In this document: piece after piece, positions 1 to 58,368 of the stretch
Numbering within the stretch: the first letter of the stretch is position 1
Layout of the letters: each line of letters begins with the position of its first letter
Assembly: GCA_016182015.1 (NCBI GenBank)
Contig: JACOYC010000010.1
Span: forward strand, 1-58,368
Direction: 5' to 3'
DNA: 58,368 bases
DNA from: Nanobdellati archaeon
GTDB lineage: Archaea > Nanobdellota > Nanobdellia > UBA10117
The notes under the pieces: generated by a model
What the model saw: only the letters and a program-made list of their open reading frames with translations
Told to the model about the DNA's origin: nothing
Database searches by the model: none
Made by a program: the position numbers and the translations under genes

Positions 1-33
1 AGTGAAACAGATATAGCCGTACCCTTAAATGTT

Positions 34-318
34 ATGGATAAGGCCAGACAATTAATTTATCTAAGAAACATGGCTGGTGTTAGTAAGGGCTTACTTACAG
101 GTGCCGGACAAATAATATTTGCTGAAGGATTTTTCGGTGTAACTACAGATTGGTTTGATGAACGCGCTAAAGCTGGAGATTACAATCTGTTAGCTCAAAG
201 ATTAGAACAGTGTGCTGGCCGGTTCCCTGGCGTTACAAATACATTAAAAGATTTGTATGCAACTTTTCCAGTTCTTAATCCCGAACAACCAGCACGCCAG
301 CCCGCACCCAAGTCTTAG
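34..318 (+). CDS. hypothetical protein
   Basis: 94-aa ORF with no recognisable motif. Its 3' end overlaps the convergent ORF 275..970 by 44 nt. Confidence 0.3.
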   Translation: MDKARQLIYLRNMAGVSKGLLTGAGQIIFAEGFFGVTTDWFDERAKAGDYNLLAQRLEQCAGRFPGVTNTLKDLYATFPVLNPEQPARQPAPKS

Positions 319-970
319 ACCGCCTTGCTTCTTTTCTTTTCAAAATATTCTCAATCGCAGTCGATGTTGCTGCTTTGGATTGCGGATAATTTGCGCCTAA
401 AATTCTTAGCAGCGCAGAAAGATTTTCCATTATGCGCATCTCTTCGGGCTTTGTCGCGAAGGATGCAATTATTAGCGGGACTTTCCTGTGGGTGAGCTGA
501 ACATTCTGCATCTCCCGCCCCAATAATTTTGCGCGCTTGGTTCCAATCTCATTTAGTATGTTTGCGAATGAAATGGCATAGCTCTGCTTATTCTGTTTCA
601 TCAAGTTAGCAAGTATCGCGTTAATTCCGGAGCGCCTGTAATCAAGCGCATCTTTCCCGAACGAAGTCGCAACGCCAAACACAACGTCAACCATCGGGTT
701 TTCACACAGCGCGCGGATTATTTTTTCGTCCTGTGAGGTTGCAGCGATTAAATCTGCTTCTAAATAGAGTTTTTCATTTATTTTTTTAGCATCTGAAATA
801 TTTTTTGGCTTAAATAAAATTCCTACATTCGCGCCGAACTTTTTTTTCTTCTCATTTAATTCATTTGAATTTTTGGTTTGGTATAAAAACATAACATTTG
901 TAATACTTAATGCGATTGCTTTTTCTAGAAGTTCTTTCTCGTTTCCGCTCGGTATTACTATGCCAAACAT
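275..970 (-). CDS. rnp3: RNase P protein component 3 (Rpp30-like, PHP/TIM-barrel fold)
   Basis: 231 aa. The overall pattern (DVVFGVATSFGKDALDYRRSGIN..., LIIASFATKPEEMR) resembles archaeal Rpp30. It lies in a translation-gene neighbourhood next to L15e. Confidence 0.55.
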   Translation of the reverse strand: MFGIVIPSGNEKELLEKAIALSITNVMFLYQTKNSNELNEKKKKFGANVGILFKPKNISDAKKINEKLYLEADLIAATSQDEKIIRALCENPMVDVVFGVATSFGKDALDYRRSGINAILANLMKQNKQSYAISFANILNEIGTKRAKLLGREMQNVQLTHRKVPLIIASFATKPEEMRIMENLSALLRILGANYPQSKAATSTAIENILKRKEARRSKTWVRAGVLVVRD

Positions 971-992
971 AGTATAATTGTTTAATAGAGAT

Positions 993-1946
993 TTATAAAT
1001 TGTTTTCCAGAATGTACCTTGCGGTAATTGCCCTGTGATACGAGGCTAGGTAACTTCTTGCTTCTGCCCCGACAAAAAATTCCCTTAGTTTGCTGACCGG
1101 AACGCCAAACGCGCGAGTGTTTTTCTTTGGCGGCTGGCCAAGGTCAAGTATCGGCCCGAACTCTGAAAACTTTTGTATTGGCACCGGCATATTCATATTT
1201 ATGTAGCCGCCGGCCTTGCCTGCCAGCGCAGCAAAATCTTTCACGACCTCGCCAGCTTGGGTTTTTGTTTCCACAATATATTCTAAGGCAGTATCGCCCC
1301 ACCACGTACTGCCGGTAAAACCGCGCGCACTTAATTTAATGTTGCTAGAAGGCAAGCCGGTATATGCTGCCAGATACTTTCTCAGCGTTCCCTCGAATGG
1401 CTTCTCATGGGCCAGCTCTGCCTCGCGCATGCCTGCGCTCACGCCGCTTTGCAGAATACCTGCAATGTACTCTGCCTGCTTTCCCCGAATAACATAAACT
1501 GCATATTGCTCGCCATCAAATTCTGCTATCGGCAGGGCCAGCACACCGGTTGCCATTTCTGCCATTTTCGGCGCTGGTTTGCCCGCAAGACTAAGCTCTC
1601 TGATAGCAACTGCAAGTGCATAGTGGTCGAGAAAAAACGGAACGCTCAGCTTAACGCGAGGAAGTGCGGTTGGATACTGTTTTTCACTCTTGCCTAAATA
1701 AACATAAACAATGTTTTCCTGAAACGGCATTCGCTTAACTACTGTTTGCAGCTGCTCTTGCAGGCCCGACTCTAATTCTGCCAGCCACGGAACACGCGCA
1801 GCTAATTTTGGGCCAAGCTCAACATCAAAAACCTCCGGAAGAAAAATATTATACTGATGCCGCAGATCGTGGGCATGGCCTGAAAGCTCGTCCACCCTTG
1901 CCAGCAAGCTGGTGTTAGATATTAAATTTTTCAGCATAAAATGCAT
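993..1946 (-). CDS. hypothetical protein
   Basis: Long 317-aa ORF co-oriented with its neighbours. No motif recognised. Confidence 0.5.
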   Translation of the reverse strand: MHFMLKNLISNTSLLARVDELSGHAHDLRHQYNIFLPEVFDVELGPKLAARVPWLAELESGLQEQLQTVVKRMPFQENIVYVYLGKSEKQYPTALPRVKLSVPFFLDHYALAVAIRELSLAGKPAPKMAEMATGVLALPIAEFDGEQYAVYVIRGKQAEYIAGILQSGVSAGMREAELAHEKPFEGTLRKYLAAYTGLPSSNIKLSARGFTGSTWWGDTALEYIVETKTQAGEVVKDFAALAGKAGGYINMNMPVPIQKFSEFGPILDLGQPPKKNTRAFGVPVSKLREFFVGAEARSYLASYHRAITARYILENNL

Positions 1947-1968
1947 AATAATAGAAAGCTTAAAAAAA

Positions 1969-2484
1969 CTATCTGACTAGGCCGCGTGACTTTTTCGCTG
2001 CGCCAGTTAATCCCCTGGCAACACGACCGCGATTTGCCGGGCTTGCAATAAATTTATAGTCTGGATATTTTGCCGCGAGCTCGCGGTCAATTAAAATTAC
2101 TTCAAACCACTTATGCCTACCATCTGAAGCAACCCAATAGCTGTTCAGGACTTCACAGTTGGGATATTTTCGCGATGCGTGTTCTTCGGAAATCCACTGG
2201 TCGGACTTGTAAACTGTTATAAAACGCCCATACTTTGAAGGTTTTCTTCCGTGGCCTGGCTTTGGGCGCTTCCTCCCGCCCCTTGTAACGCGTGAGCGGA
2301 CTACAAAAATCCCCTGTTTTGCTTTGTAGCCTACGTTGCGAGCGCGGTCAGGCCTTGTCGGGTGTTCCAGCTTAACCAGCGTTGGCTCTGCCCTTAATTT
2401 GATTAGAAAATTCTTCCAAGCCTGCGTGCCAAGGTTCTGCTTTGGCTTTTTCCACAATTGTTTTACGTATTTTAGATATCCCAT
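1969..2484 (-). CDS. rpl15e: 50S ribosomal protein L15e
   Basis: N-terminus MGYLKYVKQLWKKPK and basic RGGRKRPKPGHGRKP core are typical of the L15e family (archaea/eukaryotes only). Confidence 0.95.
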   Translation of the reverse strand: MGYLKYVKQLWKKPKQNLGTQAWKNFLIKLRAEPTLVKLEHPTRPDRARNVGYKAKQGIFVVRSRVTRGGRKRPKPGHGRKPSKYGRFITVYKSDQWISEEHASRKYPNCEVLNSYWVASDGRHKWFEVILIDRELAAKYPDYKFIASPANRGRVARGLTGAAKKSRGLVR

Positions 2485-2732
2485 TTTTGCATCATCACCA
2501 ATATCCCTCCTGAAAAAATGGACCAGCCAAAACGCGCAGCGTTTTAGGCGCTGCCCATTTTACCATCCTTCTCCACAAGGGAACATTGGATTGTAAAGCC
2601 TACGTTAGTTCATTTAAAAGGTTTTTGTTTTAGATATATTAAATAATATGTATGCTCTGGCGCAGAAACCCTTTTATTGTTTTCGGTTCTAAAAAATAAT
2701 ACCACCAAGCGAAGCGCGCGTGGCATCACGCA

Positions 2733-2920
2733 AGAAAAATCTTCGGATTTTTCTGCGCCAAGAAAATGCATCGCATTTTCTTGGGAAGCGCCAGCAGATT
2801 CCAGAGAACCCGAGAAAAAGCAAAGCTTTTTCTGGGCCCAGCGAAACTCCGTTTCGCTTGGGAATCGCCGAGCGATTTTCTTGGCCAAGAAAATTCAAGA
2901 AAATTCCTTTGGAATTTTCT
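2733..2920. repeat. array A of seven short hairpin modules (AGAAAAT..ATTTTCT stems)
   Basis: Example modules: AGAAAAATC-TTCG-GATTTTTCT (2733-2754), CCAAGAAAATGC-ATC-GCATTTTCTTGG (2758-2784), AGAAAATTCC-TTT-GGAATTTTCT (2898-2920). Confidence 0.85.
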
Positions 2921-2947
2921 CTGGTTGCGGCTGGGACGGTGATACAA

Positions 2948-3250
2948 ATGGTTAAAAAGGCTGGAACAAAGGCAACTGCAAAAACTGAAAAAGGTGAAAC
3001 TATGAGCGAATCCCAAACAATACAATCTGTGGCGCAACCTGCTGCCCCAACTGTACCTTCTGAAGGCGGGGGCGCTGGCGCAGCTGTAAGAAAAGCGCTT
3101 AAGATTATTCTTGGCGTTGTTGTTGTCCTGCTTGGCCTTGGGCTGCTTTGGTGGTGGTTCGGCGAGTTTGCTCTTGTTTTCAAGGGCATGATTGGAATTG
3201 TTGTCGGGCTGGTCGGTCTTGTGATAATTGCAATTGGCTGGACTGATTAG
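2948..3250 (+). CDS. small membrane protein
   Basis: Internal ATG at 2948 (MVKKAG...) lies just after the hairpin array, followed by two C-terminal hydrophobic helices. The longer ORF from 2720 is read-through of stop-free repeats. Confidence 0.5.
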   Translation: MVKKAGTKATAKTEKGETMSESQTIQSVAQPAAPTVPSEGGGAGAAVRKALKIILGVVVVLLGLGLLWWWFGEFALVFKGMIGIVVGLVGLVIIAIGWTD

Positions 3251-3271
3251 TATTTATTAAATATTTTTATA

Positions 3272-6200
3272 TTAAGTATTTTTATTCTGTTCTTTTTTGC
3301 GCCCAGCTGGCTCAGTGAAAAGCCAGTTGAATATTTTCCGCCTGAAGCCCTGCCAGTTTCTTTTGGTTTCTTTTTGCGCCTGCGGGGCTTGCCTGCCAAA
3401 ACTGACAGGATTCAATTTTGGCCAGCGGAATAATCTCCGCTTGGGTTTTGCGGCTTCTACTTCCTTTGCGTACTTCTGGTAGTATGCCTTCTTCTGATCC
3501 TCAATTCTACGGGTTAAGCTACTACTTAATTTAGATTTGTATCTGCGCGCGAAGCTTGCGGCGAAAAGAATTGCCAGCGCAGCTATGACAAACGCGTAGG
3601 CTGGCAAGCCTAATTTTTTTACCATTAACGCTGATTTTATCTTTGGCCCGATATTTTTTATGGCGCCAAAGTCCGGCATTTTTAATCCTGCGAAACCTGT
3701 CAGCGGGCTGGCAGAAGCGGCTGTCACGTTTGCAGTTTCATTAACTATAGCAGACTCTGCAGCGATTTCCGCCCCTGATTTTTTCTTACCTGCAACTGCG
3801 AAGTACGATAGGCCGGGCGAGCTTGCCTCAAATGTTGCATATTCCTGCGTTTGCGATATTAAATCAGTTGGCAATTCCTGCCATGAAGTTGTGTGGCGGT
3901 AAAGCCTTATCGAATTTTTGTTTATCAGGTTCAATTTTATCCACGACTGCGGGACTTTGAATTTTATTTTCGCATTCGATATTTTTGATGACTCTAAATT
4001 TTCAGCGCTCAGCGCAGAAAAAGCATATGTAACGCCGGGCGGATTGGGACTTTCAGGGTTGGCATCAAGCTTTTCTATTATTAGCTTGACATTTTCCGCG
4101 GAACCGCCCGCCGTAACAGAAAATTCTGTTACTGCGAAACCTGCTTTTGAAGTTGTTACTGCTATTGTATCACCTGCGGCTACCTTTAGAAAAAAGCTTT
4201 TGGCTGTGTTGTCATTTAGGCCGCCGCCGCCCGAAGATTCGCTTGCTGACGAACCTGAAGATGTGCCAGAGCTGCTGCTTGAGCTGCTGCTGGAACTGCT
4301 GCCGCCATTGCTTATTTTAAAATCGCTTGCTGACGAAGCCGCGCCTACAAGCTCGCCATCTGTTGCGTTTACTCTTAAGCGATATGTATCGCCATTATTA
4401 ACGCCTTTTGTATTCCAGTCATACCGCCCGTCGTTTGCCTCGCCGGAGGCCAGCTGCGCCCATGTACTTCCGGAATTATTTGAGTAGTAGATTGTTATTG
4501 TAAGCGTATCATCTTCCGGGTCTGTTGCATTCCAGGTTATTGATTTATCGCCGCTCCATGTTTCGCCGCCAACCGGAGCAGTTAAGTTGACTGTGGGATT
4601 TTCGTTTTTGTTATTTATTATAAATGCTGTATCTGATGTGTCGTTAATAACGCCTGTTCCATCTGTTGCGTTTACAAATATATTATAATTTCTCCCGTCG
4701 GCAATTGCCGAAGTATTAAATGTAATATTATACACGCTGCCAACCGCGGCTGTCGAATTGCCTATGAGTGTGTAGTTCGTGCCGTTAGTATACCAGAAGT
4801 ATACTATCAGTATATCGCCCTGGCCGTCTATATCTGTTACCGATGCGTTTATTACTATAGAATTTGACAGCTTAGTTGATGTGTTCGGATATATGACTGT
4901 GGCTAATGGCGCCGAATTTTGTATCGTTGTGTTGCTCGAGTTTACATTTGCGCCAAAGTCCAGCCCGTCGTTCGGCAGCACAGAACACATCCAAACCTGG
5001 TTTTTAACTGCATAAGATGCATTTATCAATGTGAGATTTTCAAAAGTGCTGTTGCGTGTTCCGTTCATGTACCAGCTTATCATTGTATTATTATTTATGT
5101 CACCATCTGTATCAGAAAATGTATAGTTGCAGTTCATGGTTGTGTTTGCCACCGGGCTTGCCGGCTGGATTGTTACATTTGAGGCTGACGGCTGCGTGTT
5201 GCTGAGATTGAATACAAATGCTGTTGAATTAAAATTGTCAAATATATCTGACGCGTAAATAGTTACGTTGGCCTGCCCGGCAGGCCAGCCAGTGGTATTA
5301 ATCTGGTAAAGATTATTGCTGCTGTTCTGCGATAGAGATGTATTTGTTCGGTTGTTTAAGGAATAAGTTGCTGTAAAAATTGCCGTGTCATCTGCAATTG
5401 TAACATTAATTGGCGCGCCGCGCGTTATGCCTGAGTTGTTGCCGGGCGCTACTGTCATGTTCGGGTATTTTGAATCAAATGTGGCAAGCACGCTTAAGAT
5501 GTTTATTCTGGAAAAGTTCAGGCCTGAAGATGCGTCGCTTATATTTACTCCGTTGTCTTTGAACAATTTTTCTGCTGCGGTTGAATTTGTTGATGCGCCA
5601 AATTTTGATTTATAGAACTGATAGAATAATGCAAATGCTGCAGCCGCATGCGGCGCGGACATTGATGTGCCTGACTCGACAGAGTAGTTGCCCGCCCATG
5701 CCGTTGAGTTGATGGCCACTCCAGGGGCAAGCAGGTCAGTTATGTTATTTCTGTTGTACGTGGCGGAATCACCTTTTGTCACTGCGCCTACCGCTGTCGT
5801 GTTTGTTATGCAGGCCGGCGATGCGATTGCAGTCGTGTTTCCGTCATTGCCTGTCGCGGCCAGCACTGTTATATTAACAGCAGTCGCGTTGTTTATCGCT
5901 TCTGCAAAAGTCGCGAAATCCGAATCGCAGAAATTTGTGTAAAGATTGTCTGTCCCGAAACTCATCGTTATAACTGATATATTATATGCCGAGGCGTTGC
6001 CGATGCACCACTTGACACCTGCAATCGCGTTTGCAGTCGAGCCTGTGCCTGCCGAATTCAAAACTTTAACAGCGGCTATGTTTGACCCGGGAGCGATTCC
6101 TGTAGCGCTACCGGACGCCGCAACTATGCCTGCCACGTGCGTGCCGTGCCCGTTGTCATCGTACGGATCTGCATCATCGTTCACAAAATCAAAGCCGATA

Positions 6201-6754
6201 ATAATTTTGCAGCCAGAGCCAAGGCAGCCGCCCAAATCTGCGTGTGTATAATTAACGCCGGAATCTAGCACGCAGACTGTCTGGCCTGCCCCCGTCAGGT
6301 TCAGGCCGTTAAGCTGCGCTGCGTGAACGCGGGTCGCGTTCATCTGTTTTTTAGTGTCATTAAGCATTGCCTTTATCTTATAATTATACTCTATGCGCTC
6401 TATTAAATCAGAATTTTCCAGCGAGGCAAGCTCCGCCGCAGAAATCTCTGCCGCAAATGAGCGTTCTATTATTGTGTTCGTCTTCAGATTTAAAGATTTT
6501 ACATTATCTTCAAAACTCAGTGATTCTGACTCTGCAGCCAAATCAGCTTTTTTTAATGTTATTATTACTGGGAGTTTTTCCTCTGCTTTTTCCGCGGTCG
6601 CGGATTGTATTTCTGCAATGCCACGTATAGTGTTATGGGTATTTTTAATTTTACTTATCTGTTCCGGCAGGGCGTTTTCTGCATGCGCAACGCTAATTAA
6701 AAACATTGCTAAAACTATGCACGATAAAAAGCAGATAACCAACGCTCTACTCAT
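3272..6754 (-). CDS. secreted S8 subtilisin-like serine protease with I9 propeptide, Ig-like repeats, poly-Ser linker, PGF-pre-PGF-like domain and C-terminal TM anchor
   Basis: Signal peptide present. Catalytic D/H/S motifs VLDSGVNYTHADLGG, HGTHVAGIVAA and GTSMSAPHAAAA. Very many N-x-S/T sequons. C-terminal TM followed by a basic tail. Confidence 0.9.
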   Translation of the reverse strand: MSRALVICFLSCIVLAMFLISVAHAENALPEQISKIKNTHNTIRGIAEIQSATAEKAEEKLPVIITLKKADLAAESESLSFEDNVKSLNLKTNTIIERSFAAEISAAELASLENSDLIERIEYNYKIKAMLNDTKKQMNATRVHAAQLNGLNLTGAGQTVCVLDSGVNYTHADLGGCLGSGCKIIIGFDFVNDDADPYDDNGHGTHVAGIVAASGSATGIAPGSNIAAVKVLNSAGTGSTANAIAGVKWCIGNASAYNISVITMSFGTDNLYTNFCDSDFATFAEAINNATAVNITVLAATGNDGNTTAIASPACITNTTAVGAVTKGDSATYNRNNITDLLAPGVAINSTAWAGNYSVESGTSMSAPHAAAAFALFYQFYKSKFGASTNSTAAEKLFKDNGVNISDASSGLNFSRINILSVLATFDSKYPNMTVAPGNNSGITRGAPINVTIADDTAIFTATYSLNNRTNTSLSQNSSNNLYQINTTGWPAGQANVTIYASDIFDNFNSTAFVFNLSNTQPSASNVTIQPASPVANTTMNCNYTFSDTDGDINNNTMISWYMNGTRNSTFENLTLINASYAVKNQVWMCSVLPNDGLDFGANVNSSNTTIQNSAPLATVIYPNTSTKLSNSIVINASVTDIDGQGDILIVYFWYTNGTNYTLIGNSTAAVGSVYNITFNTSAIADGRNYNIFVNATDGTGVINDTSDTAFIINNKNENPTVNLTAPVGGETWSGDKSITWNATDPEDDTLTITIYYSNNSGSTWAQLASGEANDGRYDWNTKGVNNGDTYRLRVNATDGELVGAASSASDFKISNGGSSSSSSSSSSSGTSSGSSASESSGGGGLNDNTAKSFFLKVAAGDTIAVTTSKAGFAVTEFSVTAGGSAENVKLIIEKLDANPESPNPPGVTYAFSALSAENLESSKISNAKIKFKVPQSWIKLNLINKNSIRLYRHTTSWQELPTDLISQTQEYATFEASSPGLSYFAVAGKKKSGAEIAAESAIVNETANVTAASASPLTGFAGLKMPDFGAIKNIGPKIKSALMVKKLGLPAYAFVIAALAILFAASFARRYKSKLSSSLTRRIEDQKKAYYQKYAKEVEAAKPKRRLFRWPKLNPVSFGRQAPQAQKETKRNWQGFRRKIFNWLFTEPAGRKKEQNKNT
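4787..4816. repeat. AGTATACT-type array inside the S8 protease CDS, 3 units at 11-bp period
   Basis: AGTATACC 4787, AGTATACT 4798, AGTATATC 4809. An 18-nt stretch is identical (as reverse complement) to 14606-14623. Confidence 0.7.
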
Positions 6755-7031
6755 TTATTATCGCCTCGCATTTGTTTTTTATGCACTTTATTTTTCCCTG
6801 ATTGCAGTCCAGTGTATTTGGCTGGCACACCGCAGTGCAAAAAGTATCACTGCAGTCTGGCCGGAAAGCCTTGTTAACTGCTGATACTGGATGACAGCAT
6901 TCTTTCTGGACGCAGTCTGAGTCAGAAGCGCAGAAAACTTTCCCGTCTGCCTGCGCCGGTTGATTAAACAAATAGGCAAAACCCAGCGCTAAAGCTACTA
7001 TTATTACCGCTAAAGTGGCCAGCTTACGCAT
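6747..7031 (-). CDS. small secreted Cys-rich protein
   Basis: Signal peptide MRKLATLAVIIVALALGFA and 10 Cys in about 65 mature residues. Overlaps the protease start by 8 nt, so probably co-transcribed. Confidence 0.55.
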   Translation of the reverse strand: MRKLATLAVIIVALALGFAYLFNQPAQADGKVFCASDSDCVQKECCHPVSAVNKAFRPDCSDTFCTAVCQPNTLDCNQGKIKCIKNKCEAIINE

Positions 7032-7096
7032 AGTTATTTTAGAAAAAGTGGGTATTTAAATTTTAATGTTGTGCAGCAGCAAGTTTTAAATAACTT

Positions 7097-7537
7097 ATGT
7101 TCGCTTTGGCTTTGTTGGAGATGGAATTTATCAAACGCATATTGATGGGTGTAAAGACAAGGATACAGCGGGCCACTACCTGGCTCTCACTGTTTAATTC
7201 TGCCATGATATTTTTTCTGTTTCTGTCGCGGCTTAACGATGCTGGCTATAACATCCGCGTAGGCCAGTGGTTTCTTCCGCTTTTGGTTATTGGCGCGCTT
7301 GGCCTTGCGCTTATCGGCTGGATCGAAGACCGAATGGGGTTCTGGCGGCTGGAGCTTAAGATGATAGGGGAGCGCAGTCCTTACTTTAAGGATATTATGC
7401 ACAAGCTTTCAAGAATTGAGAAGAAGCTTGGAATAGAAAGTGAAAACAACATGTCGGTCGTTGGTCATAAGTCGTTAGTTGTTGCGCCAGACGACAAACA
7501 ACAATCAACCCCCGGACAGCAAACAGACATAAAATGA
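7097..7537 (+). CDS. membrane protein, unknown function
   Basis: Two predicted TM helices. ATGA overlap with the next gene. Confidence 0.5.
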   Translation: MFALALLEMEFIKRILMGVKTRIQRATTWLSLFNSAMIFFLFLSRLNDAGYNIRVGQWFLPLLVIGALGLALIGWIEDRMGFWRLELKMIGERSPYFKDIMHKLSRIEKKLGIESENNMSVVGHKSLVVAPDDKQQSTPGQQTDIK

Positions 7538-8127
7538 CATCCTACAAACATATTCTTGGCACTGTAAACACTGCGCGAAACCCTGAATTTGAAAACAAAA
7601 AGAACAGCCAGCAGGCCTGCGCGGAGATTCTGAACTACGGGCAGGCAAGCTCTGTCCTGGATTACGGGGCAGGCCCGATGGACATTAAAAAGAAGGGCTG
7701 GCTTAATGACAGTATAATATACGTGCCATACGATCCGGACACAAAGAGGGAGGGCGCAGTTCGCAGGCTGCCAGACGGACAATTCGACTGGATAATTTGC
7801 AATCAGGTTGTCGAGCACCTCACTTTAAAGGAAATTGAAGAGTTTCTGGACTACTGTGCAAAACATACAAAGAACATAGTAATATCTACCCCAAACATAA
7901 ATCACCTGAATTGGTATGACTTTCACACGCAAATAACACACATCACGCCGCTGTACTGGCGGCATTTTGCATCCTTTGTTGAGAGCCACGGGTTTTCTGT
8001 TGATAAAATAATATTTGCGATGCCCTTCAGGAACCCGCTAAAAAAACTTTTGTGCAGGCTTTTCGGGAGCTTCCCCTATAATGAGTATTTGATTGTTGCG
8101 AAAAAGAGAGAAAAGATAACTATATAA
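7534..8127 (+). CDS. class I SAM-dependent methyltransferase
   Basis: Motif I-like VLDYGAGPMD, followed by DWIICNQVVEHL, typical of the Methyltransf_11/23 type. Confidence 0.6.
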   Translation: MTSYKHILGTVNTARNPEFENKKNSQQACAEILNYGQASSVLDYGAGPMDIKKKGWLNDSIIYVPYDPDTKREGAVRRLPDGQFDWIICNQVVEHLTLKEIEEFLDYCAKHTKNIVISTPNINHLNWYDFHTQITHITPLYWRHFASFVESHGFSVDKIIFAMPFRNPLKKLLCRLFGSFPYNEYLIVAKKREKITI

Positions 8128-8193
8128 TATTATATATTTTTATATAACTGATTTTAAAAAAACAACTAAAAATATTAAAAAAAATAAAAAGAA

Positions 8194-8326
8194 GTGGCTA
8201 AATTACCACTTTCTCTTCTTTCAGCCGCAAAATCGGCTGGCGCTTTGGTTGCATTTGGCTTTTGCCAAACGCAACAGCGCAAGTGAATACTAAAGCTTCT
8301 GTGGCTTTTACCACTTTCTCTTCTTT
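8194..8326. repeat. direct duplication of the surface-protein gene 3' end flanking a hairpin insert
   Basis: TTACCACTTTCTCTTCTTT at 8203-8221 and 8308-8326, each preceded by GTGGCT. Insert hairpins include CAGCCG..CGGCTG and TTTGGC-TTTT-GCCAAA. Confidence 0.85.
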
Positions 8327-11300
8327 TTCATTGCTGCACCGATTGCGATAACCACTACAATCACAACTAACAGTAACGCCCACATTGTTGTGTTTGTTGT
8401 TGGCTTTGTCGGGCCTACCGCTTGCGTGCCGCCAGCTGAAGGTGTTGCGGTGCCTGCTGCTCCGCCGGCTGCTGTTTCGCCGCCGGCTGCTGTAGCAGCT
8501 GCTGCCTTCTCACCAGATATTGCAAATGTGCTAAAGCCTGGTGTTGTTGCTTTGTATGTTACCTGCGTGTCTGTCTCACTTACAAATGCTGTCGGCAGCG
8601 CATCCCATGTGCCAGTGTACCTCAGCAGCTTTACCGAGCCTTTTACAACATTATTCTCTGTCAGCCAGCTCTTATCGACATTGAACGTTATCTTTGCATC
8701 ACTTACCAACTGGTTGTTTGTCAACCCGCTTGCCTTGATTTCAAGCAGCTTGTACACTTCACCTGATGGCGAGCTGGTGCCTGCTGGTACTTCACCAATC
8801 TTTTCAACAGTTAATTTAACGTTGTTTAGGTTTGCGTCTGGCGTAAAGGTTATTTCGGATACAGCAACTGCCGGCGCTGTAAATTCTGTCTTTGCCTCAG
8901 TATTTGCAGTTATCGATGACAAGATTGCGGATTGCGATGTCTGGCCTTCACCTGCTGCAAGGCCTGCGCCTCCTGCGCCGCCTGATGAGCCGCCGCCGGC
9001 TGTGGAAGTTGTTCCGCCGCCAGCTACATTAGCGCCCCTCAGGCCAAGTCCGCCGCCAGTGAAGTGCTGCAACCTTACCCATATCATCTTTTCAGTTGTG
9101 TTGAGCAGGCAGGCAGTGCCCCTTGCTCCGGTATCGTTGGTGCATATTACTCCGCCAGCTCCATCAGTGCCGTTGCTAATCATGCTTATGTTCCAATCTG
9201 CGAATGGCGTGGTGTTGAATGCCGCGCTATTCTGGAGCGGCGTGCCATTTACAGATACATTCCACACAACATTCCAGTTCTGGTCATAGAGCACTGGTAT
9301 CGTCAGGTTGACGGGTTCACGGTCATCTATGCTGTTATCCTCGCCAGACGTTGTGGAATACGGTATACCTACAAAGACCTCTTCATAGTTCTTTGGCGCC
9401 AGGCTGCCTACTCTAAATATCCTGTTGGCGTTAGCAGTTGAAGACAAATCCTGCGGCAGCAAGTCTGGCTGCACATCTGGCATGCCGCTTGCTACCATGT
9501 CCACGCCGCTGAAGTGTATGTTGATGCCGTTTGATGTCCTTAATCTTATGCTAAGCCTGTCGCCGTAACGCATTGCTGCGAATGGGTTTATGTCGCGGAT
9601 TGTTGAACCTGATGCCAAGACACAGCCGTTTGTCGCCAGGCTTGTTATTGTATTACAAGTCACATTGTGCGACATGAACTGGAACCTTATCTGCTCAAGG
9701 CCTGCCCCTGATGTTGTGCCCCTGTGTTCAGTGCCTGCCGGCCCTGGCCTGCTTGCCCTAAACTCTGTCATTGTCAGGTTGATTGATGCGTTAGTTGCAT
9801 GGTTGTCTGCTGTTATTAGGAACTCCCTTGGCGCATAGCCCGGTGTGTAAACCCGTACCTTCGCGCTTTCGTTCGCGAAGAATGGGAATGCAGCAAGGCC
9901 TGATGCATCGGTTTCTACCATAAACCTTACCTTAATCAGTCTTGGCTGGACGCCAGTCTGCGTGTTATTTGTATTTAGTTCAATGTCAAGGAAGCTTGAG
10001 CCCGCGATTGTTGCGTTGCTTGTTCCGCTCACAACCTGCAGGAGCGTCTGGGACGCATTTACTGGCAGGCTGTTTGTACCATTACCCAAGAAGCTCCATT
10101 CCGGCGTTAATGCATTAGTCGGTGTAGCTATGCCCCTTAACGTAAAGTTAATGCCGAATACATTTGCAGTGCCGACTGTAACATTTGTTATTCCAAGCAT
10201 CCTGTCTCCGCCAGTTCTGGTGGCATTTCCACCTGTCTTGTTGCCGCCGGATGCAAGCAATATCCAGCTTGAGCTTTGCGGCAGTGAGATGTTGTACGCG
10301 ACCGCGGAATAGTTTATCCCGCCGATTACTCTTGTCACGCCTGGCGCGGCTGCAAGCCTTGTAACCGGCACAGCGTTGCTGTCAGTCGGCCTTTGGTATG
10401 CCCGTACGAGCGCGAACTCGTTGCTTATATATGGGATTGCTGTTAAGTTAGTCACGTTATAGCCTGGGCTGCCAAATGCAAGCGAGTTGCCTGATGCGTT
10501 TGTCGGCACAAAGATGTAGCCAGACACGTTTACATAATATGTCGTGAAGTTCATTGTCACGCCGACAACATAGGTTGGCGAGGCCAAAGACCTTGCAGTC
10601 AGGTTTATGGAGCTATTTGACGCAGGGTTAATTATGTCTACCGCCCTTGGAGGAGATTCGCCAGTCATGCTGTAAAATACAATTGTATAGTTTCTGTCCA
10701 ACGGGAGCACCTCTGCTGCTATCTGGCCAGCGGCCATTCCTACTGAAGCACCGCCAGCAACGCCCGCAGTTTTATTGTGTGTTGACTGTGGCGAGCTGTA
10801 GATAACAGTTGTGTTGGTTGCGTTGTTTGTTGTTTTCAAATATGTGATTGGTACGCCCTTTGACTTATCAAATATTATATATGCAAATGCTGTGCCTTGT
10901 GTATTATTCTTTAAGGCCGTGCCGTTATGAGCTGCGCTGAAGTTAAGGCGAATGTCATTTGTAAAGCTTGTTCCGTTGTTAGTGGAGAAAATATCCCACA
11001 AACTTGCACTTCCGTTTCCAGCTGTATTACTTAGGGCATTGCCAGTCGGATCTGTGCCGTTCATTGCACTGGCCGTTCCATTTGGCCATACATATGTCAA
11101 GTTTCCGATAACAGTATCGTTGAACGCTATCATGTATATATTTAGTGCTGGCACAAGCCTGAGGGTCTGGCCTTCAAGGAAGGAGAGCCATGCGGCCTTT
11201 GTCAGTGCTGGCAGGTATGGGTTGACATAGTTTACATAACCGCCCTGCCTATTAGTTCCATCACCAACAACTCGTAAACTATAAAGTGCAGTTGCACTGT

Positions 11301-11559
11301 CTGTTGCAATTGTAATATTTGCCAAAGAAGAATTTGTCTGGTTTATTCCGTCCTGGAATGTTCCAAATGATCCATTAAGACTGGCAGCATTTGGCGGAGA
11401 CTCGAGGTATATTGTTGCATTCGCAAAATTAACATTAGTTCCGTTTGGATATGCTACTGTAAAATTTAAATTCCAAACTGCGCTCGCTGGCAGGACTGCC
11501 AACGCGAAAAGAACAAACACTGCGGTTGCTATTACTAATGCTTTATTAAAATTAGCCAT
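8308..11559 (-). CDS. large surface (S-layer-like) glycoprotein with PGF-pre-PGF-like domain and C-terminal TM anchor
   Basis: Signal peptide and 1083 aa densely packed with N-x-S/T. C-terminal ...TTPGFSTFAISGEK... is followed by an Ala/Gly linker, a TM helix and a KKKRKW tail. Confidence 0.8.
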   Translation of the reverse strand: MANFNKALVIATAVFVLFALAVLPASAVWNLNFTVAYPNGTNVNFANATIYLESPPNAASLNGSFGTFQDGINQTNSSLANITIATDSATALYSLRVVGDGTNRQGGYVNYVNPYLPALTKAAWLSFLEGQTLRLVPALNIYMIAFNDTVIGNLTYVWPNGTASAMNGTDPTGNALSNTAGNGSASLWDIFSTNNGTSFTNDIRLNFSAAHNGTALKNNTQGTAFAYIIFDKSKGVPITYLKTTNNATNTTVIYSSPQSTHNKTAGVAGGASVGMAAGQIAAEVLPLDRNYTIVFYSMTGESPPRAVDIINPASNSSINLTARSLASPTYVVGVTMNFTTYYVNVSGYIFVPTNASGNSLAFGSPGYNVTNLTAIPYISNEFALVRAYQRPTDSNAVPVTRLAAAPGVTRVIGGINYSAVAYNISLPQSSSWILLASGGNKTGGNATRTGGDRMLGITNVTVGTANVFGINFTLRGIATPTNALTPEWSFLGNGTNSLPVNASQTLLQVVSGTSNATIAGSSFLDIELNTNNTQTGVQPRLIKVRFMVETDASGLAAFPFFANESAKVRVYTPGYAPREFLITADNHATNASINLTMTEFRASRPGPAGTEHRGTTSGAGLEQIRFQFMSHNVTCNTITSLATNGCVLASGSTIRDINPFAAMRYGDRLSIRLRTSNGINIHFSGVDMVASGMPDVQPDLLPQDLSSTANANRIFRVGSLAPKNYEEVFVGIPYSTTSGEDNSIDDREPVNLTIPVLYDQNWNVVWNVSVNGTPLQNSAAFNTTPFADWNISMISNGTDGAGGVICTNDTGARGTACLLNTTEKMIWVRLQHFTGGGLGLRGANVAGGGTTSTAGGGSSGGAGGAGLAAGEGQTSQSAILSSITANTEAKTEFTAPAVAVSEITFTPDANLNNVKLTVEKIGEVPAGTSSPSGEVYKLLEIKASGLTNNQLVSDAKITFNVDKSWLTENNVVKGSVKLLRYTGTWDALPTAFVSETDTQVTYKATTPGFSTFAISGEKAAAATAAGGETAAGGAAGTATPSAGGTQAVGPTKPTTNTTMWALLLVVIVVVIAIGAAMKKKRKW

Positions 11560-11770
11560 TGCTTACCTCCAAACGTCTCACCTGTTTTATTTTGTTTGAA
11601 TGTCCGCAGAATTTGTTCTGCGATACCTTCAAGCTTTCACTCTAATTTTTGTAACTATGAAACAGCCAATATAAATATCTTTGTAACTTTCGGAGTGAGA
11701 TAAAAATCGGCTTACATATTTTAAGTTACAGTTGCATTTTGAAAGTTTGTTATTTTGTGCCATTAGCATC

Positions 11771-11782
11771 TAAATATTTATT
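11771..11782 (+). promoter_or_regulatory. TATA-like box for a leaderless or short-leader transcript of 11806..13185
   Basis: TAAATATTTATT is centred about 28 nt upstream of the ATG. Confidence 0.35.
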
Positions 11783-11805
11783 AATGCGTGCAAAACTAAA
11801 ATTAT

Positions 11806-13185
11806 ATGGCTGATGAAACCCAACTCACTGAAAAACCGAAAACAAAAAAATCTTTTCGGAAAATTATTGCTGCAGTTCTTATCGGCCTGCTGATATTATT
11901 TTTAATTGTGTTTGTCTACTCGCTTTCCGGCCAGCAGGCTGGCACGCAGCAGGAAGTGCAAAAAACAGACATTGAATTTGTGCCAAAAAACACCGGCGTG
12001 GGTGCAAAGGCTGAGAACATTTTGCCGGAGCCGCCGAATGCCGGCTCGAGATTCGGCTTTGTAAACGCCGGGCAGGACTTCATCGGGCTGGCAAAGTTTG
12101 GCGTTGGCTGGGACAGGCCGTATCCCGGGCCGTTCAACTGGCAGCAGATTCAGGACGGCAGCTACAACGCTGTTGACGAGTATGTAAAAAACGCACAGCA
12201 GCACGACTTTGCAACTGTCGCAATCGTATGGCCCTACTGGGATGTTGACCAGGATTTATGCCACGCTGAGGACCTGCCTGCTGTCAGATTCGGAAAATTC
12301 TTCGGCGAGCTTGCCAGCAAGCGCGGAAAGCCCTGCGGCCATGACGCATATAAAAATTTCCTGACGGGCTTGGTTGAAAGATATGATGGCGACGGAAAAG
12401 ATGATATGCCTGGCCTGCGCTACGGGATAAAACACTGGGAGATTGCATCGGAGCCTGAAATTCAGGACAGGCGCGACGGAATTGTGTTTTTCCAGGGCAA
12501 GCCAAAGGATTATATCGAAATGCTCCGCGAAACCTACGCTGCAATCAAGACAGCAGACCCCGGCGCAAAAGTGCTGAACGGCGGCGCGGCAACAGCGTCT
12601 GCAGAGCACCTTAGTTTCTGGGAAGAATTCCTGCGGCAGGGCGGCGGCAGGTATGTTGATATATTTAGTATGCATTGCCTTGAGTGCGACGAAAGCCTGG
12701 GCGTGGAGCCTTACGCAAAACTTCTAAAAAAATATGAGATGCAAACGCCAATCTGGGTGACTGATGTTTCCTATTTTGGAAATGATAACGAGCAGGCCAA
12801 GAATCTGTTCCGGGGCTATGTGACCGGATTTGGTTTTGGCGCCCAGAAAATTTTTTATGACAAATGGCAGATAAAAGCCGGCGGAAGGGAGGAGCTTGCC
12901 GCCCTGAAAACTTCAACGCAGGACAGGCTTGCGCTTAACGCCACGGATGCGATTATTAAAAAAATCGGCGGTTTCTGGAAAGTAGAAAAACTCGGGGACG
13001 GCCATTATCGTTTCTATCTTTCAGAGTCTGGCAGGGTGAGGGACGCGTTCCTCAAGGCATCCGAACTGCCTGCCGAACTGCAGGGCAACCTGAAGATGAC
13101 CGCGTATGACGGAACAGACACGATAAGGCATAATGTGCGCAACATAGATTCTGCCGCCGTGCCGGTGATTGTTGAAGCGATTTAG
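11806..13185 (+). CDS. membrane-anchored glycoside-hydrolase-like (clan GH-A-like) protein
   Basis: N-terminal TM helix. The HWEIASEPE segment resembles the WEIxNEP acid/base motif of TIM-barrel glycosidases; the function call is weak. Confidence 0.45.
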   Translation: MADETQLTEKPKTKKSFRKIIAAVLIGLLILFLIVFVYSLSGQQAGTQQEVQKTDIEFVPKNTGVGAKAENILPEPPNAGSRFGFVNAGQDFIGLAKFGVGWDRPYPGPFNWQQIQDGSYNAVDEYVKNAQQHDFATVAIVWPYWDVDQDLCHAEDLPAVRFGKFFGELASKRGKPCGHDAYKNFLTGLVERYDGDGKDDMPGLRYGIKHWEIASEPEIQDRRDGIVFFQGKPKDYIEMLRETYAAIKTADPGAKVLNGGAATASAEHLSFWEEFLRQGGGRYVDIFSMHCLECDESLGVEPYAKLLKKYEMQTPIWVTDVSYFGNDNEQAKNLFRGYVTGFGFGAQKIFYDKWQIKAGGREELAALKTSTQDRLALNATDAIIKKIGGFWKVEKLGDGHYRFYLSESGRVRDAFLKASELPAELQGNLKMTAYDGTDTIRHNVRNIDSAAVPVIVEAI

Positions 13186-13188
13186 TGC

Positions 13189-13229
13189 GGTATACTGCCA
13201 GTATACTTCTAGTATACTTTAAGTATACT
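13189..13229. repeat. AGTATACT palindrome array, 4 units at exact 11-bp period
   Basis: GTATACT starts at 13190, 13201, 13212 and 13223. A T5 run follows. Confidence 0.9.
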
Positions 13230-13290
13230 CTATTTTTAAAATTTTATATGCTCATGCGGGTAATTTATCTGGCGGCGGGAAAGATATATA

Positions 13291-13299
13291 TTTATATAA
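13291..13299 (+). promoter_or_regulatory. TATA-like box upstream of 13320..14561
   Basis: TTTATATAA is centred about 25 nt upstream of ATG 13320. Confidence 0.35.
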
Positions 13300-13319
13300 T
13301 ATGCCTGTTAGCTATAAAA

Positions 13320-14561
13320 ATGGTCAAATTTCAGTACGTCATACTTGGGATGATTTACGCAGGCCTGCTGCTCACCGCCACGCTGTTTATTACTTATTCA
13401 ACGCAGCACAGCACAGACACTGCTGCACGGTACGCCAAGGGCTTTTTGGAAGGCAAAAAAATAATTGCTGAGGAGCAAAGGGAATTTGAGGCTGCGCGGG
13501 AAAAGGAAAAAATTGTAGAGGAAATTCCGCCTGAGCCTGAGAAGCCGGTGTTCACATATGTGCCGCCCTCAGCCGCAAAAATAAATTATACAAAGGGCCT
13601 GATTTTCAACCCGCGGCAGAGGCAGGACTGGGCAGAGGTTATCGCCAGGGCAAAGGGGCTGAATGCAAACCTTGTGGTGATTGAAGTCGAACTGGAAAAG
13701 GGCGCGGATGACAATCCGGAAATTTACTGGTATCCGCAGTGGCAGGGCAGCTGGCAGGAGGAGACAAAAAAAATCGTGAACGAAGCGCACAAGAATGGCC
13801 TGCAGACAGAGCTGCGCCTTGGGACAAGGGTAGAGACTGACGTAAGGGACGGGCCAATTACAGACAATGAAACTGATTATTACAGGAATGCCACGCTGAG
13901 ATTTTTCACAAACATCTCAAAATTCGCGAATGAGTATAAAATGGACCGGCTGACCATTTACAGCGAAATCGACAACCTGAAAAACTGGGGGCACAGGACT
14001 GAATTTATAAGCCTTGTTTTGCAGGATACAAAAAACGAAATTAAAAAACATTATCGCGGAAAAATAGGCGCCGGTTTTTCTTCAGTTGTCCTGACCGACA
14101 GGAAGCTGGACTTTGACATTTCTGGCTATGATTATATATTATTTAGTGCATACGCGACTGACTACAACACAGACTTTGGCTCTTATGAAAACAGGGTTTA
14201 TGAAACATTCAAAGCCGCAAAAATTATGGCAGGCCACCGCCTCATAACTGACATAACTGCGGGCCAGCTCGGCGTTTACGACAAAAACGATACAAGGTAT
14301 GATTATGTCGGCGTAATTGTCAGCGAAAAAGATGAGGCAGGCATGTGGGACAGCTTTTTCTCGAGATTCGGCGGCGAGTTCAGCGGCTTCACGATTGGCT
14401 GCGGCACTTACGCCTACTCAGTCTGCGGGGAAAAATCAGAGGCGGTTGTAAAAGAGTGGTTCGGAAAACTTCCTATCCCTCCGCCAGCCACGGTATCGCT
14501 GGCCAGCAATCTCTCAAAGCCATACAACGCCACGCCAGGGGAGAGGCCGAAGTATTTGTAA
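13320..14561 (+). CDS. membrane-anchored hypothetical protein (possible TIM-barrel hydrolase-like)
   Basis: Start moved to ATG 13320 (MVKFQYVILG..., TM helix), preceded by a TATA-like box. The upstream part of ORF 13185.. is read-through of the AGTATACT array. Confidence 0.5.
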   Translation: MVKFQYVILGMIYAGLLLTATLFITYSTQHSTDTAARYAKGFLEGKKIIAEEQREFEAAREKEKIVEEIPPEPEKPVFTYVPPSAAKINYTKGLIFNPRQRQDWAEVIARAKGLNANLVVIEVELEKGADDNPEIYWYPQWQGSWQEETKKIVNEAHKNGLQTELRLGTRVETDVRDGPITDNETDYYRNATLRFFTNISKFANEYKMDRLTIYSEIDNLKNWGHRTEFISLVLQDTKNEIKKHYRGKIGAGFSSVVLTDRKLDFDISGYDYILFSAYATDYNTDFGSYENRVYETFKAAKIMAGHRLITDITAGQLGVYDKNDTRYDYVGVIVSEKDEAGMWDSFFSRFGGEFSGFTIGCGTYAYSVCGEKSEAVVKEWFGKLPIPPPATVSLASNLSKPYNATPGERPKYL

Positions 14562-14583
14562 GTTGCGCGGCAAGCATGCCATT

Positions 14584-14635
14584 GGTATGCCATCGATATA
14601 CCCCCAGTATACTTCTGGTATACCTCCGGTATACT
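14584..14635. repeat. AGTATACT-type palindrome array, 5 units at exact 11-bp period
   Basis: GGTATGCC 14584, GATATACC 14595, AGTATACT 14606, GGTATACC 14617, GGTATACT 14628. Confidence 0.85.
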
Positions 14636-15176
14636 ACGCAATCGCCCTGCCGGCCAGCCCGATAAGGAAAATGCCAAGCCAGTTGGCTATGAATGAGAGC
14701 ACAAGAACCTTCCTGTCAGGATATTTTAAAATGCTGAGAATGCTTACCCCAATCTCATCCGGAAGCGGCGACAGGATTATAAAAAAGGCGACAACCGGCC
14801 CCAGCTTTCTTATAATATGCAGCGTATGCTTCTTCAGCGCGAGCCTGCCATTTAACCGCACCACGTTCTTGCCAATAGTTTTGCCAAAAATCTTGAACAA
14901 AATATAATCTGAAAACATCGCGCCGAACGCCCCGAGTGTTGAAAAAATGAAAATATTTTGTGTTGGGGAGAGCAAGAGCAGAATCGCGGCGGACGGCCCG
15001 ACAGTAAAAACATCTGAGTAAAATGAGCCGGCAACCAAGGTTCCGATGTGGCCGTACTCGCCCAAGTTATTTAGTATGTTTTTAACAAACTCTGAAGTCA
15101 TGATAAGGCTGGCAATTATCAGGCTTGACGCCATCAAGCCAACCTTGTACCTAAGTTCGTGGTCGCGTATGGCCAT
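14634..15176 (-). CDS. multi-pass membrane protein (DedA/VTT-like, weak)
   Basis: 180 aa with 4-5 hydrophobic helices and an SPLPDE segment. Confidence 0.5.
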   Translation of the reverse strand: MAIRDHELRYKVGLMASSLIIASLIMTSEFVKNILNNLGEYGHIGTLVAGSFYSDVFTVGPSAAILLLLSPTQNIFIFSTLGAFGAMFSDYILFKIFGKTIGKNVVRLNGRLALKKHTLHIIRKLGPVVAFFIILSPLPDEIGVSILSILKYPDRKVLVLSFIANWLGIFLIGLAGRAIA

Positions 15177-15220
15177 CTTGACAAAAGACAGCAGCGATAT
15201 AAAAATATATGCCTTAGAAA

Positions 15221-15302
15221 CTTTGTTGAAAATCTAGTGCCAAATACCAAAAACCAACAACCAAAGACCGAATACTAAAGACCTAACAACCTTTCAACAA
15301 AG
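15221..15302. repeat. second element with the CTTTGTTGAAA/TTTCAACAAAG termini, enclosing a heptamer tract
   Basis: Same 11-bp termini and AATCT extension as 28245-28375. The core is 7 degenerate CAAAnAC heptamers (15241-15290). Confidence 0.7.
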
Positions 15303-15350
15303 CCAGCGATACCAATAGTTTTAAATATCTGGAACGCTTTTTAATCTGTT

Positions 15351-15500
15351 ATGATTAATCCGACAGATTTGATTGCCGGGGCGATAATAATAATAGCTGG
15401 GCTTGTAACGATTGCAGGCATGGCTAACTTGGGCGTCGTCCTGGCAGGCATAGGCTTGCTTGTCGAAGCTATAAAAATAATCATAAAACTTGGATTGTAA
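15351..15500 (+). CDS. small hydrophobic peptide (49 aa)
   Basis: Hand-translated MINPTDLIAGAIIIIAGLVTIAGMANLGVVLAGIGLLVEAIKIIIKLGL. Preferred over the antisense ORF 15321..15524. Confidence 0.35.
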   Translation: MINPTDLIAGAIIIIAGLVTIAGMANLGVVLAGIGLLVEAIKIIIKLGL

Positions 15501-15502
15501 AA

Positions 15503-15646
15503 ATGGTGGAAGCGATAAATGCAATAATCGGCAGTGGCGTTGCAGTGATAAATCTTATTCCATTCATAGTCAAGCAGCCAAAATATCTTTTGTTGACATC
15601 TGTTATTTCGTTGCTGATGCTTTTGTTATTAATTTATTTTAAGTAA
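15503..15646 (+). CDS. small hydrophobic peptide (47 aa)
   Basis: Hand-translated MVEAINAIIGSGVAVINLIPFIVKQPKYLLLTSVISLLMLLLLIYFK. Starts 2 nt after the previous stop. Confidence 0.35.
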   Translation: MVEAINAIIGSGVAVINLIPFIVKQPKYLLLTSVISLLMLLLLIYFK

Positions 15647-15717
15647 AGTATGAGCTTGAGTTTCAACAGAACCCATAACAAAGCAAACTATAAAAAGACA
15701 AATACCATTGCGTAAAC

Positions 15718-16044
15718 ATGAATACAAATGTAATATATTACACTGTGCGATTCTATTTCAATTTTCCGGATGATAACCTGATTGTGAAGAAAATTGATGC
15801 TGCTTCAGATGCGATTGTTGACTTGTTTGCGAACTGGCTTGGCATAGAATTTCATCACATTACACCTACTGTTTCCTACAGGCATGCGCGCGTTGCGCTG
15901 GAGTTGCCTGTGCCGCAAAGCAAGCTGGCCGGACTGGAAGCAAAAATAAAAGATATTATAAATAAATTGCCTGCGAAAGATGCATTCAAGAGCTGTGAGT
16001 TGGGCGCGGCTGGACAGGAAATAGTAAAGCTTAATAACTTGTAA
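15718..16044 (+). CDS. hypothetical protein
   Basis: 108-aa ORF directly upstream of the adenosyltransferase gene. Confidence 0.45.
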   Translation: MNTNVIYYTVRFYFNFPDDNLIVKKIDAASDAIVDLFANWLGIEFHHITPTVSYRHARVALELPVPQSKLAGLEAKIKDIINKLPAKDAFKSCELGAAGQEIVKLNNL

Positions 16045-16049
16045 ACGAT

Positions 16050-16613
16050 ATGATTTCCATGGCTACGGTTGCGTATACCTGCTGCGGGGACAAGGGAACA
16101 ACTCGGCTCATAACCGGCAGGGAAATAACTAAAGACGAGCCAAGGGCAGCCGCCTATGGCGATGTTGATGAGCTAAATTCTTTTGTCGGGCAAGCGCGGG
16201 CGAAGAATAAGAACAATGAAATAGAAAACATCTTGAATTTTGTCCAGGATAAGTTATTTCAGCTGTGTTCCGATGTTGCGGCGCCAGTTGAAGATAAAAT
16301 CAAAATTAACATAAAAAGAATTTCTGACGCAGATGTCAAAGCCATTGAAAATTTTACGAACGAGTTAAATGAACAATTGCCAGAGATTAAGAATTTTATT
16401 ATTTTCGGAAATTCCGAACTTGCAGCAATGCTTAATGTTTGCCGCGCAGTTTCAAGGCGGGCGGAGCGGAAAATTGTCAGGCTGGCCAAGACAGAAGATG
16501 TGAACGAGGCCGCACTTCGGTTTGCAAATAGATTAAGCTCGCTTTTGTTTGTGATGGCAAGGCATGTAACTAAAATTGAAAATAAAAAGGAAATGCTGTG
16601 GAAATCTAATTAA
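16050..16613 (+). CDS. ATP:cob(I)alamin adenosyltransferase, PduO/MMAB type
   Basis: GDKGTTRLITGREITKDEPRAAAYGDVDELNSFVG matches the family's N-terminal signature. Confidence 0.85.
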   Translation: MISMATVAYTCCGDKGTTRLITGREITKDEPRAAAYGDVDELNSFVGQARAKNKNNEIENILNFVQDKLFQLCSDVAAPVEDKIKINIKRISDADVKAIENFTNELNEQLPEIKNFIIFGNSELAAMLNVCRAVSRRAERKIVRLAKTEDVNEAALRFANRLSSLLFVMARHVTKIENKKEMLWKSN

Positions 16614-17347
16614 TTATCCGGCAGCTTCCCAAAATCTTCCTTCTTGATTCGCTTTGCATCAACGCCTGCAGCCAGCAGCATTGTTGTCATCGCGCCTACA
16701 AATTCGTGCCCGCCGCAAATGTAGAAGACAGATGTTACAAACTGGCCGCGCACTATTGAGGCCTGCAAATATTCCAAATTTATGCGCCCATAATCGAGGC
16801 TTGCAACCTCTTCCTGTGTCAGCGTGTAAAATATTTTGATGTTTGGGTTTTCCGCTTTTAGTTTTTCCAGCTCAGCATAATACGCAATTTCATCTCTTGT
16901 TTTGTTGCTGTAAAAAAGCGTGAAATAATTTGACAGATTTTTTTCTGTGGCATAGTGGAGCGTTGACAGGAACGGCGCGATGCCGATGCCGGCAGCGAAC
17001 ATTACAACATCCTTGTCCGCATTTTCGTCAAAAGTAAAAACGCCGTACGGGCCTTTTATTCCGATTTTGTCTTTTGGCTTTAGTGTTTTTAGCCTTTGCG
17101 TGAACCGGCCGGCGACTTTGTAGCCAATCTCGATGTGCCCGTTATTTGGCGCTGACGCAAAAGAAAACGGCCGCGCGTAAATATAATTTGCAACGTTGTT
17201 TTGGTCTGCTCCCTCTGGGCAGAGATAGACGTTTGCGAACTGGCCTGCCTTGAAAGTCTTGAGGCTGGGCGGGGTTCTGATGCGCATTACCCAAACGCCC
17301 GGCGTGTTTTGCTCGTTTGAAATTACCTCAGATATTTCAACTCCCAT
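16610..17347 (-). CDS. ferredoxin-NADP reductase-like FAD/NAD(P)-binding oxidoreductase
   Basis: RPFSFAS (the RxYS-type FAD motif) and MFAAGIGIAPFLS (NAD(P)-binding GxGxxP). Last gene of the suf cluster. Confidence 0.7.
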   Translation of the reverse strand: MGVEISEVISNEQNTPGVWVMRIRTPPSLKTFKAGQFANVYLCPEGADQNNVANYIYARPFSFASAPNNGHIEIGYKVAGRFTQRLKTLKPKDKIGIKGPYGVFTFDENADKDVVMFAAGIGIAPFLSTLHYATEKNLSNYFTLFYSNKTRDEIAYYAELEKLKAENPNIKIFYTLTQEEVASLDYGRINLEYLQASIVRGQFVTSVFYICGGHEFVGAMTTMLLAAGVDAKRIKKEDFGKLPDN

Positions 17348-17705
17348 TTTTCAGCGCACTCCGTAACGCCCACAATCCGAGCAAGGCACATTTAAGCCTT
17401 GTGCCAGTAATTGGAATGTTTAATAGCTTGGTAACATCATCGTCTTTTAAATTTTCTATTTCGGAAATCTGTTTGTTTTTTATCTCGCCGCATAGGATAT
17501 CCGCGCTGGCCTGCGAGATGGCACAGCCATGACCTGAAAACTTTGCGGTTAGCCGGCCATCATGTGTTTTAATTTGTAGTTTAATTCTGTCGCCGCACAG
17601 GGGATTGTACTCCTCCGCTTCGAAATCCGCGCTCTCGATCGCGCCGAAATTATGCGGATTCCTGAACCGGTCAATGATTTCTTCTGCGTAGATGTCGAGT
17701 GTCAT
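17337..17705 (-). CDS. sufU: SufU/IscU-type Fe-S cluster scaffold
   Basis: NPLCGDRIKL, GHGCAISQASA and TRLKCALL supply the three conserved Cys of the NifU N-terminal family. Confidence 0.85.
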   Translation of the reverse strand: MTLDIYAEEIIDRFRNPHNFGAIESADFEAEEYNPLCGDRIKLQIKTHDGRLTAKFSGHGCAISQASADILCGEIKNKQISEIENLKDDDVTKLLNIPITGTRLKCALLGLWALRSALKNGS

Positions 17706-17959
17706 TTCTTGTCTAACGTATGTTCTAAATCTAATACAACATAAAACCAGCCTATTTTTCTTAGTGTTGCTACAATTTCTCGTCTCAATTCTGGCGAGGA
17801 AATTAAACGTTCCATATCTTTTTGTCCGGCAATTATATTCGCAACGCCGTACTTATGCTCAACTATGGCGTTTAGATTTAAAGATTCAAAATAGTCATTT
17901 GATTCTTTTGTGCGCTTTACTATTAAAATCAATTCCTGTTCTGGGCTGTCAGACATCAT
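17702..17959 (-). CDS. hypothetical protein in suf operon
   Basis: 85-aa ORF with 4-nt overlaps to both neighbours. Confidence 0.5.
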   Translation of the reverse strand: MMSDSPEQELILIVKRTKESNDYFESLNLNAIVEHKYGVANIIAGQKDMERLISSPELRREIVATLRKIGWFYVVLDLEHTLDKK

Positions 17960-19302
17960 AACTTCAACACCTTTTTTACCTTTTTTAATCCTTTTATCAT
18001 TGCGTTCACATCTTTTTTATAGTTATATATATAAAAGCTGGCCCGGCAGACCGATTCAACGCCAAGCCTTTTCATCAGTGGCATGGCGCACGCGTGGCCG
18101 CTTCGGATGGCAATGCCTTCGCCGTCAAGTATTTGCGCAACATCATGCGGGTGAGCGCCTTTGATGTTGAATGCAATTACGCCGCCCCGCTGTTTTGCAT
18201 CTTTTGACCCGTAAATCTCAATATCTTTTATTTCTGACAATTTTTCCAGCGCGTATTTTGTCAATTCAATCTCGTGCGTATGCACATTTTCCATTCCTAT
18301 ATTTTCTAAATAATCAATCGCTGCGCCGAATGCAATAACGTCTGCGATGTTTGGCGTGCCTGCCTCGAACTTCCAAGGCAAGTCATTAAACTCTGTTTCA
18401 AACTTCCCAACTTTTTTAATCATGTCACCGCCAAACAAAAATGGTTTCATCTCTTTCAGCAGTTCTTCTTTTGCATACAAAACGCCAACGCCAGTAGGAC
18501 CAAGCATTTTGTGCGATGAGAATGCATAAAAATCGCAGTCAAGTTCCAGGACGTTAACTTTTAGGTGCGGGACTGCCTGCGCACCATCAATCAAAATCTT
18601 CGCATCCGGATTTTTTTCTTTAATTATTTTTACTATTTCGCTTATTGGATTAATTGTTCCTAAAACATTTGAAACATGCGTTAATGAAACAAGCTTTGTA
18701 CTCTTGGTGACAGAATTTTCTAACTGTTTCAAGTCCAGCTCGTAATTTTTATTCACATCAACGAACTTTAATTTAATTCCATTTTCTTGGAGCTGCTGCC
18801 AAGGCACAATGTTGGAGTGGTGCTCTATTATTGTAAGAATAATTTCATCGCCAGCCTTCAAATTGTTTCGCGCCCACGAATATGCAACAAGATTTATCGC
18901 TTCTGTTGTGTTGCGGACAAAAATTATTTCTTTCTCAGATTTCGCATTTATGAATTTTGCGACTTTCTTTCTCGTTGATTCGTATTCTTCTGTTGCCTGC
19001 TCACCGAGCGTATGAATGGCACGGTGAATGTTAGAATTATATTTTTCATAATAACTTTTTAGCGCGTCAATCATAACTTTCGGCTTCTGGCTTGTCGCAG
19101 CGCTGTCCAGATAAACTAACCTTTTGCCATTAATTTTTTGTTTTAAAATTGGAAAGTCCTGCCTAATACCCGAGCCGAACAAAGCTCGGCTGGGCGCAGA
19201 AACCAGAGAAAATTCCGCGGAATTTTCTTGGCCAAGAAAAATGCTTCGGCATTTTTCTTTGGAATCCTGCGGGATTTTTATTGCGTTAGAAAAATCTGCC
19301 AT
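17956..19302 (-). CDS. sufS: cysteine desulfurase SufS (class V aminotransferase)
   Basis: IRQDFPIL..., LVYLDSAATSQKP, SSHKMLGPTGVGVLY and RSGHACAMP. The first ~40 codons of the ATG-started ORF run through hairpin repeats; an alternative TTG start exists at 19182. Confidence 0.9.
   Translation of the reverse strand: MADFSNAIKIPQDSKEKCRSIFLGQENSAEFSLVSAPSRALFGSGIRQDFPILKQKINGKRLVYLDSAATSQKPKVMIDALKSYYEKYNSNIHRAIHTLGEQATEEYESTRKKVAKFINAKSEKEIIFVRNTTEAINLVAYSWARNNLKAGDEIILTIIEHHSNIVPWQQLQENGIKLKFVDVNKNYELDLKQLENSVTKSTKLVSLTHVSNVLGTINPISEIVKIIKEKNPDAKILIDGAQAVPHLKVNVLELDCDFYAFSSHKMLGPTGVGVLYAKEELLKEMKPFLFGGDMIKKVGKFETEFNDLPWKFEAGTPNIADVIAFGAAIDYLENIGMENVHTHEIELTKYALEKLSEIKDIEIYGSKDAKQRGGVIAFNIKGAHPHDVAQILDGEGIAIRSGHACAMPLMKRLGVESVCRASFYIYNYKKDVNAMIKGLKKVKKVLKL
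19170..19279. repeat. hairpin-module array B (same family as A)
   Basis: Perfect 22-nt palindrome AGAAAATTCCGCGGAATTTTCT (19207-19228). Also TTGGCCAAG and AGAAAAATGC-TTCG-GCATTTTTCT (19235-19258). The TTTTCTTGGCCAAGAAAA junction is shared with array A. Confidence 0.85.
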
Positions 19303-19303
19303 T

Positions 19304-20776
19304 TTAATTAATTGCGTTTGTCATCTCTAGTTCTATCAAGCGATTGAACTCAATCGCATACTCGAGTGGCAGCTGTTTCGTGAATTCCTGCAAAAAGCCG
19401 GATACTATTAGCGTAGTGGCCTGCTGCTCTGTCAGGCCTCTGCTCATTAAATAAAATAGCTGGTCCTCAGAAACCTTGCCGACTGTAGCTTCATGGCCTG
19501 TCGAGACATCTTTTTCATCGACCTGCAATGCTGGGAATGTGTCGGACCGCGATTTTTCGTCCAGCATTATTGCATCGCAACGCATGTGCGACTTGGAATT
19601 TTTTGCGCCTTTGATAACTTTTACAATCCCTCTGAACGCAGTGACGCCGCTGTCTTTGCTCACGGATTTTGAAAGTATTGTTGAACTCGTATCAGGTGCA
19701 AGATGGTATGCCTTTGCTCCTGTGTCCTGGCACTGGCCAGCTCCTGCAAAAGCAACTGAAATGATATTCGCCTTTGCCCCGCGGCCTGCAAGCAAGACGC
19801 AAGGATATTTCATCGTGATGCAGCTGCCAACATTCGCGTCAAGCCACTCAACATATGCATCCTCATGTGCCTTTGCCCGTTTCGTGACAAGATTGTAGAT
19901 GTTGCTCGCCCAGTTCTGCAACGTTGTGTATCTGATTCTGGAATTTTTGTGCGCGATCACTTCAACAACCGCGGCGTGCAGCGAGTTTGTTGAGTATGAC
20001 GGTGCGGAGCAGCCTTCAATATAATGTACCTCCGCGCCTTCTTCGGCAATTATCAGTGTGCGCTCAAACTGGCCCATGTTTTTTGCGTTGATTCTAAAAT
20101 AAGCTTGGAGGGGCAGCGGGACTTTCACATTTCTTGGCACATAAACAAACGAGCCACCGGACCAGACTGCTGAGTTTAACGCTGCAAATTTATTGTCTGC
20201 GTACGGAATGACGGTGCCGAAATATTTTTTTACAATTTCCGGGTGCTCGCGGAGTGCTGTATCCATGTCGCAGAATATTACGCCGAGCTTTTCCAAATCC
20301 TCGCGGACTTTGTGGTAAACTGTTTCTGAGTCAAACTGCGTGCCGGCCCCTGACAAAAATTTTCTTTCTGCTTCTGGTATGCCGAGCTTCTCAAATGTTT
20401 TTTTAATATTCTCAGGTACATCGTCCCAGCTTGTAGCGTTTTTTGCCTTTGGGCTTTTGTAATACGTTATTTCGTCAAAATTTACGTTGGAAAGATTAGC
20501 GCCCCATTTTGGCATCGGCCTTTGCAGAAAATGCCTGAAGGCCTTTAACCGCAGGTCGAGCATCCAGGCTGGCTCGTTTTTTAGTGCGGAAATCTTTCTT
20601 ACAATTTCCTCGGATATGCCTTTTGGCAGTTCAATATCATAATCCGCTTCCGTAATTTCGGAATATTTGTTCGGATTTATAGAAAAACCGAGTTTATCAT
20701 CATTCAGTTTTTCTATTCCTTCAACTCGTTTGCGAGTTGAAGCTATATCCAAAAACGATGTCTCTGTTTGTGTCAT
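19304..20776 (-). CDS. sufB: Fe-S cluster assembly protein SufB
   Basis: 490 aa. Typical SufB blocks are visible, for example [21 protein letters not shown] and [21 protein letters not shown]. Confidence 0.95.
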
Positions 20777-21564
20777 TGTGCAGCAGCCTCCGCAACTTTG
20801 AGAGAATCGTAGCCAGATTTTTCTGTTTCTCTTGCCAACTCTGCGCCGCCGCTATTTACAATTTTACCATCAACAATGATATGGACAAAATCCGGCTTAA
20901 CGTGTTCCAAAATTCTGTTGTAGTGCGTTATCAACAGCACGCCAGTCTTGTTTTCCGCAACTGTCTCTTTTATTCCTGCTGCGACTGATTTTAATCCATC
21001 GACATCAGTTCCGGAATCCGGTTCGTCAAGGATTGCAAACTTTGGCTTCAGCACTTCAAGCTGCAAAATCTCTGAACGCTTTTTCTCGCCGCCCGAAAAA
21101 CCGTGATTGAGGCCGCGCTTCAGAAATTCTTCCGGCATTCCGAGTTGCGACATTTTTTCTTTCAGCTGCTTGTGAAATTCTTTAACTGCCGGCGCGCCGT
21201 CGTTTGTTCTGGCCAGCACAGTCCGCAAAAAGTTTGATATGCCAACACCTTCGACTTCCTGCGGATACTGAAATCCGAGAAAGACGCCGAGCTTTGCCCG
21301 CTCGTTAGCTGGCAGATTTATGATTGATTTGCCGTTCAATAAAATGTCCCCGTGCGTGATTTTATATTTCGGGTGGCCCATGAGTGCAAGGCTTAGCGTG
21401 GACTTGCCGGAGCCGTTTGGACCCATCAGCGCGTGCACTTCTCCGGAGTTTATCGTTAGGCTTATTCCACTAATTATTTCTTTTCTTTCACGCTGCACAG
21501 CGGTATTCGCCGAGCTTTGCTCAGCGTTAACAGCAACGTGCAAATCTTTCATTTCAAATTTCAT
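20773..21564 (-). CDS. sufC: Fe-S cluster assembly ATPase SufC
   Basis: Walker [13 protein letters not shown] signature FSGGEKKR and Walker B ILDEPDSG. Start set at [10 protein letters not shown]; MKDLHV at 21552 is also possible. Confidence 0.93.
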
Positions 21565-21916
21565 TTTCAAAACAAACCCTGCAGCCCTCGGGCGTTTCCT
21601 TGTCAAGTTTCATATGCACCTGGCAAAGAACATTTGTCATCAGAACTTTTTTGGAAAGATAATTTAGCGCGGCAATTGGGTGAATAATGCCGGTGAGCAT
21701 CTTTTCCGCAATAATTTTCAATTCGCCCGTTATCTCTTTGTTAAATTTTATTTTTGAGCCGCGCTTGCCTTTAATATACTGCGAAACTGCCGGCTCGGTG
21801 ATTCCCAGCAAGGCCGCAATCTGCTTTTGGCTGAGCCTGCCGGATAGTTCATGGCAGAGCGCGCTCCTTATCGCGGGGAGAATATACCAAACCTCTACCT
21901 CTTGAGGGAGCATCAT
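21554..21916 (-). CDS. HTH transcriptional regulator with C-terminal Cys/His cluster
   Basis: HTH segment SQKQIAALLGITEPAVSQYIKG. C-terminal CQVH-x10-C-x2-C. First gene of the suf cluster. Confidence 0.65.
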   Translation of the reverse strand: MMLPQEVEVWYILPAIRSALCHELSGRLSQKQIAALLGITEPAVSQYIKGKRGSKIKFNKEITGELKIIAEKMLTGIIHPIAALNYLSKKVLMTNVLCQVHMKLDKETPEGCRVCFENEI

Positions 21917-22020
21917 ATATAATTAACAATAGTTAAGTTTTTAAATGTTTTGGCGTTGCAACGAAACAGAACTAAATCGCATGAGCTGGCAAATTTTTAC
22001 CAAATTGGAATCATTACATT

Positions 22021-22174
22021 TGTTCAACATCGTGTATGCCGCTCTCCTTCAAACTTTTTGAGACCAAAAAGTTTGATCAAAAAGTCCCGCCTTCGGCGGA
22101 ATAAAATATTATTATAAACTATTTATTAAGCTAATCAGTTATACCTGTTCAACATCGTGTATGCCGCTCTCCTT
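22021..22174. repeat. 29-bp direct duplication of the guaB 3' end flanking a 96-bp hairpin insert
   Basis: TGTTCAACATCGTGTATGCCGCTCTCCTT at 22021-22049 and 22146-22174. Insert contains CAAACTTTTTG-AGAC-CAAAAAGTTTG and CCGCC-TTC-GGCGG. Confidence 0.9.
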
Positions 22175-23617
22175 AAGGCCTGCTGGCGTTATCCTGACAA
22201 ACTCTGCGCGCTTCCAGAGCTCTTCTATTGTTCTTGCGCCAACATAGCTCATGCCTGAACGCAGCCCGCCGGCCAGCTGCACAACAACCTCTGCAACGCT
22301 GCCTTTGTAAGGGACTGTCACCTGGTCTGCCCCCTCAGAAACATAATCGCCAAGCACTTCTTCGCTTCCGCTTTCCTCTGTTTTTTTTCTGTCGATGTGC
22401 TGCGAGAGCGATGCCGAGCCGCGGTATAGTTTTGACCTTCGGCCGTTCCACATAACTATCTCGCCGGGCGATTCGTCCGTGCCTGCGAATAGCGAGCCAA
22501 ACATGCCTGCTGACGCGCCGGCGGCGATTGCTTTTACAAAATCACCTGGCTGGCGCATTCCACCATCCGCGATTATTGGTACATTGCCTGCGCCTTTTTT
22601 TGCCCACGTGATTGCGGTAAACTGCGGCACGCCAGAGCCTGCCACTAATCTTGTTTTGCAGATTGTGCCGTTGCCAATGCCAACGCGAATTGAGTCCGCG
22701 CCGGCTGCTGCTATATCTCTCGCGCCTTCCTCTGTCGCAATGTTGCCTGCCATCAGGTCTGTGCCCGGGAATTTTTCCCTGAGCCTGCTGACCGCATCGA
22801 GAGACACCTCAAGATGCCCGTGCGCAACATCAACACAAATCAAATCTGCGCCGGCTTTTATCGCTGCCTCCGCCCGCTCGAGATAATCGCCCCGAATGCC
22901 GACTGCCGCCCCAACCACCAAACGGCCCTTCTTGTCGCGCACGGCCAGCGGGTTGAGCCTGTTCGTCAAATCCTTTGCAGTTATCAGCCCGACCAGCCTG
23001 TCGGCCGCATCAACAAGAGGCAGCTTTTCTATGCTGAATTTCCTGAAAACTTCCTTTGCCTGCTCGAGCGTTGTCTCTGGCCTGCCAACAATTAATTTTT
23101 CGCGCGGAGTCATTATCTCGCTTAATTTTTTCCCTTTGTCGCTTTCAAATTTTATGTTGCGGCTTGTTACTATGCCGAGCAGCTTGTTTTCCTGATTTAC
23201 AACTATAAAACTATACACGCCAATTTTGTGCGCGGTCTCCAATGCATCACGGACTGCTGCTTCAGGCGAGATTGTTATCGGCTCATCAATAACTAAATTC
23301 TCCGCGCGTTTTACCTTCAGGACTTCTTCTACTTCTTCTTTGATTGTCATAAACCTGTGAATTATTCCAAGACCGCCAGCCCGCGCCATCGCAGTCGCCA
23401 TGCCTGCTTCCGTTACCGTGCTCATGTCCAGCGAAATTGCCGGCACGTTGATTGTTATATTTCTAGAAATCTTGGCGCGCAAATCAACATCCCTGCGGGA
23501 CATGACTGATGAGCGCTTTGGCACGAGCAGCACATCGTCAAATGCCAGCCCCTCGCGAAGCCCCTCCATGCCTGGAGCAGTATAAAAAGATTTTAAAGTA
23601 TTTCTATTGTCTGACAT
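22139..23617 (-). CDS. guaB: IMP dehydrogenase (with CBS pair)
   Basis: FDDVLLVP, a CBS region, and GIGNGTICKTR / GGMRQPGDFVKA catalytic blocks. Start set at MSDNRN (23617). Confidence 0.9.
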   Translation of the reverse strand: MSDNRNTLKSFYTAPGMEGLREGLAFDDVLLVPKRSSVMSRRDVDLRAKISRNITINVPAISLDMSTVTEAGMATAMARAGGLGIIHRFMTIKEEVEEVLKVKRAENLVIDEPITISPEAAVRDALETAHKIGVYSFIVVNQENKLLGIVTSRNIKFESDKGKKLSEIMTPREKLIVGRPETTLEQAKEVFRKFSIEKLPLVDAADRLVGLITAKDLTNRLNPLAVRDKKGRLVVGAAVGIRGDYLERAEAAIKAGADLICVDVAHGHLEVSLDAVSRLREKFPGTDLMAGNIATEEGARDIAAAGADSIRVGIGNGTICKTRLVAGSGVPQFTAITWAKKGAGNVPIIADGGMRQPGDFVKAIAAGASAGMFGSLFAGTDESPGEIVMWNGRRSKLYRGSASLSQHIDRKKTEESGSEEVLGDYVSEGADQVTVPYKGSVAEVVVQLAGGLRSGMSYVGARTIEELWKRAEFVRITPAGLKESGIHDVEQV

Positions 23618-23619
23618 AC

Positions 23620-23928
23620 ATGGTAAATATAATAGCTGCAAAAGCAGGCGAGATTGCGCAGGGCGGGAGAAAAATTGTAGAAGTAAGTGGCAGGGAGATA
23701 GTTTTATTTAATTTGGGCAACAAATATTATGCAATAGAAAATATCTGCCCCCATCAGGCCGGCCCGGTAGGCGAAGGCGAGATCAGCGAGGGCGATGTCG
23801 TGGCCTGCCCGCTGCACGAATGGCGATTCAACATAAAGACCGGCCAGAGCCCAGACTTCTCGGGCATAGCCGTAAAGACCTTTCCAGTAAGGGTTGAAAA
23901 CGGAAATGTAATTCTTGCGATGGACTAA
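23620..23928 (+). CDS. Rieske [2Fe-2S] domain protein (NirD-like small ferredoxin)
   Basis: CPHQAGP ... CPLHEWRF Rieske ligand motifs. Start at MVNIIAAKAGE. Confidence 0.8.
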   Translation: MVNIIAAKAGEIAQGGRKIVEVSGREIVLFNLGNKYYAIENICPHQAGPVGEGEISEGDVVACPLHEWRFNIKTGQSPDFSGIAVKTFPVRVENGNVILAMD

Positions 23929-23979
23929 ACTAGCCGATACAGTTGAAATTGTTCAACTGTCTCGCTGAACGCTAAGCGT

Positions 23980-24549
23980 TCAGCCGATATAAGCAACTTC
24001 TTTCCCTCCAAACTCGTTATAATATTCCTCAATTTTTTCTTCTGAAAGATACAGGCCAAGCGTGAGGCCAGCCTCGAAGGCCAGCCGCGTCATGTCCATA
24101 CAATAGAACAGGATTGCGCCCATCTCCCGCGGCCTGCCTTTGACTTTTGCCATTGATTTTTTGTAATTATACTGCTGCTTCAAAAGCTCGTAAACATTCG
24201 TGACCTCCTGCTTTACGCCGGTAAATTCCCCTGAGTCCGGCTCTTCCGTGGCTTCGGGCGGCACCATATCCTTGCCGAACTGAAAGCCATGGTTCAGATA
24301 AAATCCAAGAAACTCGCGGATTGCGGTCTCGAGGGCAGGGCTGTGCAGTTTTGATTTTTTTAGGGAATTTATAAGAACATTTATGCGCGCAGTTACATCC
24401 TTTATTATTGTATTTGCTATTTTCTGGTTTTTCGGCTCTAGGCAGTTCTTTGCTATCTCCGCCAAAACCCGCCGCGTATTTTCGTCCAGCGATTTCGGTA
24501 TGTTTACTTTTACTTTGCATGTCTTGCCGTAAATTATGTGGGTGGCCAT
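23980..24549 (-). CDS. hypothetical protein
   Basis: 189-aa ORF immediately downstream of E2 on the same strand. Confidence 0.5.
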   Translation of the reverse strand: MATHIIYGKTCKVKVNIPKSLDENTRRVLAEIAKNCLEPKNQKIANTIIKDVTARINVLINSLKKSKLHSPALETAIREFLGFYLNHGFQFGKDMVPPEATEEPDSGEFTGVKQEVTNVYELLKQQYNYKKSMAKVKGRPREMGAILFYCMDMTRLAFEAGLTLGLYLSEEKIEEYYNEFGGKEVAYIG

Positions 24550-24581
24550 GTTTTGTTTATGTGCGCGGCGTATTTAAACTT

Positions 24582-25907
24582 TTACGAAATAATCAGCGCA
24601 ATATTCTCCAGGTATTTCTTGATTTCATTTACAAATGCTGCTGCCTCTGCACCGTCAAGTATGCGATGGTCAAAGGCCAGCGAGACAGGCAGGAATTTTC
24701 GAATCTGTATTTTTCCGTCCACAACTGCTACTTTATCATAGATTTTTCCCAGCGCGAGAATTGCGGACTCCGGATAATTTATAATCGGTGTCGCAAAAAG
24801 CCCGCCAACAGAACCGATGTTTGTAATTGTAAATGTCCCGCCGCGCATCTGCATCAAATCGATTGTTCTGTCGCGCGCCTTCTGGGCCAGCCCTTCAACT
24901 TCCTTCGCGATGTCCAGCAGGCCCTTCCGCTCCGCAGACTTTATGACTGGCACGAGCAGGCCATCTTCTGTCGCAACCGCGAAACCTATGTTATAATATT
25001 TTTTCAAAATAATTTCCTGATTTTCCGAATCCATGGCCGCATTCAGATACGGGTGATTCTTGAGCGCGGCCGAAACTGCTTTGATGATGTACGGCATAAA
25101 TGTGAGCTTTACTCCTTTTTGCTCTGCGGATTTTTTTTCCTTCTCGCGGTGCGCCCATAAATCAGTCACGTCAATTTCGTCCATGTGTGTAACGTGGGGC
25201 GCGGTAAAAAGAGATTTAACCATGTTGTCTGCGATTGCCTTCCGGACACCCTTCAGCGGCACGCGGTCAACATAGCCAAAGAAATCATATTTTTTTACAA
25301 CACGCGGCGCTTCTGGTTTTATCTGCTGCTGGAACTCGACTGCTTTTTTAACATCTGCTTCTGTAATCCGGCTGGCCGGCCCCGTGCCGCTTACTTTTGC
25401 TAAATCAAGATTATACTGCCTTGCGAGCGCGCGGACTGCCGGCGTTGCAAGGGACTGCGCTGCTGCCTGCGTTTTGTGTTCCTGCGCAACATGTTCGGAT
25501 AATTTCTGCTGGTTCGGGAAGGCAAGCCTGCAGACATCACAGACTGCGCCAGACGTTTTGGCTTCTTCTAATTCGCCGACTACCGCAATACCGCGTTGTT
25601 TGGTTATTAGTATTTGGTTTTTGGTTTTTGGTTCTTCAGTCTTCAGTCTTGTAGCTTCTGCTTCCTCACTTTTCTCGCCAATCACTGCTAAAACTTCGCC
25701 GACCTTTACATTCTCGCCTTCCTTGAAATTGATTTTTATGACTGTGCCAGAAGTTGGCGAGGGAATATCAACAATCGCTTTTGAAGTTTCTATTTTCACG
25801 ATTACCTGATGTTCAGAAACATTATCGCCTTCTTTCACGAGCCATTTTACTATGTCGCCTTCTGCTATGCCTTCCCCTACGTCGGGGAATTTGAATTCTG
25901 TTGCCAT
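24582..25907 (-). CDS. dihydrolipoamide acyltransferase (E2) of a 2-oxoacid dehydrogenase complex
   Basis: Lipoyl domain (ETSKA), E3/E1-binding domain (ATPAVRALARQYNLDL...GTGPASRIT) and catalytic domain (SLAFDHRILDGA). Confidence 0.9.
   Translation of the reverse strand: MATEFKFPDVGEGIAEGDIVKWLVKEGDNVSEHQVIVKIETSKAIVDIPSPTSGTVIKINFKEGENVKVGEVLAVIGEKSEEAEATRLKTEEPKTKNQILITKQRGIAVVGELEEAKTSGAVCDVCRLAFPNQQKLSEHVAQEHKTQAAAQSLATPAVRALARQYNLDLAKVSGTGPASRITEADVKKAVEFQQQIKPEAPRVVKKYDFFGYVDRVPLKGVRKAIADNMVKSLFTAPHVTHMDEIDVTDLWAHREKEKKSAEQKGVKLTFMPYIIKAVSAALKNHPYLNAAMDSENQEIILKKYYNIGFAVATEDGLLVPVIKSAERKGLLDIAKEVEGLAQKARDRTIDLMQMRGGTFTITNIGSVGGLFATPIINYPESAILALGKIYDKVAVVDGKIQIRKFLPVSLAFDHRILDGAEAAAFVNEIKKYLENIALIIS
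25605..25660 (-). repeat. degenerate heptanucleotide tract inside the E2 linker coding region
   Basis: Minus strand reads AAGACTG AAGACTG AAGAACC AAAAACC AAAAACC AAATACT AATAACC AAACAAC. Confidence 0.7.
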
Positions 25908-25914
25908 TTTGCGC

Positions 25915-25944
25915 AGTATACTGACAGTATACTAGTAGTATACT
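25915..25944. repeat. AGTATACT palindrome array, 3 perfect units at 11-bp period
   Basis: Units at 25915, 25926 and 25937. The array fills the E1beta-E2 intercistronic spacer. Confidence 0.9.
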
Positions 25945-26911
25945 AATAATTTATTATATTTTCTACTGCCTTTGTAATTTTATCTGCATTTGGAAAATAA
26001 TAGTGCTCGAGCTTCGGCAGCGGGATAATTATATCAAGGCCAGTAACCCTGGTGACTGGCGCCTTCAGGCTAAGGAAGGATTTTTCCTGAATTAACGCAG
26101 AAAGTTCCGCGCCAAATCCGCAGGTCTTTTGGGCTTCGTGCACAACGATCGCGCGGCCGGTTTTCTTTACTGACGCGGTGATTGTTTCTATGTCGAGCGG
26201 TTTCAGGCTCCTCAGGTCAATTACCTCGCAGCTGGCCTTTGCACCTTCAGCAGCCTTCAGGCATTCCTGCACCATCGCACCCCAGGCAATAAGTGTTACA
26301 TCTGTTCCCTCGCGCCGGACAATCGCCTTTCCGATTGGCACTGTGAAATCATTTTCAGGCACCTCTTCCTTTATTGCGCGGTAGAGTTTTTTTGGTTCCA
26401 GATAAATTACCGGGTCTGGGTCGCGGATCGCTGCGGACAGCAGGCCCTTTGCATCGTATGGCGTGCTTGGCACAACAACCTTCAGGCCGGGAATGTGGCA
26501 GAAAAAAGTTTCCGGCGATTCGGAGTGGTGCTCGAGCGCGCGGATCCCGCCCCCGCATGGTATGCGCAGGACAAGCGGGCACGTGAATCTGCCGCGGGAG
26601 CGGTTGCGGATTCTGGCCGCGTGGTTGTAAAGCTGGTCTATCATCGGAATCGCGAATCCGTCAAACTGCGCCTCTGCAACTGGCTTTATGCCGCCGACCG
26701 CCATGCCAATTGCGGAGCCGATAATTCCGGTTTCTGCAAGCGGCGTGTCAATCACTCTTTCGGGCCCGTACAGCTTCAGCAAATTTTCAGTTGCCCTGAA
26801 CACACCGCCGTCTACCCCAACATCCTCTCCAAGAACGATAACTTTTTTGTCGCGCTTCATCTCCAGCCTTAGCGCGAGATTGATTGCCTGAACTAGCGTT
26901 AATGTTGCCAT
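25943..26911 (-). CDS. 2-oxoacid dehydrogenase E1 beta subunit
   Basis: Transketolase-like pyrimidine-binding and C-terminal domains, for example VIVLGEDVG and RVIDTPLAE. Confidence 0.93.
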   Translation of the reverse strand: MATLTLVQAINLALRLEMKRDKKVIVLGEDVGVDGGVFRATENLLKLYGPERVIDTPLAETGIIGSAIGMAVGGIKPVAEAQFDGFAIPMIDQLYNHAARIRNRSRGRFTCPLVLRIPCGGGIRALEHHSESPETFFCHIPGLKVVVPSTPYDAKGLLSAAIRDPDPVIYLEPKKLYRAIKEEVPENDFTVPIGKAIVRREGTDVTLIAWGAMVQECLKAAEGAKASCEVIDLRSLKPLDIETITASVKKTGRAIVVHEAQKTCGFGAELSALIQEKSFLSLKAPVTRVTGLDIIIPLPKLEHYYFPNADKITKAVENIINY

Positions 26912-26930
26912 ATTTAATATTATTTAATAC

Positions 26931-27100
26931 TATTTAATTGTTCTTTTAGATTCCAATCCATCGGACCCGCAGGGGAGAAGGCTTTCTCCCCTTCAGGTGG
27001 ACGCTCACCCTGATTCCCCTCTTCTTGCCTGCGGCAGAGTAATTTATCCATTTTAATTTTCCTTTATTTTATTTAATTGTTCTTTTAGATTCCAATCCAT
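26931..27100. repeat. 31-bp direct duplication of the E1alpha gene 3' end flanking a 108-bp hairpin insert
   Basis: TATTTAATTGTTCTTTTAGATTCCAATCCAT at 26931-26961 and 27070-27100. Insert contains GGGGAGAA-GGCT-TTCTCCCC and CCGCAGG..CCTGCGG. Confidence 0.9.
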
Positions 27101-28117
27101 TTCTGAATATGTAAAATTGAAGATTGATTCAACGGGCTGCGGTTCTATGCCTTCTGCAGCTTTTACTGCTTCGCTGATTTTTTTCTGGATGTCTGCTTCG
27201 AGTTTTTTCTGGTAGGCCTGCGTCCATAATTTTTTTTCTTCCAAGTATTTTTGCAGCCGCGTTATCGGATCTTTTTTCCGCCACTCTTCAACCTCTTTTG
27301 CGCTTCTGTATTTTGACGAATCGTCAGCGGTTGTGTGGTCGCCAAGCCGGTAGGTAAACGCTTCTATGAACGCCGGCCCTCCGCCGGAGCGCGCAGAGTT
27401 TACAGCGTCCAGCGTTGCCTTGTAAACCGCAAGTACGTCGTTGCCGTCAACCTGAATTCCTGAAAAGCCGTACGCGATTGCTTTTTGTGCCAGTGTTTTG
27501 GACGCGGTCTGCTTTGAAAGCGGAACTGAGATTGCATACTGGTTGTTGTTGCACAAAAAAACAACAGGCAGCTTCCATGTGCCGGCAAGGTTCATCGCCT
27601 CGTGGAAATCGCCTTTTGAAGTCGCGCCATCGCCAAGATAAACAAGGACAGCAGACTTTTTTTTCTGGTATTTTAGCGCGTATGCCATCCCAACCGCGTG
27701 CGGCAGCTGCGTTGAGACTGGCACGCAAATCATAAAGTTGTTTATGTTTTCAGGAATCTGCTGGCCGCGCTCATCGCCCATCCAGTAGAGCAGATATTTT
27801 TCTGGCGGAAGCCCGCGCACCAAATGTGAGCAGATCTCGCGAAAGTAAGGAAACATCCAGTCTTCCTGCTGGAGCGCGAACGCAGAGCCGGCCTGCGCCG
27901 CTTCCTGCCCTTCAGAACTCGGGTAGGTGTACATCCTGCCTTCGCGCTGCAGGCTCAGGCAGGTCCTGTCAAGGAGCCGGCCATAAACCATTGTTTCGTA
28001 AAGATACAGGACGTCCTTGTCAGACAGTTTTGGCATCAGCCTTCCGTCTACCTTGCCCTGCTCGTTAAGAATCTGCAGATAGGGCACTTCAAACCTTGCA
28101 AGCGATTTCAGTGGCAT
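27053..28117 (-). CDS. 2-oxoacid dehydrogenase E1 alpha subunit (TPP-dependent)
   Basis: The TPP-binding block GDGATSKGDFHEAMNLAG...VVFLCNNNQYA is typical. Confidence 0.93.
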   Translation of the reverse strand: MPLKSLARFEVPYLQILNEQGKVDGRLMPKLSDKDVLYLYETMVYGRLLDRTCLSLQREGRMYTYPSSEGQEAAQAGSAFALQQEDWMFPYFREICSHLVRGLPPEKYLLYWMGDERGQQIPENINNFMICVPVSTQLPHAVGMAYALKYQKKKSAVLVYLGDGATSKGDFHEAMNLAGTWKLPVVFLCNNNQYAISVPLSKQTASKTLAQKAIAYGFSGIQVDGNDVLAVYKATLDAVNSARSGGGPAFIEAFTYRLGDHTTADDSSKYRSAKEVEEWRKKDPITRLQKYLEEKKLWTQAYQKKLEADIQKKISEAVKAAEGIEPQPVESIFNFTYSEMDWNLKEQLNKIKEN

Positions 28118-28145
28118 AGCTTGAATTGCCCCTGCGGATTTATAA

Positions 28146-28218
28146 CGTTAACTCGCCTCAAAGGGCGAGTTAACGGAATGGAAAAATCCGCACATCTCAT
28201 GCTTTTGCGGATTTTTTC
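28146..28218. repeat. two hairpin modules in the pdhA/grx divergent intergenic region
   Basis: CGTTAACTCGCC-TCAAAG-GGCGAGTTAACG (12-bp stem), and GGAAAAATCCGCA..TGCGGATTTTTTC, the same stem family as in copies D and E. Confidence 0.8.
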
Positions 28219-28244
28219 ATAAGGTTTGTTTAGAGCTTTGTTTA

Positions 28245-28375
28245 GGCTTTGTTGAAAATCTCTGTTTTTGTCAGAATTATGCCTTACTCACTTCGTTCGC
28301 CGCCGCCGTTTGAAGCTAAAGCTTCAAACATAAAATGGCGGCGACAGTCATAATTCTGACTCTTTCAACAAAGCC
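28245..28375. repeat. 131-nt nested inverted-repeat (MITE-like) element
   Basis: Four concentric stems: GGCTTTGTTGAAA/TTTCAACAAAGCC, GTCAGAATTATG/CATAATTCTGAC, CGCCGCC/GGCGGCG, GTTTGAAGC/GCTTCAAAC. Confidence 0.8.
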
Positions 28376-28390
28376 CTTTATTTAGCAAAA

Positions 28391-28398
28391 TTTATAAA
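28391..28398 (+). promoter_or_regulatory. TATA-like box upstream of the glutaredoxin-like gene
   Basis: TTTATAAA is centred about 25 nt upstream of ATG 28420. Confidence 0.35.
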
Positions 28399-28419
28399 TG
28401 TCCTTTGGTGTTTTATAAA

Positions 28420-28674
28420 ATGGCTAAGCAACCCCGCATCAGGATTTACACAACAGTCAGCTGCCCGTACTGCCACATGGCAATGGAGTGGTTCAAGCAG
28501 AACAAAGTTACTTATGAGCAGATTGATGTCACAACAGACGAGCGGAAGCAGAAGGAGATGATTAACTTGAGCGGGCAGATGGGCGTGCCAGTCATCGCAG
28601 TCGGCGATAAAAATCCGAAAATCATAATTGGATTCCGGGCGGATCAGTTGCGGAAGGCGATACTGGCTTCTTAA
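28420..28674 (+). CDS. glutaredoxin-like protein (NrdH/Grx family)
   Basis: IYTTVSCPYCHMAMEWF active site and a GVPVIAV segment. Confidence 0.85.
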   Translation: MAKQPRIRIYTTVSCPYCHMAMEWFKQNKVTYEQIDVTTDERKQKEMINLSGQMGVPVIAVGDKNPKIIIGFRADQLRKAILAS

Positions 28675-29095
28675 TCTGCAGCGGATGCTGCCTGCGAGCA
28701 TTCTCGAGAGTGACTAAATTTTCTAATTCTATTGGCGGCCGGGCATCTTTAAAATTCACAATAACACGTACTCGCGTGCTGTCTGGTTGTATAGCACGAA
28801 CTACTAAAAGTCGTTCTACATTTGAGCTATATGTTTCAAATCGGCGGCCTGAGCTTGAGTGGCCAGGCTCACCCAACACTAATAGTCCTGCCTCTGTAAG
28901 TTTATTAACGAGTCTGTAGGCTACAGCTATTGGTATGCCAGTACGTGCCGATATATCCTGCGTCCTGATCGGTGTTTCGCCAGCAGTGTGTGCATGGACT
29001 AGTGGATAATATGGATGTTCTACTAATGACACAATTCTTTCTGCGTACTCTTGTGTTTGTCTGGCACGTTCTGCATCATCCATAGAAAATTCCAA
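28622..29095 (-). CDS. winged-helix transcriptional regulator
   Basis: wHTH segment TQDISARTGIPIAVAYRLVNKLTEAGLL plus a C-terminal beta-rich domain. Architecture matches 29334..29705. Confidence 0.5.
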   Translation of the reverse strand: MEFSMDDAERARQTQEYAERIVSLVEHPYYPLVHAHTAGETPIRTQDISARTGIPIAVAYRLVNKLTEAGLLVLGEPGHSSSGRRFETYSSNVERLLVVRAIQPDSTRVRVIVNFKDARPPIELENLVTLENARRQHPLQIKKPVSPSATDPPGIQL

Positions 29096-29134
29096 GCAGA
29101 TAGCTTTTTAAAATTATAACATATATAAATTTAT

Positions 29135-29323
29135 ATGGCTAAAGCAACCTTTGTCTGCCCAGAGTGTAAGGCAAGCTACAAGATGGACATCCCAAAAGAT
29201 GTCTGTGTCGGCTTCACGTTCTGCAAGGCCTGCGGGAAAAGGATTCTGGCAAAGAAAGGGGACTGCTGCGTTATATGTTCTTACTCGGATAAGAAGTGCC
29301 CGGTGCACAAAGAAGGACACTGA
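29135..29323 (+). CDS. GDCCVxC-domain small Cys-rich protein
   Basis: 62 aa containing CPEC, FCKACG and GDCCVICSYSDKKCP. The last matches the named GDCCVxC family signature from memory. Confidence 0.65.
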   Translation: MAKATFVCPECKASYKMDIPKDVCVGFTFCKACGKRILAKKGDCCVICSYSDKKCPVHKEGH

Positions 29324-29333
29324 ACATTACGAA

Positions 29334-29705
29334 TTATTTCAGGTTGCTGGAATCATAGCGTTTCTTGCCGTCTTTATAATACACCCAAACTTCAAATACA
29401 TCGTGTGTGCGGTGAACGTCTATCTCGGAAACGTCTGTTGATAAAAATGTTCCCAGATAGAGCTGCTGATACTTTTGTCCGGGTGGCGGGCGGTGCTCTA
29501 TGCGTATCAGATCGGCAAAAATCATCAGGCTCAATAATTTGTGATAGTTGCTTTTACTGCCGCCGATTTCACGTACGAGATCGCTAAGCGTATGCGGCTT
29601 GCTTGCAAGCGTGTTTAAAACCGCCAGGGCGCGCTCATCGTCCCAGATGCGCATTATGACGTGCGCGAGGCCGCCTGAATCTATTTGCATGAGTAAACAA
29701 ACCAA
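29334..29705 (-). CDS. winged-helix transcriptional regulator (ArsR-like)
   Basis: wHTH segment LSDLVREIGGSKSNYHKLLSLMIFADLI plus a C-terminal beta-rich domain. Confidence 0.5.
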   Translation of the reverse strand: MVCLLMQIDSGGLAHVIMRIWDDERALAVLNTLASKPHTLSDLVREIGGSKSNYHKLLSLMIFADLIRIEHRPPPGQKYQQLYLGTFLSTDVSEIDVHRTHDVFEVWVYYKDGKKRYDSSNLK

Positions 29706-29768
29706 AAATAGTTTTAAAAAGCTTTTTGGCTTCGCAAAGCTTAAATAATATGAAACAGAAACAGGTTT

Positions 29769-30731
29769 ATGGCCAAGACTTATGACATTCTAATTATCGG
29801 TGCAGGCCCTGCCGGCCTGACTGCGGCAATCTATGGTGTCCGCGCGGGAAGAAGTGTTTTAGTGGTTGGCGGAAAAACTCCTGGCGGGCAGTTAATGCTG
29901 ACCACAGATGTTGAGGACTACCCTGGATTTGTTGATGCTGTGCAGGGGCCTGAGCTTGTGCAAAGGATGCGCGGGCAGGCCTCGCGTTTGGGCGCAGAGT
30001 TCTTCGATGACAATGTTACAAAAGTTGGTTTTAAAAAATCCCCGTTCACACTTGAAACCGACGAGAAAAAAAAGTTTTCTGCAAAGTCTGTTATAATTGC
30101 GGTCGGCTCCGCGTACAAGTGGCTCGGCATTCCATCAGAATTAAAGTTCAAGGGCAACGGCATCTCAACGTGCGCGGTCTGCGATGGATATTTCTTCAAA
30201 AATAAAGATGTTGTTGTAATCGGCGGCGGCGACACCGCGATGCGCGAGGCGCTGTTTCTGTCAAAGATTTGTAAAACTGTTACAGTGATTCACCGCCGCG
30301 ACGTGCTGCGCGCGCAGGCTGTTTTGCAGGAACGCGCGAAGGCAACAAAAAATATCAAATGGATTTGGAATTCCGAAGTGCTGGAATTTTTAGGCGATAA
30401 AAAATTATCTGGGATTAAAATAAAAAACACCAAAACCCACCAGACTTCAACTTTGAAAATTGATGGCGCGTTTGTCGCGATCGGCCATGAGCCTTCAACT
30501 GGATTTTTGAAGGGCCAGCTCGAGCTCGATTCAAAGGGATATATTACTATGAGAAGTCAGACTGAAACCTCTGTGCCTGGCGTTTTTGCTGCGGGTGATG
30601 TTAAGGATTTCCGCTACCAGCAAGCTGTTACCGCGGCCGGCTTTGGCTGTATGGCTGCGATGGACGCGGATAACTACTTGCACGGGTTTAGGGCAGTCAG
30701 TGAAGCAGCCAGAAAAAAGCAAAAGAAGTAA
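29769..30731 (+). CDS. trxB: thioredoxin-disulfide reductase
   Basis: GAGPAGLTAAIY FAD motif, CAVCDG redox centre, GGGDTA NADPH motif and a C-terminal GDV...QAVTAAG block. Confidence 0.95.
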   Translation: MAKTYDILIIGAGPAGLTAAIYGVRAGRSVLVVGGKTPGGQLMLTTDVEDYPGFVDAVQGPELVQRMRGQASRLGAEFFDDNVTKVGFKKSPFTLETDEKKKFSAKSVIIAVGSAYKWLGIPSELKFKGNGISTCAVCDGYFFKNKDVVVIGGGDTAMREALFLSKICKTVTVIHRRDVLRAQAVLQERAKATKNIKWIWNSEVLEFLGDKKLSGIKIKNTKTHQTSTLKIDGAFVAIGHEPSTGFLKGQLELDSKGYITMRSQTETSVPGVFAAGDVKDFRYQQAVTAAGFGCMAAMDADNYLHGFRAVSEAARKKQKK

Positions 30732-30760
30732 GTATGCTGGAAGTATACTCACGGCATACT
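30731..30760. repeat. AGTATACT-type array, 3 units at 11-bp period
   Basis: AGTATGCT 30731, AGTATACT 30742, GGCATACT 30753. Units 1 and 3 are mutually complementary. Confidence 0.85.
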
Positions 30761-30777
30761 TGCTACAAACTACTAAA

Positions 30778-31062
30778 ATGGCAAATCCAACAAGTTCTGG
30801 GAAAAAACTAATTGAGTTTTACGGTGACGGCTGCCCGCACTGCGATGACATGAAACCGCTTGTTGCGCGGGCGGAGAAGGAGCTTGGCGTAAAGTTCGAG
30901 AAGTACGAAGTCTGGAACAACATGCAGAACGCGAAGATTATGGACAGCTATGACAAAGGCAGGTGCGGCGGCGTGCCATTCTTTTTTAACACTGCAACCA
31001 GCGAATTTATCTGCGGTTCTACGGATTATGGCACTTTCAAGAAGTGGGCGATAAAAGGCTAG
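30778..31062 (+). CDS. thioredoxin-fold protein (CPHC active site)
   Basis: Start at MANPTSSG. Contains FYGDGCPHCDDMKP and a downstream GGVPFFF. Confidence 0.8.
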   Translation: MANPTSSGKKLIEFYGDGCPHCDDMKPLVARAEKELGVKFEKYEVWNNMQNAKIMDSYDKGRCGGVPFFFNTATSEFICGSTDYGTFKKWAIKG

Positions 31063-31111
31063 CCCGCAGCCCGATAGTTTTATAAATGCAATACTGACCA
31101 TAATATCAAAA

Positions 31112-31387
31112 ATGGCAGCAACAATTACAGAATATGAATTACAATGCCAGGCAAAAAAGCCAGCAATACCTGGCGCTTCTGGCAGAATGTATGAGCTTTA
31201 CAAAAAAAGCAAGCCAGTCGGAAGCATATTTTGGGGCGAACAAACGCTTGTGTTTGCTTCGGCAAGCGTAGACCAAGTTGCTGATTCGCTTTTAGGCATT
31301 GCCAATAATTTGGCACACAGAGTTAGAATAGAAGGCTGGCATATGCTTCCCGGCGACAAAAAAACATTTACCGTGGAGAAAAAATAA
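31112..31387 (+). CDS. hypothetical protein
   Basis: 91-aa ORF, first of four tightly packed co-oriented genes. Confidence 0.45.
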   Translation: MAATITEYELQCQAKKPAIPGASGRMYELYKKSKPVGSIFWGEQTLVFASASVDQVADSLLGIANNLAHRVRIEGWHMLPGDKKTFTVEKK

Positions 31388-31388
31388 A

Positions 31389-31826
31389 ATGACGCTAGAA
31401 CTTGAATCTACGATTATGGGTGAGATTGGATTTCATAGCCCGCCGAATTGGTATGCTGGCAGTGGTTCATGTGTACCAATACGCGAAAATGCCGCAAAGC
31501 GCCTGCCAGGCGTAATTACTAAATATAACAAAGCCGGCCAGGAAATTGCTCCCCCGCAGGCTAGCTTAATCGCGCTTGTAGGGCGCGCCGCGCAAACGCT
31601 TGACAAAAGCGAGTTTTCGTTAGATAAAACGTGGAAGATCGCTTCTGATGTTATTCAGGCGCACATAGTGTTCGCACATGTTCCGAAGGACGGGCTGGCT
31701 AAAAAAGTTGCGCAAACAGAAGCAACCATATTAGAAGTTTATTTTGGAGAAAGCGGGATAGAAAATCCATACTCTTGGAACGAAACAAATATGCAGTTAG
31801 CACGGCCTTCAAACGAGGAAGAATAA
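31389..31826 (+). CDS. hypothetical protein
   Basis: 145-aa ORF that starts 1 nt after the previous stop. Confidence 0.5.
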   Translation: MTLELESTIMGEIGFHSPPNWYAGSGSCVPIRENAAKRLPGVITKYNKAGQEIAPPQASLIALVGRAAQTLDKSEFSLDKTWKIASDVIQAHIVFAHVPKDGLAKKVAQTEATILEVYFGESGIENPYSWNETNMQLARPSNEEE

Positions 31827-31827
31827 A

Positions 31828-32100
31828 ATGGCAGCTAAAAAATACGCGCTGAAAAGTATAGGAATAATCTCGCTGGCAAATTTTTACGCAATCTTTATGG
31901 GAATAATTTATTTTTTCGTTGGATTTATTTATGCCGCGCTAAATCTCGCTAACTTGGGTTTTTTGTGGATTATAATTTTGCCGCTGGCAGGCCTGCTGTT
32001 TGGCTTTTTGATGGGCATCATAACTGCATTTGTTTTCAACCTGATTGCCGGCTGGCTTGGCGGGATTGAGTTTGAGGCCGAGCGCAGAAGATTTAAATAG
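31828..32100 (+). CDS. small membrane protein (3 TM)
   Basis: 90 aa and strongly hydrophobic. Starts 1 nt after the previous stop. Confidence 0.5.
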   Translation: MAAKKYALKSIGIISLANFYAIFMGIIYFFVGFIYAALNLANLGFLWIIILPLAGLLFGFLMGIITAFVFNLIAGWLGGIEFEAERRRFK

Positions 32101-32120
32101 CTAATACTTTTTATCTTAAT

Positions 32121-32624
32121 ATGCAGAATCGTAAGTTGGGGGCTTTGCTCGTAGGTTTCGGTACGGTAGTCGGTGGCCTCTCGCTGCTCTCGATATTTGA
32201 CTTGGGCAAGCAGTCCATCGCGTATGGCTGCAACCCATCTATGGCCTGCCAGGGTGTCGCATCTTCCCTTGGTGTTAGCCATGTGATTGTCGGCCTGATT
32301 TCCGCGCTTATATCGCTCGGCGCGTATCTAATGTTCTTCTCGCGCAGCGAGGAAATAGTTTTGCAGAAACTCGAGGAGACAAAGGAAATAAATCTTGGTA
32401 ATGAAAAATTCGCTGTCCTGCTCTCCGCGCTCACCGAGGACGAGAGAAAGGTTGTCGAACTCATAAAAGCAGAGCCGGGCATCTCACAGCACATGGTAAC
32501 GCTGAAGACCGGCTTCAGCAAGGCAAAGGTTTCCGGACTAATGCAAAATCTAGAGAAACGGAATTTAGTAAAGAGGGAAGATTCCGGGAAGACACTGAAC
32601 GTCTACTTAATGGCGGCGAGTTAA
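32121..32624 (+). CDS. membrane-anchored winged-helix (MarR-like) protein
   Basis: Two N-terminal TM helices, then DERKVVELIKAEPGISQHMVTLKTGFSKAKVSGLMQNLEKRNLV. Confidence 0.55.
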   Translation: MQNRKLGALLVGFGTVVGGLSLLSIFDLGKQSIAYGCNPSMACQGVASSLGVSHVIVGLISALISLGAYLMFFSRSEEIVLQKLEETKEINLGNEKFAVLLSALTEDERKVVELIKAEPGISQHMVTLKTGFSKAKVSGLMQNLEKRNLVKREDSGKTLNVYLMAAS

Positions 32625-32662
32625 ACCCACATTTTCTGATGAGTTTTAGTTAGCACGGGGCG

Positions 32663-33142
32663 TTATCTGCCTTGAAATGTGGCCGCACTTACAACTGAAA
32701 AAATATCATCGTGCTTATTTCTAAAACTTTTAAATACTTTTATATTCATCGTTCCGTTCGGGTAATTTGTTTCTTCTTGGATCATTATTAATTCAGTCGC
32801 AACTAAAATAAATTCCACAGAATACTGACCGTATTTATTTAGCTCTTCAAATTGCGCCAAATCTTTTGCGTTGTAAACTTGTAATGAGGGCGGGAATTTA
32901 TTTTCCGGCTTCAATTTCTTCATCATAGCTATTAGATAATCAACAAGCTTCAAAGTTAATTCTTTGTTTCTGCTTAGCTTCATGTACAAATCAATAATGA
33001 TGTGGATGTGTTTAGGTGTTCGCACTCTTTTGTCCGGCTCTTGATAGTGAACGCGGAAATCAAACGGTGATTCTTTCTTTTTGCCTTTTGAAACCAAAAT
33101 CTTTACGCCTTCTTTGGTTGTGTGCATCAATACATGATCCAT
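32663..33142 (-). CDS. hypothetical protein (candidate restriction endonuclease partner; function unproven)
   Basis: 159-aa ORF divergent from the RHH-methyltransferase pair. I could not identify a nuclease motif. Confidence 0.45.
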   Translation of the reverse strand: MDHVLMHTTKEGVKILVSKGKKKESPFDFRVHYQEPDKRVRTPKHIHIIIDLYMKLSRNKELTLKLVDYLIAMMKKLKPENKFPPSLQVYNAKDLAQFEELNKYGQYSVEFILVATELIMIQEETNYPNGTMNIKVFKSFRNKHDDIFSVVSAATFQGR

Positions 33143-33204
33143 GCGCTCAAAACACTAAATCTTTATATATGTATTATGTATATTTATGCGCATAAGTGTT
33201 GAGA

Positions 33205-33342
33205 ATGTCAAAAGTGCCATTGAATATAACTGTTGATAGTGAATTGTTAGTTAAATTTAGAGAACTTTGCAAGAAGTTAGATATAAAAATCTCAACAAAG
33301 ATAAATACCTTGATTAAAGAGTGGCTTGAAAGAAATGGTTAA
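33205..33342 (+). CDS. ribbon-helix-helix (CopG-like) small DNA-binding protein
   Basis: Hand-translated 45 aa: MSKVPLNITVDSELLVKFRELCKKLDIKISTKINTLIKEWLERNG (strand-helix-helix pattern). Its stop overlaps the methyltransferase ATG. Confidence 0.5.
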   Translation: MSKVPLNITVDSELLVKFRELCKKLDIKISTKINTLIKEWLERNG

Positions 33343-34141
33343 AACTAAACACAAAATAATCATCGGCGATTGTTTGGAAAAATTAAAAAATATTCCAGCA
33401 GATAGCGTAGATTTAGTTTTTGCCGATCCACCCTACAACATGTCAAAGAAGCAAGGCCTTGGCTGGAAATACAGCAAGCACGTAACCATGCAGGAAAATT
33501 GGGATATGTTTTCCAAAGATGAATTTTTTAGTTTTAATTTACGATGGATTGCGGAATGCCTGCGCGTGCTGAAGCATGGCGGGAGCTTATGGGTTTGCGG
33601 TTCGTTCCATAACATTTATCAAATTGGATTTATTTTGCAAAATTTCTTCACCGACATAAAAATAAACAATAGTGTTGTTTGGTTTAAGCCAAACGCCCAG
33701 CCAAACATAACTTGCAGGATGTTTACAGAAAGCACGGAGCATTTAATCTGGGCATCTAAAAATGGAATTGGCAAGAAGTGGAAATTTAATTACACAGATA
33801 CAAAAAATCTAATCTCTGATGAAATAAATCCAAAAGGAAAGCAAACGAGAAATGTGTGGAGCATTGCATTAACTCCAAGAAGCGAAAAATGGGCAGGCGA
33901 ACACCCAACACAGAAGCCAGTTGAGTTGCTGCGCAGAGTTCTACTGGCCTGCACAGACGAAGGCGATACTGTGCTTGATCCATTTTTAGGCTCCGGTACA
34001 ACATCATTCGTAGCAAAAACGTTTGGCAGACATTCGATTGGGATTGAAAAAGAGGCAAAGTATTTGCCAATTATTCAGAAAAGACTGAGTCCGGCACAGA
34101 AGAGAATTGGGGAAGAAGCGGAGATTGAGATAATAAGATAA
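33335..34141 (+). CDS. DNA methyltransferase, beta-class (N6-adenine or N4-cytosine)
   Basis: Motif IV VFADPPYN is N-terminal and motif I VLDPFLGSGTT is C-terminal, which is the beta permutation. Confidence 0.85.
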   Translation: MVKTKHKIIIGDCLEKLKNIPADSVDLVFADPPYNMSKKQGLGWKYSKHVTMQENWDMFSKDEFFSFNLRWIAECLRVLKHGGSLWVCGSFHNIYQIGFILQNFFTDIKINNSVVWFKPNAQPNITCRMFTESTEHLIWASKNGIGKKWKFNYTDTKNLISDEINPKGKQTRNVWSIALTPRSEKWAGEHPTQKPVELLRRVLLACTDEGDTVLDPFLGSGTTSFVAKTFGRHSIGIEKEAKYLPIIQKRLSPAQKRIGEEAEIEIIR

Positions 34142-34326
34142 TGGAACAGCCATTCGATTTGTCAAATATCAGCTTACCGATTGCAACATTACTCGGAGCT
34201 GCATGGCTAATTAGCAAAGGAAATAATTTGGGTTGGATAATTTTAGGTTTTGGTTTCTTTTGGTGGATATTAGATCAAATAATAAAGTGGTTGCGGATGG
34301 AATATTACTATAGACATCGTATATAA
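34141..34326 (+). CDS. small 2-TM membrane protein
   Basis: 61 aa. Its ATG overlaps the methyltransferase stop (TAATG). Confidence 0.45.
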   Translation: MEQPFDLSNISLPIATLLGAAWLISKGNNLGWIILGFGFFWWILDQIIKWLRMEYYYRHRI

Positions 34327-34521
34327 TTGTACCAGCTATGCCCTCGATTTTCTTCCGCTCCACCTCTGCGAAGGGCAGACCACTATTTTTAATTATTTTA
34401 GTCGAGATTTGCAATTATAAACCGTCCCAAACCAATTTGAACCGAAAGGAAGCCCTAGCTGCCCCCGCTCGCCAACGGTCTCGTAGCTAAATTATATATT
34501 AGTGCAGTTTTACTAATTGCC

Positions 34522-35025
34522 ATGGAAACACGTGAGCCGAGTAATATATTTGAGCTGGCCATCCGCATTCTAAAGCAAAGGCGGTATGCCCTCGTGACAT
34601 TAGCGGGGTTTGCCGGCTTCTTTGTTCTCTACTCTTTCATCTCGGGCTTCTGGCAGATCCCGGGCATCAGCCTTCGATTTGTGCGGGACACGCCGATAAC
34701 TGCGTATGATGTACTTTACATTGTGCTGGTCGCGGTTTTTGCTGGCCTGCTTATCACGCTGCTAAAGTACAAAGCAGATGAAGTTAGACTCAAAACTGAG
34801 AAGGGAGTTGCGGGTGTCGGTGCGCTCATCGCCGGAATTTTCAGCGCGTCCTGCCCGGTCTGCCAGGGTGTTGCGATCGCTGCATTCGGCACAACCTTCT
34901 TCTCTGTTCCGTTCGGCCCGCTCGTGCCTTACATCAGCGTGCTGAAGATTGTCGGGCTTGCCACGCTCGTGCTTGCTATATATTTAACTTTAGATAGTAT
35001 TTACACAAAAACATGTAGGATATAG
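34522..35025 (+). CDS. 4-TM membrane protein with intramembrane CPVC motif
   Basis: IFSASCPVCQGVAIAAFG lies within a hydrophobic helix. Confidence 0.55.
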   Translation: METREPSNIFELAIRILKQRRYALVTLAGFAGFFVLYSFISGFWQIPGISLRFVRDTPITAYDVLYIVLVAVFAGLLITLLKYKADEVRLKTEKGVAGVGALIAGIFSASCPVCQGVAIAAFGTTFFSVPFGPLVPYISVLKIVGLATLVLAIYLTLDSIYTKTCRI

Positions 35026-35031
35026 GCTGCT

Positions 35032-35802
35032 ATGAAAAACATTTTAAACCCTATGCTGTCTCTGCTCGTGATGGACGATTCAGATAATAAACAACCAGAA
35101 CAGCCACGCCCGCATACAACTGCAAAACACAAGGGTAATCTTGTTTCGTTTTTATATAATAATAATGTTGCCTTTGGATTGATTATTGTTCTTGTGGCGC
35201 TGCTTGCAGTCAATGGATTTCTTATTCAAACTATCGGTGGGCAGGGCGGCTCTGTAACACTCAGCGCAGACCTGCACTATGATGCAAAAACCACGCTCAA
35301 GCCGATGCCGCTTGCCACGGGTGAGCAGCCGAGAATCTCCGGTTACAGGAGCATAGTCAAGCCGCTGCCAACAATCAGCGAACTGCCAATTACTGCATCC
35401 ACTGGAGACGTTGTAAAGGATTTAATAAATAATATAATTCCGCGCGGGACGCCATGGTACGGCTCCGAAGCCGGTGTTTCATTTGATGACCCGCTCACTG
35501 CACAAAAGTTATGGGCTAAGGCACAGGCAATCCAGCTCTCCGCGGATGAACAGAAACGCTGGGGCAGGATTGTAAACTCATTCACATGCGACTACTGCTG
35601 CGGCTCGCCGCAGAGGCCAACAATAATAACACACTGCGGCTGTGCGCACTCCAAGGCGGCACAGGGTATGGCAAAATGGTTCATCAAAAACTACGGAGAT
35701 AAATATTCTGACGAGCAGATTTACGGGGAGCTGGCCAGATGGTATGCGCTGTGGTATCCGGGGCCGACTGTGAAGAGAATAGTTCAGGAGCTGCAGGCAT
35801 GA
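35032..35802 (+). CDS. membrane-anchored protein with CDYCCG...HCGCAH Cys cluster
   Basis: One TM helix, then an extracytoplasmic domain containing FTCDYCCGSPQRPTIITHCGCAHS. Confidence 0.55.
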   Translation: MKNILNPMLSLLVMDDSDNKQPEQPRPHTTAKHKGNLVSFLYNNNVAFGLIIVLVALLAVNGFLIQTIGGQGGSVTLSADLHYDAKTTLKPMPLATGEQPRISGYRSIVKPLPTISELPITASTGDVVKDLINNIIPRGTPWYGSEAGVSFDDPLTAQKLWAKAQAIQLSADEQKRWGRIVNSFTCDYCCGSPQRPTIITHCGCAHSKAAQGMAKWFIKNYGDKYSDEQIYGELARWYALWYPGPTVKRIVQELQA

Positions 35803-36344
35803 AAAAAATATCGTTGTTGATACTAGGCGCAGTCTTACTATTGAGTTTAAGTTTAGTTAGCGCAGCCACGCAGCAGGAGCTCACCGAAGCCAAAAATCTG
35901 ATTGATTCCAAAGCAGACTGCAAAAGCTTATCGGATTCTCAACTAGAGCTCATTGGCGAATACGATATGGAGCAGATGCACCCCGGGCAGAGCCACGAGG
36001 CAATGCACGCCATGATGGGTTTCAAGGAAGGGGACAGCCAGGAACAGCAATTCCACATCAAACTAGCTCGAGCAGAATATTGTGGCGAGGAAAATGTTTT
36101 TGGGCCTGAAGGTATGATGGGTGGAGGAATGATGGATATGATGGGCGGGCAAAATATGCAAAGCAATATGATGGGAAACTTGCGTGGCATGGGTTATTGG
36201 AACTTTATTAATATTGTTTATGTAGTTTTATTATTAGGTGTTACAGTTTTGGTTTATCTGGGAATTTACAAGCTCTGGCGCTGGGAACCGAAACATAAGA
36301 AAGATTCTGATCATAATAACGGAGGAAAAACGCAAGCGAAATGA
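35799..36344 (+). CDS. secreted Met/His-rich protein (probable Cu-binding), C-terminal TM
   Basis: Signal peptide MKKISLLILGAVLL. Met/His-rich tracts MHPGQSHEAMHAMMG and GMMGGGMMDMMGGQNMQSNMMGN. ATGA overlap with the previous gene. Confidence 0.6.
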   Translation: MKKISLLILGAVLLLSLSLVSAATQQELTEAKNLIDSKADCKSLSDSQLELIGEYDMEQMHPGQSHEAMHAMMGFKEGDSQEQQFHIKLARAEYCGEENVFGPEGMMGGGMMDMMGGQNMQSNMMGNLRGMGYWNFINIVYVVLLLGVTVLVYLGIYKLWRWEPKHKKDSDHNNGGKTQAK

Positions 36345-36607
36345 GTTTCGCTGCGCCACACTCCGAAGGAGTTATGGAAATGGAAAGAAAAGAACTACTG
36401 GTTGTCGTGCTGATAGCTGTGCTGTTGGTAACGACTGCGATACAAACTGCGTCGCTCCTAGGAATGGGCGGCGGTTCAATAAGCAGCGGGTCAAAATCGA
36501 TTTCGGCTACAAGTTCAGCACCGCAGCAAAGCGCGTCAAGCAGTCCAGCACAACGGACAAGCTCGGCAAGCCTAAATGACCTGCCAGGCATGGTTGGCGG
36601 CTGCTGA
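36341..36607 (+). CDS. small TM protein with Ser-rich tail ending ...LPGMVGGC
   Basis: 88-aa ORF with an ATGA overlap to the previous gene. One TM helix. Confidence 0.4.
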   Translation: MSFAAPHSEGVMEMERKELLVVVLIAVLLVTTAIQTASLLGMGGGSISSGSKSISATSSAPQQSASSSPAQRTSSASLNDLPGMVGGC

Positions 36608-36621
36608 AATGAGTGTTTTGT

Positions 36622-36757
36622 CGGGTTTGCGCAAAGCAAACCCGGCCGCGGAGGGATCAGGACAAAGCAAAATTCTGCGGAATTTGCTTGTGCCACGAAA
36701 GCTTCGCTTTCATTGGCGCGCTCGAAACTGGGGGAACCCGCAGGGTGCCCGCGGTTC
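36622..36757. repeat. hairpin-module array C
   Basis: CGGGTTTGC-GCAAA-GCAAACCCG, AAGCAAAATTC..GGAATTTGCTT, GAAAGC-TTC-GCTTTC (36697-36711) and GAACCCGC..GCGGTTC. Confidence 0.75.
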
Positions 36758-36761
36758 AGAA

Positions 36762-37892
36762 ATGGAGCAAAAAATAGAACATGTGCTGTATCTGCTATTA
36801 GCTGCAGCTGTAGTCCTATCGCTGATAAACTCTGGCATCGTTGTGAACAGCGCGCTGGCAAGCCGAGAGGCTGCAAAATTAGCGGAAGAAGCAGCAAAGC
36901 CTGCAAATATTGATGTAATCACAATTACCGCAAACGCCTGTACAGATTGTTTTGACATAAATGCAATTGTTGATAATCTGAAGAAAGCAAATATAAAAAT
37001 AGATTCTGAAAAAATCATTGATACCTCGTCCAGCGAGGCAAAACAATTAATCGCTGATTATAAAATAAATAAACTGCCGACGATTATTGTGACTGGTGAT
37101 GTTGGCAGGCAATCCGTGAAAAGCTTCTTCGGCGCTGGCTGGCAGGCCACAGAAACATCTGCTGTTTACACTGGACAGCTTCCGCCATACGCAGACGCGG
37201 CTGGCGCTGTGAAAGGTCTGGTTGGTATAACGCGGATTGTTGACAGAAACTGCGAGAAGTGCGGTGACCTGTCAAACGTGCTAGATTTCTTCAAGCAGGC
37301 CGGCGTGAAATTCTCATCAGAAAAAATACTTGACTATGATTCGGCGGAAGGAAGGGAATTAACTAACAGGTTTGGCGTGGAAAGATTGCCGGCGATGGTA
37401 ATTTCAAAGGATATTTTAGAATATCCGGTTGTGGCGGAGGTGTGGCCGCAGCTTGGCGCTGAGGAAAAGCAAGGAATGTACGCGCTGCATGCAACAAGCC
37501 CGCCCTACCGCGACATTAAACAAAATAAAATAATCGGACTGGTAACTGTTGTTTACCTGTCAGATAAATCATGTACAACGTGCTATGATGTAAAAACAAA
37601 TAAACAGATACTAGAAAACTTTGGAATTGCGCTAAACTCTGAATCAGATATAGACGTTTCGGATACGGCTGGCAAGACACTCATCAAAAAATACTCAATA
37701 ACAAAAGTTCCAGTCATACTTGTTTCGCCGGAGGGCAAGGACTACGCGCGGTTCGTCTCCGCCTGGCGGCAGGTAGGCGACGTTTCGGAGGACGGCTGGC
37801 ACATCATGCGCAACCCAAATGTTCTCGGGACTTACAAAGACCTGACAACCGGGCAAGTAGTTACGCCGCAGCAGGCCGGGGCCGCAAGCTAA
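36762..37892 (+). CDS. membrane-anchored protein with three tandem thioredoxin/glutaredoxin-like CxxC repeats
   Basis: Start at MEQKIEHV (TM helix). Three ~95-aa repeats each carry CxxC (CTDC, CEKC, CTTC) and a (K/R)LP(T/A)/KVPV segment. Confidence 0.7.
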   Translation: MEQKIEHVLYLLLAAAVVLSLINSGIVVNSALASREAAKLAEEAAKPANIDVITITANACTDCFDINAIVDNLKKANIKIDSEKIIDTSSSEAKQLIADYKINKLPTIIVTGDVGRQSVKSFFGAGWQATETSAVYTGQLPPYADAAGAVKGLVGITRIVDRNCEKCGDLSNVLDFFKQAGVKFSSEKILDYDSAEGRELTNRFGVERLPAMVISKDILEYPVVAEVWPQLGAEEKQGMYALHATSPPYRDIKQNKIIGLVTVVYLSDKSCTTCYDVKTNKQILENFGIALNSESDIDVSDTAGKTLIKKYSITKVPVILVSPEGKDYARFVSAWRQVGDVSEDGWHIMRNPNVLGTYKDLTTGQVVTPQQAGAAS

Positions 37893-37895
37893 ACC

Positions 37896-38369
37896 ATGGA
37901 CCACAAACACAAACTTTATTTTGGTATTGGTGTCATAATATTGATACTCATAATTGGAATAATTTTTGTTAACTTTGGTCCGCGGGCTTCTGTGAAGCAA
38001 GCTTACAGTGTACCTGGCCCTGAAGAAGTTGTGCGCCAGTATTTTGAATCCTGGGGCAATAAGAACTGGCCTGATATGTACGCAACAATCTCAGATGGTT
38101 TCAAGCGAATAGACGAAAATGCGAAAGATCTCGCCTCTTTTAGAAATTTTGCAAGTGCGCAGGGTATAACTGGCGTTAACATAATAACTATAAAAGAAAA
38201 ATCAAATGACGGCCGCACAGCAACTGTTGCCTACTCAGTTAATTTTATTCTAAGCGATGGAAGTAAGAGACAGTTCAGCGACAGCTTCACGCTGAAGTTC
38301 CGGGATGGTGATATAATTCGCGGCTGGAAACTCATACATCCGTACGGGAAAAATATAGATGCAAGTTAA
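37896..38369 (+). CDS. membrane-anchored NTF2/SnoaL-like protein
   Basis: TM helix followed by VVRQYFESWGNKNWPDMY. Confidence 0.5.
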   Translation: MDHKHKLYFGIGVIILILIIGIIFVNFGPRASVKQAYSVPGPEEVVRQYFESWGNKNWPDMYATISDGFKRIDENAKDLASFRNFASAQGITGVNIITIKEKSNDGRTATVAYSVNFILSDGSKRQFSDSFTLKFRDGDIIRGWKLIHPYGKNIDAS

Positions 38370-38392
38370 ATTAATAGCAGAAATTACTGCAT

Positions 38393-38737
38393 TTACGGCT
38401 CTTTAAAAAATTTTTTTGCGTGCACTTGCCTGTGCCAGGGATCGTTCAGCAATTCGAGCAGCGTATTTTTATCCGCGTTCAGTCTTTGGAGTTCATTCTC
38501 AGTTAAGTGCTGTGCCAGCTCCGGAAATATATCCTGCAGTGGCTGGCTTCTGACAAGCCGTTTCAGCTCGCTCATATTCCACTGTTTTTTGTATATCATT
38601 TTCAGGCCGCCAAAAAATCTGCGTTTAAGTATTTCTATTTCTACATTGTTAAAATCATAATTAGTATCTGGATACGCAGTTATCGAAATACTGCCAAGGC
38701 GATAGTAAGGCAGTATGCTGCATTCAATCGGCGGCAT
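38393..38737 (-). CDS. hypothetical protein
   Basis: 114-aa ORF. The real start may be the internal MIYKKQW. Confidence 0.35.
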   Translation of the reverse strand: MPPIECSILPYYRLGSISITAYPDTNYDFNNVEIEILKRRFFGGLKMIYKKQWNMSELKRLVRSQPLQDIFPELAQHLTENELQRLNADKNTLLELLNDPWHRQVHAKKFFKEP

Positions 38738-38770
38738 AAAGTTTATATAATACTGAAGTTTAAATACTTG

Positions 38771-39172
38771 ATGGCCAAACTTTCTATAGCACTGATTTTA
38801 ATAACTGTAATCGCGCTGAGCGGCTGCGTCGGTGGCACAACTGAAAAAAGCGCAAGTGACGGCTCGGTAAAAATTATACCGCTGGCAATCGCGCACACCG
38901 GTTATAGCCCAAGCACAATAACAGTAAACAAAGGAGATTATGTAAAAATTCAGGCTGTTGCCGCGGTAGGCACTAGCACGCATGCCCATGGCGTAACAAT
39001 AGATGAGTACGGAATTAACAAAAAAGTTACCACTGAGGATCCGGCTTCACCTGAAGTAATTGAATTTTTGGCTGACAAGGCTGGCACTTTCAAAATATAC
39101 TGCGGCACGTGCAAGGAAGGAATTTTCGGAGCTGAACATCCTAAGATTGAAGCCAAGCTGGTTGTTAAGTGA
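38771..39172 (+). CDS. cupredoxin-like lipoprotein
   Basis: Lipobox-like LSGC. Sequence ...THAHGVTIDEYG...GTFKIYCGTCKEGIFGAEH resembles a cupredoxin-fold metal site. Confidence 0.55.
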   Translation: MAKLSIALILITVIALSGCVGGTTEKSASDGSVKIIPLAIAHTGYSPSTITVNKGDYVKIQAVAAVGTSTHAHGVTIDEYGINKKVTTEDPASPEVIEFLADKAGTFKIYCGTCKEGIFGAEHPKIEAKLVVK

Positions 39173-39435
39173 TGGCGGCCAGCCTGGAAAAAAGAGTTTT
39201 GGCGATAGAAGAACGCAATAAACACGTAGAGGCTGACAAGGCTTGGGAGAGGAGTTACACAAGACGTATCTTATTGGTAATTTTTACATATCTTGCGATT
39301 GGCTTTTACTTGCAGGCAATTAATATTGCAAATCCGTGGCTGAATGCCATCGTGCCAGCCATCGCGTTTATGCTGTCCACGCTGACACTGCCGATGTTCA
39401 AGAAGGCGTGGTTAACGTTTAGAAAAATTTATTGA
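39169..39435 (+). CDS. small 2-TM membrane protein
   Basis: 88 aa. Overlaps the previous stop by 4 nt. Confidence 0.5.
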   Translation: MMAASLEKRVLAIEERNKHVEADKAWERSYTRRILLVIFTYLAIGFYLQAINIANPWLNAIVPAIAFMLSTLTLPMFKKAWLTFRKIY

Positions 39436-40327
39436 TTACTGGAACCAACATATCTGCAGCTACCAATCCTAAAACAAGATTATACTGCGGCAGGAAAAAA
39501 CTGAATGCGACGGCTGCGGCTGCCGCGATTATTCCGAATATAATCCTGCCCTTCTGCGTGTCTGGTGATGTTTTCGGCTCGGTAAGCATGAAAAACCCGA
39601 AGAAGTAGGCCGCGCTTTGTGCCACCAGAAAATCTATTATCTGGCTTGGAAAGTTAAAAACTGCTGTTAGCAGAATATAAGTAAGTAAAAATGTAATTGG
39701 CAGCTCCAGCCGCCTCAGTTTGTAAATTACAATAAATCCCAAAATTACCGGCAGCCACCATATCACGCTGCCTTGCCAGCCATGGGAAGCCGGCAGGAAA
39801 AAAGGAACGATGGCCAGCGCGAGATTTGCCGGATTGAAAATATGTTTATTGTGGGCGCGAATTATATGTTTCAGCGCTATCGCCAAGGCTGCTGCGATCG
39901 CAACTATATACAACTTGTTTGCCGACAGAACTAATGTTATTATAAAACCAGTTACAATTGGTGATTTCCAGTAAAAATCAAAATTCTTGTGTTTTACGTA
40001 GTTTATCGCGGCGTCCAGTATGACTGCAGTTGCGATCGCTATGACTGCGGCCATAACAATTTGCTGTGATTTTGAAAAATAAGCTGAAACTATCGTGATA
40101 ATAACCATCGCCAAAATCATTAAATTGTAAACATCGGAAAAAAAGTTACGTATTACATCAAATGGCCTGTGCTCCGCCTCAAAAATCGCTTCTTTTGCCC
40201 TTGCAGTGCCAATATCCTTTCCCAAATATTCTATGGTTCTTGTTTTAACTTCCCCGCCCTTTCTTTTCGATTCTTTTAGATAGTAATATCGCCTGCCTTT
40301 GATTTTCCTTTTTTCTATGTATGCCAT
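39419..40327 (-). CDS. polytopic membrane protein (weak RnfD/NqrB-like NPA segment)
   Basis: Basic N-terminus followed by about 8 TM helices. Contains HIFNPANLALAIV. Confidence 0.55.
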   Translation of the reverse strand: MAYIEKRKIKGRRYYYLKESKRKGGEVKTRTIEYLGKDIGTARAKEAIFEAEHRPFDVIRNFFSDVYNLMILAMVIITIVSAYFSKSQQIVMAAVIAIATAVILDAAINYVKHKNFDFYWKSPIVTGFIITLVLSANKLYIVAIAAALAIALKHIIRAHNKHIFNPANLALAIVPFFLPASHGWQGSVIWWLPVILGFIVIYKLRRLELPITFLLTYILLTAVFNFPSQIIDFLVAQSAAYFFGFFMLTEPKTSPDTQKGRIIFGIIAAAAAVAFSFFLPQYNLVLGLVAADMLVPVINKFF

Positions 40328-40368
40328 TGCGAGTTACGTATTACATATTTCTGGGTTGCGTATTACGT

Positions 40369-40656
40369 TCATGAAATATCGCGGTGTGTTTCGTACATAA
40401 ACGCTGCGTCTTTGTCATGCCTTTTCAGCTCGGTTGTTGTCTTTCTAAAAATGTCCGACGTGTTTACGCAAATTTTTTTCTTTGATTCGGCCTTTACCCA
40501 TTTTGTGATTCTGCCGGCAACAGATTTCGCCACGTTCTCGCAGGCTTTTTTGCTCAGGCGAACAACGAAGCAGGCTGCATAAACTGAGCCATATACTTTT
40601 TTTTCGTCGTACTTTTCTATGCGGCCTTTCCTCTTGACTACGCAGTGTTTCGCCAT
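40369..40656 (-). CDS. ATP-cone domain protein
   Basis: Start at MAKHCVVKRKGRIEKYDEKKVYGSV.... The longer ORF to 40866 is read-through of hairpin repeats. Confidence 0.65.
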   Translation of the reverse strand: MAKHCVVKRKGRIEKYDEKKVYGSVYAACFVVRLSKKACENVAKSVAGRITKWVKAESKKKICVNTSDIFRKTTTELKRHDKDAAFMYETHRDIS

Positions 40657-40680
40657 TTTTTCTCCCAAACCATATTTTAT

Positions 40681-40824
40681 GAAAAAATCCGCAAAACTCC
40701 GCCCTTTAGGGCGCGGGATACGCGGATTTTTCCATTCAGCCAAAATTCGTTTTGGCTGACCAGTCGAACTTTGTTCGAACTGTTCCTCAAAATCGCGGTT
40801 AAGCGAGCAGCGATTTTGAGTTAT
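40681..40824 (-). repeat. mosaic hairpin element, copy D (inverted relative to E/F)
   Basis: Its reverse complement shares ATAACTCAAAATCGCTGCTCGC, GTTCGAACAAAGTTCGACTGGTCAGCCAAAA..TTTTGGCTGAATGGAAAAAT with copy E. The last 4 nt overlap the ccdA stop codon. Confidence 0.85.
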
Positions 40825-41528
40825 ATGAATGTTATTGTTCCGTTTGCTATTAGTATGAGCAGCCAACCTAAAAAGATGAGCAGCACGCCTGACGCGAGGC
40901 GCATCAGCGGCCTGTTACGGTGTTTCCATTTTTTAATTACATGAATTTTTGTGCCAAAATAAGTAAGCATTAATATTGCTATCAGCGGCAATACAAAAAT
41001 AAAGTTGTATAATACCAGAAGGAGGAATGCTGTTAAGTCAAACTGCTGCGAGAGCAGCGCGATTATTGCGAGATATGGCGCGCCGGTACAAGGCAGTTCG
41101 ACGCCGGCCACGAATGCGCCGAGAAATAAAATGCCTGGCAGGGTGATTTTTTTTGTATAATCTGAAATTTTCTTTGACATCTCGGGCGGAATTGAGAGTG
41201 TGAAGCCGCGCCCATACCAAAAATAGTCTTTGATTTCTACCAGGCCTGCAAACACAATTATGGAAGCAACAGCAATCGCCAAATACTCTGACAAATACAG
41301 CGGAATGCGGCTGAAAAAATACACTAAGCCGAGGCCGGCCGCCAGGTATGTTGCGAAAACTGCAGATATATATAAAAATCCGTATGTCAGGAGCTTTTTC
41401 CTTACATGGGAAGCTGTCAAGATCGATACTAATAAAATCAGCACGCCGATTGCGCACGGATTTATTGAGTCAACCGCTGCAGTTATTATTACTGCGCCAA
41501 GCGTTGGAATGGATGCAGCAACTGCCAT
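40821..41528 (-). CDS. ccdA: CcdA/DsbD-family thiol-disulfide electron transporter
   Basis: Six TM helices. Conserved Cys in DSINPCAIGVL and VELPCTGAPYL. Confidence 0.8.
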   Translation of the reverse strand: MAVAASIPTLGAVIITAAVDSINPCAIGVLILLVSILTASHVRKKLLTYGFLYISAVFATYLAAGLGLVYFFSRIPLYLSEYLAIAVASIIVFAGLVEIKDYFWYGRGFTLSIPPEMSKKISDYTKKITLPGILFLGAFVAGVELPCTGAPYLAIIALLSQQFDLTAFLLLVLYNFIFVLPLIAILMLTYFGTKIHVIKKWKHRNRPLMRLASGVLLIFLGWLLILIANGTITFI

Positions 41529-42268
41529 TACGCGCCACCTCTGACTCTCACAACAAGCAGGCCATCTTCGCTGAGCTGTGTCTCTGAAAATACAAATTTT
41601 ATTTTATCTCCCGGAGGCACTGTCGAGTATGGTGAGATTATATAATCCTGCGCGTTTTCTTGCAGCCTGCCATTGACAAAAACATACCACTTTGCAGGCC
41701 TGCCGTTGCACAAATCCCCATTTGTTAATTTTTTGTAGCCGTGCTCCGTAGGCAGGCCGAGCGTGCCATCAGTAAATTCGCCGCCGACTGACTCGAAGTA
41801 CTCGTGCAGGCTGGCCTGCTCCAACTTCAGAAGAACGCCCTCAACATGAATTCTATTATCGCCATGTTCATGCACTGTTGGATCGCCGACAAAATTTTTC
41901 AGGCCTGCCGGCTTGGCAAGCTCATATTTCTGGCCGCACGCAAATATTTCATAGTCTGCATGCCAGTGGACTGGGCCGTGGCTCTCTGACTTAACGTTGA
42001 GGTAGACTGTTGTTGCTGACAGATATGCTGTTGAAATTACAATCGGCACAGATATTATCAAAAATAAAATCTTTTTGTGGCTTTCTTTTAATTTCGTAAG
42101 CGCCAATGACGCAACGATTGCAGCAATAAAAACTGCAGCCGCAAAAATAAGCAATATATTCGGGTCGATTAAATTAAGCTGGCCCCAGACATCTTCTTCT
42201 GTCCCGTGGGCAAGAGCCGACGGCAGCACGGCGGCTAGCAAAAGCAAGAGTACTTTTTTAGTGGCCAT
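41528..42268 (-). CDS. secreted/anchored His-rich domain protein (HWHA...CG...HEHGDNRIHVEG family)
   Basis: Signal peptide plus TM helix. Paralogous to the C-terminal domain of 51552..52217. Overlaps the ccdA start by 1 nt. Confidence 0.6.
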   Translation of the reverse strand: MATKKVLLLLLAAVLPSALAHGTEEDVWGQLNLIDPNILLIFAAAVFIAAIVASLALTKLKESHKKILFLIISVPIVISTAYLSATTVYLNVKSESHGPVHWHADYEIFACGQKYELAKPAGLKNFVGDPTVHEHGDNRIHVEGVLLKLEQASLHEYFESVGGEFTDGTLGLPTEHGYKKLTNGDLCNGRPAKWYVFVNGRLQENAQDYIISPYSTVPPGDKIKFVFSETQLSEDGLLVVRVRGGA

Positions 42269-42472
42269 GTTATTAGCTGGCAGTCTGGGTTTAAAAATTT
42301 TACAGAAGCAGTTTTACCTGCGAATATAACTGCAGGGCCAAAACAGCGAGGAGGGCAAACACAACCAACACACCAAGGCCGGCCGCCAGGGATTTTAATG
42401 CCTTTGACTTAGCAATACCTGCAAACCGCACCATACGTACCTTTGCTTTTCTTCCGGATTTTTCTTTTTCGC

Positions 42473-42664
42473 TTAGCTGCCATTGCCTGCTCCGTTGGGC
42501 TGCATCCTGATCTCCTTAGCCAAATCCTTCACGGTATCATTCCTGCCGGCAAGCACTGCTGAAAAAAGTTTTTTCATCGTGTCATTCTTTAACTGCAGCT
42601 GCTGCCTGGCCAGCTCTTCTTCAGATATTTCCTGCTGGCAATGCGGACATTTAATCGCGGCCAT
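42473..42664 (-). CDS. small protein with single CPHC knuckle
   Basis: 63-aa ORF with no further motif. Confidence 0.35.
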   Translation of the reverse strand: MAAIKCPHCQQEISEEELARQQLQLKNDTMKKLFSAVLAGRNDTVKDLAKEIRMQPNGAGNGS

Positions 42665-42820
42665 TTGCCTCGAATAAAGATGGGTGTTTAAATAGTTTTC
42701 GCGACCGATTAGCTTTTAAACCCACAATAATGCTCTTGCTTAGGTATTAGTAGTAGAAGAGTAGTCGGCAAGCAAGTGACGAGTTCTAAGCCTAATACAC
42801 AATTGAAAGGAGAGTGTAAA

Positions 42821-42982
42821 ATGGCATTCCAGGGAAGAGGCCAAAGAAATTTTGGACCTAGAGAAATGCATCCGGCAAAATGCTCTGAGTGCGGCGCAGA
42901 CTGTGAAGTCCCGTTCGTACCATCAGGCGACAGACCAGTATACTGCCGTGACTGTTTCCAGAAAAGAAAACCAGCACAGTAA
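42821..42982 (+). CDS. CxxC-x17-CxxC zinc-ribbon protein
   Basis: KCSEC-GADCEVPFVPSGDRPVY-CRDC has exactly 17 residues between the two CxxC pairs. A GGAG lies upstream of ATG 42821. Confidence 0.7.
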   Translation: MAFQGRGQRNFGPREMHPAKCSECGADCEVPFVPSGDRPVYCRDCFQKRKPAQ

Positions 42983-43004
42983 GAAAAAGTAAGCTAAACT
43001 AGTT

Positions 43005-43451
43005 TTAATGTTTTTTTCTTTTAAATCTTAATTTTGCAGCATTAAAAACACCCATGGGTGTTGGCTGAAAATATAGGCTGCGCCTATAACGCTCAGCAAG
43101 CCAGCGGACACCATCTACCGGCAGTTTTCCAGTTTGCTCTTTGATAACAGCCAACAGACTAGCGTAAAAATTAGGTTCTAGTGAGTATAGATTAAGCCTG
43201 CTGTCCAAAGCTGCAGGAGATTTTCTGAAAAGCGCATCCCGGTCGCGCGCCGTGCCAGCATACACATAGTGGCTGCTGTTAAACGCTATATCAAACAACT
43301 CTGCAACTGTGTTGGCAAGCACCCTGGACTGTGTCGGCGCATTATTCCGCGTCACGAGAGCAAGCGCGGCATAGCATACTGTGCGTTCAAGGTTTCTATT
43401 CATAAGTCTGGATAAGTGTCGAAAACTTTTAAAACCTATCTGCCCAAGCAA
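43005..43451 (-). CDS. hypothetical protein
   Basis: 148-aa ORF. Confidence 0.4.
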   Translation of the reverse strand: MLGQIGFKSFRHLSRLMNRNLERTVCYAALALVTRNNAPTQSRVLANTVAELFDIAFNSSHYVYAGTARDRDALFRKSPAALDSRLNLYSLEPNFYASLLAVIKEQTGKLPVDGVRWLAERYRRSLYFQPTPMGVFNAAKLRFKRKKH

Positions 43452-43624
43452 ACACGTGCGAATTCGCGACCTTGGACTATTTGTAGCGATTTATTTTTAA
43501 TTTTCATTTGTTTATTTATTCAATCAGTTTATTTCCGCTGCGACGAGACAAAAAGTTAAACCTCGCCAAAGGTTACAAACATTTAAACGCTGCAATTGCA
43601 TGCACTTTTTTGGGTTGGAAGTAA

Positions 43625-44881
43625 ATGCAGAAACTAAAGAGAAGCCTTGGCCTGTTTGAAACCACTTTTTATGGTGTTGGCGTGATAGTGGGCGCAGGCA
43701 TTTACGCACTGATAGGAAAGGCAGCCGGCCTGTCAGGCAACGCAGTCTGGCTCTCATTTATTTTCGGCGCAGTCATCGCTGCCTTTACCGGGCTAAGCTA
43801 TGCGGAGCTAAGCTCGATGTTCCCAAAGGCCGGCGGTGAATATGTTTACGCAGAAAAAGCGTTTAATCGCAGGCTGGCCTTCCTGCTTGGCTGGCTTATT
43901 GTCGTTGGCGGAGTCATAGCCGCAGCAACAATTTCTCTCGGGTTTGCAGGCTACTTCTCGGCCTTGTTTGGCACGCCATTAATACCAATAGCAATCGCAA
44001 TCATTCTCGTTTTATCATTGATAAATTTCTGGGGCATAAAAGAATCCGCCATCGCAAATATTATTGCAACTGTCGTCGAGGTTGGCGGCTTAATAATAAT
44101 ATTAGTTCTCGGCTTAAAATATCTGGGAAGAGTAAATTATTTTGAGTTCACTCCGCAGCTCGGCTTTCCTGGCACTTTGAGCGCGGCCGCACTTATATTT
44201 TTTGCATATCTTGGGTTTGAAGATATCGTGCGCCTGTCAGAAGAGACCAAAAATCCTAAGAAGATAATTCCGCAGGCACTTATACTTTCGGTTATAATTT
44301 CAACTATTTTATATATAGCAGTAGCTGTTGCGGCTGTCTCTGTTGTCGGCTGGCATGCCCTTTCGCAATCAGATGCTCCGCTGGCATTAGTTGCGCAAAC
44401 CGCCCTTGGCCAGAAAGCATTTTTCATTCTGGCAGTAGTAGCCTTGTTCTCTACATTTAATACAATTCTAGTAACATTAATCGCAACATCGCGAATGCTT
44501 TACGGGATGTCTGAGGAGCACGGCCTGCCAAAAATATTTTGTGCAGTCGACAAAAAGCGTTACACGCCGTGGTTTTCAATTATCATTACTTGTTTAGCAG
44601 CCATTACGTTTACATTGCTTGGAAAGATAGAGCTTGTGGCTGGCCTGACAGACTTCGCGCTTTTTGTGACGTTTGCTCTTGTTAATGCGGCGCTCATCTG
44701 GCTCAGGCATAAGCTGCCGAATGCGCCGCGGCCGTTCAGAACCTGGGCCCCGCTAGCCTGGCTCGGCATAATATTCAGCATCGCGATGCTTCTGTACTTA
44801 GATAAAATAGTGATTGCTGGCGGTGTCGCGATGGTGGTGGCTGGCCTGCTGGTGTATGAAGCAATTAAAAAAAGAATGTAA
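43625..44881 (+). CDS. APC-family amino acid permease
   Basis: 418 aa with about 12 TM helices and an N-terminal GVGVIVGAGIYALIG motif. Confidence 0.85.
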   Translation: MQKLKRSLGLFETTFYGVGVIVGAGIYALIGKAAGLSGNAVWLSFIFGAVIAAFTGLSYAELSSMFPKAGGEYVYAEKAFNRRLAFLLGWLIVVGGVIAAATISLGFAGYFSALFGTPLIPIAIAIILVLSLINFWGIKESAIANIIATVVEVGGLIIILVLGLKYLGRVNYFEFTPQLGFPGTLSAAALIFFAYLGFEDIVRLSEETKNPKKIIPQALILSVIISTILYIAVAVAAVSVVGWHALSQSDAPLALVAQTALGQKAFFILAVVALFSTFNTILVTLIATSRMLYGMSEEHGLPKIFCAVDKKRYTPWFSIIITCLAAITFTLLGKIELVAGLTDFALFVTFALVNAALIWLRHKLPNAPRPFRTWAPLAWLGIIFSIAMLLYLDKIVIAGGVAMVVAGLLVYEAIKKRM

Positions 44882-44887
44882 TCAAAC

Positions 44888-45078
44888 ATAACTCAAAATC
44901 GCTGCTCGCACCTTATCCACGGACTAATGTCGAAAAATATTTTAATTTTTCGAGCACCTCGAAAATGCTTACGCATTTTCGTTGAGTTCGAACAAAGTTC
45001 GACTGGTCAGCCAAAACTCATTTTGGCTGAATGGAAAAATGCGGCTTAAAAGCCGGGGTTTTAGACCCGCATTTTTCC
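44888..45078 (+). repeat. mosaic hairpin element, copy E (five nested or serial hairpins)
   Basis: Bases 44888-44986 are identical to 58270-58368. The remainder aligns with the reverse complement of copy D. Confidence 0.9.
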
Positions 45079-45116
45079 ATAATAAACTTAATAAGGCAAT
45101 TTAGATAAAACCAATC

Positions 45117-47183
45117 ATGGCTACTGATCCAGTATGCGGAATGAATGTAAATGAAAAAACCTCAACAATAACAAAAGTTTCTGATGGTATAAAATATTAT
45201 TTCTGCTCATCTAATTGTCTGGTTACTTTTGAAGCACCAGAAAGAGAGTTTAAGAATTTAAAAACCACTTTGATTATTTCTGGTGTTTTGACTGTAATTG
45301 TTCTGGCGCTGGCGTTTGTCCCACACCAGCACTTTTTGTATGAGCACTACGTCCTGCTCGCCCTAGCAACAGTTGTGCAGTTTTACGGCGGCTGGCGATA
45401 CTACCGCGGCGCGTTTGATGCTGCAAAAGCAAAGACTGCAAACATGGACACGCTAATTGCGATCGGCACTAGCGCAGCTTGGGGCTACAGCGCGGCAGCG
45501 GTTTTCCTGCCAAATGTTTTAACTGGTGGATTATATTTTGATACATCAACTGCAATTATCACATTAATTTTGCTTGGAAAATTCTTTGAAGAGATTGCTA
45601 AGGGGCGCGCATCGCTTGCGCTGAAAGAACTTTTGGACCTTGCGCCGAAAACTGCAATCGTGATACGGGATGGACAAGACGTTGAGATTCCAATTTCTGA
45701 AATTAAAGTTGGGGATGTCTGCATAATCAAACCGGGGGAGAAAATTCCCGCAGATGGAATGATTATGTCTGGCCACTCATCTATTGATGAATCCCTCGTG
45801 ACTGGAGAGTCGCTGCCTGTTTCAAAATCAATAGGTGATCATGTGATAGGAAGCACGATAAACAAGTCTGGCCTGCTAAAAATCAAAGCAACAAAGGTCG
45901 GCAAGGACACTGTTCTTGCGCAGATTATCGATCTTGTGAGTAAGGCGCAGCTTTCAAAAGTGCCAGTACAAAAACTAGCGGATCAAATTTCATCTTACTT
46001 TGTTCCTGTTGTGATAATGATTGCGATTCTTTCTAGCGCCATTTGGATTTATGCCGGACAGGATTATATTTTTGCGATGACTATCGCTATCGCTGTCCTG
46101 ATAATTGCCTGCCCGTGTGCCCTTGGCTTGGCCACGCCGACCGCGCTTCTGCTTGGAACGAGCAAAGGCGCAGAGAACGGAATTTTAATCAGAAATGGCG
46201 AGGCGCTGGAACGTTCATCAAAAGTTGACACTGTTGTTTTTGATAAAACAGGAACCTTGACTGAGGGCAAGCCCAAGGTGACTGGCCTGCATTTTCTGCA
46301 GATTGAGAAGCCACTGTTCCTGAAGTACGCTGCAATTGCGGAGAAAGGCTCAGAGCACCCGCTGGCAAGAGCGATTGTTGATTATGCAAACGTCCGTGTA
46401 GAAAAAATAAAAGAAGCCGCAGCATATGAAACAATTCCCGGAAAAGGCATAAAAGCAAAATACCTGAACGGCACAATTCTTGTTGGCAACCGTGCTTTAA
46501 TGAACGACGAAAACATTTTGCTCGGCGATCACAGCATCGGCATACATAACCTTGAACTCCGGGGCGAGACTATAGTGATTGTTGCGCACAACAAAAAATT
46601 CATTGGCGCGATCTCAATTGCGGATGTTGTAAAACAAAATGCAAAAAAAGCTGTTGACTTACTTGGCCAAAAAGGAATAGAAGTTTATATGATTACTGGA
46701 GACAACGAGCGCGTGGCTGAGCACATTGCTGGCCAGCTTGGGATCACAAAAATATTCGCGCGTGTTCTTCCGCAGGACAAGGAGAAGAAAGTTGCTTTGT
46801 TGCAGAAAGAAGGAAAGATTGTCGCTGCAGTCGGTGACGGAATAAACGACGCGCCGATGCTTGCAAAGGCAGATGTTGGGATTGCGCTTGGCTCTGGCAC
46901 AGATGTTGCCAAGGAAACCGGCGGAATTGTTTTGATTAAGAATGATCCGCTGGATGTTGTTAAATCATTGAAGCTTGGCAGATATTCTATTGGTAAAATT
47001 AAACAAAATCTTTTCTGGGCGTTCGCCTATAACGTAGCCGCAATCCCGATCGCGGCCGGCATCTTGTATCCGTTCTTCGGTTTCCTGCTATCGCCGACAA
47101 TCGCAGCGTTTGCGATGGCGTTTAGTTCTGTGACTGTGGTGGGGAATTCGCTGTTGATGAAAAGGTTTGAGCTAAATTCTTAA
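45117..47183 (+). CDS. copA: copper-translocating P1B-type ATPase with N-terminal TRASH/YHS domain
   Basis: DPVCGMNV...YYFCSSNC (TRASH), TGES, CPC (IIACPCALG), DKTGTLT and GDGINDAP. Confidence 0.95.
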
Positions 47184-48176
47184 TTTGCGCGCTTTAAGTG
47201 ATATCGCCGCGATTATCTGGCGCAAGGCTTCCGCTTCGAGCGGCTTTTTATCGCTAGAATTAACAATAGTTTGCAATCGCGATCTTGCTAAATCTGCGGT
47301 GCGCCTAATGTGGTTGGGCTGTATGCCTGCATTATATATCGCTCGCTCTGTAAGCATGCCACCTAAAATATAATTTATCGCACAACTTAATTTTGCATCA
47401 GCAATGTTCGGCAGGCGACGCTCTTTTGAAAGTTTCTTCATCAAAGCCCTAATGCGGGTTGTATCTTCTCCGGGGAACTGTGCCGCTATTTGTGCATCAG
47501 TTAGAAGTACGGCGTGATTATTATTTTGAGATAATTGTCTTTCGAGGTCTATAAGTTTTCTTCTATAAGTTGTGGTCTTTGTGTCTGAGCCGCGTCCGGC
47601 CGATTTTAATCCCATCTGTTCTACTATGCGGTACATTGTTGTTTTTTTAACATTAAAATATATTGCCAGCTCGCCAACAGTGGGTGGTATACCATATTCT
47701 TTAGTTAAAGAAGCATATTTCTCGCGTATTTCACGTTTTATATCAGTAAGATGTTCTTTTGTGGCAACAGCCTGACTTACTGCAAACACCGGAGTTTTGC
47801 CATATTTTTTTGTTAATTTTTCAGCTATAACTGGTGCATACTTAGCTATGCGTCCAGAATTCTCGCACAGCAGGTCTGCAAGCTGGGCCCGCGTTAAAGA
47901 AAATACATCATCGCAATCTTCAGCTATCAGCAACTCGATATTTTGCAGTAAGCGCTCAAGTATGACCTCCTTTCTTCCAGAAATTAAGCCAAGACTGGCC
48001 AGCGTGCGCACATCGCGGTCGAATGTCTTTATGTTTTTATAATTCGGGTGAATATTTTGTTTCTCCACGCGCGAAATTTCATACAGTGTTCTTCCCGAAC
48101 TATCGAGCGCGAGTGAATAAGCTAAAAGTGAGTCTAGTCTTTTTTCATATTTCTCAACTATCTCGCTGTGAGTCAT
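47172..48176 (-). CDS. hypothetical multi-HTH protein
   Basis: Start set at [10 protein letters not shown]. Contains the HTH-like segment [23 protein letters not shown]. Confidence 0.5.
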
Positions 48177-48457
48177 GCCAATTCTACGAGGGAAAAGGCT
48201 TAAATACTTGATTACATAAGCAGTAAAATAAACTTCAAGGAGGTGTGTAATGGCAAGAAAGGCTTTTGGGGGAATGACGGTGTCATTTGCAAAGTGCGAC
48301 TGCGCTGGCAGCGACATTTTTGGCTCCGGCGCGATTGCGCCCAGCGAGATGACAAAGAGGCTCTGGAAACACGTCAAGAACGCGCACGGCGGACACATGA
48401 TGCGAAAATAGAACTTTTAATGTCCAAACTATTTGTTTAATTTTTTTAAAATTTGTT

Positions 48458-48589
48458 TTACTTATTCTGCTGGCATCTTGCACCGCAGCTTCCGTCACAG
48501 ATGCAGCCAAAGCGCCACAAACATTTGCGCTGGCCTGCCTGCTGTTTGTAATCCAAAAGAGATGTGGAATTTTGTTTATAATCCGCCAT
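48458..48589 (-). CDS. small Cys-rich peptide (43 aa)
   Basis: Hand-translated MADYKQNSTSLLDYKQQAGQRKCLWRFGCICDGSCGARCQQNK. Starts 5 nt after the A-type carrier gene's stop. Confidence 0.3.
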   Translation of the reverse strand: MADYKQNSTSLLDYKQQAGQRKCLWRFGCICDGSCGARCQQNK

Positions 48590-48594
48590 TTTAA

Positions 48595-48972
48595 TCAGCC
48601 AAACGAATGTCCGCAGCCGCAGCCCTTGGTTGCATTAGGGTTGTCAACAACTAAGCCAGAGCCTTGGATTGTTTCAGCGTAATTTATTTTACTGCCTTTT
48701 AGCATCGGCAGGTGGAACTTGCTTACTAAGATATTCAGGCCCTTGAAATCAAAGACTAAGTCGTCCTTGCCGGCTGCGCTCTCGACCGCGAAATCGTAGG
48801 AGAAGCCTGCACATCCGCCCGGCAGGACAGCAACACGCAGATATTTTCCGTTCTCTTTCTGCATAAAAAATTTTACTTTTTCAATCGCAAAGTTTGTCAG
48901 CTCGATACCAGATGATTCTGACTTCCGCGGCGTCACTTCGGTTACAGTACCAGTTCCTTCACATGCTACCAT
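48595..48972 (-). CDS. A-type Fe-S carrier (IscA/SufA/ErpA family)
   Basis: GGCAGFSY and a C-terminal CGCGHSF motif. Confidence 0.9.
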   Translation of the reverse strand: MVACEGTGTVTEVTPRKSESSGIELTNFAIEKVKFFMQKENGKYLRVAVLPGGCAGFSYDFAVESAAGKDDLVFDFKGLNILVSKFHLPMLKGSKINYAETIQGSGLVVDNPNATKGCGCGHSFG

Positions 48973-48976
48973 ATCA

Positions 48977-49381
48977 TTATTTACGCGGTTGGGATTTTAA
49001 AGCTTTCTGAGGCTGATATAATGCGTATTTTGGACCCAGCGATTCGATGGCATTTGCAAGCATGGCGTGTATTAAGCTAATAGGTTTTTTATTAGGTCCG
49101 ATTATTAAGCTACGCATAACTTCCTCGAGACCGGGCGACTGTTTGATGCGTTCAAATACAATAGTTTCAATGGTGTACGTTTTGTGGTTGTCAACAGTTC
49201 TGGCTGTACAAAAAATATTGCTTGCAGTTAAAATTTGTGCAAGCCTTGGCGTATCTATATATGTGGAAAGTGCGCCTACGCCACTCAATTCATAAATATA
49301 TGTACCTGCTGGCAAAGGCGTATTGTGACGATAAACTGCAACGCAGGCACACGCTGATTCTACTTTTAGTGCTATGTACAT
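48977..49381 (-). CDS. hypothetical protein
   Basis: 134-aa ORF immediately upstream of the Fe-S carrier gene. Confidence 0.45.
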   Translation of the reverse strand: MYIALKVESACACVAVYRHNTPLPAGTYIYELSGVGALSTYIDTPRLAQILTASNIFCTARTVDNHKTYTIETIVFERIKQSPGLEEVMRSLIIGPNKKPISLIHAMLANAIESLGPKYALYQPQKALKSQPRK

Positions 49382-49436
49382 AGTTATAGTAAGCGGTCAG
49401 ACAAACATTTTAAATCCCTTTCGCACCACATATTAT

Positions 49437-49988
49437 ATGGCCTTGTTTACGGTCTGGGAGATTGCACAGATCGCAATTACAATTGTAGTAGTCGGCTTTA
49501 TTTTTTCATCATATATTAGGAAACCGCGGACAGAACTTGAAGATTACTTAGCAACAAATATCTGGGAAGATATAAAATACGCGGCAATCGTTGCCGCGCC
49601 CGCAGTCATACTGCACGAGCTGATGCATAAATTTGTTGCGCTTGGCTATGGCTTCTCGGCGCACTATGTTGCCTCGTGGTGGGGTCTTGCGATTGGCGCA
49701 TTCCTTAAAATAATAGGTTCTGGGTTTGTGTTCTTCCTGCCAGGTTATGTTTCGATAAGCGGATTTGGGACGCCGTTACAATTCGGCCTGACCGCGCTGG
49801 CAGGCCCGCTTACAAACCTCATTCTGTTTTTAGTCTCGTGGTTTGTTGTCGAGAGAAATCTTATGCCAAAATATTCGCATTTATGGGCAACAAGCAAGCA
49901 GATAAACCTCTGGCTGTTCGTGTTCAACATGCTGCCAATACCTGGGCTGGACGGGTTAACTTTTTATTTGGGTTTGCTAAGCATTTAG
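49437..49988 (+). CDS. M50/site-2-protease-like membrane metalloprotease
   Basis: HELMHKF (HExxH) and FNMLPIPGLDG (NxxPxxxLDG). Confidence 0.75.
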   Translation: MALFTVWEIAQIAITIVVVGFIFSSYIRKPRTELEDYLATNIWEDIKYAAIVAAPAVILHELMHKFVALGYGFSAHYVASWWGLAIGAFLKIIGSGFVFFLPGYVSISGFGTPLQFGLTALAGPLTNLILFLVSWFVVERNLMPKYSHLWATSKQINLWLFVFNMLPIPGLDGLTFYLGLLSI

Positions 49989-51517
49989 AATGGATACGGA
50001 TACTGCTGTATTGGTATTTGTTCGCATTTGTTATTATTGCACTGCTGGCCCTGCGGGCATTGTATTATGTTAAACGTGCACGCACTACCTGAACAAAAAT
50101 ATTCCGCCACGCTGCTCGTGCTAAAACAAGTGTCATAATAATTATTTCCGCCCGAGCTGCACGAGCCTTCAGTTGACGTGTCAATGCCATTATCAGTGTC
50201 TGTGCAAAATTGTACTAGCCCTCCGCCACCCGCTGGAGGCGGTGGTATTGGCCTACATGCCCCGCTGTCGCAGAACTGGCCCTGCGGGCACGATGATTGT
50301 GTTTCCAGACAGGCACCAGCATCGCTGCACGAGTACTCAAATAATATGCTATTGCTGGTCTGGCTTTGTGCGCACGTATCAGTAAATGTGCCTGCCAGAG
50401 CTGTACACGTGCCTTGTGTTCCTAAAATGTATCCGCCATCAGTATCTGTACATTTCGAAATGCATCTGCCGCCCTCGCATCTTTCATTTGCTGCGCAAAA
50501 TATTGGCTCGCTGCTGCATTGATTATTAATACACAAATATTCTTCGACTATATTATTTGTGCCGCACTTATCCGCATAGGAAAAATAATCTTCTGTGCAT
50601 GTGCCCTGCCTGTGCGTATCTTTTCCTAGATCTGAGTCTATGCAAAATGTACTCTCTTTTTTAACACAGGTGTTGTAAAACGGTGATTGCAGATTTGTTT
50701 CTTTCTGGTAGCCTGCCTGGCATGTAAAATCACACTCGCCATTTGTGCACATTATTTTACCGCCATTTTCTGGCAGGTAATTACATTTAGAGTTGCATGC
50801 CCCGCAGTTATTTGCATCGTTTTGGATGTTTGTGCAAAAGCCGCCACAAATTGTCTGGCCTGCCTGACACTTGTCAGCCTGACAGGCCCAGCAAAATTTC
50901 GGCGTTCCGCCTTCAAAACCACAGCCATTAGACTGCTGCGCGCAGCCTTTTACCGCAGCGTCCTGCGCAGTCAAGCAATTCGGCGCCTGGACTGGGCAAA
51001 CTTCTTTTGGCAGAACGCAGGCGCCATTAACGCAGGCAGTGCCCTGCGGACAGAATAAAAGATTTTGCTGGCAAGCGTTGCTAACACACTGGAATTCTAT
51101 CAGTGCATTTCCCTGACAGGCATCTGTTCTTGCGCCGGAAGCATCTATACAATTTCCCTGCATGTTCTTGTTTAATCCGTTATCAGAATCTGTGCATTGT
51201 GCCTGCTGTGGTGGAGGTAGTGGCTGGCCGCCGCCCTGCTGGCCCTGGCCTTGTGATTGTCCAGTTCCCTGGTCTTGCTGGCTACTGCCACCGCCAGACT
51301 GCGTTTGCGTTGGTGTGGCATAACCACTCTCGGACGTCTGTTGTTGCTGCGGCTTTGCCCCAATCTGCTGCGATGGCCCGTAAATTATATCTTTTTTAAA
51401 AAACTGCGTGCCTTCATTTTTCTGTGAAATATAAACCGCAGTGCCTGCCGTAGCAGTAATCAATGCCAAAATCAAAAAGGTTGCGTATCTCTTTTTAGTC
51501 ACCTCTGAAATGGCCAT
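49985..51517 (-). CDS. secreted modular Cys-rich protein
   Basis: N-terminal TM/signal, Gln/Gly-rich linker, four ~60-aa C(T/I)D(S/T)D-type Cys modules and a central Cys-dense region. Confidence 0.75.
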   Translation of the reverse strand: MAISEVTKKRYATFLILALITATAGTAVYISQKNEGTQFFKKDIIYGPSQQIGAKPQQQQTSESGYATPTQTQSGGGSSQQDQGTGQSQGQGQQGGGQPLPPPQQAQCTDSDNGLNKNMQGNCIDASGARTDACQGNALIEFQCVSNACQQNLLFCPQGTACVNGACVLPKEVCPVQAPNCLTAQDAAVKGCAQQSNGCGFEGGTPKFCWACQADKCQAGQTICGGFCTNIQNDANNCGACNSKCNYLPENGGKIMCTNGECDFTCQAGYQKETNLQSPFYNTCVKKESTFCIDSDLGKDTHRQGTCTEDYFSYADKCGTNNIVEEYLCINNQCSSEPIFCAANERCEGGRCISKCTDTDGGYILGTQGTCTALAGTFTDTCAQSQTSNSILFEYSCSDAGACLETQSSCPQGQFCDSGACRPIPPPPAGGGGLVQFCTDTDNGIDTSTEGSCSSGGNNYYDTCFSTSSVAEYFCSGSACTFNIIQCPQGQQCNNNKCEQIPIQQYPYPF

Positions 51518-51551
51518 ATAAATTAATATGCTTTGGGCTTTTTAAATTTAG

Positions 51552-52217
51552 CTAAGAGTAATCAATCAGTATCTTCTGCTTGTCCTGCAGCACAAGGTTC
51601 TCAGGGTCTTCCACAGGCTTACCGTCCACACTCACTTTCAGCGAATTAGTTTGATTATTGTTGCAGCCGCTTGTGCCTTGGTAGTTTAGTATTCCATTAT
51701 TGCTGAATTTTATGTTTAGTCCCTTGAAGGCGTTTGCCAGCGTGATTGCCTTCCTTGTTGGCGGTGGGCTCTCGATGTGGAACCATGGCTCGCCCTCATG
51801 CACGTGCATCACGTGCGGGCCGGCCATGCCATTGACAAACTTCACGCCAACCATGTTGAGTATCTGCAGGAATGTTTTATCCTCGCCGCACAGCTTGAAG
51901 CTTGGGTAGGCATGCCAGTGCAGGTTCGGGTTGGTGCCAAATGGGAATGACTCTGTCCAGTAATTTGCTGGCTGGCCTTCCGGAACAGATGGCGCTGTTG
52001 TGGCCTGCTGCGGCGTGCTCGGCTTAAGAATAACAAACGCCGCGATCGCAATTATAATAACAACGAGAACTGGAACGTACCAGGGTATTTTGATTGCTGC
52101 CCTCGACTGCGAGCCTTGTGTGGCAGGCTGGCCACCAGAATGCGCGGCCTCGCTGTGCTGCTTCATTGATTCGTATGTGTCGAATTCCTTCTCGCAGGAG
52201 TCGCATTTGTGGGACAT
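51552..52217 (-). CDS. C2H2 zinc finger - TM - His-rich extracytoplasmic domain protein
   Basis: N-terminal CDSCEKEFDTYESMKQHSEAAH, one TM helix, then LHWHA...CG...HVMHVHEGEPWFHIES, paralogous to 41528..42268. Confidence 0.65.
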   Translation of the reverse strand: MSHKCDSCEKEFDTYESMKQHSEAAHSGGQPATQGSQSRAAIKIPWYVPVLVVIIIAIAAFVILKPSTPQQATTAPSVPEGQPANYWTESFPFGTNPNLHWHAYPSFKLCGEDKTFLQILNMVGVKFVNGMAGPHVMHVHEGEPWFHIESPPPTRKAITLANAFKGLNIKFSNNGILNYQGTSGCNNNQTNSLKVSVDGKPVEDPENLVLQDKQKILIDYS

Positions 52218-52360
52218 AGTAAGGTGGCTAGAGTAAGGTTATTAAAGTTTTCTGCGGAGTAATAAATATGAACCGCCTGCTCCGCTATGCCAGCTATACC
52301 ATCGCATTTCTGTTTGGCCTGAGCCTGGGGTATTTTGTGTTTGGGACGCTAAAATAGCAG

Positions 52361-53785
52361 TCACTTCAGGAGTTCTATTATTTTCCTCGGCTCAGCTCTA
52401 CCGCGCAGCTTGCCAATTATCACGCCGGCCAGCTTGTCTGCTGGCACATCCTTAAACTGCCCGCGTAGCTTCTGGACTTCGACTTTCAGCTGGGCGTCGG
52501 ACAGCTTCTCGAATGATTTTGCTGCCTCGCTGGCTGGAATGCCCTCCGCAATCTTTACAAAAATGTCAAGTAAGGATTCCTTTGTAATTTTATTCTTATT
52601 TAGCAATTCAAACGCCACTTCAAATTGTTTATCCGTAAATATTATTTCTTTTCCGAGTTTTCTTTTCACTTCATTTTCGATTGATAAAAGCGTTGATGCA
52701 ATTATATTTTTATTAGTATTTGAAAATTTTTTAGCAAACGTTTCAAACAAACCTAATTTCTCGTCACGCACAATCTGTTTTGCTAAATCCTGCGACAGGC
52801 CGAGCTTCAAAAATCTTTTTTCCTTGTTCTCAAATGATTCCGGCAGTTTTAATCCAGCAATATACTTTCCATCAAGAACAATCAGCGGGTGGTCGGTTTC
52901 AGGGTACATTCTCGCAGCCCCAGGCATCGGGCGCAGGAATTTTGTTGTTAAATCTTCTTTCACATTTCGCACATGTGGCAGAAGCTTTTCACCTGTTTTT
53001 ATTACTGCTTGCTGCCTTTCTATTTCTTTCACGACAATTTCTGGCATGTGCCTTAGCTCCTGCACGCCCTTGATTTCAATGCGTGGATGGCTGGAGATTG
53101 AAACATTCAAGTCCTGCCTGATTGTGCCAATGCCGCGCATAACTTTTCCTGTTGAGCGCAAAAGCATCCCGAGTTTCTCTGCGCACTCGCGGGCCTGCTC
53201 TGGCGTGTGGATGTCTGGCTCTGTCGCAATTTCAATCAGAGGAATTCCCAATCTATCTAATCTGTAAGTAACTGAGTCCGGAGTTTCTGCAATCCTGCGG
53301 GCCGCGTCTTCCTCGAGGCAGACTGTTGCTATTCTTACCTTTCCGAGACTTGTTTCAATAAAACCGCTAAACGCAATCAGCGCGGTCCTCTGAAACGCTG
53401 AGGTGTTAGAGCCATCTACTACAGTTTTGCGCATGACTTGCACAGTATCAGGAAATTTGCAGTGCAGCATCTTCGCGACTGTAAATGCAATATCAAGAGC
53501 TTCGGAATTTATCTGGTGCGGCGGTTCCTCGTCAAGCTCAACTAAACAGGTTGTGTTATTGTAGCCTTCGTAAATGTAATGTTTTTGTTTTGTTTTTTCA
53601 AATGCGGCTGCGATGTCAATCTGGCCAGTCTCACCAGCCATCGGCCTTAGCTCGCGAGTGACTGTGAAGTCCGGCCTGTCATTTCTCAGGGCAGAAGGGT
53701 CGTCACAGAATAATTTGTGCGTGGCTAATTGTTGGTGTATTTCCAAACCACACTTTAATCCGAGAGTTTTGTAATCTATCACCAT
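52361..53785 (-). CDS. gatE: Glu-tRNA(Gln) amidotransferase subunit E (short form)
   Basis: LGLKCGLEIHQQLATHKLFC and TCLVELDEEPP are GatE-type cradle motifs. YqeY-like tail present. gatD lies nearby. Confidence 0.8.
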   Translation of the reverse strand: MVIDYKTLGLKCGLEIHQQLATHKLFCDDPSALRNDRPDFTVTRELRPMAGETGQIDIAAAFEKTKQKHYIYEGYNNTTCLVELDEEPPHQINSEALDIAFTVAKMLHCKFPDTVQVMRKTVVDGSNTSAFQRTALIAFSGFIETSLGKVRIATVCLEEDAARRIAETPDSVTYRLDRLGIPLIEIATEPDIHTPEQARECAEKLGMLLRSTGKVMRGIGTIRQDLNVSISSHPRIEIKGVQELRHMPEIVVKEIERQQAVIKTGEKLLPHVRNVKEDLTTKFLRPMPGAARMYPETDHPLIVLDGKYIAGLKLPESFENKEKRFLKLGLSQDLAKQIVRDEKLGLFETFAKKFSNTNKNIIASTLLSIENEVKRKLGKEIIFTDKQFEVAFELLNKNKITKESLLDIFVKIAEGIPASEAAKSFEKLSDAQLKVEVQKLRGQFKDVPADKLAGVIIGKLRGRAEPRKIIELLK

Positions 53786-53786
53786 T

Positions 53787-54287
53787 TTAGATTAATTTTG
53801 ACAAAATATCTCTTAGCCGCTTAATTTCGCCATTTGTCAAATTATTAATTACTGATTTTATCTGTATTAAGAAACTTTCCGCATTTATAAAAAGTTCCTT
53901 TGTAGAATTTTCTGTAAGTGCCACCAATTGTTTGGATTGAACATAGTATTGCTTATCTATTCTTTCTTCTTTTGCTTCCGATATTACTTTGAAAAGTTCA
54001 TTCTTATTGAACAGGAATTTCAATAGCAAGATTGCGCCGGAATGGTTTTCGCATTTTATGCCGGTTTTGAAAAGCACTGCTGTTAATGAATTATACATCG
54101 CGTAATAAGACATTGTTATAGAATTGTCATATAATTTGTTTTGCAGCAAAATTTTTGCGGACTTCAAGCAATTTTCAGCTTTTTCCAAATACGATAAACA
54201 TATGTCATTCGATGGTTCTACTAATTCTAATTTGCCTTCGCGCCATAACCTAGCCAAAAAATCCAAGTTTGTCATAAAACTCCTCAA
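53787..54287 (-). CDS. HEPN-domain protein (toxin-like partner of MNT)
   Basis: All-helical 166 aa with a KCENHSGAILL segment. Overlaps and follows a nucleotidyltransferase gene. Confidence 0.65.
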   Translation of the reverse strand: MRSFMTNLDFLARLWREGKLELVEPSNDICLSYLEKAENCLKSAKILLQNKLYDNSITMSYYAMYNSLTAVLFKTGIKCENHSGAILLLKFLFNKNELFKVISEAKEERIDKQYYVQSKQLVALTENSTKELFINAESFLIQIKSVINNLTNGEIKRLRDILSKLI

Positions 54288-54813
54288 CTCCTCTTAATAG
54301 TATGTGGTTTTTAATTATTTCCCTTATTAAAGGCGAGCTAGTATCAAACGGCCCGAATTTAACGTTTATTTTAGTGTAAAGTGCTTCCAGATTTTGTTTC
54401 GCCTTTTTGTTTTTTGCTAAAACATAAATATCGATGTCGCTGTCCGGCTTGGCCGCTAATCTGGCATAGCTGCCGAACAAAACCATTAATTTTTCATTGC
54501 TGTTCTTTAATAATTCGTTTATTATTACTTCCATATCTTTGTATTTTTTTAATAATTTTATCAGCTTATACCGCTCCGCGTTAAAAACATAATTTTTGGC
54601 CGGCAGCGTTTTTTTAATTGAGAAGACTTTGTTTTTGCCTTCAGTCTTGTAGTCAAGAACATTCTCTCTAACTAGAAACTCCAGCTTTCTCCGCACTGTT
54701 GAGTGCGGCAGGCCTAGCTGCTTGGCGATGCTGCGCAGGTGAGCATCCTTGCTGAGCAAAAGAAGCACAGCCTCGCTTTCCACATTGTACCAATTTTGAA
54801 CCATGTGTACCAA
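54250..54813 (-). CDS. wHTH-fused minimal nucleotidyltransferase (MNT)
   Basis: N-terminal wHTH (LRSIAKQLGLPHSTVRRKLEFLV) plus LFGSYARLAAKPDSDIDIYV (GS-x9-DxD). Confidence 0.85.
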   Translation of the reverse strand: MVHMVQNWYNVESEAVLLLLSKDAHLRSIAKQLGLPHSTVRRKLEFLVRENVLDYKTEGKNKVFSIKKTLPAKNYVFNAERYKLIKLLKKYKDMEVIINELLKNSNEKLMVLFGSYARLAAKPDSDIDIYVLAKNKKAKQNLEALYTKINVKFGPFDTSSPLIREIIKNHILLRGVEEFYDKLGFFG

Positions 54814-54883
54814 AACTAAACCATTGTTTAAAAGGCTTGCGGTAGTTAATTTTTTAAAATTTTAACTAATAAAAAATGCCTGC

Positions 54884-55525
54884 TTACTTTTTCTTTCCAG
54901 CGAACCCTTTCTTTTTTAAGTAAGGAATTGAATATCTAAATACTAAAACTGTAAATGTTATCAATGATAGTACAGCAATTATTAAATAATACAATGCTCT
55001 CGGAGGACCTTTTCTTTGTTTTGAAACAAATTGTAAATTTGCAAATGGTTTTTCTTTTTGCTGTGTTTGCCAACCAATTGCGTTGTCGCCGATGCTTGCC
55101 TCGTCGCCGCTCGGATAGTCAATAGCCATTGCTTGTATGTACGCACCATCTCTAACATTCGGATTTTTCCATGAATAGCCATGATTAGGATCTGGTTTTG
55201 AAGAATGTGCAACAATATCTGGCCGCGAATTGTCTGCTATAAGAGTTTTTACTAATTTGTAATCTGCATAAATCCGCACTTCAATCGGATTCGTGCCGGC
55301 ATCTGTGTCATAAGCCCAGCCAGAAATTTCTGATGTTGTTGCAACATCTAAATAACCAACTGGGCGCGCATTTGCAGCAGATATAGAAAAATCGCCTAAT
55401 GAGCGGAGAACGTCCTCACAACTTGGCATACCGATCTGGCCGCAAGTTGCCAAATCAGCCTGAGTGTAAGCAAATACTGCGGGCAACGCTAGTAACAAAA
55501 AAATAACCGCAATTGGCCGCATCAT
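54884..55525 (-). CDS. secreted protein with C-terminal TM anchor
   Basis: Start at MMRPIAVIFLLLALPAVFA (signal peptide). Beta-rich domain with ISGWAYD...RPDIV. Confidence 0.55.
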   Translation of the reverse strand: MMRPIAVIFLLLALPAVFAYTQADLATCGQIGMPSCEDVLRSLGDFSISAANARPVGYLDVATTSEISGWAYDTDAGTNPIEVRIYADYKLVKTLIADNSRPDIVAHSSKPDPNHGYSWKNPNVRDGAYIQAMAIDYPSGDEASIGDNAIGWQTQQKEKPFANLQFVSKQRKGPPRALYYLIIAVLSLITFTVLVFRYSIPYLKKKGFAGKKK

Positions 55526-55628
55526 AAAGCAACAATCACAAAGTATATAAGGCTTACTGTTGGAGTATGAAACTTTAGTACAAAAACGCCTCTTCCGGAA
55601 TCGCGAGATAAACAATGTTTGGCGCCGA

Positions 55629-55895
55629 TTATTTTTTTGAATTTAGCCTTGACAATCCAGCACCAACATTAACCCCGCCAAGCACGGTGCCAAGGAGCAA
55701 GACGTCTTCGAGACCGCCAACGCCCGCGAATTTATTCATCGTTAATGTAAGCACCAAAGAAGCTGCGTTTATGGCTGCCAGCCCTTTTAAGCTGCCATTT
55801 CTCCAAACATAATATCCTATCGGCACGCCGGACAAAAACCCGAGCGCATAATATGATAGTGCGCCAATAGCCGGACTAATGTATTTAGTTGGCAT
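55629..55895 (-). CDS. small 3-TM membrane protein
   Basis: 88 aa and hydrophobic. Confidence 0.5.
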   Translation of the reverse strand: MPTKYISPAIGALSYYALGFLSGVPIGYYVWRNGSLKGLAAINAASLVLTLTMNKFAGVGGLEDVLLLGTVLGGVNVGAGLSRLNSKK

Positions 55896-55945
55896 GGTGC
55901 AATCATATAGATAAAAGTTAATAAATTTATGTTTTCTCAGCGAGA

Positions 55946-57238
55946 TTAGTACAGAAATGCTTCTTCAGGAATCCTTGGATTTAATTCACCAACTAAATTC
56001 GCGAGCATCAACTGCTTTGCCACTACTAGCTTCTTGCTGTGGGCCAGCACCCAGCCCAACTTCACGAGCGCGGTCTCGGGCAGCATATCTCCGAGGTAAA
56101 GGACACCGGCATCGTGCAGCTGCCTGGCCGGCGCGTACACGAACTGGTTCAGCCCGCCATACAAAGTCTGTGGCGCGAAACAGACCAGTATCCCAGAATC
56201 GATCGCCTTTTTTATTTTCGGAAGCCAGCCCAATTTTTTGTCTTTTGTATCGACTGGAACGTGCCCGAGGCCGGATGCTTCTATCACCAAGCCCCTATAT
56301 TTTTTGGAAAGGTAATAATCAATTATTTCTGGGCTCTGGCCCGGGAAAAACTTCACTAACGCAACCCGGGGCTCAAACTTAACATCGGCAGTTACTCGTT
56401 CTTCGTTGCTCGTTCTTCGTTTGTAGTTTGCGTTTACAAGTTCAAACTTATCCTTCCAGATTTTCGCGAACGGCAGTTCATTGACCGGCCTGAACGCATC
56501 CCGCCGAGAGGTATGAAGCTTCCGCACCTTTGTTCCGCGCATCGCCAAGCAATATGTATCTGCATCTTCGCCGTGCATAATCAAAGAAACTTCTGCTATT
56601 TCTGACTTGCAGTAATTCGCGGCGCAGATTAAATTCAGCGCGCCGTCAAAACTTCCGCGGTCCGAACTGCGTTGCCCGCCGACCAGCGCGACTGGCTTGC
56701 CCAGATTTTTCAGCATGAAACTCAGCGCGGCCGCGGTGTAGTGCAGCGTGTCAGTCCCGTGCGTTACAATCACGCCCTCCGCGCCAGCGTTCAACTCCTT
56801 TGCAACTTCAACCGCAATCTTTTGCCACTCAACGTGTGACATATTTTCTGACCAGACCGCAAACGGCCTAGATATTTTTTTCAGATTGACGATGCCTGCA
56901 AGCTCGGGCACATTCGCAATGAATTCTTCCGGCTTCATCAGTGTCTGGACCGCGCCGGTTTTGTAATCCACTCTTGAACCTATCGTGCCGCCGGTCGCGA
57001 TTAAAGAAATGTTTGGGAGTGATTTGTTCTCTTTTTGCTGGACAGTTGGAAATTTCTCCAGTTTTGTTCTAGCGCCGAGGACTTTTATTTTTACGGATTT
57101 GTCTAACTTGATTCCAATGTTATAGCCGGAAACTAATTTCAACATGAGAAGATTCTTCTGATTCTCTGGAGATGGAAGGACGATGCCTTCGTGCACTCCA
57201 TCTTTTGATTGAACTTGGACGCGGTCTCCGACTTTCAT
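55946..57238 (-). CDS. gatD: Glu-tRNA(Gln) amidotransferase subunit D (asparaginase-like)
   Basis: N-terminal beta domain followed by ATGGTIGS and HGTDTL asparaginase motifs. 430 aa. Confidence 0.9.
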   Translation of the reverse strand: MKVGDRVQVQSKDGVHEGIVLPSPENQKNLLMLKLVSGYNIGIKLDKSVKIKVLGARTKLEKFPTVQQKENKSLPNISLIATGGTIGSRVDYKTGAVQTLMKPEEFIANVPELAGIVNLKKISRPFAVWSENMSHVEWQKIAVEVAKELNAGAEGVIVTHGTDTLHYTAAALSFMLKNLGKPVALVGGQRSSDRGSFDGALNLICAANYCKSEIAEVSLIMHGEDADTYCLAMRGTKVRKLHTSRRDAFRPVNELPFAKIWKDKFELVNANYKRRTSNEERVTADVKFEPRVALVKFFPGQSPEIIDYYLSKKYRGLVIEASGLGHVPVDTKDKKLGWLPKIKKAIDSGILVCFAPQTLYGGLNQFVYAPARQLHDAGVLYLGDMLPETALVKLGWVLAHSKKLVVAKQLMLANLVGELNPRIPEEAFLY

Positions 57239-57495
57239 TTTCTCTCCAAGATTTCTTTGATATCCCTAAGGAGCAGGACTTGTTCTGCGTGGCTTGCATC
57301 CATCGAGCCCAGATGCGAATCCGCCCTCACGGAGCTTTTATAACTCTTCCAGCTCAGCCACGCTCCGAAGGTCGTCAGCGCAAATGCGACTGCTTCAAGG
57401 GGCGGGCTCGAACCGAACGTCCGCCAGGTGAGTATCACAATCAACAGTCCGATTATGACCCAGAACAAAATCTTGTCTATTTCTATCTCTTTCAT
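57235..57495 (-). CDS. small 2-TM membrane protein
   Basis: 86 aa. Overlaps the gatD start by 4 nt. Confidence 0.45.
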   Translation of the reverse strand: MKEIEIDKILFWVIIGLLIVILTWRTFGSSPPLEAVAFALTTFGAWLSWKSYKSSVRADSHLGSMDASHAEQVLLLRDIKEILERK

Positions 57496-57642
57496 TTTAA
57501 TGCCGCCAGAATAGTAAGTATTATCAGCACAATTATCAGTATCACGAACGGCCAGTCTCCCTTTTCAATTTTTATTTTTACCATGTTACCTAGATAATAA
57601 ACATGTGTGCCGAAGTTTATAAATATTGGGTTACGTTTGTTG

Positions 57643-58200
57643 TTACTGCTGCCCAAGATATCTGGCAAGCTCGCCGCCCAGTTGGGTAAGAACATAATTG
57701 TACTTCTTTCGGCCGTCTTCGACCAACACTTCTTCCCGCACAATGCCTTCACCAAGCTGTCTCAAGTAAAAACCCGTTATATTATATCTGCCAAACCGCA
57801 TCTCTTTTGAAATGAATGTCGGGTTGATGCGCCTGTATTGCATTACTTTGTGAATCTCTGCAAGCTTGAGCACGAGCCTTGTTAAAACAGAACGCCTTGA
57901 CTCGAAAACCGCCCAGCCGGCAGCACGGAGGGCGTAGCCAAAGCCTGCCTGCTCTACGCAATTTTTAGAATTCCTGTCCGTGCCCAAGGTGCGTAATAAT
58001 TCGTTAAGCTCTGACTCATGTATGCCGGCCTCTTCAGCCTTATCAACAAGCGCATACATGGGCATGGTTACATCACCAACTTTATTCGCATGAGTGCGCA
58101 TAATTCCCAAAACAATCCTTTCGCGCGGATTTGGCCGCTCGTTCAGCTGCTCCGGCCAGCCATCCACGATTGCCTGCAAATCTCTGACAATTTGTGCCAT
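57643..58200 (-). CDS. hypothetical protein (possible C-terminal wHTH)
   Basis: 185-aa ORF. Confidence 0.5.
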   Translation of the reverse strand: MAQIVRDLQAIVDGWPEQLNERPNPRERIVLGIMRTHANKVGDVTMPMYALVDKAEEAGIHESELNELLRTLGTDRNSKNCVEQAGFGYALRAAGWAVFESRRSVLTRLVLKLAEIHKVMQYRRINPTFISKEMRFGRYNITGFYLRQLGEGIVREEVLVEDGRKKYNYVLTQLGGELARYLGQQ

Positions 58201-58269
58201 GCGACATATTGGCGCGAAAGCTTTTTAAAATCTATCTTAAGACGTGACAAAATGCCAGCCAAAAAAGGA

Positions 58270-58368
58270 ATAACTCAAAATCGCTGCTCGCACCTTATCC
58301 ACGGACTAATGTCGAAAAATATTTTAATTTTTCGAGCACCTCGAAAATGCTTACGCATTTTCGTTGAG
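58270..58368 (+). repeat. mosaic hairpin element, copy F (truncated by window end)
   Basis: 99/99 nt identical to 44888-44986. Confidence 0.9.

Follow-up and report, generated by a model that had tools for sequence, protein, structure and literature searches.

A two-hairpin element between duplicated copies of a surface-protein gene end in a Nanobdellati archaeon

Introduction

Among the described systems closest to the locus studied here are the REP/BIME (REPIN-RAYT) sequences and the small palindromic intergenic repeats of bacteria, which have been reviewed (PMC3184786, PMC3733652). The insertion sequences IS1634 and IS1549 are flanked by direct repeats of 8 to 514 bp, which are variable in length and for which the mechanism is unexplained (PMC2266710). 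In Archaea, bulge-helix-bulge introns of tRNA genes include the "transposed" introns of Thermoproteales (PMC4090602), and a tRNA-fragment model has been presented for Caldiarchaeum by Sugahara et al. (PMC3293823). Selfish palindromic repeats have also been reported in the organelles of Volvox (PMC2670323).

In this study, we analysed an 86-nt insert at the end of a surface-protein gene in a Nanobdellati archaeon (assembly GCA_016182015.1). The window is the whole stretch of DNA that was analysed, 58,368 nucleotides of contig JACOYC010000010.1, and positions given without a contig name refer to it. In the literature, no account of such elements in DPANN or Woesearchaeota was found. SINEs and LINEs provide a further point of comparison: their target-primed reverse transcription leaves one sharp end, one variable end, variable target duplications and an orientation bias relative to transcription.

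Results

The insert is located in the 180-nt space separating two convergent genes, the surface-protein gene and a methyltransferase-like gene. The features of the locus are as follows.

7534..8127, plus strand: convergent neighbour gene, weakly methyltransferase-like
8177..8199, minus strand: GCCAC arm and oligo-T tract T5AT8 (GTGGCT on the plus strand at 8194-8199; T5AT8 at 8177-8190)
8203..8221, minus strand: orphan copy (copy 1) of the 19-bp direct repeat, KKRKW-stop, from the sequence and from comparison with the empty site of genome G007
8222..8239, plus strand: module M1, hairpin CAGCCG-CAAAAT-CGGCTG, precise 5' end of the element, abutting copy 1
8240..8280, plus strand: module M2, conserved linker GCGCTTTGG and imperfect long hairpin
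8281..8307, plus strand: 27-nt tail from the second hairpin to copy 2, containing GTGGCT at 8301-8306
8308..8326, minus strand: gene-proximal copy (copy 2) of the 19-bp direct repeat, the true gene end
8308..11559, minus strand: surface (S-layer-like) glycoprotein gene, 1083 aa, ending ...MKKKRKW*, from the ORF and its translation

The 1083-aa protein has many N-x-S/T sites, and its C-terminal part includes a membrane helix and a basic tail with KKRKW* as the last residues. Its profile match to the PGF-pre-PGF domain (TIGR04213 PGF_pre_PGF, E = 2e-33) is to a domain typical of archaeal surface glycoproteins, and the product of the gene is probably the major surface protein of the cell. A GTG-started ORF of 61 codons at 8198-8383 on the minus strand crosses the insert in another frame and is most likely spurious.

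The first-pass annotation had reported that the last 19 bp of this gene occur twice with GTGGCT beside each copy, and that the duplicated block takes in the stop codon and sequence beyond it. Both statements were confirmed. In the 761,113-bp genome (31 contigs), the 19-mer TTACCACTTTCTCTTCTTT has only two occurrences, 8203-8221 and 8308-8326. Copy 2 reads AAAGAAGAGAAAGTGGTAA on the gene strand, which represents the last codons and the TAA stop, and is the true end of the ORF. On the gene strand, TTTAGCCAC and an oligo-T tract come after the orphan copy. GTGGCT lies 3 nt before copy 1 (8194-8199) and 1 nt before copy 2 (8301-8306), and its GTGG pairs with CCAC inside the repeat in both copies.

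The insert between the copies is 86 nt long (8222-8307) and consists of a hairpin, an imperfect long stem and the 27-nt tail, with no ORF. It begins with CAGCCGCA... and finishes with ...TGTGGCTT, two termini between which no inverted repeat was found. The last base of copy 1 is 8221 and the first base of M1 is 8222; the repeat stops exactly at the start of the element. The M2 hairpin is GTTGCATTTGGC-TTTT-GCCAAACGCAAC with closing pairs GCGC..GCGC. The first-pass annotation had described an insert of about 80 bp that folds into hairpins, and strong folding was confirmed: on the gene strand, the RNA fold of the region has -51.3 kcal/mol (z = -7.1 against shuffles), and the DNA fold has -29 kcal/mol (z = -6.2 against shuffles). 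Rfam gave no match in the window at gathering thresholds, with sub-threshold noise only at 8100-8400. Between this genome (G000) and the orthologous site of a congener (G002), the M2 stem shows a compensatory change from GGC/GCC to GAC/GTC, indicating that the structure is maintained. The tail at 8281..8307 has no further copy in the genome and is homologous to the tail of the G002 ortholog; it may be a diverged second copy of the hairpin region that follows the stop codon.

Positions 8222-8280 fit the definition of an M1-M2 family. In this definition, M1 is NNNCCG-CNAAAT-CGGNNN (the CCGCNAAATCGG hairpin core with a complementary three-pair outer stem), and M2 is the linker RCGCTTT(GG) directly after M1, followed by a hairpin of variable sequence. 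A genome-wide search for the modules of the insert, as suggested by the first-pass annotation, was performed with BLAST and patterns and found 10 M1-M2 copies in G000, the linker following the M1 core in 10/10. Among the 39 genomes of the order, 8 carry the family at 1-10 copies each, and a reversed control pattern gave 0 matches. An exact-pattern scan of species-representative genomes placed archaeal copies in Woese-, Iain-, Micr- and Altiarchaeota and in one Thermoplasmata MAG, and many of these copies are introns inside tRNA genes in several phyla. The elements measure about 60-110 nt. The outer letters of the first hairpin vary among family copies, and in 41 archaeal copies, with 9 triplet-pair variants, the outer three base pairs are complementary at 123/123 positions; loop and linker are constant. 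Six bacterial pattern matches were rejected as chance, with the outer stem pairing at only 0-2 of 3 positions. These results demonstrate that the insert is a member of a defined cross-phylum two-hairpin family.

The CAGCC..GGCTG stem had also been related to modules of mosaic elements at 40737 and 45008, and this kinship was not upheld. Those modules constitute a family of their own with four loci, in which CAGCCAAAA-loop-TTTTGGCTG precedes ACCAGTCGAAC...; the neighbouring module is another one, and BLAST gives no similarity to the present insert.

The first-pass annotation had regarded the locus as a further instance, the third locally, of a recurrent architecture, in which a gene end is duplicated around a hairpin insert. 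This was supported by the repeat pairs found across the genome. At spacings of 30-450 bp, 27 direct repeats scoring at least 19 are present in the real genome and none above 16 in a codon-shuffled genome, indicating that the repeat does not arise by chance. Among pairs scoring at least 17 at 40-300 bp spacing genome-wide, 23/30 enclose a perfect stem of at least 7 bp, compared with 13% of random segments; pairs without such a stem are mostly coding repeats or a template/variable pair of a diversity-generating retroelement (DGR). A flanking direct repeat scoring at least 12 was found at 14/38 archaeal M1-M2 copies with enough flank for the comparison, as against 0.6% of control windows. In 11/14 repeat-flanked copies the repeat ends within two bases of the first base of M1. 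Among these cases are the present locus and copies in Iainarchaeota, in Altiarchaeota and in the Thermoplasmata MAG, and beyond the present locus there are ten copies in four lineages with a repeat ending at the M1 start. By our reading, all stand-alone M1-M2 copies in G000 (8/8) are flanked by repeats of 15-40 bp. The other hairpin families of G000 showed the same flanking-repeat behaviour.

Across loci, the repeats are 14 to 53 bp long and the layout is constant: in the orientation of the element, a flank, copy 1, the element starting with a perfect hairpin, a variable tail of 8-70 nt and copy 2. The repeat is pyrimidine-rich on the element-sense strand (69% of the last 10 nt; 25 loci above one-half and 3 below, p = 3e-5). 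At about 16/23 loci, the present one included, a gene running antisense to the element has its 3' end in the tail-side repeat. This bias indicates that the usual product is gene, stop, tail, M2, M1 and orphan gene end. A BLAST search of the genome for donors of the unique tails, with the terminal 45 nt of 23 inserts as queries, matched only the shared hairpin modules and never the tails.

We compared the locus among related genomes, which are MAGs of 68-92% completeness: the congeners G001 and G002 of G000, and G007 from another genus of the same family. Comparison of orthologous loci, likewise suggested by the first-pass annotation, gave one filled and one empty site. G002, which was assembled independently from groundwater and differs from G000 by about 16% in sequence, has the same order of gene end, tail, element and orphan copy. 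In G007, the gene end (AAGAAGTGGTATTAA) is followed by a GTGG..CCAC hairpin and a T-run without an insert. The filled G002 site indicates that insertion at the present locus predates the split between G000 and G002. The order at the G007 empty site, and the GCCAC and T5AT8 that follow the orphan copy, make the orphan copy (8203..8221) the apparent original gene end with its terminator; on sequence grounds it is probably the former gene end. The surface-protein gene is likely to have had its original archaeal terminator in the GCCAC arm and T5AT8, which now lie on the downstream side of the insert. Since the T5AT8 tract adjoins the orphan copy and not the hairpins of the element, the insert is placed upstream of this likely terminator.

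The same comparison addressed whether the layout could be an assembly artefact or a recurring conserved bidirectional terminator motif. The genome is a metagenome-assembled draft of 31 contigs with ends overlapping by 99 bases, which speaks for an artefact. However, the k-mer apparently used for assembly is much longer than 19 bp, so that a repeat of this length cannot have caused a mis-join, and the independent G002 assembly has the same layout in spite of about 16% divergence. A terminator motif common to unrelated loci, an objection that the first-pass annotation had raised against itself, is refuted by the restriction of the 19-mer to two sites, the shared layout in G002 and the empty site in G007. 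We consider artefact or motif extremely improbable.

The interval between the surface-protein and methyltransferase-like genes differs between the two filled genomes: about 576 bp in G002 (L002:2298-2873) and 102 bp in G000 (window 8106-8207). The G002 interval contains an apparent extra ORF on the opposite strand. The difference suggests that the region downstream of the orphan copy was rearranged after the G000/G002 split.

Precise empty sites were also found elsewhere (loci in G000 are given by contig and position). The target is single-copy in congeners at C22:26931, and a congener has a single-copy target and precise empty site at C25:1563 and at C21:6523. At C30:21877, the congener site is empty and the locus looks like a plain insertion with a 25-bp duplication. 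At C2:2273, the rps14/rps8 junction, the empty genomes have overlapping TAATG stop/start codons. These filled and empty sites in congeners indicate that the elements are mobile on the timescale of species in a genus and that insertion is accompanied by target duplication.

A search for mobilising enzymes gave no match in the genome for Y1_Tnp/RAYT (PF01797; control genomes positive), DDE_Tnp_1 (PF01609) or TnpB-type proteins, and Cas1 was not found in the five most element-rich genomes. The only tyrosine recombinase in the genome is of XerA type. The reverse transcriptase domain RVT_1 is present in 2/39 genomes of the order, G000 included, and was not found in G001, G002, G007 and G014, incomplete MAGs that carry 3-8 element copies each. 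As reverse transcriptase is lacking in most element carriers, it does not co-occur with the element. G000 has two paralogous reverse-transcriptase genes of 345 and 366 aa (C26:5322-6785 and C17:4486-5523). One of them has a 69-nt repeat pair beside it, with A in one copy replaced by G or another base in the other, the template/variable signature of DGRs. Both genes are probably of DGR type, a reading based on this pair with A-specific differences adjoining one of them.

The two repeat copies resemble each other within genomes. At the present locus, both G000 copies contain AAAGTGG and both G002 copies AAGGT(A/T)C. At C25:1563, a T-to-C change occurs in both G000 copies, and at C16:10926 the gene-side copy of G000 has the orphan-type sequence while G002 keeps two different copies. 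This matching of copies indicates gene conversion between them. Since the insertion predates the split of the congeners and the copies evolve in concert, perfect identity of the repeat is not a sign of youth; a perfect repeat at an insertion older than about 16% divergence is why conversion is invoked as a second process.

At other loci, the two sides of the element have diverged, and here the main rival explanation applies. The locus would then be a recombination scar: an element-bearing allele of a diverged relative would have entered by a homologous crossover together with an illegitimate joint at the terminal hairpin. The route may have been homology-facilitated illegitimate recombination or template switching, or else a mini-circle of Campbell type with a replacement gene end on it. 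The tail would be the donor 3' UTR, and the perfect repeat would be recipient sequence present twice. Such a scar explains the loci with diverged tails. At C5 (aIF5B), the first 40 codons are duplicated, and the two copies show 18 synonymous and 3 non-synonymous codon differences. At C10, the orphan C-terminus differs by conservative substitutions only, and the orphan side is 96% identical to G002 compared with 68% for the intact gene side. At C22:26931, the copy-1 flank is nearly identical to the empty G002 site and the tail is diverged. At rps14/rps8, the element and adjacent spacer are about 93% identical between G000 and G007 by our count, compared with 74% for the regional BLAST match, which suggests lateral transfer at an orthologous site. 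Homology past the perfect repeat is one-sided, between left flank and tail only and never on the other side (Mann-Whitney p = 0.004), and the tail at the present locus keeps a GCCAC hairpin arm like the orphan side. However, tail-flank homology is undetectable at about 16/22 loci, the similarity at the present locus is weak (4 score points past the repeat), and C30:21877 is a clean insertion with its 25-bp duplication. A scar also needs an element already at the same locus in the donor and leaves spread to new loci unexplained, and a Campbell crossover of diverged partners would leave no perfect repeat. We therefore regard a scar as rather unlikely for the present locus. Some loci nevertheless show input from diverged lineages; recombination with relatives through the duplicated gene ends can give such patterns.

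Two other accounts of the diverged loci were rejected. A Campbell-type crossover of diverged partners was judged unable to give a perfect repeat beside a diverged segment. In-situ duplication with neutral decay was set aside for C5, C10 and C22:26931, where the diverged parts are protein-constrained or younger than the divergence they show.

The rps14/rps8 junction is composite. G000 (C2:2273-2582) and G007 (locus L046) each have two hairpin elements there, the rps14 end is duplicated separately in the two genomes (51 and 33 bp), and G001 and G002 have the overlapping TAATG.

A local replication error was also considered, in which stalling at a hairpin, with slippage or ligation of an unprocessed flap, would duplicate the gene end in tandem and template switching would supply the filler from elsewhere, without a true mobile element. 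The duplicated blocks hold the hairpin arms GTGG..CCAC, the rps14/rps8 junction of G000, like that of G007, resembles a tandemly duplicated unit composed of gene end, spacer and element, and no transposase was found, all in keeping with such an error. On the other hand, the filler is not locally templated but belongs to a family conserved across phyla, in which the 5' end is precise and loop and linker are constant, the same family occurs in tRNA introns, and random slippage does not predict the orientation bias (25 versus 3 loci). We judge this origin highly unlikely.

Several further arrangements were observed in G000. At C31:1893-2029 and C5:7850-8112, a gene start is duplicated and the orphan start codon opens a frame through the element; the stop codon of this frame directly abuts (TAAATG) or overlaps (ATGA) the real start codon, as though the coupling of translation had been kept. 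At C28:2913-3260, a gene-end segment occurs three times with two different hairpin elements between the copies, which on its sequence is an array from repeated insertion at the same gene end. At C25:1584-1798, G002 (locus L078) has a plain M1-M2 element, and G000 has in addition a module nested in the M1 loop and three more hairpins; the nested joints are without long duplications. A 328-nt block at C20:6024-6351 is missing from G001, G002 and G007 and comprises an ORF of about 60 codons, one repeat copy and a hairpin element; the small gene may have arrived with the element.

Discussion

The analysis demonstrates that the insert belongs to the family, that its 5' boundary is precise, that orthologous sites occur both filled and empty, that the target is duplicated at several loci and that the usual transposase genes are lacking. 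On this basis, we consider it reasonably probable that the insert is a mobile non-autonomous two-hairpin element, inserted by host functions with a long, variable target duplication and later modified by gene conversion and recombination. Before G000 and G002 split, M1-M2 with a variable unique tail would have entered the gene at its last codons and terminator, by insertion of DNA. The duplicated target would comprise at least 19 bp and probably about 26-45 bp, reaching from the last five codons through the stop into the first part of the terminator hairpin. Insertion may have been carried out by host replication or repair, through widely staggered nicks that were filled in or through template switching at a hairpin. 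The copy adjoining the gene body is now the gene end, with the orphan copy still ahead of the GCCAC arm and oligo-T tract. Gene conversion would keep the repeat copies alike, and recombination with diverged relatives could replace one side.

Host functions are favoured by the absence of the usual transposases and by the failure of reverse transcriptase to co-occur with the element; this is an argument from absence, made on MAGs that are 68-92% complete. A cut-and-paste step is countered by the lack of terminal inverted repeats and by the ill-defined 3' end with its unique tail. The diverged, protein-constrained tails at C5 (aIF5B) and C10 count against plain target duplication as the whole account. 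We also considered a specific transposase-free route, in which the defined end of the element would be a 3'-terminal hairpin of RNA or DNA: host polymerases would copy transcripts or DNA strands that terminate in the M1 hairpin into nicked, purine-rich gene ends. This route is decidedly speculative, and we think it improbable. If true, it would give SINE-like variable target duplications and variable tails, and landings in tRNA genes would be new archaeal introns. On this view, one mechanism across DPANN and Altiarchaeota would account for both the duplication of gene ends and the gain of tRNA introns.

These genomes are smaller than 1 Mb and have almost no recognisable mobile-element genes, yet G000 contains about 200 small repeat loci, with hairpin elements in the inspected subset. 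The elements move between congeners and nest inside one another. They also become introns of tRNA genes, and they reshape essential genes at their ends while leaving these genes intact. The insertion route could reveal host-driven DNA insertion, and the gain of archaeal tRNA introns could become testable because filled and empty sites stand side by side in related genomes. At the present locus, the element would presumably be transcribed, giving the surface-protein mRNA a heavily structured 3' UTR.

With its precise end and its long and variable duplications, and without a cognate enzyme, the element falls outside any standard prokaryotic transposable-element class. It resembles REP/BIME in being a short GC-rich multicopy hairpin that lies at gene ends, forms mosaics, shows compensatory stem changes and likely acts as an RNA 3'-end structure. 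It differs in having no RAYT/Y1 and no GTAG/CGTC tag, in its long target duplications (REPs have none) and in also occurring as a tRNA intron. MITEs are comparable in behaviour but differ from it: terminal inverted repeats are lacking here, the duplications (14-53 bp) are neither fixed nor short, and Y1, DDE_Tnp_1 and TnpB gave no match. Casposon-derived elements, with Cas1, a 14-15 bp duplication and terminal inverted repeats, are distinguished by the absence of Cas1 from the five genomes, the variable duplication and the missing inverted repeats. Long target duplications that vary from copy to copy are shared with IS1634 and IS1549; those are kilobase-sized with a DDE transposase, whereas the present insert has 86 nt, no ORF and no PF01609 in its genome.

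The order of gene, core repeat, replacement end, element, core repeat and orphan native end is also that of integrative elements and prophages at gene 3' ends, and it is similar to that of the Caldiarchaeum tRNA-fragment model. However, the insert carries no integrase, is shorter than 250 bp and has a different core at every locus, so that one site-specific recombinase cannot serve all loci. The M1-M2 element is similar to SINE/LINE retroposition in its sharp and variable ends, variable duplications and orientation bias, but it has no A-tail and reverse transcriptase is absent from most carrier genomes. As with archaeal tRNA introns, the identical M1-M2 module is found inside tRNA genes of several phyla; in contrast to them, the present copy lies in the 3' UTR of a protein gene with a 19-bp duplication, and its minimum-energy fold is one of separate hairpins without a bulge-helix-bulge. 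The Volvox repeats belong to another domain of life and have other sequences, and long gene-end duplications are not described there, but they share with the present elements the spreading of hairpins without an encoded enzyme through a small genome, introns included.

Follow-up and report, generated by a model that had tools for sequence, protein, structure and literature searches.

Small palindromic repeat families are well studied in bacteria, whereas, to our knowledge, they have hardly been studied in archaea, and we know of no such study in the DPANN archaea, whose genomes are tiny and compact. The REP/BIME repeats (REPIN-RAYT systems) are short, lineage-specific palindromic repeats of bacterial hosts, mostly extragenic and often clustered, which lie at gene 3' ends and between the cistrons of operons, vary in presence among close relatives, and form stem-loops with G.U pairs that favor the transcript strand. 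The REP/BIME unit is an imperfect palindrome of 20-40 nt that occurs in alternating orientation; copies exceed 100 per genome, and the partner is RAYT, an IS200/IS605-like Y1 transposase. An excerpt of one published account gives a GTAG or CGTC tetranucleotide at one end as the defining tag of REP (PMC3733652).

Other described systems share individual properties with the repeats analyzed here. Rickettsia palindromic elements (RPE) and MITE-like repeats are small palindromic repeats that occur inside protein genes and leave the reading frame intact, the RPE being insertions of 100-150 bp that add a peptide segment. Tandem short units that are cooperatively bound are found in parC of plasmid R1, which is bound by ParR (11-bp iterons), and in the met-boxes of MetJ (8-bp palindromes repeated 2-5 times at a period of 8 bp, not 11); both are conserved and lie in promoter regions beside their cognate genes. 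The DUS and USS of Neisseria and Pasteurellaceae are short motifs spread by molecular drive, which form hairpin pairs downstream of genes, also occur within genes, where they reshape codons, and are mostly singletons at about one per kb.

Five phased arrays of an 8-bp palindrome in an archaeal chromosome

The window analyzed here, a stretch of 58,368 nucleotides of contig JACOYC010000010.1 (GCA_016182015.1), is chromosomal DNA of a DPANN archaeon (kingdom Nanobdellati). The best match of its E1-beta protein (96% identity) is to a protein of the groundwater MAG GCA_016204275.1, followed by proteins of Aenigmarchaeota and Woesearchaeota; exact look-ups of the window proteins matched no other contig. 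The coding density is 90%, with a median gap of 32 nt, and the genes are mostly housekeeping ones (RNase P p30, ribosomal protein L15e, SUF system, IMPDH, GatD/E, P-type ATPase). The majority of the genes are leaderless and have their TATA box (TTTAAATA or TTTATATA) at -29..-22 relative to the ATG. Five copies of an oriented repeat element are present:

Array 1, 13183..13229, plus strand: leader TAGTGC and four units, GGTATACT gcc AGTATACT tct AGTATACT tta AGTATACT, then cta and a T5 run (13233-13237)
Array 2, 14563..14635, plus strand: leader TTGCGC (14563-14568) and six units from 14573, AGCATGCC att GGTATGCC atc GATATACC ccc AGTATACT tct GGTATACC tcc GGTATACT
Array 3, 25909..25944, plus strand: leader TTGCGC and three perfect units, AGTATACT gac AGTATACT agt AGTATACT
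Array 4, 30731..30766, minus strand, degenerate: leader GTAGCA and AGTATGCC gtg AGTATACT tcc AGCATACT
Array 5, 4787..4822, minus strand, within the S8 peptidase gene 3272..6754 (minus strand, 1160 aa): on the sense strand, CAGGGC GATATACT gat AGTATACT tct GGTATACT

The element consists of a leader of 6 nt (TWGYGC) and, after it, 3-6 tandem 8-bp palindromes (RGTATACY) with 3-nt spacers. Four of the five copies in these 58 kb are extragenic, and arrays are found both sense and antisense to neighboring genes, which encode glycosidase-like membrane proteins, a DedA protein, 2-oxoacid dehydrogenase components, and thioredoxin reductase (TrxR) and thioredoxin (Trx). The closest relative has two copies and one eroded remnant on its fully read 31-kb contig.

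The TAG of the array 1 leader is the stop codon of 11806..13185, and the TATA box of the next gene, TTTATATA at -29..-22 of the ATG at 13320, is separate from the array. Array 2 occupies the gap between the convergent 13320..14561 and DedA/VTT gene 14634..15176: its leader begins 1 nt past the stop of the former, and the TAG stop of the latter (14634-14636, minus strand) shares bases with its last unit. Array 3, antisense to a minus-strand 2-oxoacid dehydrogenase operon, makes up the entire 35-nt spacer from the E1-beta stop (TAG, overlapping the last unit) to the E2 start (25907). Array 4 lies between the TrxR stop (TAA, 30729-30731) and the Trx start (30778). Array 5 encodes the peptide Q-G-D-I-L-I-V-Y-F-W-Y-T in an Ig-like domain of the S8 peptidase.

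A preliminary description of this DNA, made from the sequence alone, had reported four arrays, always abutting a stop codon. Its coordinates hold for all four, including the GTATAC unit starts of array 1 (13190, 13201, 13212 and 13223, with three of four units being the perfect AGTATACT) and the position of that array just past the stop codon (13183-13185), ahead of the T5 run. Array 2 was correctly placed at 14584-14635 but cut short, given that its six units start at 14573 with AGCATGCC, and the copy at 4787-4816 inside the S8 peptidase gene was missed; abutment to a stop codon is true of the four extragenic arrays and not of array 5.

Judged by location, hairpins, lineage specificity and variable presence, the arrays are closest to REP/BIME; we place them among the small palindromic repeats in general, not within REP itself. 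Stem-loops are present in the predicted folds of the arrays, as in REP/BIME. However, each array is built from a perfect, self-complementary 8-mer, and the units run head-to-tail with a constant period of 11 nt instead of in the inverted pairs of REPINs or the alternating layout of BIMEs. GTAG is contained only in the array 4 leader (GTAGCA). Unlike the bacterial REP/BIME, the arrays belong to a DPANN archaeon and include one copy in frame inside a gene; they are known here from the 58-kb window and parts of a relative, and no RAYT was found among the window genes scanned, with 58 kb and about 39 kb of the relative read. The remaining systems differ more. In contrast to RPE, array 5 adds no residues and instead recodes an existing beta-strand, and neither terminal inverted repeats nor target-site duplications, the hallmarks of MITEs, were found for the arrays. 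Whereas parC and met-box arrays are conserved and promoter-associated, those in the window are dispersed, located at 3' ends, recent and decaying, and no ParA, ParM, ParR or Rep gene, as in parC-type centromeres or iterons, is present in the window. Unlike DUS/USS, array units occur as singles at chance level and otherwise only in blocks of at least three, and no uptake machinery is implicated.

Several features of the surrounding DNA were recorded independently of the arrays. Neither of the two N-terminally anchored proteins encoded around arrays 1 and 2 (11806-14561) matched a Pfam or NCBIfam entry; this region has a G+C content of about 50%, compared with about 44% nearby, is missing from the syntenic contig of the relative, and may be acquired DNA. 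A segment of about 20 kb (~11750-32100) is inverted relative to the closest relative contig (L001/L454, JACQKZ010000008.1), in which the gene of a 1083-aa PGF-pre-PGF protein is joined to the equivalent of 31828..32100; the inversion breakpoints do not coincide with arrays. At 53787-54804 (minus strand), the overlapping genes of a HEPN domain protein and an HTH-containing nucleotidyltransferase make up a typical toxin-antitoxin pair of the HEPN-MNT type. For the 408-aa protein encoded at 47172-48398 (minus strand), Pfam returned nothing and NCBIfam only a weak match resembling an IS3 transposase (E 2e-4); the protein might be a degenerate integrase.

Motif statistics and the 11-bp phase

In the window, AGTATACT occurs 10 times against a chance expectation of 0.36, a number reached in none of 100 shuffles, which bears out the earlier tally by eye of about ten. 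Only the occurrence at 42937 stands alone; there, adjacent Val and Tyr codons of a zinc-finger gene spell the motif, which chance can account for. GTATAC occurs 17 times (5.5 expected). When up to one mismatch was allowed, cores at period 11 formed 13 pairs and 8 triples, compared with 0-1 pairs at each of the other periods from 7 to 15; six phased triples were observed versus none in 300 Markov simulations. Single near-units outside the arrays appear at about the chance rate, so the motif exists only as blocks of at least three units.

The sequence GTATAC is a known type II recognition site (BstZ17I), and a link of the arrays to DNA methylation had been suggested. The CcrM/HinfI-like family of methyltransferases methylates GANTC, and restriction sites are normally avoided in genomes, not clustered. 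A DNA methyltransferase gene is present in the window (33335..34141), but its product, the only DNA methyltransferase encoded there, is CcrM/HinfI-like (NCBIfam CcrM, 4.9e-69; PDB 6pbd, 6.7e-54), no recognizable endonuclease adjoins its gene, and GTATAC outside the arrays is neither avoided nor enriched (4 occurrences, around the chance level). A GTATAC-specific restriction-modification or methylation system thus has next to no credibility as the explanation of the arrays, and the suggested link is not supported.

The methyltransferase is a short N6-adenine enzyme of 268 aa without the C-terminal domain, and its gene lies amid small genes that could not be annotated (32663..33142 and 34141..35802). 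Since the equivalent position in the 86% relative, beside the DUF7343 regulator, is taken by a DsbA-like gene, the methyltransferase region may be an inserted island.

The strict period fits another reading, already raised in the preliminary description, which we retain as a tentative rival. Under this reading, the arrays would be phased double-stranded DNA sites, with each 8-bp dyad binding a dimer of a lineage-specific protein (ribbon-helix-helix or HTH), and one unit per helical turn would align the dimers on one face as cooperative filaments that mark gene ends or organize the chromosome in a centromere- or nucleoid-like manner. The period is strictly 11 bp in every array, with spacers of never 2 or 4 nt, and the cores are conserved while the spacers vary freely, unit positions 4, 5 and 7 being invariant in 28 units. 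Against it, no partition, Orc1/Cdc6 or obvious cognate gene was found in the window, and the arrays are located at 3' ends or between genes that converge, instead of at promoters. For the latter reason, we also rejected the possibility that the arrays represent sites for TrmB, although the TrmB palindrome, TACT-N3-AGTA, spans adjacent units.

A different palindrome, CTGGCCAG, mostly followed by C, occurs 9 times in the window (10723, 14499, 19733, 21209, 35731, 42606, 46729, 47995 and 53621), 11.6 times the expected number, and always within coding regions. It is enriched 21-27-fold in relatives as well (L001, L454 and L002), including a relative that lacks AGTATACT arrays.

Common descent and growth in 11-nt steps

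Copies were oriented by their spacers before comparison. The leader TTGCGC is common to arrays 2 and 3, TAGTGC of array 1 and CAGGGC of array 5 are variants along the same lines, and the others are GTAGCA (array 4) and ATTTCA. The spacer tct, between AGTATACT and an RGTATACY unit, is common to arrays 1, 2 and 5; the spacers gcc and yct recur in array 1 and in the L040 array, which lies on a different contig of the relative; arrays 2 and 5 both have the odd GATATAC as their first unit; and the variant GCA-AGYATGCC is found at the 5' end of arrays 2 and 4. Arrays 5 and 1 match at 30 of 35 bases, leader included. Within array 2, two sets of adjacent 11-mers, AGCATGCCatt/GGTATGCCatc and AGTATACTtct/GGTATACCtcc, are tandem duplicates that differ only by transitions, which points to growth by slippage in whole 11-nt units, so that the 11-nt period is kept without a helical argument. 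These alignments show the arrays to be related by descent and to change in length in whole 11-nt steps.

The duplication in array 2 would also be expected if each array had originated independently, as a minisatellite formed by in-place slippage of an 11-nt unit, neither mobile nor functional. Tandem 11-nt repeats with any hexamer are common in public DNA, and an 11-nt duplication unrelated to the arrays is found at the TrxR/Trx junction of the relative. Nevertheless, this origin is improbable, considering that the same 8-mer recurs at five loci in 58 kb and in L040, that leader and spacers are common to several loci, that spacers within an array mostly differ, so the units are not fresh duplications, and that the 36 bp at the E1-beta/E2 junction were gained in one piece (see below). 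The common non-palindromic leader and spacers likewise point to copying rather than to independent selection of protein-binding sites. The spacers are far more divergent than the cores, transversions included; plain neutral descent would not produce this pattern, which suggests a constraint acting on the cores, and that constraint could equally be protein recognition.

Recent insertion and decay

Comparison with relatives allowed us to examine individual junctions in the presence and absence of an array. At the E1-beta/E2 junction of L002 and L003 (E1-beta 86% identical), stop and start overlap as TAATG, whereas the window and L001 (96%) have 36 extra bp, which are array 3 (alignment A1). In L149 (91%), the E1-beta stop directly abuts the start of a different gene, and in L150 (81%), a short ordinary spacer follows E1-beta; neither has an array. 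The empty site reads CCATT followed directly by AGTAACTC, as opposed to CCATT, the 36 bp, and AATAAT in the window, and comparison of the filled and empty sites revealed no target-site duplication. At the TrxR/Trx junction, the genes overlap in L002, three degenerate units are present in the window, and only cacGCATACT remains of array 4 in L001. Conservation of the arrays at the junctions of relatives is accordingly uneven: array 3 is retained in L001 and missing from L002, L003, L149 and L150, and array 4 is eroded in L001 and absent from L002.

Given that array 3 was gained as a whole block and array 4 eroded in L001, arrays arrive as blocks and then decay, and the loss of array 4 in the relative means that any function there is dispensable. 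The junction alignments show that copies were inserted recently, exactly at gene junctions and 3' ends of a compact chromosome. Such recent insertions, absent in relatives with 81-91% E1-beta identity and in one case eroded in the closest relative, argue against phased protein-binding sites. The preliminary description had overlooked two points, namely, that the arrays are recent insertions related by descent and that one copy is intragenic.

The TrxR/Trx junction of the closest relative also contains, at L454 3195-3216, a perfect 11-nt tandem duplication (two copies of AACAAGTAAAA) that includes an AAGTAA Lys-stop motif. Its location is equivalent to that of array 4, and it shows that 11-nt units have slipped at this junction.

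The replacement of overlapping stop and start codons by the insertions implies that the downstream genes need a new start, and the arrays could thus be conceived as expression elements for the downstream gene, either TATA-like internal promoters (for leaderless or short-leader E2 and Trx) or translational re-initiation spacers. Indeed, most genes here are leaderless with a TATA box at -29..-22, and units lie at -37..-30, -26..-19 and -15..-8 upstream of E2 and at -36..-29 and -25..-18 upstream of Trx. However, array 2 and the L040 array lie between convergent genes, with no downstream gene to serve, gene 13320, downstream of array 1, has a canonical TATA box of its own, and AGTATACT is unlike the local TATA consensus. 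We consider a role of this type very improbable.

The coding copy

Array 5 encodes DILIVYFWYTN, which can be aligned gap-free with DIDIVYFYYTN, DIQVVWFYYSN and DIKQVYFYFRN of orthologs with 36-43% identity that were retrieved in a full-length S8 peptidase search; an in-frame, RPE-like insertion was rejected because there is no indel relative to the orthologs. The closest relative (L454) carries array 5 too, with changes only in one spacer and at unit position 8. A distant ortholog (L455) encodes the strand as GATATTGACATTGTTTATTTCTACTACACA, with 18 of 30 matches and with GATAT and TTCT already in place. In the window, the codons GTA-TAC-TTC-TGG-TAT-AC of this strand naturally set two cores 11 nt apart.

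Array 5 has three core mismatches, the minimum possible for its peptide (p=8e-4 given the peptide and codon usage), whereas the best reachable for an ancestral-like peptide is five; thus, the replacements of D by L and of Y by W also bring the sequence closer to the motif. A pre-similar coding segment may have been overwritten by an array, or, alternatively, the family may have been founded by this strand. Phased binding would likewise bias the codons of an intragenic copy in favor of the motif, as genuine chromosomal binding sites such as parS or matS do inside genes. A bolder interpretation, which we consider rather doubtful, combines these leads: the arrays would be either a phased platform for a lineage-specific dimeric nucleic-acid-binding protein that marks gene ends, or descendants of the coding strand VYFWYT as the progenitor of the extragenic family. 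If the platform version were true, there would be one 8-bp dyad per helical turn, or per A-form turn of an interrupted RNA helix, and the pressure toward the motif would be strong enough to recode a conserved beta-strand of a secreted protease.

Predicted hairpins and possible constraint on base pairing

The arrays are predicted to fold into nested, interrupted hairpins, with energies from -9.1 to -23.4 kcal/mol:

Array 1: -17.4 kcal/mol, z -4.3 (-4.25); units 1 and 4 and units 2 and 3 pair, nested around 3x3 internal loops
Array 2: -21.1 kcal/mol on the plus strand (z -2.9) and -23.4 kcal/mol on the minus strand (z -2.4)
Array 3: -9.1 kcal/mol, z not significant
Array 4: -20.6 kcal/mol, z -5.6, a 13-bp stem on the sense strand

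Across 22 independent units, the deviations from the AGTATACT consensus comprise 20 transitions and no transversions, compared with 1301 transitions and 764 transversions in the genome background relative to the relative, a transition fraction of 0.63, which yields p ~1e-4. In the nested pairing, the sense strand has seven G.U pairs and two mismatches, and the antisense strand the reverse. Array 4 has a compensatory G-C pair, formed where unit 1 changed from A to G and unit 3 from T to C, and G.U pairs as well. The transition-only divergence, the G.U bias and the compensatory pair fit a constraint on base pairing, but the numbers are small, with about eight copies; the G.U bias and the single compensatory pair are weak, and a strand-specific (transcription-linked) A-to-G mutation bias or DNA-level quasi-palindrome correction could mimic the signals. 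Transition-only divergence that includes core positions 2, 3 and 6 would be unexpected for base-specific readout by a protein. Conversely, the spacer is exactly 3 nt long in each of about 20 cases, a precision that hairpins would not require.

The proposal that neighboring units pair into RNA hairpins is thus supported in part, by the folds, the 20:0 transitions, the 7:2 G.U bias and the compensatory pair in array 4. Its extension to a terminator role does not generalize: a T5 run follows only array 1, 3 nt past the last unit, and none is found at arrays 2-4. A scan for bacterial-type intrinsic terminators flagged no array, although a bacterial consensus is uninformative for an archaeon, and Rfam 15 produced no match anywhere in the window at the gathering threshold. 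Because elements occur both sense and antisense to flanking genes, there is no orientation-specific RNA role.

Searches outside the lineage

Three successive GTATAC-N5 units were detected at more than 116 loci of species-representative genomes from many phyla. In viral-contig controls, however, period 11 gave 80 loci, periods 10 and 12 gave 58 and 45, respectively, and GATATC at period 11 gave 120 or more. As control patterns were equally numerous, these loci are generic short tandem repeats, and we dropped the notion of a widespread cross-phylum GTATAC system. A metagenome scan for three perfect AGTATACT units found 29 loci, none related to the window, a looser viral scan for arrays was non-specific, and a literature search for AGTATACT returned only primers and unrelated operators.

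Two unrelated repeats emerged from these scans. In nine metagenome contigs, cccttgcaggaatgcaGTATACtttaaGTATACttttaGTATACttattatgtactttcc...gaaGTATACttc recurs and looks like the end of a mobile element with putative phased binding sites. Many copies of a ~75-bp element with GTATAC units, in which the 5-nt spacers are mutually complementary (tgcct/aggca and acggc/gccgt) and the flanks are caaattt, are present in 11 rumen Prevotella MAGs; this is a separate multi-copy palindromic repeat family.

Origin, spread and significance of the arrays

Taken together, the arrays are best explained, with a probability somewhat above even, as a REP-like, hairpin-forming family of mobile repeats that is lineage-specific and possibly forms stem-loops in mRNA 3' ends. 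Spread would proceed by copying templated on homology or microhomology, through template switching or short-patch conversion, without a cut-and-paste transposase. We favor templated copying because the E1-beta/E2 target already held the unit-like AGTAACT, because stop codons TAG/TAA with a following TA supply an AGTA half-unit, and because there is no target-site duplication and the coding copy, if it overwrote a pre-similar segment, did so without an indel. A Pfam/NCBIfam scan of the window genes revealed no transposase, RAYT or HUH gene, nor was one found in the loci of the relative (about 39 kb), so the spreading mechanism is one that we purely infer. The strict 11-nt period would be inherited from the founder and kept by slippage, with no helical-phase requirement, and the surviving copies would lie at 3' ends since, in a compact genome, the only neutral sites are just past stop codons. 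Any action would be that of bacterial REP, that is, stem-loops in the 3' UTR or between cistrons, with protection of the 3' end, pausing or termination (array 1 with its T5 run) as candidate roles. Among the readings proposed at the outset, hairpins have gained some support, methylation has not, and phased protein binding is kept as a less likely rival.

A second, unrelated repeat of about 156 nt with several hairpins is found in the window at 44888-45043, at 40723-40824 (inverted and shorter) and at 58270-58368 (contig end). Identity between two copies is 100% over 99 nt, and the inverted one is missing 75 nt from its middle. The stops of 43625..44881 and 40821..41528 are each closely followed by the start of a copy, and the third lies upstream of 57643..58200 and runs into the contig end. 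This repeat could be a MITE-like element or a structured RNA. Because it too lies just 3' of genes, gene-end hairpin elements seem to be a habit of this genome.

The observation of the arrays is solid and the coding copy is unusual, while the mechanism and function given above are proposals drawn from genome comparison. The family is young, with empty sites, fresh copies and decaying copies that can be compared, and so offers a handle on the origin and spread of palindromic repeats without a visible transposase. As the coding copy illustrates, a protein-coding strand can be taken over by a repeat, or give rise to one, while its length stays the same. Should the hairpins shape the 3' ends of mRNAs, they would provide a rare example of structure-based 3'-end elements in archaea, in which termination is generally attributed to U-tracts.

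Follow-up and report, generated by a model that had tools for sequence, protein, structure and literature searches.

Why does the end of an archaeal IMP dehydrogenase gene occur twice, once within the gene and once more beyond a short hairpin-bearing segment? The locus raising this question lies in a stretch of 58,368 nucleotides from a Nanobdellati archaeon (contig JACOYC010000010.1), which was analyzed as a whole and is referred to as the window. A first-pass annotation had reported a 29-bp duplication of the last guaB codons around a 96-bp hairpin insert and had regarded it as the second instance of a pattern seen at the E1alpha gene.

Architecture and authenticity of the duplicated guaB end

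The 29-nt sequence TGTTCAACATCGTGTATGCCGCTCTCCTT was confirmed at both positions, occurring exactly twice in the window (22021-22049 and 22146-22174) and in none of 100 dinucleotide shuffles. With mismatches allowed, the repeat extends to 36 nt at 92% identity (22014-22049 and 22139-22174), each copy enclosing a stop codon. The copy next to the gene, termed proximal, terminates an open reading frame (22139..23641, minus strand) assigned to IMP dehydrogenase by Pfam (PF00478, E=1.8e-124, plus CBS domains), and is, judging by its tail, the vertically inherited guaB end. The exact cores are 96 nt apart, with 89 nt lying between the guaB stop and the distal copy, hereafter called the stub. The locus is composed of the following parts:

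22139..23569, minus strand: guaB (IMP dehydrogenase) coding sequence, called protein P0001, 476 aa, with Pfam IMPDH and CBS domains, ending in ...KESGIHDVEQV*
22139..22174, minus strand: proximal copy, the last 11 codons of guaB plus stop, with the exact 29-nt core at 22146-22174 and a 7-nt tail, GGTATAA, at 22139-22145
22050..22138, minus strand: non-coding insert of 89 nt, an AT-rich 5' part followed by two hairpins
22075..22101, minus strand: terminator-like hairpin TTCCGCC-GAA-GGCGGGA followed by CTTTTTGATC, 38 nt past the guaB stop
22049..22076, no strand assigned: perfect 12-bp hairpin with a 4-nt loop, TCAAACTTTTTG-AGAC-CAAAAAGTTTGA, directly adjoining the distal copy with a 1-nt overlap
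22014..22049, minus strand: distal copy (stub), the last 11 codons of guaB plus stop, ...KESGIHDVEQM*, out of the guaB frame and without an upstream ORF
21952..22013, minus strand: lineage-unique spacer of 62 nt, separating the stub from the promoter block of the HTH gene downstream and starting with TGATT
21554..21951, minus strand: conserved promoter block (AAACATTTAAAAACTTAACTATTGTTAA) and HTH regulator gene, the downstream neighbor, heading a SufC/SufB/SufS cluster

As had been described, both copies keep an in-frame stop (VEQV* in the proximal, VEQM* in the distal one), and the 96-bp segment hosts the two named hairpins (12-bp stem at 22049-22076; CCGCC-GAA-GGCGG plus T5) besides an AT-rich part. 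The 12-bp hairpin takes the first base of the distal copy into its last pair, and the TGATT at the start of the spacer represents a microhomology with the sequence right after the proximal guaB stop. Being out of frame and lacking an upstream ORF, the stub is to be seen as a non-coding relic, presumably without a function of its own. On the plus strand, a TATA-like AT-rich stretch is located ~25 nt before the stub.

On the guaB strand, a terminator-like site (CCGCC-GAA-GGCGG plus T5) was scored at 22101->22085, where the GC-rich hairpin TTCCGCCGAAGGCGGGA and the T tract CTTTTTGATC, 38 nt after the stop, together have the composition of a terminator module; the insert folds better than its shuffled versions (z = -3.4). 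Predicted from these sequence features, the insert most likely serves as a guaB transcription terminator or 3' stabilizer and would insulate the downstream HTH-Suf operon; a point against this role is that archaeal termination needs only an oligo-T tract. Archaea as well as bacteria are known to have perfect inverted repeats (loops of 4-5 nt) shortly past stop codons, probably related to termination (PMC13155455); the position of the guaB terminator-like hairpin fits their post-stop peak.

A duplication of this kind could in principle be created during assembly, if two strain variants downstream of guaB were joined at a palindromic contig end. The junction does coincide with a perfect palindrome, repeats of 19, 29, and 31 nt as found in the window (see below) are within the k-mer range of assemblers, and the contig itself ends within a repeat. 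However, the guaB interval is present base for base in three independent Logan assemblies (SRR12113384, SRR12113420, and SRR12113383; contigs L153-L155), originating from three separate sequencing runs and found via the HTH protein of the window. All three contain the guaB end, insert, stub, and HTH gene at 99.95-99.98% identity to the window, and one of the two SNPs that L154 shows in 4450 nt is a C->T exchange confined to the distal guaB copy. Identical structures in three assemblies, one of them with a stub-only SNP, exclude an artefact for all practical purposes, and diverged sister instances in independently assembled relatives add to this, so that we assign it a negligible probability.

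Direct repeats (exact, at least 17 nt, copies within 40-400 nt of each other) are found four times in the 58-kb window vs seven times in 900 kb of control loci, which makes them about eight times rarer in the controls. Three of the four window repeats span the stop codon of a long ORF, with a probability of ~4e-5 from placement alone. A chance origin of the guaB repeat was ruled out by the shuffles together with the control-locus counts; the guaB layout is real and non-random.

Recurrence of gene-end duplications and hairpin insertions

The view of guaB as a second case of the E1alpha pattern holds, and a third case was found in the same window:

26913..27100, minus strand: E1alpha/E1beta junction, with the proximal copy at 27052-27100, an insert of 90 nt at 26962-27051, and the distal copy at 26913-26961 adjoining the E1beta ATG
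8203..8326, minus strand: 3' end of the gene for a surface protein of 1083 aa, with the proximal copy at 8308-8326, a two-hairpin insert of 86 nt at 8222-8307, and the distal copy at 8203-8221, followed by an oligo-T tract

The search for further instances, suggested by the first-pass annotation, was thereby successful within the window, and likewise in L082 and at the orthologous sites of the relatives L083 and L084.

At the E1alpha/E1beta junction, an exact core of 31 nt is embedded in a 49-nt repeat. A small ORF of 44 aa (26917-27051; 49 aa in L084) crosses the insert into the distal copy, its ATG overlapping or touching the E1alpha stop and its own stop lying 1-8 nt before the E1beta ATG, thus preserving translational coupling. 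The insert is situated within the operon and synteny is unbroken. L083 (93% E1alpha identity) provides the exact empty site: E1alpha ends with ...NSIK, E1beta starts 8 nt later, and the junction equals base for base the distal copy of the window and its downstream sequence, identifying the E1alpha feature as an insertion. L087, L088, and L089 are empty at this junction, too. In L084 (82%), the site is filled with the same architecture at the same place; homology of the insert covers the 3' half, compensatory changes have preserved its terminal hairpin, and an independent ENA assembly displays the same 147-nt gap. The two L084 copies are only about 80% alike, the distal one showing 5 synonymous vs 2 non-synonymous differences. 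L086 (89%) represents a decayed site, in which two perfect hairpins provide a new C-terminus and stop, followed by the ancestral tail and the E1beta ATG. A look-up of the window's E1beta for population alleles returned no record. Empty-site alleles, whose absence from relatives would have counted as refuting in the first-pass annotation, exist at E1alpha (L083, L087-89), whereas none was found at guaB among the relatives examined.

At the surface-protein gene, the repeat comprises 19 nt, exact and including the stop. The L083 site (about 81% nucleotide identity in this region) is filled with the same insert, in which two pairs changed in a compensatory manner and 0 of 28 pairs are broken; its distal copy is degenerate, the copies matching at 13 of 16 positions. 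Synteny breaks after the stub, with an extra ORF of 162 aa in L083. Comparing inserts with their flanking genes revealed identities of 80% vs 86% at the surface-protein gene and of 62-72% vs 78-80% at E1alpha. This slightly higher divergence of the inserts characterizes them as old and vertically inherited and not as recent horizontal arrivals. Overall, the feature recurs, is of old age at two loci, and is polymorphic across the relatives.

Beyond the orthologous sites, L082 contains an instance after a small L40e-like ORF, consisting of a 28-nt repeat (96% identity) and a 167-nt insert. In L091, a metagenome contig of a different organism, the 3' end of a tRNA-Glu is cleanly duplicated over 29 nt (the last 19 nt of the tRNA plus 10 nt of trailer) around a hairpin insert of 149 nt. 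This insert is the only one to host an inverted copy of the repeat, which was consequently dropped as a general feature. Duplication lengths thus amount to 19, 29 (36), and 31 (49) nt in the window, 28 nt in L082, and 29 nt in L091. Short-range repeats in four hairpin-bearing metagenome contigs (L097, L100, L126, and L129) turned out to be repeated hairpin modules, with no gene-end duplications among them.

Hairpins are frequent in this DNA also outside of duplicated gene ends. The window contains 15 intergenic perfect hairpins, a six-hairpin cluster at 2733-2920, a nested palindrome of 130 nt with 14-nt terminal inverted repeats upstream of E1alpha (28246-28376), and two more hairpins common to the window and L083 and absent from L084. 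A dispersed, hairpin-rich repeat occurs in two 100%-identical copies of at least 99 nt, the contig end falling inside one of them. Defined relative to L083, L081, and L087, SufS carries an in-frame insert of 132 nt with four hairpins after codon 4 and SufB one of ~66 nt. A stem motif, AGAAAAnnnC/GnnnTTTTCT, recurs in many window hairpins, in the L082 insert, and in 62 metagenome contigs, not in the guaB hairpins. Hairpin insertions specific to this lineage abound at gene boundaries, and the guaB case belongs to this lineage-wide class; in a subset of the class, the final 19-49 nt of the gene upstream are duplicated so as to flank the insert on either side.

A comparison of insert ends, proposed in the first-pass annotation with shared termini in mind, gave the opposite picture: pairwise, the three window inserts have neither sequence nor termini in common and are hence not copies of one element, which rules out a single repeated mobile element. 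A search of the 58-kb window, the 157 fetched loci, and viral contigs gave no second copy of the guaB insert, and an insert template was not found in the window and the fetched loci. A viral or plasmid source of the inserts was rejected upon the lack of exact-motif matches in viral contigs. Likewise, no insert matched Rfam at the gathering score or even at E<=5, and no tRNA or tmRNA was found, so that known RNA families, tRNA-like elements, and ribozymes were discarded. C/D-box sRNAs were set aside since no C/D-box motifs were visible by eye in the guaB insert and PMC6009581 contains no comparable layout. A tandem duplication was ruled out, as neither insert vs DNA past the distal copy nor insert vs gene before the proximal copy showed significant similarity; a longer tandem duplication that has since decayed was likewise rejected.

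Origin and history of the guaB stub

The guaB neighborhood of the relatives allows the two tails to be polarized. L081 (88% guaB identity) is syntenic, with an ORF of 134 aa converging on the guaB stop in place of insert, stub, and the 62 nt. An ORF of 132/134 aa stands at the stub position in both L081 and L083, the latter having cleanly lost guaB except for a relic of its last codon and stop. The insert and stub as a remnant of this ORF were ruled out on comparison. The proximal tail CAGGTATAA matches CAGGTTTAA of L081 as well as the L083 relic, the distal tail does not. Both comparisons show ...QV-stop (proximal copy) to be the ancestral guaB tail of the clade and the ...QM-stop of the stub to be the divergent one. 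At E1alpha the sides are reversed, the ancestral tail being distal there and proximal at guaB. Two HTH relatives closer than L081 (L156 and L157) have no guaB beside the HTH gene and no stub; the guaB core found no match in a metagenome scan, and a scan of species-representative genomes yielded no relative above 52% identity. The closest relatives carry the label "DPANN group archaeon", and a related contig encodes aIF2-gamma, aRF1, and aIF5A. With no empty guaB site at hand and the 134-aa ORF occupying its place in L081, insertion at guaB is inferred by analogy with E1alpha.

Hairpins are known hot spots for illegitimate joins, and DNA of a related strain (a guaB end ...EQM*, 62 nt, and HTH-Suf) might have replaced the resident region by homology-facilitated illegitimate recombination, with a crossover in HTH-Suf and an illegitimate join after the guaB terminator hairpin; the 134-aa ORF would have been deleted and the donor's guaB end left behind as a stub. 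Consistent with this, the stub marks the exact point at which synteny is lost (with the 132/134-aa ORF in L081 and L083), synteny is lost again after the surface-protein stub with the extra 162-aa ORF of L083, the DNA preceding HTH-Suf varies across nearly all relatives, and the stub tail deviates from the ancestral tail of the clade. However, a donor with 3 of 7 tail positions changed would be expected to deviate in the 29-nt core as well, as L081 does at 5 of 29 positions. The E1alpha instance shows no break of synteny, its insert lying inside an operon, and it would be left unexplained why each of three separate events cut the donor DNA 19-49 nt ahead of a stop. We consider such a replacement improbable.

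The copies are mosaics. Over its 5' part (19, 29, and 31 nt) the repeat shows no mismatch, and differences are confined to the last 7-18 nt (P = 0.007 for guaB, 0.0025 for E1alpha). At guaB, all copy differences fall into the last 7 nt (P about 0.007), distinguishing it from a simple target-site duplication; since the latter predicts identical copies at birth, a perfect core with a diverged tail presumably requires a further step, for instance conversion, or else an error-prone junction. All window cores are perfect, in contrast to the diverged orthologous pairs of L083 and L084, and the window copies share derived states with each other. This combination points to recent homogenization of the window copies by short tracts and not to a recent origin. 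Furthermore, every insert closes with a strong hairpin, which leaves 0-3 nt to the distal copy (in gene orientation), and microhomologies of 4-6 nt (TGATT, AGCCAC, and ATGG) are found at the outer edges just after the stop codons; by their sequence, the hairpin edge and the microhomologies would fit a template-switch route.

Identical cores with diverged tails also resemble attL/attR pairs. A small integrative element, or its remnant, could have recombined with the guaB 3' end and brought along a surrogate gene end, the copies being attL and attR. Gene 3' ends are the classic integrase target, they are the targets here, and L091 displays the same layout at a tRNA-Glu; the core length varies across loci (19, 29, and 31 nt), and the E1alpha distal tail is ancestral chromosomal sequence, as the model predicts. 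Against it stands the guaB proximal tail, which is ancestral where an element-borne one is predicted. The inserts comprise just 86-167 nt, and none of the ~50 window ORFs, including those in or beside the guaB element, encodes an integrase, recombinase, transposase, reverse transcriptase, or Cas1 according to Pfam (L082 has a Y1_Tnp gene of 146 aa; the window has no Y1 gene). Five targets with unrelated inserts would require several integrases in a very small genome, and vertical inheritance across 14-38% divergence has left the E1alpha and surface-protein inserts with conserved hairpins and no decay. An integration scar is thus an unlikely origin of the guaB layout.

The maintenance of perfect cores at three window loci, though the E1alpha and surface-protein duplications are old, could alternatively reflect selection on the stub, with hairpin scaffold and the 19-31-nt gene-end copy forming an RNA module. 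Conceivable forms would be an opposite-strand antisense RNA that pairs through its 5' end with the stop region of the guaB mRNA, or a decoy on the sense strand. The hairpin always adjoins the copy, the TATA-like stretch on the plus strand lies ~25 nt before the stub, and the E1alpha distal copy looks translated (open ORF of 44/49 aa; 5 synonymous vs 2 non-synonymous differences in L084). In contrast, the copies have diverged in L083 (13/16) and L084 (about 80%), one of the two L154 SNPs hits the stub, L083 lost the E1alpha insert without visible consequence, and no RNA family of Rfam was matched. We regard a selected module, and either of the forms named for it, as very improbable.

Among the explanations weighed, we favor a hairpin/terminator module that entered over the stop codon, duplicating a long target of variable length, was later subject to short-tract homogenization, and left the stub as a relic, its insert probably terminating guaB transcription; we give this reading as a whole about an even chance. 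Besides the mosaic copies, points against it are that the Pfam scans of the window showed no enzyme capable of long staggered cuts and that guaB and E1alpha differ in the copy retaining the ancestral tail. A hairpin-bearing segment would enter via a staggered break or, at a stalled fork, via a double template switch, in an event spanning the stop codon, and fill-in of the stagger or re-copying would duplicate the target. As a consequence of this duplication, the proximal gene end would be complete and the downstream DNA would keep its original upstream context, namely the translation start of E1beta at E1alpha and the oligo-T terminator at the surface-protein gene. Only duplications including the stop codon leave the gene intact, and such insertions would survive and be the ones seen. 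Short-tract gene conversion starting from the hairpin-side boundary would then keep the 5' part of the copies identical, and the tail would drift in the unconstrained copy, which for guaB means the stub and for E1alpha the proximal tail. Homogenization would thereby explain the perfect cores, and unconstrained drift why the divergent tail lies distally in the one case (guaB) and proximally in the other (E1alpha). Deletion of the insert by recombination between the copies would account for its precise loss from the E1alpha site of L083.

Relation to known elements and implications

Bacteria and organelles are well known to harbor small palindromic insertions. REP/BIME, Correia, ERIC, and MITE elements are short palindromic modules located after stop codons or between operon genes, encode no protein, and often act as terminators or mRNA stabilizers. 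The insertions reported here resemble them as hairpin modules placed after stops or between operon genes and gained or lost between close relatives, and the window has a dispersed hairpin repeat as well. Unlike REP/BIME and MITEs, the duplication-flanked inserts of the window are unique sequences with no spanning terminal inverted repeats and no fixed short duplication; they are associated with gene-end duplications of 19-49 nt, the host is a DPANN archaeon, and the window contains no RAYT/transposase. At all three loci (guaB, E1alpha, and surface protein) terminal inverted repeats are absent, the hairpins being internal and local, and the length of the target duplication varies by locus.

The MIRUs of mycobacteria are intergenic operon units of 40-100 bp, in which small ORFs overlap the flanking stop and start codons. 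The E1alpha/E1beta insert resembles them in that its ORF of 44 aa (49 aa in L084) bridges stop and start, but MIRUs constitute a repeated family without duplication of upstream codons, and the guaB and surface-protein inserts have no such ORF. Rickettsia palindromic elements (RPEs) are palindromic repeats lying in frame within protein genes, a situation similar to the hairpin inserts in SufS (132 nt) and SufB (about 66 nt). In contrast to RPEs, which form one sequence family, the guaB insert lies past the stop and comes with a gene-end duplication. The likeness to attL/attR consists in direct repeats that include the gene 3' end, an identical core with a diverged remainder, and an intact gene; the missing integrase in the window, the size of the "element" (~90 nt), and the ancestral guaB tail on the wrong side set it apart. 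A diversity-generating retroelement (DGR), for which a VR/TR repeat of about 100 nt or more and changes limited to template adenines would be expected, is at odds with the window having no RT, with a repeat of just 36 nt, with only 2 of 3 differences at adenines of the distal copy, and with housekeeping genes as targets.

Long variable duplications, unrelated inserts, microhomologies at the outer edges, and a boundary at the hairpin end are shared with LINE/SINE insertions or FoSTeS/MMBIR, a hairpin end being where a polymerase would dissociate. Unlike LINE/SINE insertions, there is neither a poly-A tract nor a nearby reverse transcriptase. To our knowledge, neither a target-primed retroelement nor a template-switch process has been described as making gene-end duplications in archaea, and our literature search found no description of such insertions in DPANN archaea, nor of gene-end duplications of 19-49 nt. 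In kind, the guaB feature resembles known small hairpin insertions, here in a DPANN archaeon and with long gene-end duplications.

A possible, if rather doubtful, generalization would be that this DPANN clade has a sequence-independent way of inserting hairpin-terminated modules, derived from DNA or RNA, at gene and tRNA 3' ends, with long variable target duplications and copies re-homogenized from the hairpin boundary. A target-primed or integrase-like reaction or hairpin-triggered template switching would be candidate mechanisms. The stubs are pseudo gene ends that may mislead gene callers, and the repeats constitute deletion-prone sites, which explains the filled, empty, and decayed alleles found among relatives. 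If the feature is general, compact genomes with overlapping or abutting genes could gain terminator and hairpin modules without wrecking their neighbors, and it would be a source of small new ORFs, as the one of 44/49 aa at E1alpha/E1beta, and of in-frame protein inserts, as in SufS and SufB. Should the clade indeed possess such an insertion process, terminators and operon junctions in reduced DPANN genomes would be rewritten continually.

Small ORF at the E1alpha/E1beta junction and in-frame insertions in the Suf genes

The insert at the E1alpha/E1beta junction carries a small ORF of 44 aa in the window (26917-27051) and of 49 aa in the related locus L084 (7028-7177), starting at or over the E1alpha stop, running through the insert and terminating just upstream of the E1beta ATG. 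Its C-terminal end is represented by the duplicated E1alpha C-terminal peptide. Within this ORF, the two genomes are separated by in-frame indels, and comparison of the distal with the proximal copy in L084 revealed five synonymous and two non-synonymous changes.

Hairpin-bearing in-frame insertions were found in the Suf genes. SufS contains an insertion of ~132 nt (44 codons) directly after MADF, located at the SufB/SufS junction (19172-19303) and consisting of four hairpins, two of which belong to the AGAAAA...TTTTCT family. The relatives L083, L087, and L088 are devoid of it, with SufB and SufS abutting. Compared with L083, L081, and L087, the SufB N-terminus is in turn extended by an in-frame insertion of ~66 nt at the SufC/SufB junction (20651-20745), hosting a perfect 10-bp hairpin at 20719-20742.

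Gene neighborhood of guaB and gene-end duplications in other contigs

The surroundings of guaB vary among the relatives. L083 (14393-14458) shows a clean deletion of guaB, recognized by a relic comprising only the last codon and the stop. In L081 (1871-3705), guaB is accompanied by a conserved ORF of 134 aa without an assigned function; in the window (21951-23584), guaB is present without this ORF. Upstream of the HTH-Suf cluster, nearly all relatives (L084, L087, L156, and L157) exhibit a different neighborhood.

Further gene-end duplications were detected in two contigs. In L082, the regions of note are:

10788-11176, region of L082
7998-8438, region of L082

Here, a 52-aa L40e-like ORF ending in TAA is followed in the same frame by KERRLKVAAAK-stop, representing the duplicated segment. 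The insert of 167 nt, a nested palindrome with a three-way structure, folds at -64 kcal/mol (z = -7.4), and the contig additionally encodes a 146-aa Y1 (IS200/IS605-type) transposase. In the unrelated metagenome contig L091 (53% GC; 3132-3391), the last 19 nt of tRNA-Glu(UUC) together with 10 nt of its trailer are exactly duplicated, the copies flanking a hairpin-rich insert of 149 nt which holds a AGAAAAATGC hairpin as well as an inverted 15/16 copy of the repeat start.

Hairpin clusters, repeats, and palindromes of the window

A cluster of six perfect hairpins with a common stem motif, AGAAAAnnnC/GnnnTTTTCT, occupies 2733-2920 downstream of the S8 peptidase gene and falls within two dubious overlapping ORFs (2689..3189, minus strand; 2720..3250, plus strand), neither of which gave a Pfam match. 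A dispersed repeat of nested hairpins, at least 99 nt long and 100% identical between its copies, is located at 44888-44998 and 58270-58368, the contig ending inside the second copy; a related module is present in the metagenome contig L126. The hairpin TCAGCCAAAA-N4-TTTTGGCTGA likewise appears twice (40736-40759 and 45007-45030). Upstream of E1alpha, a nested palindrome of ~130 nt (28246-28376), bounded by 14-nt terminal inverted repeats, AGG(G)CTTTGTTGAAA, constitutes an insertion relative to L083. The two adjoining hairpins at 28146-28240 are common to the window and L083 and missing from L084.

Candidate regulatory and strain-variable sites

Paired AGTATACT-N3-AGTATACT palindromes are found at two gene starts, namely at 13200-13229 (gene 13185..14561, plus strand) and at 25915-25944 (upstream of the E2 gene), and could be considered a candidate operator for a shared regulator. 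The window furthermore encodes a DNA N6/N4 methyltransferase (33326-34141) and a HEPN-domain protein adjoining a minimal nucleotidyltransferase (53787-54813), a combination characteristic of toxin-antitoxin modules. Three Logan contigs (L153, L154, and L155) start at one and the same base, window position 23676, within the Rieske gene, which suggests that the population has a boundary here that is repeated or varies among strains.

Follow-up and report, generated by a model that had tools for sequence, protein, structure and literature searches.

The pdhA-pdhB junction

The DNA analysed here, a complete contig of 58,368 bp (the window), encodes proteins that are closest to those of DPANN archaea, and its large protein is a PGF-pre-PGF surface protein. 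The genes pdhA and pdhB lie next to each other on its minus strand. The best homologue of the pdhA product is a 93% identical protein of a 'DPANN group archaeon' MAG. Two relatives are referred to throughout: L001 (GCA_016204275.1), the nearest one, whose pdhA is 93% identical to that of the window in amino acids and 90-92% in nucleotides, and L003 (GCA_023245115.1), a more distant lineage with 82% amino acid identity. The features of the junction are as follows.

27053-28117, minus strand: pdhA, 2-oxoacid dehydrogenase E1 alpha, with the present end ...MDWNLKEQLNKIKEN-stop (ORF list and translation; Pfam E1_dh homologues)
27070-27100, minus strand: proximal exact repeat, called X below, encoding MDWNLKEQLN (exact 31-mer)
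27025-27069, minus strand: proximal diverged copy of the native tail, the spacer and the pdhB start (local alignment), containing the pdhA stop (27053-27055) and the ATG of the bridging ORF (27049-27051)
26920-27051, minus strand: bridging ORF of 43 codons, MDKLLCRRQEEGNQGERPPEGEKAFSPAGPMDWNLKEQLNSIK-stop (ORF list; no Pfam match)
26962-27024, minus strand: foreign GC-rich core 1, 63 nt with 63% GC in a target of 16% GC, without counterpart in L001
26931-26961, minus strand: distal exact repeat X, where the ancestral gene end begins, adjoining sequence identical to the L001 empty site
26884-26930, minus strand: native tail SIK and stop (26920-26922), 8-nt spacer and first pdhB codons, the distal half of the long duplication
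25943-26911, minus strand: pdhB, E1 beta (ORF list; Transket_pyr and Transketolase_C domains in orthologues)

The 31-mer that makes up X, TATTTAATTGTTCTTTTAGATTCCAATCCAT, occurs exactly twice in the window by exact search, at 26931-26961 and 27070-27100. No extra match is seen at up to three mismatches, none was found in 100 shuffles, and none is expected by chance. The order on the minus strand is MDWNLKEQLN-KIKEN-stop at the end of pdhA, then, 108 nt on, MDWNLKEQLN-SIK-stop, 8 nt and the pdhB ATG. The first-pass annotation had reported this exact pair, the continuation of the proximal copy into KIKEN-stop and of the distal copy into SIK-stop, and the 8 nt between the distal stop and the pdhB ATG (26909-26911), and the search, the shuffles and the translation agree with it on each of these. 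The two hairpins that it had quoted are also present, both involving core 1: an inner one, GGGGAGAA-AGCC-TTCTCCCC (26972-26991), and outer arms CCGCAGG/CCTGCGG (27028-27034 / 26967-26973), with a conserved unpaired GAGCGT. Core 1 further carries an imperfect 14-nt inverted pair, CCGCAGGCAAGAAG / CTTCTCCCCTGCGG, a few nucleotides inside the insert ends. The fold z-score of the 181-nt pdhA region is -2.5 in the window, and that of L003 is -4.9.

The duplication is considerably longer than the 31-mer. Beyond it, the proximal side continues for ~46 nt (27025-27070) with a diverged version of three native pieces, namely the tail, the spacer and the opening ~9 codons of pdhB: the proximal sequence ATAAAGGAAAATTAAA-ATGGATAAATT-ACTCTGCCGCAGGCAA and the distal ATTAAATAATATTAAATATGGCAACATTAACGCTAGTTCAGGCAA are identical at ~31 of 45 positions in a local alignment (p~0.002 in the window and p~0.0025 in L003). 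Since the repeat goes on past the 31-mer, the duplicated unit is ~77 nt and the foreign core just 63 nt. The unit begins 13 codons ahead of the pdhA stop and reaches about codon 10 of pdhB, and hence spans the stop codon. The annotation had described the repeats as blocks of 19-31 bp, which is not borne out in that form: over the three sites treated below the duplications measure 28-77 nt and cross the stop codon. Its notion of a 'regenerated' C-terminus is likewise unsupported in that form: the proximal tail aligns with the native tail codon by codon and KIKEN-stop is derivable from SIK-stop by point changes including TAA to GAA. At birth the pdhA end was probably simply duplicated, with no replacement copy borne by an element. 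The proximal tail can still be aligned to the native tail and pdhB start of its own genome, a point that bears on whether it is an old captured copy or a copy made in situ, and as far as the alignment goes it favours the latter.

An ORF bridges the insert. It opens 1 nt past the pdhA stop, crosses the core and terminates at the distal stop, which leaves 8 nt to the pdhB ATG. The equivalent ORF in L003 has 49 codons, overlaps the pdhA stop as ATGA and meets pdhB as TAAAATG, so that a bridging ORF of 43-49 codons is intact in both filled lineages. Judging by this arrangement, the ORF probably relays ribosomes across the insert to pdhB and keeps termination-reinitiation coupling.

Empty and filled alleles in related lineages

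The insert at pdhA has a clear polarity. In L001 the junction reads X, AGTATTAAATAA, 8 nt and ATG; pdhA ends there in ...LNSIK-TAA, the insert is absent, and the sequence matches the distal copy of the window and what follows it base for base. Because L001 equals the distal copy plus its downstream sequence without the insert, the distal copy is the ancestral gene end. The site is empty in six DPANN lineages (L001, L034, L035, L036, L114 and L115), and in the latter five pdhA and pdhB are overlapping, abutting or tight. It is filled in the window, L003, L004 and an ENA contig. The alignment with orthologous junctions thus uncovers empty-site alleles, and the earlier proposals that the distal copy is the ancestral end of a tight pdhA-pdhB junction and that a hairpin-rich segment was inserted near the stop are both upheld by it. 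An exact-protein look-up with pdhB for strain variants of the window locus found none.

The L003 insert lies at the same site and in the same orientation as that of the window, and has the same right boundary ...GCGGTTCCG|ATGGATT. Its core of 62 nt aligns with the 63-nt core 1 at 44/63 identical positions. The L003 filled allele is also found in a Logan read assembly and in the ENA contig, three independent assemblies altogether, and the window insert with its homologue in these is therefore no mis-assembly. On the lineage tree used, (((W,L001),L002),L003), with W for the window, a single ancient insertion at pdhA requires two losses, in L001 and in L002. We also considered import of the insert from an L003-like donor and ruled it out, as the sliding-window identity shows both the pdhA and the pdhB flank of the window to be L001-like throughout.

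A different insert is present in L002, where a 45-nt double palindrome lies three codons before the pdhA stop without a duplication. The pdhA end is an insertion hot spot.

Recurrence at other genes

A scan of the window for short-range direct repeats placed three pairs far above the rest. They belong to pdhA (31 nt), guaB (29 nt) and an S-layer-like gene (19 nt), and each lies at the 3' end of a gene on the minus strand. All three duplications have a sharp left boundary. The features of the second and third sites, and of a 5'-end analogue, are as follows.

22133-22174, minus strand: proximal repeat at the end of guaB (IMP dehydrogenase), ...KESGIHDVEQV-stop plus 8 nt past the stop
22053-22132, minus strand: core 2, ~80 nt, fold z-score of the region -3.2, missing at the guaB ends of L110 and L111
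22009-22049, minus strand: distal repeat, ...KESGIHDVEQM-stop, with TTG and ATG-stop flanks like those of the alleles of other lineages
8301-8326, minus strand: proximal repeat at the end of the 1083-aa PGF-pre-PGF S-layer-like gene, KKRKW-stop plus AGCCAC
8222-8300, minus strand: core 3, ~79 nt, fold z-score of the region -6.1, with an orthologous core in L001
8194-8221, minus strand: distal repeat, the ancestral end, with a native terminator-like hairpin AAGTGG..CCACTT and a T run
40144-40346, minus strand: 5'-end analogue in an RnfD-like gene, with the 15-nt repeat ATGTAATACGTAACT at 40144-40158 and 40332-40346

At guaB the repeat extends 8 nt beyond the stop (...TAA(C)TGATT), and the duplication is 41 nt. 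Core 2 holds the hairpin CCGCCGAAGGCGG followed by T5 (22087-22099) and a perfect 11-bp one, TCAAACTTTTT..AAAAAGTTTGA (22049-22076). Downstream of the distal copy there is weak homology (p~0.05) to the L110 sequence past guaB. The guaB locus is rearranged between lineages: the window does not have a convergent 134-aa gene, and L001 does not have guaB there.

At the S-layer-like gene the duplication is 28 nt; the stop falls within the repeat, and so does AGCCAC, one arm of the native hairpin. Core 3 forms a 12-bp hairpin in a GCGC clamp (8240-8280) and a second one, CAGCCG..CGGCTG (8222-8239). The site is filled in the window and L001, and empty in L112 (71% amino acid identity) and L113. The empty site of L112, ...AGAGAAGGTGGTAGTTTAGCCACTTCTTTTTATTTT, matches the distal repeat of the window, and reads on as ...AGAGAAGGTGGTAG-TTTAGCCACTTCTTTTTATTTT, i.e. 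as the distal copy with its native terminator-like hairpin and T run.

The first-pass annotation had seen the pattern at three genes besides pdhA. Two of these, guaB and the S-layer-like gene, are clear 3'-end cases, but the third is a 5'-end variant, in which the 173 nt between the 15-nt repeats supply a new N-terminus to the RnfD-like gene. We searched 3325 ORF ends in ~1 Mb of fetched loci for gene-end duplications with a 27-nt window, a setting blind to the 19-nt S-layer repeat, and found them only in the window and L003; a more sensitive scan of close relatives gave the same distribution. Small GC-rich hairpin segments enclosed in gene-end duplications that span the stop codon, the gene being left intact, are a real and unusual feature of at least three genes.

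Age of the cores and homogenization of the repeats

Cores 1 and 3 have orthologues in other lineages and are conserved above third codon positions, so the cores are old and under constraint. Core 3 of the window shares 65/79 positions (82%) with its L001 orthologue; in this comparison its flanking gene reaches 81%, and third codon positions reach 69-71%. The core 1 sequences of the window and L003 agree at 70%, and third codon positions of this pair at 51-52%. The cores thus change more slowly than synonymous sites. Compensatory changes that keep the stems were found for one pair in core 3 (G-C to A-U) and two pairs in core 1, on the basis of two sequences per core. The inner helix of core 1 shifts register, from GGGGAGAA/TTCTCCCC in the window to GGAGAACC/GGTTCTCC in L003.

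The repeats evolve in concert within genomes, as shown at two of the sites. In the S-layer repeat, GAAAGT and TAA are found in both copies of the window, GAAGGT and TAG in L112 and in the proximal copy of L001; the decayed distal copy of L001 retains GAAGGT, and its alignment is lost at the stop. Since the S-layer insert is older than the split between the window and L001, the window copies must have been homogenized or regenerated afterwards. Similarly, at the duplicated start of pdhB the two copies agree within a genome, as ATGG.. in the window and ATGA.. in L003. In the window the two copies of X agree at 31/31 positions, next to duplicated sequence with a divergence of ~34%; those of L003 differ at 8/42 positions. 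A plain course of duplication followed by decay does not predict such a perfect X beside a flank diverged by ~34%.

Genome context

No integrase, transposase, reverse transcriptase or Cas domain (including Cas1) was found by Pfam in ~40 of the ~60 larger ORFs of the window, the guaB, pdh and Suf genes being assigned via homologues rather than by the Pfam scan. The window has no detected tRNA or tmRNA genes. Rfam 15 gave nothing at the gathering threshold across the window and only chance-level matches near the three inserts. The three cores have no sequence or terminal motif in common. Neither the window nor the ~1 Mb of fetched loci (~170 kb of it from the same clade) yielded a second copy of, or a donor sequence for, any of them. 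No meaningful local template was found for them either, using matches of at least 10 nt within 1.5 kb and of at least 12 nt over the whole window, and one pattern scan of viral contigs for the hairpin of core 3 found nothing.

Other hairpins are present in the window. A 131-nt foldback at 28246-28376 (z-score -8.6, with a flanking repeat of ~10 nt) has no counterpart in L001, and its sequence is akin to that flanking a Y1 transposase gene in L111. A modular hairpin element occurs in multiple copies, at 44884-45080, 40690-40823 and 58270-58368. Judged by sequence, both are clearly mobile DNA.

Origin of the inserts

Our tentative reading, to which we give a probability of about 0.45, is that these are old, fixed insertions that duplicated their own target across the stop codon and whose stem-loops were then kept. 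A short foreign GC-rich segment of 63-80 nt, able to form stem-loops, would have been inserted at each site and would have become enclosed by a long direct duplication of the target (~77, 41 and 28 nt) running across the stop codon. The upstream copy would then provide the whole gene end, and the downstream copy the old end together with its follower, the pdhB start or the native terminator. With both neighbours duplicated nothing would be broken at birth, and this probably explains why no other kind of event survives in so compact a genome. We infer that the duplication was made from the target at insertion rather than carried in by an element. It could have arisen by fill-in of a long staggered break, or by a template switch during replication, in which the polymerase would leave its template, copy ~60-80 nt elsewhere and resume upstream. 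The unconstrained halves would have decayed afterwards, the proximal SIK-stop to KIKEN-stop and the distal copy in the relatives; the cores have kept their helices, and the repeats have been homogenized in short tracts within genomes. At pdhA-pdhB an ORF has been kept that opens in the duplicated pdhB start, crosses the core and closes in the duplicated pdhA end. The flanking repeats would also permit precise loss of an insert. The stem-loops were probably kept for a role at the RNA level, e.g. as an mRNA 3'-end or intercistronic structure.

Several observations count against this reading. The chief one is the exact blocks of 31, 29 and 19 nt beside diverged flanks: an in-situ duplication needs directional gene conversion or repeated re-insertion to account for them. 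Three events in 58 kb, all at gene ends, are many for replication accidents, and the two losses that a single insertion at pdhA requires also speak against it.

The exact blocks could be viewed as attachment cores, as the first-pass annotation had suggested. Its att-site logic does fit a perfect core with diverged flanks, but no recombinase was found in the scanned ORFs, each core is single-copy and unlike the other two, and the orthologous inserts date back to the lineage splits. Each insert would be a miniature integrative element of 105-139 bp with its own copy of the gene end, entering by a Campbell-type crossover in X and excisable; X would be perfect as a recombination core refreshed in each cycle, and the remainder of the captured copy would decay. 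The layout, with a sharp left boundary, a perfect block and a diverged homologous block, is like that of prophages with a replacement 3' end, and both an identical block at the two junctions and empty sites in relatives are present, L001 as the closest relative being cleanly empty at pdhA. At guaB the differences cluster at both ends of the 29-nt identical core. The repeat cores are perfect in the window while orthologous copies have decayed in L001 and L003, and copies in one genome are more alike than they are to their orthologues. This reading best accounts for the perfect cores. Nevertheless we consider it unlikely: none of the scanned ORFs matched an integrase, a transposase, a reverse transcriptase or Cas1, an insert of this size has no room for a recombinase gene, and to serve three targets with three unrelated cores, either three recombinases or a single programmable one would be needed. 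No transfer route is known for DNA circles of ~100-140 bp, the proximal tails resemble decayed native tails, and the inserts have diverged as much as their flanks, so that they were inherited vertically, with no recent integration. A homology-addressed variant seems improbable to us as well. Hairpin cassettes of ~100-140 bp would excise via the repeat and return to the gene end they came from, with the repeat core as an address refreshed every cycle; this would explain the perfect cores, the ~34% diverged neighbours and the decayed repeats of 'dead' relatives, and would require a structure-recognizing or programmable recombinase encoded elsewhere in the genome.

Non-autonomous hairpin families of the MITE or foldback kind, served by a transposase elsewhere and making unusually long and variable target duplications, are a rather unlikely source. 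The window does have mobile hairpins, namely the foldback tied to the Y1 transposase flank in L111 and the multi-copy modular element, and core 1 has its imperfect 14-nt inverted pair. That pair lies inside the insert ends, however, and the ends themselves are not inverted repeats, the hairpins being internal only; the cores are single-copy in the window and the fetched loci and share no sequence or terminal motif; and duplications of 28, 41 and 77 nt are unfit for one enzyme with a fixed stagger. Transposition of the IS200/IS605 type by Y1 enzymes, moreover, makes no target duplication. For pdhA only, the insert might instead be a small protein gene of 43-49 aa that arose from the duplicated junction and was kept for a peptide ending in a copy of the E1 alpha C-terminus. 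Its intact ORF in both filled lineages, its coupled start and stop contexts, and the differences between the L003 X copies (5 synonymous and 2 replacement, plus a stop-codon change) are in line with this, but the amino acids of the core part are poorly conserved between the window and L003, no Pfam match was found for the peptide, no comparable ORF was found in the guaB and S-layer inserts, and the conserved feature is the hairpin at the nucleotide level. We regard such a gene as very improbable. An assembly artefact, or excision at the RNA level by a BHB intron or otherwise, is hardly credible. An exact repeat of 31 nt does equal a common k-mer size, and repeats could in principle bracket an excised RNA. 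The same layout with diverged repeats is seen, however, in the three independent assemblies of L003 and in the L001 S-layer gene, exact blocks of 31, 29 and 19 nt correspond to no single k, a scan for BHB motifs (3-4-3) gave 0 candidates at pdhA and guaB and only low-complexity purine/T-run pairings at the S-layer-like gene, and no Rfam family was matched.

We considered and rejected some further candidates. Tandem duplication of the whole 139-nt unit does not apply, as the core is unlike pdhB past about codon 10 (p 0.6-1.0) and core 3 bears no resemblance to the AT-rich native sequence downstream. The defining boxes of integron attC sites, C/D-box or H/ACA RNAs and hammerhead-type motifs are absent on inspection by eye. 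A CRISPR-like array formed by off-target Cas1 was set aside, with repeats of 28-77 nt, 'spacers' of 63-80 nt and no Cas domains found, and so was a diversity-generating retroelement, the exact blocks having no adenine-specific differences and the scanned ORFs no detected reverse transcriptase.

If insertion with duplication of the target is the right reading, compact archaeal genomes with genes 8 nt apart or overlapping can still gain non-coding structure, the survivable insertions being those that duplicate the upstream gene end and the downstream gene start. Its signature, a duplication spanning the stop codon around a GC-rich stem-loop, could be searched for genome-wide. The inserts would also be dated examples of hairpin conservation and of short-tract concerted evolution in uncultured DPANN archaea, and would include a 'relay' ORF that preserves coupling. 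If instead the perfect repeat cores reflect ongoing excision and re-integration, they would represent an undescribed, tiny, site-specific mobile DNA.

Comparison with known systems

A similar layout is that of elements which insert in the 3' end of a gene and carry a replacement end, such as e14 and phage 21 in the E. coli icd gene and the integrases, archaeal ones included, that target tRNA genes. As with 3'-end prophages, the gene is intact, the displaced ancestral end lies downstream, an identical block adjoins a diverged block, and relatives are empty. Unlike them, the inserts here are of 63-80 nt with no integrase and with unrelated cores, the duplication runs past the stop (at pdhA into the next gene), and the proximal tail looks like a decayed native copy rather than an imported allele.

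MITEs, foldback elements and the small mobile palindromes of prokaryotes include the Rickettsia palindromic elements, which insert in coding regions (PMC2229807). The inserts resemble these in being small and hairpin-forming, in having no transposase coding and direct-repeat flanks, and in being tolerated at or within genes. They differ in being single-copy so far as seen, in having no clear terminal inverted repeats, and in duplications of 28-77 nt compared with the usual fixed 2-14. REP/BIME sequences with RAYT and the palindromes derived from IS200/IS605 (PMC3733652) are multi-copy, have a conserved tetranucleotide tag and make no target duplication. The shared points with REP/BIME are stem-loops just past stop codons and, in the related L111, a Y1 transposase gene whose flank is akin to the foldback of the window. 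The inserts are nevertheless single-copy, have no shared tag of the GTAG or CGTC class, and have long duplications.

Long direct repeats of variable length are also found with insertion sequences that make long and variable target duplications, such as IS1634, IS1549 and the haloarchaeal ISH2; these are autonomous or repeated and have inverted ends, and none with duplications across stop codons is known. The GC clusters and double-hairpin elements of fungal mitochondria are likewise GC-rich palindromes in AT-rich DNA, sometimes within gene ends and with a duplicated AT flank; they form organellar multi-copy families with short flanking duplications. Fungal mobile ORFs that duplicate the C-terminus of a gene are also comparable. 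Template-switch insertions of the FoSTeS/MMBIR type are sporadic mutations, with which the inserts share a unique sequence in a duplication of variable length and no element-encoded enzyme. They are unlike these in that 3-4 occur in 58 kb, all at gene termini, with long retention and conserved helices. A description of such a pattern of gene-end duplication and hairpin was not found in the literature. Since the inserts lack at least one defining feature of every family compared, we file them outside these families, as a new form of duplicative small-element insertion.

Hairpins at and around the pdhA-pdhB junction

The end of pdhA (E1alpha) is a hot spot for hairpin inserts, since the related lineage L002 carries there a hairpin insert different from the one in the window.

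L002 1060-1107: 45-nt insert of two perfect palindromes, three codons 5' of the ancestral pdhA stop
L003 7049-7065: hairpin GGATTGC-GGA-GCAATCC, inside the decayed proximal copy (the gene-side half of the duplicated pdhA end and pdhB start)

The L002 palindromes read CTCTAAAC-TGTA-GTTTAGAG and ATGTGGAAAC-AA-GTTTCCACAT, the new pdhA tail is NSKL*, and X, the 31-nt repeat flanking the hairpin core in the window, is not duplicated at this insert. The hairpin in L003, a lineage with a homologous insert, seems to have formed at its present site when the pdhB-derived GCAATC was copied in inverted orientation, which hints that template switching creates palindromes locally where the DNA of these genomes is unconstrained.

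Upstream of pdhA lies a larger structure.

28246-28376: nested foldback of 131 nt between the glutaredoxin gene and pdhA, in their divergent promoter region, RNA fold z -8.6

This foldback is absent from L001, the closest relative at pdhA, and has an imperfect direct repeat of ~10 nt on its two sides (CTAAATAAAG / CTAAACAAAG). Over 40 nt, the left arm of the foldback shares 90% identity with a stretch of the relative L111 (8862-8901) that adjoins the gene for a Y1 transposase (PF01797).

A multi-copy modular hairpin element

44884-45080: modular hairpin element
40690-40823, minus strand: modular hairpin element
58270-58368: modular hairpin element, cut through by the contig end
28178-28220: terminal palindrome of the element without the remainder

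The element starts with ATAACTCAAAATCGCTGCTCGC, placed at stop codons or directly past them, and ends with the palindrome ATGGAAAAATSCGC..GCGGATTTTTYCAT, ~40-60 nt 5' of the next start codon. The copy at the contig end probably caused the assembly break there.

Gene content and N-terminal module

28675-29134, minus strand: small winged-helix (IclR-like HTH) gene
40144-40346, minus strand: 15-nt direct repeat ATGTAATACGTAACT around 173 nt, at the 5' end of an RnfD-like gene

The winged-helix gene is an insertion that separates the glutaredoxin and zinc-ribbon genes, which are neighbours in L001. The surroundings of guaB (21917-23641) are rearranged among close lineages: in L110 the guaB stop is overlapped by a convergent 134-aa gene that the window lacks, and L001 has no guaB at the matching position.

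The 173 nt between the ATGTAATACGTAACT copies supply the new in-frame N-terminus of the RnfD-like gene, MAYIEKRKIKGRRYYYLKESKRKGGEVKTRTIEYLG, and a partial third copy, GTAATACGCAAC, lies directly upstream. This ~45-aa module may be a portable N-terminal cassette: in the representative library, 89 proteins that are unrelated in their remaining parts begin with it, among them Fic/DOC proteins and a protein that bears a class II aminoacyl-tRNA synthetase core domain.

Palindromic octamer sites

25915-25944 and 13200-13229: octamer AGTATACT triplets
4798, 14606, 30742 and 42937: further AGTATACT sites

This palindromic octamer was observed 10 times in the window versus 0.36 expected. The two triplets have 11-nt spacing and both occupy short intergenic spacers, one being the pdhB-E2 spacer. 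They look like an operator-like array.

Follow-up and report, generated by a model that had tools for sequence, protein, structure and literature searches.

What are the nested hairpins that stand between an amino-acid permease gene and a copA-like ATPase gene in this archaeal DNA, and does the preserved pairing of their stems mean that a folded RNA is under selection? The question was raised by a sequence-only reading of the window, by which we mean the whole stretch of DNA analysed here (58,368 nucleotides, contig C22 of a 0.76 Mb genome, G000, that is assembled in 31 contigs and is 88% complete). That reading described three related elements, D, E and F, as a mosaic of hairpins placed inside other hairpins. 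Based on our analysis, we consider it likely, with a probability of roughly 70%, that D, E and F belong to a family of small hairpin-forming mobile DNA elements which is non-autonomous and confined to one clade. By analogy, the element would best be read as selfish palindromic DNA, akin to REP/BIME, the Rickettsia palindromic elements (RPEs) and mitochondrial GC clusters.

Anatomy of the copies in the window

Copy E is a composite element at 44888-45082 on the plus strand, bounded by ATAA at 44888-44891 and 45079-45082. It lies between the stop codon of the permease gene (44879-44881; gene 43625-44881) and the promoter and start (45117) of a copA-like gene that encodes a YHS-domain P-type ATPase (45117-47183). 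Copy D, an intact composite on the minus strand (40677-40824), consists of the hairpins A (40786-40820), B (40761-40782), C (40736-40759) and T (40679-40735). It is flanked by a DsbD/CcdA-like gene (40821-41528), the stop codon of which (40821-40823) is inside the left ATAA of D, and by an ATP-cone gene starting at 40665. Copy F (58270-58368, plus strand) is the left end of another composite, with the 5' arm of A, the nested arms, G1 and G2, truncated at the contig end; it is probably continued by contig C28:1-111, which carries the end of the A 3' arm followed by B, C and T. The window further holds a base unit of A and T at 28142-28222 on the plus strand (A 28147-28174, T 28178-28220), oriented opposite to the direction of its flanking genes. 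This unit has the same T stem as D and is the best match to our covariance model (80.3 bits). Another A-T unit (20677-20746, minus strand) continues the reading frame of SufB in the N-terminal part of the protein (ORF 19304-20776, minus strand) and has no counterpart in the orthologue of the congener G002.

Indeed, a multi-copy family of modular hairpins is present at gene ends, as had been claimed. A scan of the whole window for tRNA and tmRNA returned none, and Rfam gave no match at gathering score in the whole window and none at E <= 1 in 40500-45300, in line with the earlier impression that the family is unlike described classes. Our literature search found no description of the element family, of its grammar or of its TAA target. 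A small peptide read from the reverse strand (ATGAAAAAA...) was ruled out, since stem length and frame vary between copies.

Folding of all copies, together with a listing of T-type hairpins, shows a base unit of about 55-95 bp, the two ends of which differ: C, hairpin A, GGA, hairpin T, AA. Hairpin A has the form CTNNAACNCGCC-loop-GGCGNGTTNNAG. Hairpin T can be summarized as ATGGAAAAA-variable core-TTTTTTCAT, or more fully as ATGGAAAA(A) - variable G+C core - (T)TTTTTCAT. Its outer pairs (ATGGAAAA / TTTTTCAT) are constant, the fourth being G.T in 26 of 30 hairpins, and its G+C core is different in nearly every copy. A host (A)TAA immediately precedes the unit, whose own last bases are CATAA, hence the ATAA on both sides of most copies. 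In copies E and D, runs of T5-T6 follow the stems on both strands.

The nested look arises because further two-hairpin cassettes (B-C, G1-G2 and others) are placed in the single-stranded linker or in the loops of earlier elements. In D and E the B-C cassette is inside the A-T linker (GGAA, then the cassette ending in CTGAA, then TGG), which is uninterrupted in base units such as 28142-28222. The G1-G2 cassette is placed after TAA in the loop of CCACGGACT/AGTCCGTGG; this loop is filled in C30 (there with two CGAAAA hairpins), C24, C27, E and F, and is empty in C11 (CCACGGACT-AA-AGTCCGTGG). Similarly, the loop of hairpin A is 4 nt long in C3:29225 (CTTGAACTCGCC-ATTT-AGGCGAGTTCAAG) but in C24 it contains some 170 nt made up of additional hairpins. 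Thus the "Russian-doll" description is correct for the family, but the filled and empty loops that demonstrate it are clearest outside the window.

One part of the earlier description needs to be replaced. AACTCAA/TTGAGTT had been taken for an outer stem of E homologous to that of D. The outer stem of D is CTCAAAATCGC/GCGATTTTGAG (11 bp, with a 13-nt loop), of which E retains the 5' arm only. In the fuller copies C30:99612-99760, C24:6781-7010 and C11:21341-21492, three nested stems close around G1-G2. In E the 5' arms of these stems (CTCAAAATCGC; GCACC; CCACGGACT) are orphans at 44892-44929, a segment mostly unpaired in folds; their 3' partners, kept in C30, C24 and C11, are deleted. The cassette G1 (44930-44953, TCGAAAAATATTTTAATTTTTCGA) and G2 (44959-44981, TCGAAAATGC-TTAC-GCATTTTCG), together 44930-44981, is the same as in F, C30, C27 and C24. 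After it, E jumps from ...CGTTGAG into TTCGAAC of cassette B. The junction at 44982-44993 joins TTGAG to TTCGAAC with the microhomology AGT, as comparison with D (GATTTTGAGGAACAGTTCGAAC) and C30 (GTTGAGTCCGTGG) reveals. Then follow B (44985-45004) and C (45007-45030, TCAGCCAAAA-CTCA-TTTTGGCTGA), a cassette of 44985-45030 in the A-T linker between GGAA and TGG, and hairpin T at 45031-45080 (ATGGAAAAA-TGCGG...CCGCA-TTTTTCCAT, with a core of the GGGTTTTAGACCC type; covariance-model match 45006-45082). Since the closing arms are gone and the TTGAG of E is part of another module, its apparent outer stem is not a homologue of that of D; judged from the alignment of these copies, the AACTCAA/TTGAGTT pairing came about when some 50 nt were deleted.

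The identities among copies that had been reported were found again. Positions 44888-44986 and 58270-58368 agree at 99 of 99 bases. The length of this match is a feature of the assembly, because about 15 contig ends of G000 carry 99-nt repeats, where a k=99 graph broke inside the repeat; 99 nt is the overlap, one k-mer long, that the assembler leaves where a contig breaks, and not the size of a unit. The rest of E corresponds to the reverse complement of D (44985-45043 against 40723-40781, 95% over 59 nt), and 44888-44909 is identical to 40803-40824 at 22 of 22 bases. Beyond its match to F, the left part of E is 98% identical to C30, and the right part is 99% identical to C28 (the hairpin T region matches C28:8-105 at 98 of 99 positions); these values point to recent copying. 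The switch of the long stem from GGAAAAATGCGG/CCGCATTTTTCC in E to GGAAAAATCCGC/GCGGATTTTTTC in D, with the D type also at 28178-28220, is as earlier described. Folding is far stronger than in shuffled sequences (z-scores of -8.0 for E and -8.7 for D as RNA, and -9.3 for E as DNA), and none of 200 shuffles equalled it.

Distribution and movement of the family

A pattern search for hairpin T in G000 yields 22 hairpins. A covariance model, R1, built from the whole A-T unit has 26 matches in this genome. Of the 38 others in the order, 14 have between 2 and 27 matches and 24 have none; the model also finds D and E, via their C+T hairpins. A model of this kind, scanned against the genome and its relatives, is what had been proposed as a check. 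The exact hairpin-T pattern was matched in 10 of the 39 genomes that represent the order and, in the class as a whole, in 13 of 401, versus 0-1 matches for the reversed control; the three matches beyond the order stand alone in their genomes and resemble chance matches. In a scan of a genome collection, multiple matches were present, among the matches listed, only in Woesearchaeota/Nanoarchaeota MAGs, and the single matches in unrelated bacteria were at chance level. The pattern also matched seven times in viral contigs, apparently by chance, given that none of these matches has hairpin A or a paired stem. Copies are most numerous in the genomes of one family (f1) and in genome G018, and several of the element-carrying relatives come from groundwater.

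Eight sites that are filled in G000 are empty in a sister genome, two of them in comparison with G007 and six with G002. G007 belongs to another genus, and its copA is 86% identical. At its orthologous junction E is wholly absent: TAATCAAATATAA is joined directly to TAAACTTAATAAG, as against ATAA-[E]-ATAA-TAAACTT in G000. D is absent from G007 too, where the orthologous spacer is about 16 nt. In the congener G002, six copies are absent at the same base (C3:18888-18971, C14:12515-12568, C24:6790-7095, C30:99618-99916, C25:6392-6475 and C19:9285-9375). G002 in turn carries copies without counterpart in G000, and only two sites, among those tested, are filled in both.

An empty site has one ATAA (once ACAA), while a filled site has two. 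ATAA stands to the left of 17 of 23 copies. However, the AT of the right-hand ATAA pairs within stem T, and five copies have a left flank unlike the right ATAA (ACGA, ATAG, AAAA, ATGA and TTAA), so that the repeat may not be a strict target duplication. From these flanks, the 3' ATAA is probably supplied by the element, which would insert behind a TAA-like sequence. Inverted copies of host flanks, the signature of fold-back insertion, were seen at one of 20 sites (C24:7096-7122, 9 and 8 nt), and we rejected fold-back insertion as a general rule on that count. Copies exchange modules and some suffer deletions, as E did. Two observations hint at constraint after insertion: the orthologue of 28142-28222 in G002 is identical at 79 of 81 positions, compared with 82-89% for the flanks, and one other orthologous copy is common to different genera.

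In five of 24 copies the reading frame of a gene continues through the element, always in sense orientation. Besides one unknown ORF, the genes concerned encode SufB, a GT2 glycosyltransferase, a DTW protein and an RMKL-type methyltransferase. Pfam domains extend across the inserts, which the G002 orthologues lack. Parts of copies have also been inverted. The hairpin-T core of C13 (31 nt) is the reverse complement of the C19 core with one mismatch, and a whole T hairpin is flipped in C3:29303-29352. Loops change quickly by comparison with their stems: all five differences among five G1-G2 copies are in one 4-nt G2 loop, and loop C is CTCA, CGAA or TGGG among otherwise near-identical B-C cassettes, some of these loops being one change short of mutual reverse complements.

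Covariation and the competing explanations

The compensatory changes noted earlier are real and reach far past three copies. In a set of 30 short T hairpins drawn from 10 genomes, pairing is kept in 96.7% of cells, compared with about 50% when the partner is slid, and 50 cells have two-sided changes against 18.6 +/- 2.8 in shuffles (0/500). For 17 whole A-T units, two-sided changes occur in 14 of 24 pairs, and 95.4% of cells are paired versus 77.6% after shuffling (0/500 for the score). Over 51 copies the variable core forms 3.1 bp on average, as against 1.0 with shuffled partners (0/2000), and the A-run and T-run have equal lengths in 50 of them. The variable pairs are nearly all Watson-Crick: two-sided changes number 13, 12, 16 and 9, and one-sided changes 0, 0, 0 and 2, so that G-U intermediates are almost absent. 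By template switching within hairpins, stems can become perfect, several bases can change in a "compensatory" manner and loops can be inverted, all with no selection on RNA (PMC8794818). Covariation by itself is clearly not evidence for a functional RNA, and the paired changes point to DNA that folds. That the folded RNA is what selection sees, as the sequence-only reading allowed, is not supported in that form. The presence or absence of copies at exact sites, the in-frame copies, the inversions of cores and loops and the restriction to Watson-Crick pairs all argue for a constraint on DNA rather than on RNA.

It could still be argued that the modules act primarily in RNA, as bidirectional terminators or protective 3'-UTR hairpins that were spread by duplication and are kept by selection for the RNA fold. 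In our opinion this is unlikely, although several observations speak for it. A G+C stem followed by oligo-T at gene 3' ends, with the T5-T6 runs present on both strands, is what one would expect of such a signal. Perfect hairpins with stems >= 8 bp reach a density of 2.8-3.0/kb in tandem and convergent spacers, compared with 1.0/kb in divergent spacers and 0.3/kb in coding sequence, and in 97 of 385 perfect hairpins the 5' arm contains an A-run and the 3' arm a T-run. Intergenic copies are co-oriented with the upstream gene at about 10:4. This orientation and the enrichment at 3' junctions fit a selected 3'-end function as well as they fit a TAA target. The constant G.T pair would be a G.U wobble in a forward transcript, and the better conservation of 28142-28222 relative to its flanks also speaks for this reading. 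On the other hand, a unit with a T6 run in the sense strand is tolerated in five ORFs, SufB included, and the junctions between permease and copA and between ccdA and the ATP-cone gene do without the element in G007. Three of four copies that are reversed relative to transcription put an A.C mismatch in the transcript instead of G.U, and overall the orientation of G.U versus A.C relative to transcription gave no consistent signal. Inversion of cores and loops between copies alters any RNA sequence motif, G-U intermediates are nearly absent in the variable pairs, and the conserved ends ATAAC, GGAATGG and CATAA are unnecessary for a terminator. Archaeal intrinsic termination, moreover, is generally ascribed to oligo-T alone. 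An effect as terminator or 3'-end hairpin is nevertheless plausible; we rank it as secondary, given the element-free junctions of relatives and the tolerance of the unit in essential genes.

The same inversions, and the inverted host flanks at C24:7096-7122, would also suit a process in which hairpins are made in place by template switching during replication (quasi-palindrome correction), without transposition, the similarity between loci being a convergent bias; perfect stems and multi-base changes can arise in this way in one step (PMC8794818). Yet stretches of 99-190 nt are 98-100% identical at unlinked loci, and the non-palindromic ends ATAAC, GGAATGG and CATAA are invariant in at least 10 genomes, which makes an independent origin impossible; besides, inverted flanks were at chance level at all but the one site of 20. 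Template switching as the sole cause is therefore disfavoured, and we regard it as very improbable. Chimeric joins or collapsed reads in a MAG, for which the k-mer origin of the 99-nt identity at the window end might be quoted, are scarcely credible as an explanation, since the same family with the same ends is present in independently assembled MAGs from different studies and copies are embedded in continuous reading frames. A derivation from IS200/IS605 (HUH Y1) or RAYT-type elements, in the manner of PATE, Nezha or REP, with the transposase missing from the MAGs or residing on an unbinned plasmid or virus, is less remote, but we still consider it unlikely. It would account for the two unlike ends, each with a subterminal hairpin (A on the left, T on the right), for insertion 3' of the short specific sequence (A)TAA, and for the right ATAA that is partly inside stem T and the five differing left flanks, which may argue against a strict target duplication. 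One element-bearing genome, G008, indeed has an IS200/IS605 element with TnpA and TnpB, but its ends are dissimilar to hairpins A and T. Y1/HUH transposase (PF01797) has matches in only two of the 39 genomes of the order; G000 lacks it, as do 13 of its 14 element-bearing relatives, TnpB (PF07282) is absent from 7 of 8 genomes tested, and the viral matches, as said, look like chance. G000 has neither of these two, nor the IS4/5 family DDE_Tnp_1 (PF01609) or the Harbinger family DDE_Tnp_4 (PF13359), and the same four families were not found in the f1 genomes or G018, the sole exception being G008. This absence weighs little, since the genomes are incomplete MAGs.

Movement and relation to known elements

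How, then, would a mobile hairpin family of this kind move? It seems reasonable to suppose that, with the element folded as single-stranded DNA, an enzyme supplied in trans recognizes its conserved ends and inserts it behind TAA, in a way that would resemble HUH/IS200-type or REP systems, although no such gene was found. Pairing might be kept for two reasons: only copies that fold could propagate, and the arms may correct each other by template switching within the hairpin, which would produce simultaneous changes on both arms. The design of A-run, G+C stem and T-run would place oligo-T on both strands, so a copy located where a gene ends might serve as a bidirectional terminator or 3'-end hairpin; such an effect would be a side effect and not the reason for the existence of the family. 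We also mention, as a tentative idea that we do not favour, that the system may work without any element-specific transposase. Some host replication or repair activity, for which a structure-specific nuclease or template switching at forks would be candidates, might copy two-hairpin cassettes into single-stranded TAA sites (spacers, hairpin loops, linkers and reading frames), keep the stems paired and flip the loops. If true, such transposase-independent copying would amount to a novel way in which DNA moves and hairpins arise in very small genomes.

Among described systems, REP/BIME and REPIN-RAYT share with our family that they are short, non-coding, multi-copy palindromes at gene 3' ends, with mosaics and with stems that vary while pairing is kept. 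REP sequences are tagged by the tetranucleotide GTAG/CGTC (PMC3733652). That tag is lacking here, where the conserved ends are ATAAC, GGAATGGAAAA and TTTTTCATAA; G000 has no RAYT/Y1 gene, the two ends are unlike, some copies are in ORFs, and the host is an archaeon. Rickettsia palindromic elements are inserted in frame in protein genes of a reduced genome, and their transposase is not known (PMC10969869). By description, our five in-frame copies, the Pfam domains that span them and the missing transposase are alike, but size, the two-hairpin grammar, the TAA target, the extensive nesting and the archaeal lineage are different, and no sequence relation is known.

Yeast mitochondria carry GC clusters, which are mobile palindromic elements (PMC4478555), and double-hairpin elements are described in Allomyces mitochondria (Paquin et al. 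2000, as cited in PMC7218506). Both are optional between close relatives, have short flanking repeats, fast-changing loops and merged or shuffled composites and, like our family, have no known mobilising enzyme. They differ in being organellar and of unrelated sequence, and the archaeal family combines strongly conserved ends with hypervariable stem cores. In behaviour, the archaeal elements come closest to these mitochondrial GC clusters and double-hairpin elements.

The comparison with PATEs of haloarchaea and Nezha of cyanobacteria, which are non-autonomous elements derived from IS200/IS605, concerns mechanism. Like them, our elements have asymmetric ends and subterminal hairpins and insert next to a short specific sequence, probably without a true target duplication. 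These features would imply a single-stranded folded intermediate. In contrast to PATE and Nezha, no TnpA/TnpB with matching ends is present in any genome examined. The family works like elements of the IS200/IS605 or REP type, and it is the transposase that separates it from them. Classical MITEs, such as Correia or the Tourist-like elements with a TAA target, are likewise small, non-autonomous, multi-copy inserts at a TAA-type site. However, terminal inverted repeats are lacking here: the left end is C-TTGAACTCGCC or C-TCAAAATCGC, the right end is ...TTTTTTCATAA, and the reverse complement of one is unlike the other. Nor do G000, the f1 genomes and G018 have a DDE transposase of the IS4/IS5 or Harbinger type. 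The elements form a new palindromic family, real and well defined, within a known sort of small non-autonomous mobile elements. A bulk census has listed one Woesearchaeal genome with 105 MITEs per Mb (PMC11602168).

If our reading is true, a lineage with genomes of 0.5-0.8 Mb tolerates about 20-30 copies per genome of a self-spreading hairpin, which lands at stop codons, within other copies and even in essential genes. The natural pairs of empty and filled sites would allow movement to be studied where no transposase can be recognized. The family also serves as a warning that "covariation" in a repeat can mirror the dynamics of hairpins in DNA and not a conserved RNA. For the annotation of DPANN genomes, it is useful to know that such elements break assemblies at the k-mer length, lengthen proteins by 20-30 residues and mimic ncRNA genes. 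As a separate observation, weak matches of the covariance model elsewhere in the order coincide with some DDE genes.

Probable junction of two contigs and a copy common to two genera

Copy F, one of the mosaic copies of the hairpin element (58270-58368), is cut by the end of its contig: C22 terminates within the element, at ...GTTGAG. Contig C28 of the same genome starts with GAGGAACAGTTCGAAC, which is the end of the 3' arm of hairpin A, and continues into hairpins B, C and T; this stretch (C28:1-111) is identical to the right half of copy E (44888-45082) at 98 of 99 positions. C22 and C28 are probably adjacent in the genome, with a gap of about 45 nt consisting of nested stem arms. If this adjacency holds, E would be a deleted copy of the same locus type.

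One copy of the base element, the A-T unit, is nearly identical in two genera together with 14 nt of its left flank (C7:9489-9545 versus C5:9046-9102 of G007), and the sole difference is one position in a loop. From this near identity of unit and flank it follows that some copies are old and have been retained.

Host sites of the element

In the window, the SufB reading frame continues through an A-T unit close to the protein's N-terminus (20677-20746, minus strand, within the ORF at 19304-20776). The unit adds about 23 residues, and the orthologue in the congener G002 is without the insert. A gene for a HAM1/RdgB-like pyrophosphatase (C19:8700-9500) is intact in G002 and decayed in G000, where its reading frame is shifted, about 300 nt are missing from its interior and a reversed A-T unit brings in a stop codon.

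Immediately beyond the element on C24 (7096-7122), the left host flank is repeated as an inverted copy of 9 nt (TAGCTGAAT/ATTCAGCTA), and the right host flank as one of 8 nt. Both are missing from G002, and such copies accompany the element at only one of 20 sites, that on C24. The arrangement looks like templated fold-back synthesis.

The family-level clade yielded a single IS200/IS605, a complete element with TnpA and TnpB (L227, on C74 of the relative G008). The hairpins at its termini bear no relation to those of the hairpin family.

Upstream of copA, a small copper-binding gene of YHS/TRASH type stands between the permease gene and copA in G002 (L013) and G009 (L016) and is absent there in G000 and G007. 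Ahead of these genes a promoter-like AAACTTAAT(A/T)AAG box is conserved, and the ATAA insertion site falls within it.

Variable cores and a further cassette

The T hairpins at C13:6478-6536 and C19:9286-9344 have their outer stems in common, and the 31-nt core of one is the reverse complement of the other's, exact save for one mismatch. Across copy E (45055-45067), C3:18950, C25:6400, C11:21300 and the relatives G007, G009, G010 and G018, the near-palindromic motif GG(G)TTTTAAACC(C) recurs, both within one T-core subfamily and in other hairpins. A second subfamily, present in copy D, C24, C13, G002, G007 and G009, has unpaired conserved TTCATCCC ... GGAGTTTT flanking a covarying CGCGC/GCGCG hairpin.

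There is another two-hairpin cassette, AGAGAAAAACTC..GAGTTTTTCT plus CCAAGAAAAATGC..GCATTTTTCT, with the same layout of A-run, G+C core and T-run (window 2733-2914 and 19207-19245; C24:6880-6960; C11:21380-21450). It occurs free and also nested within hairpin A.
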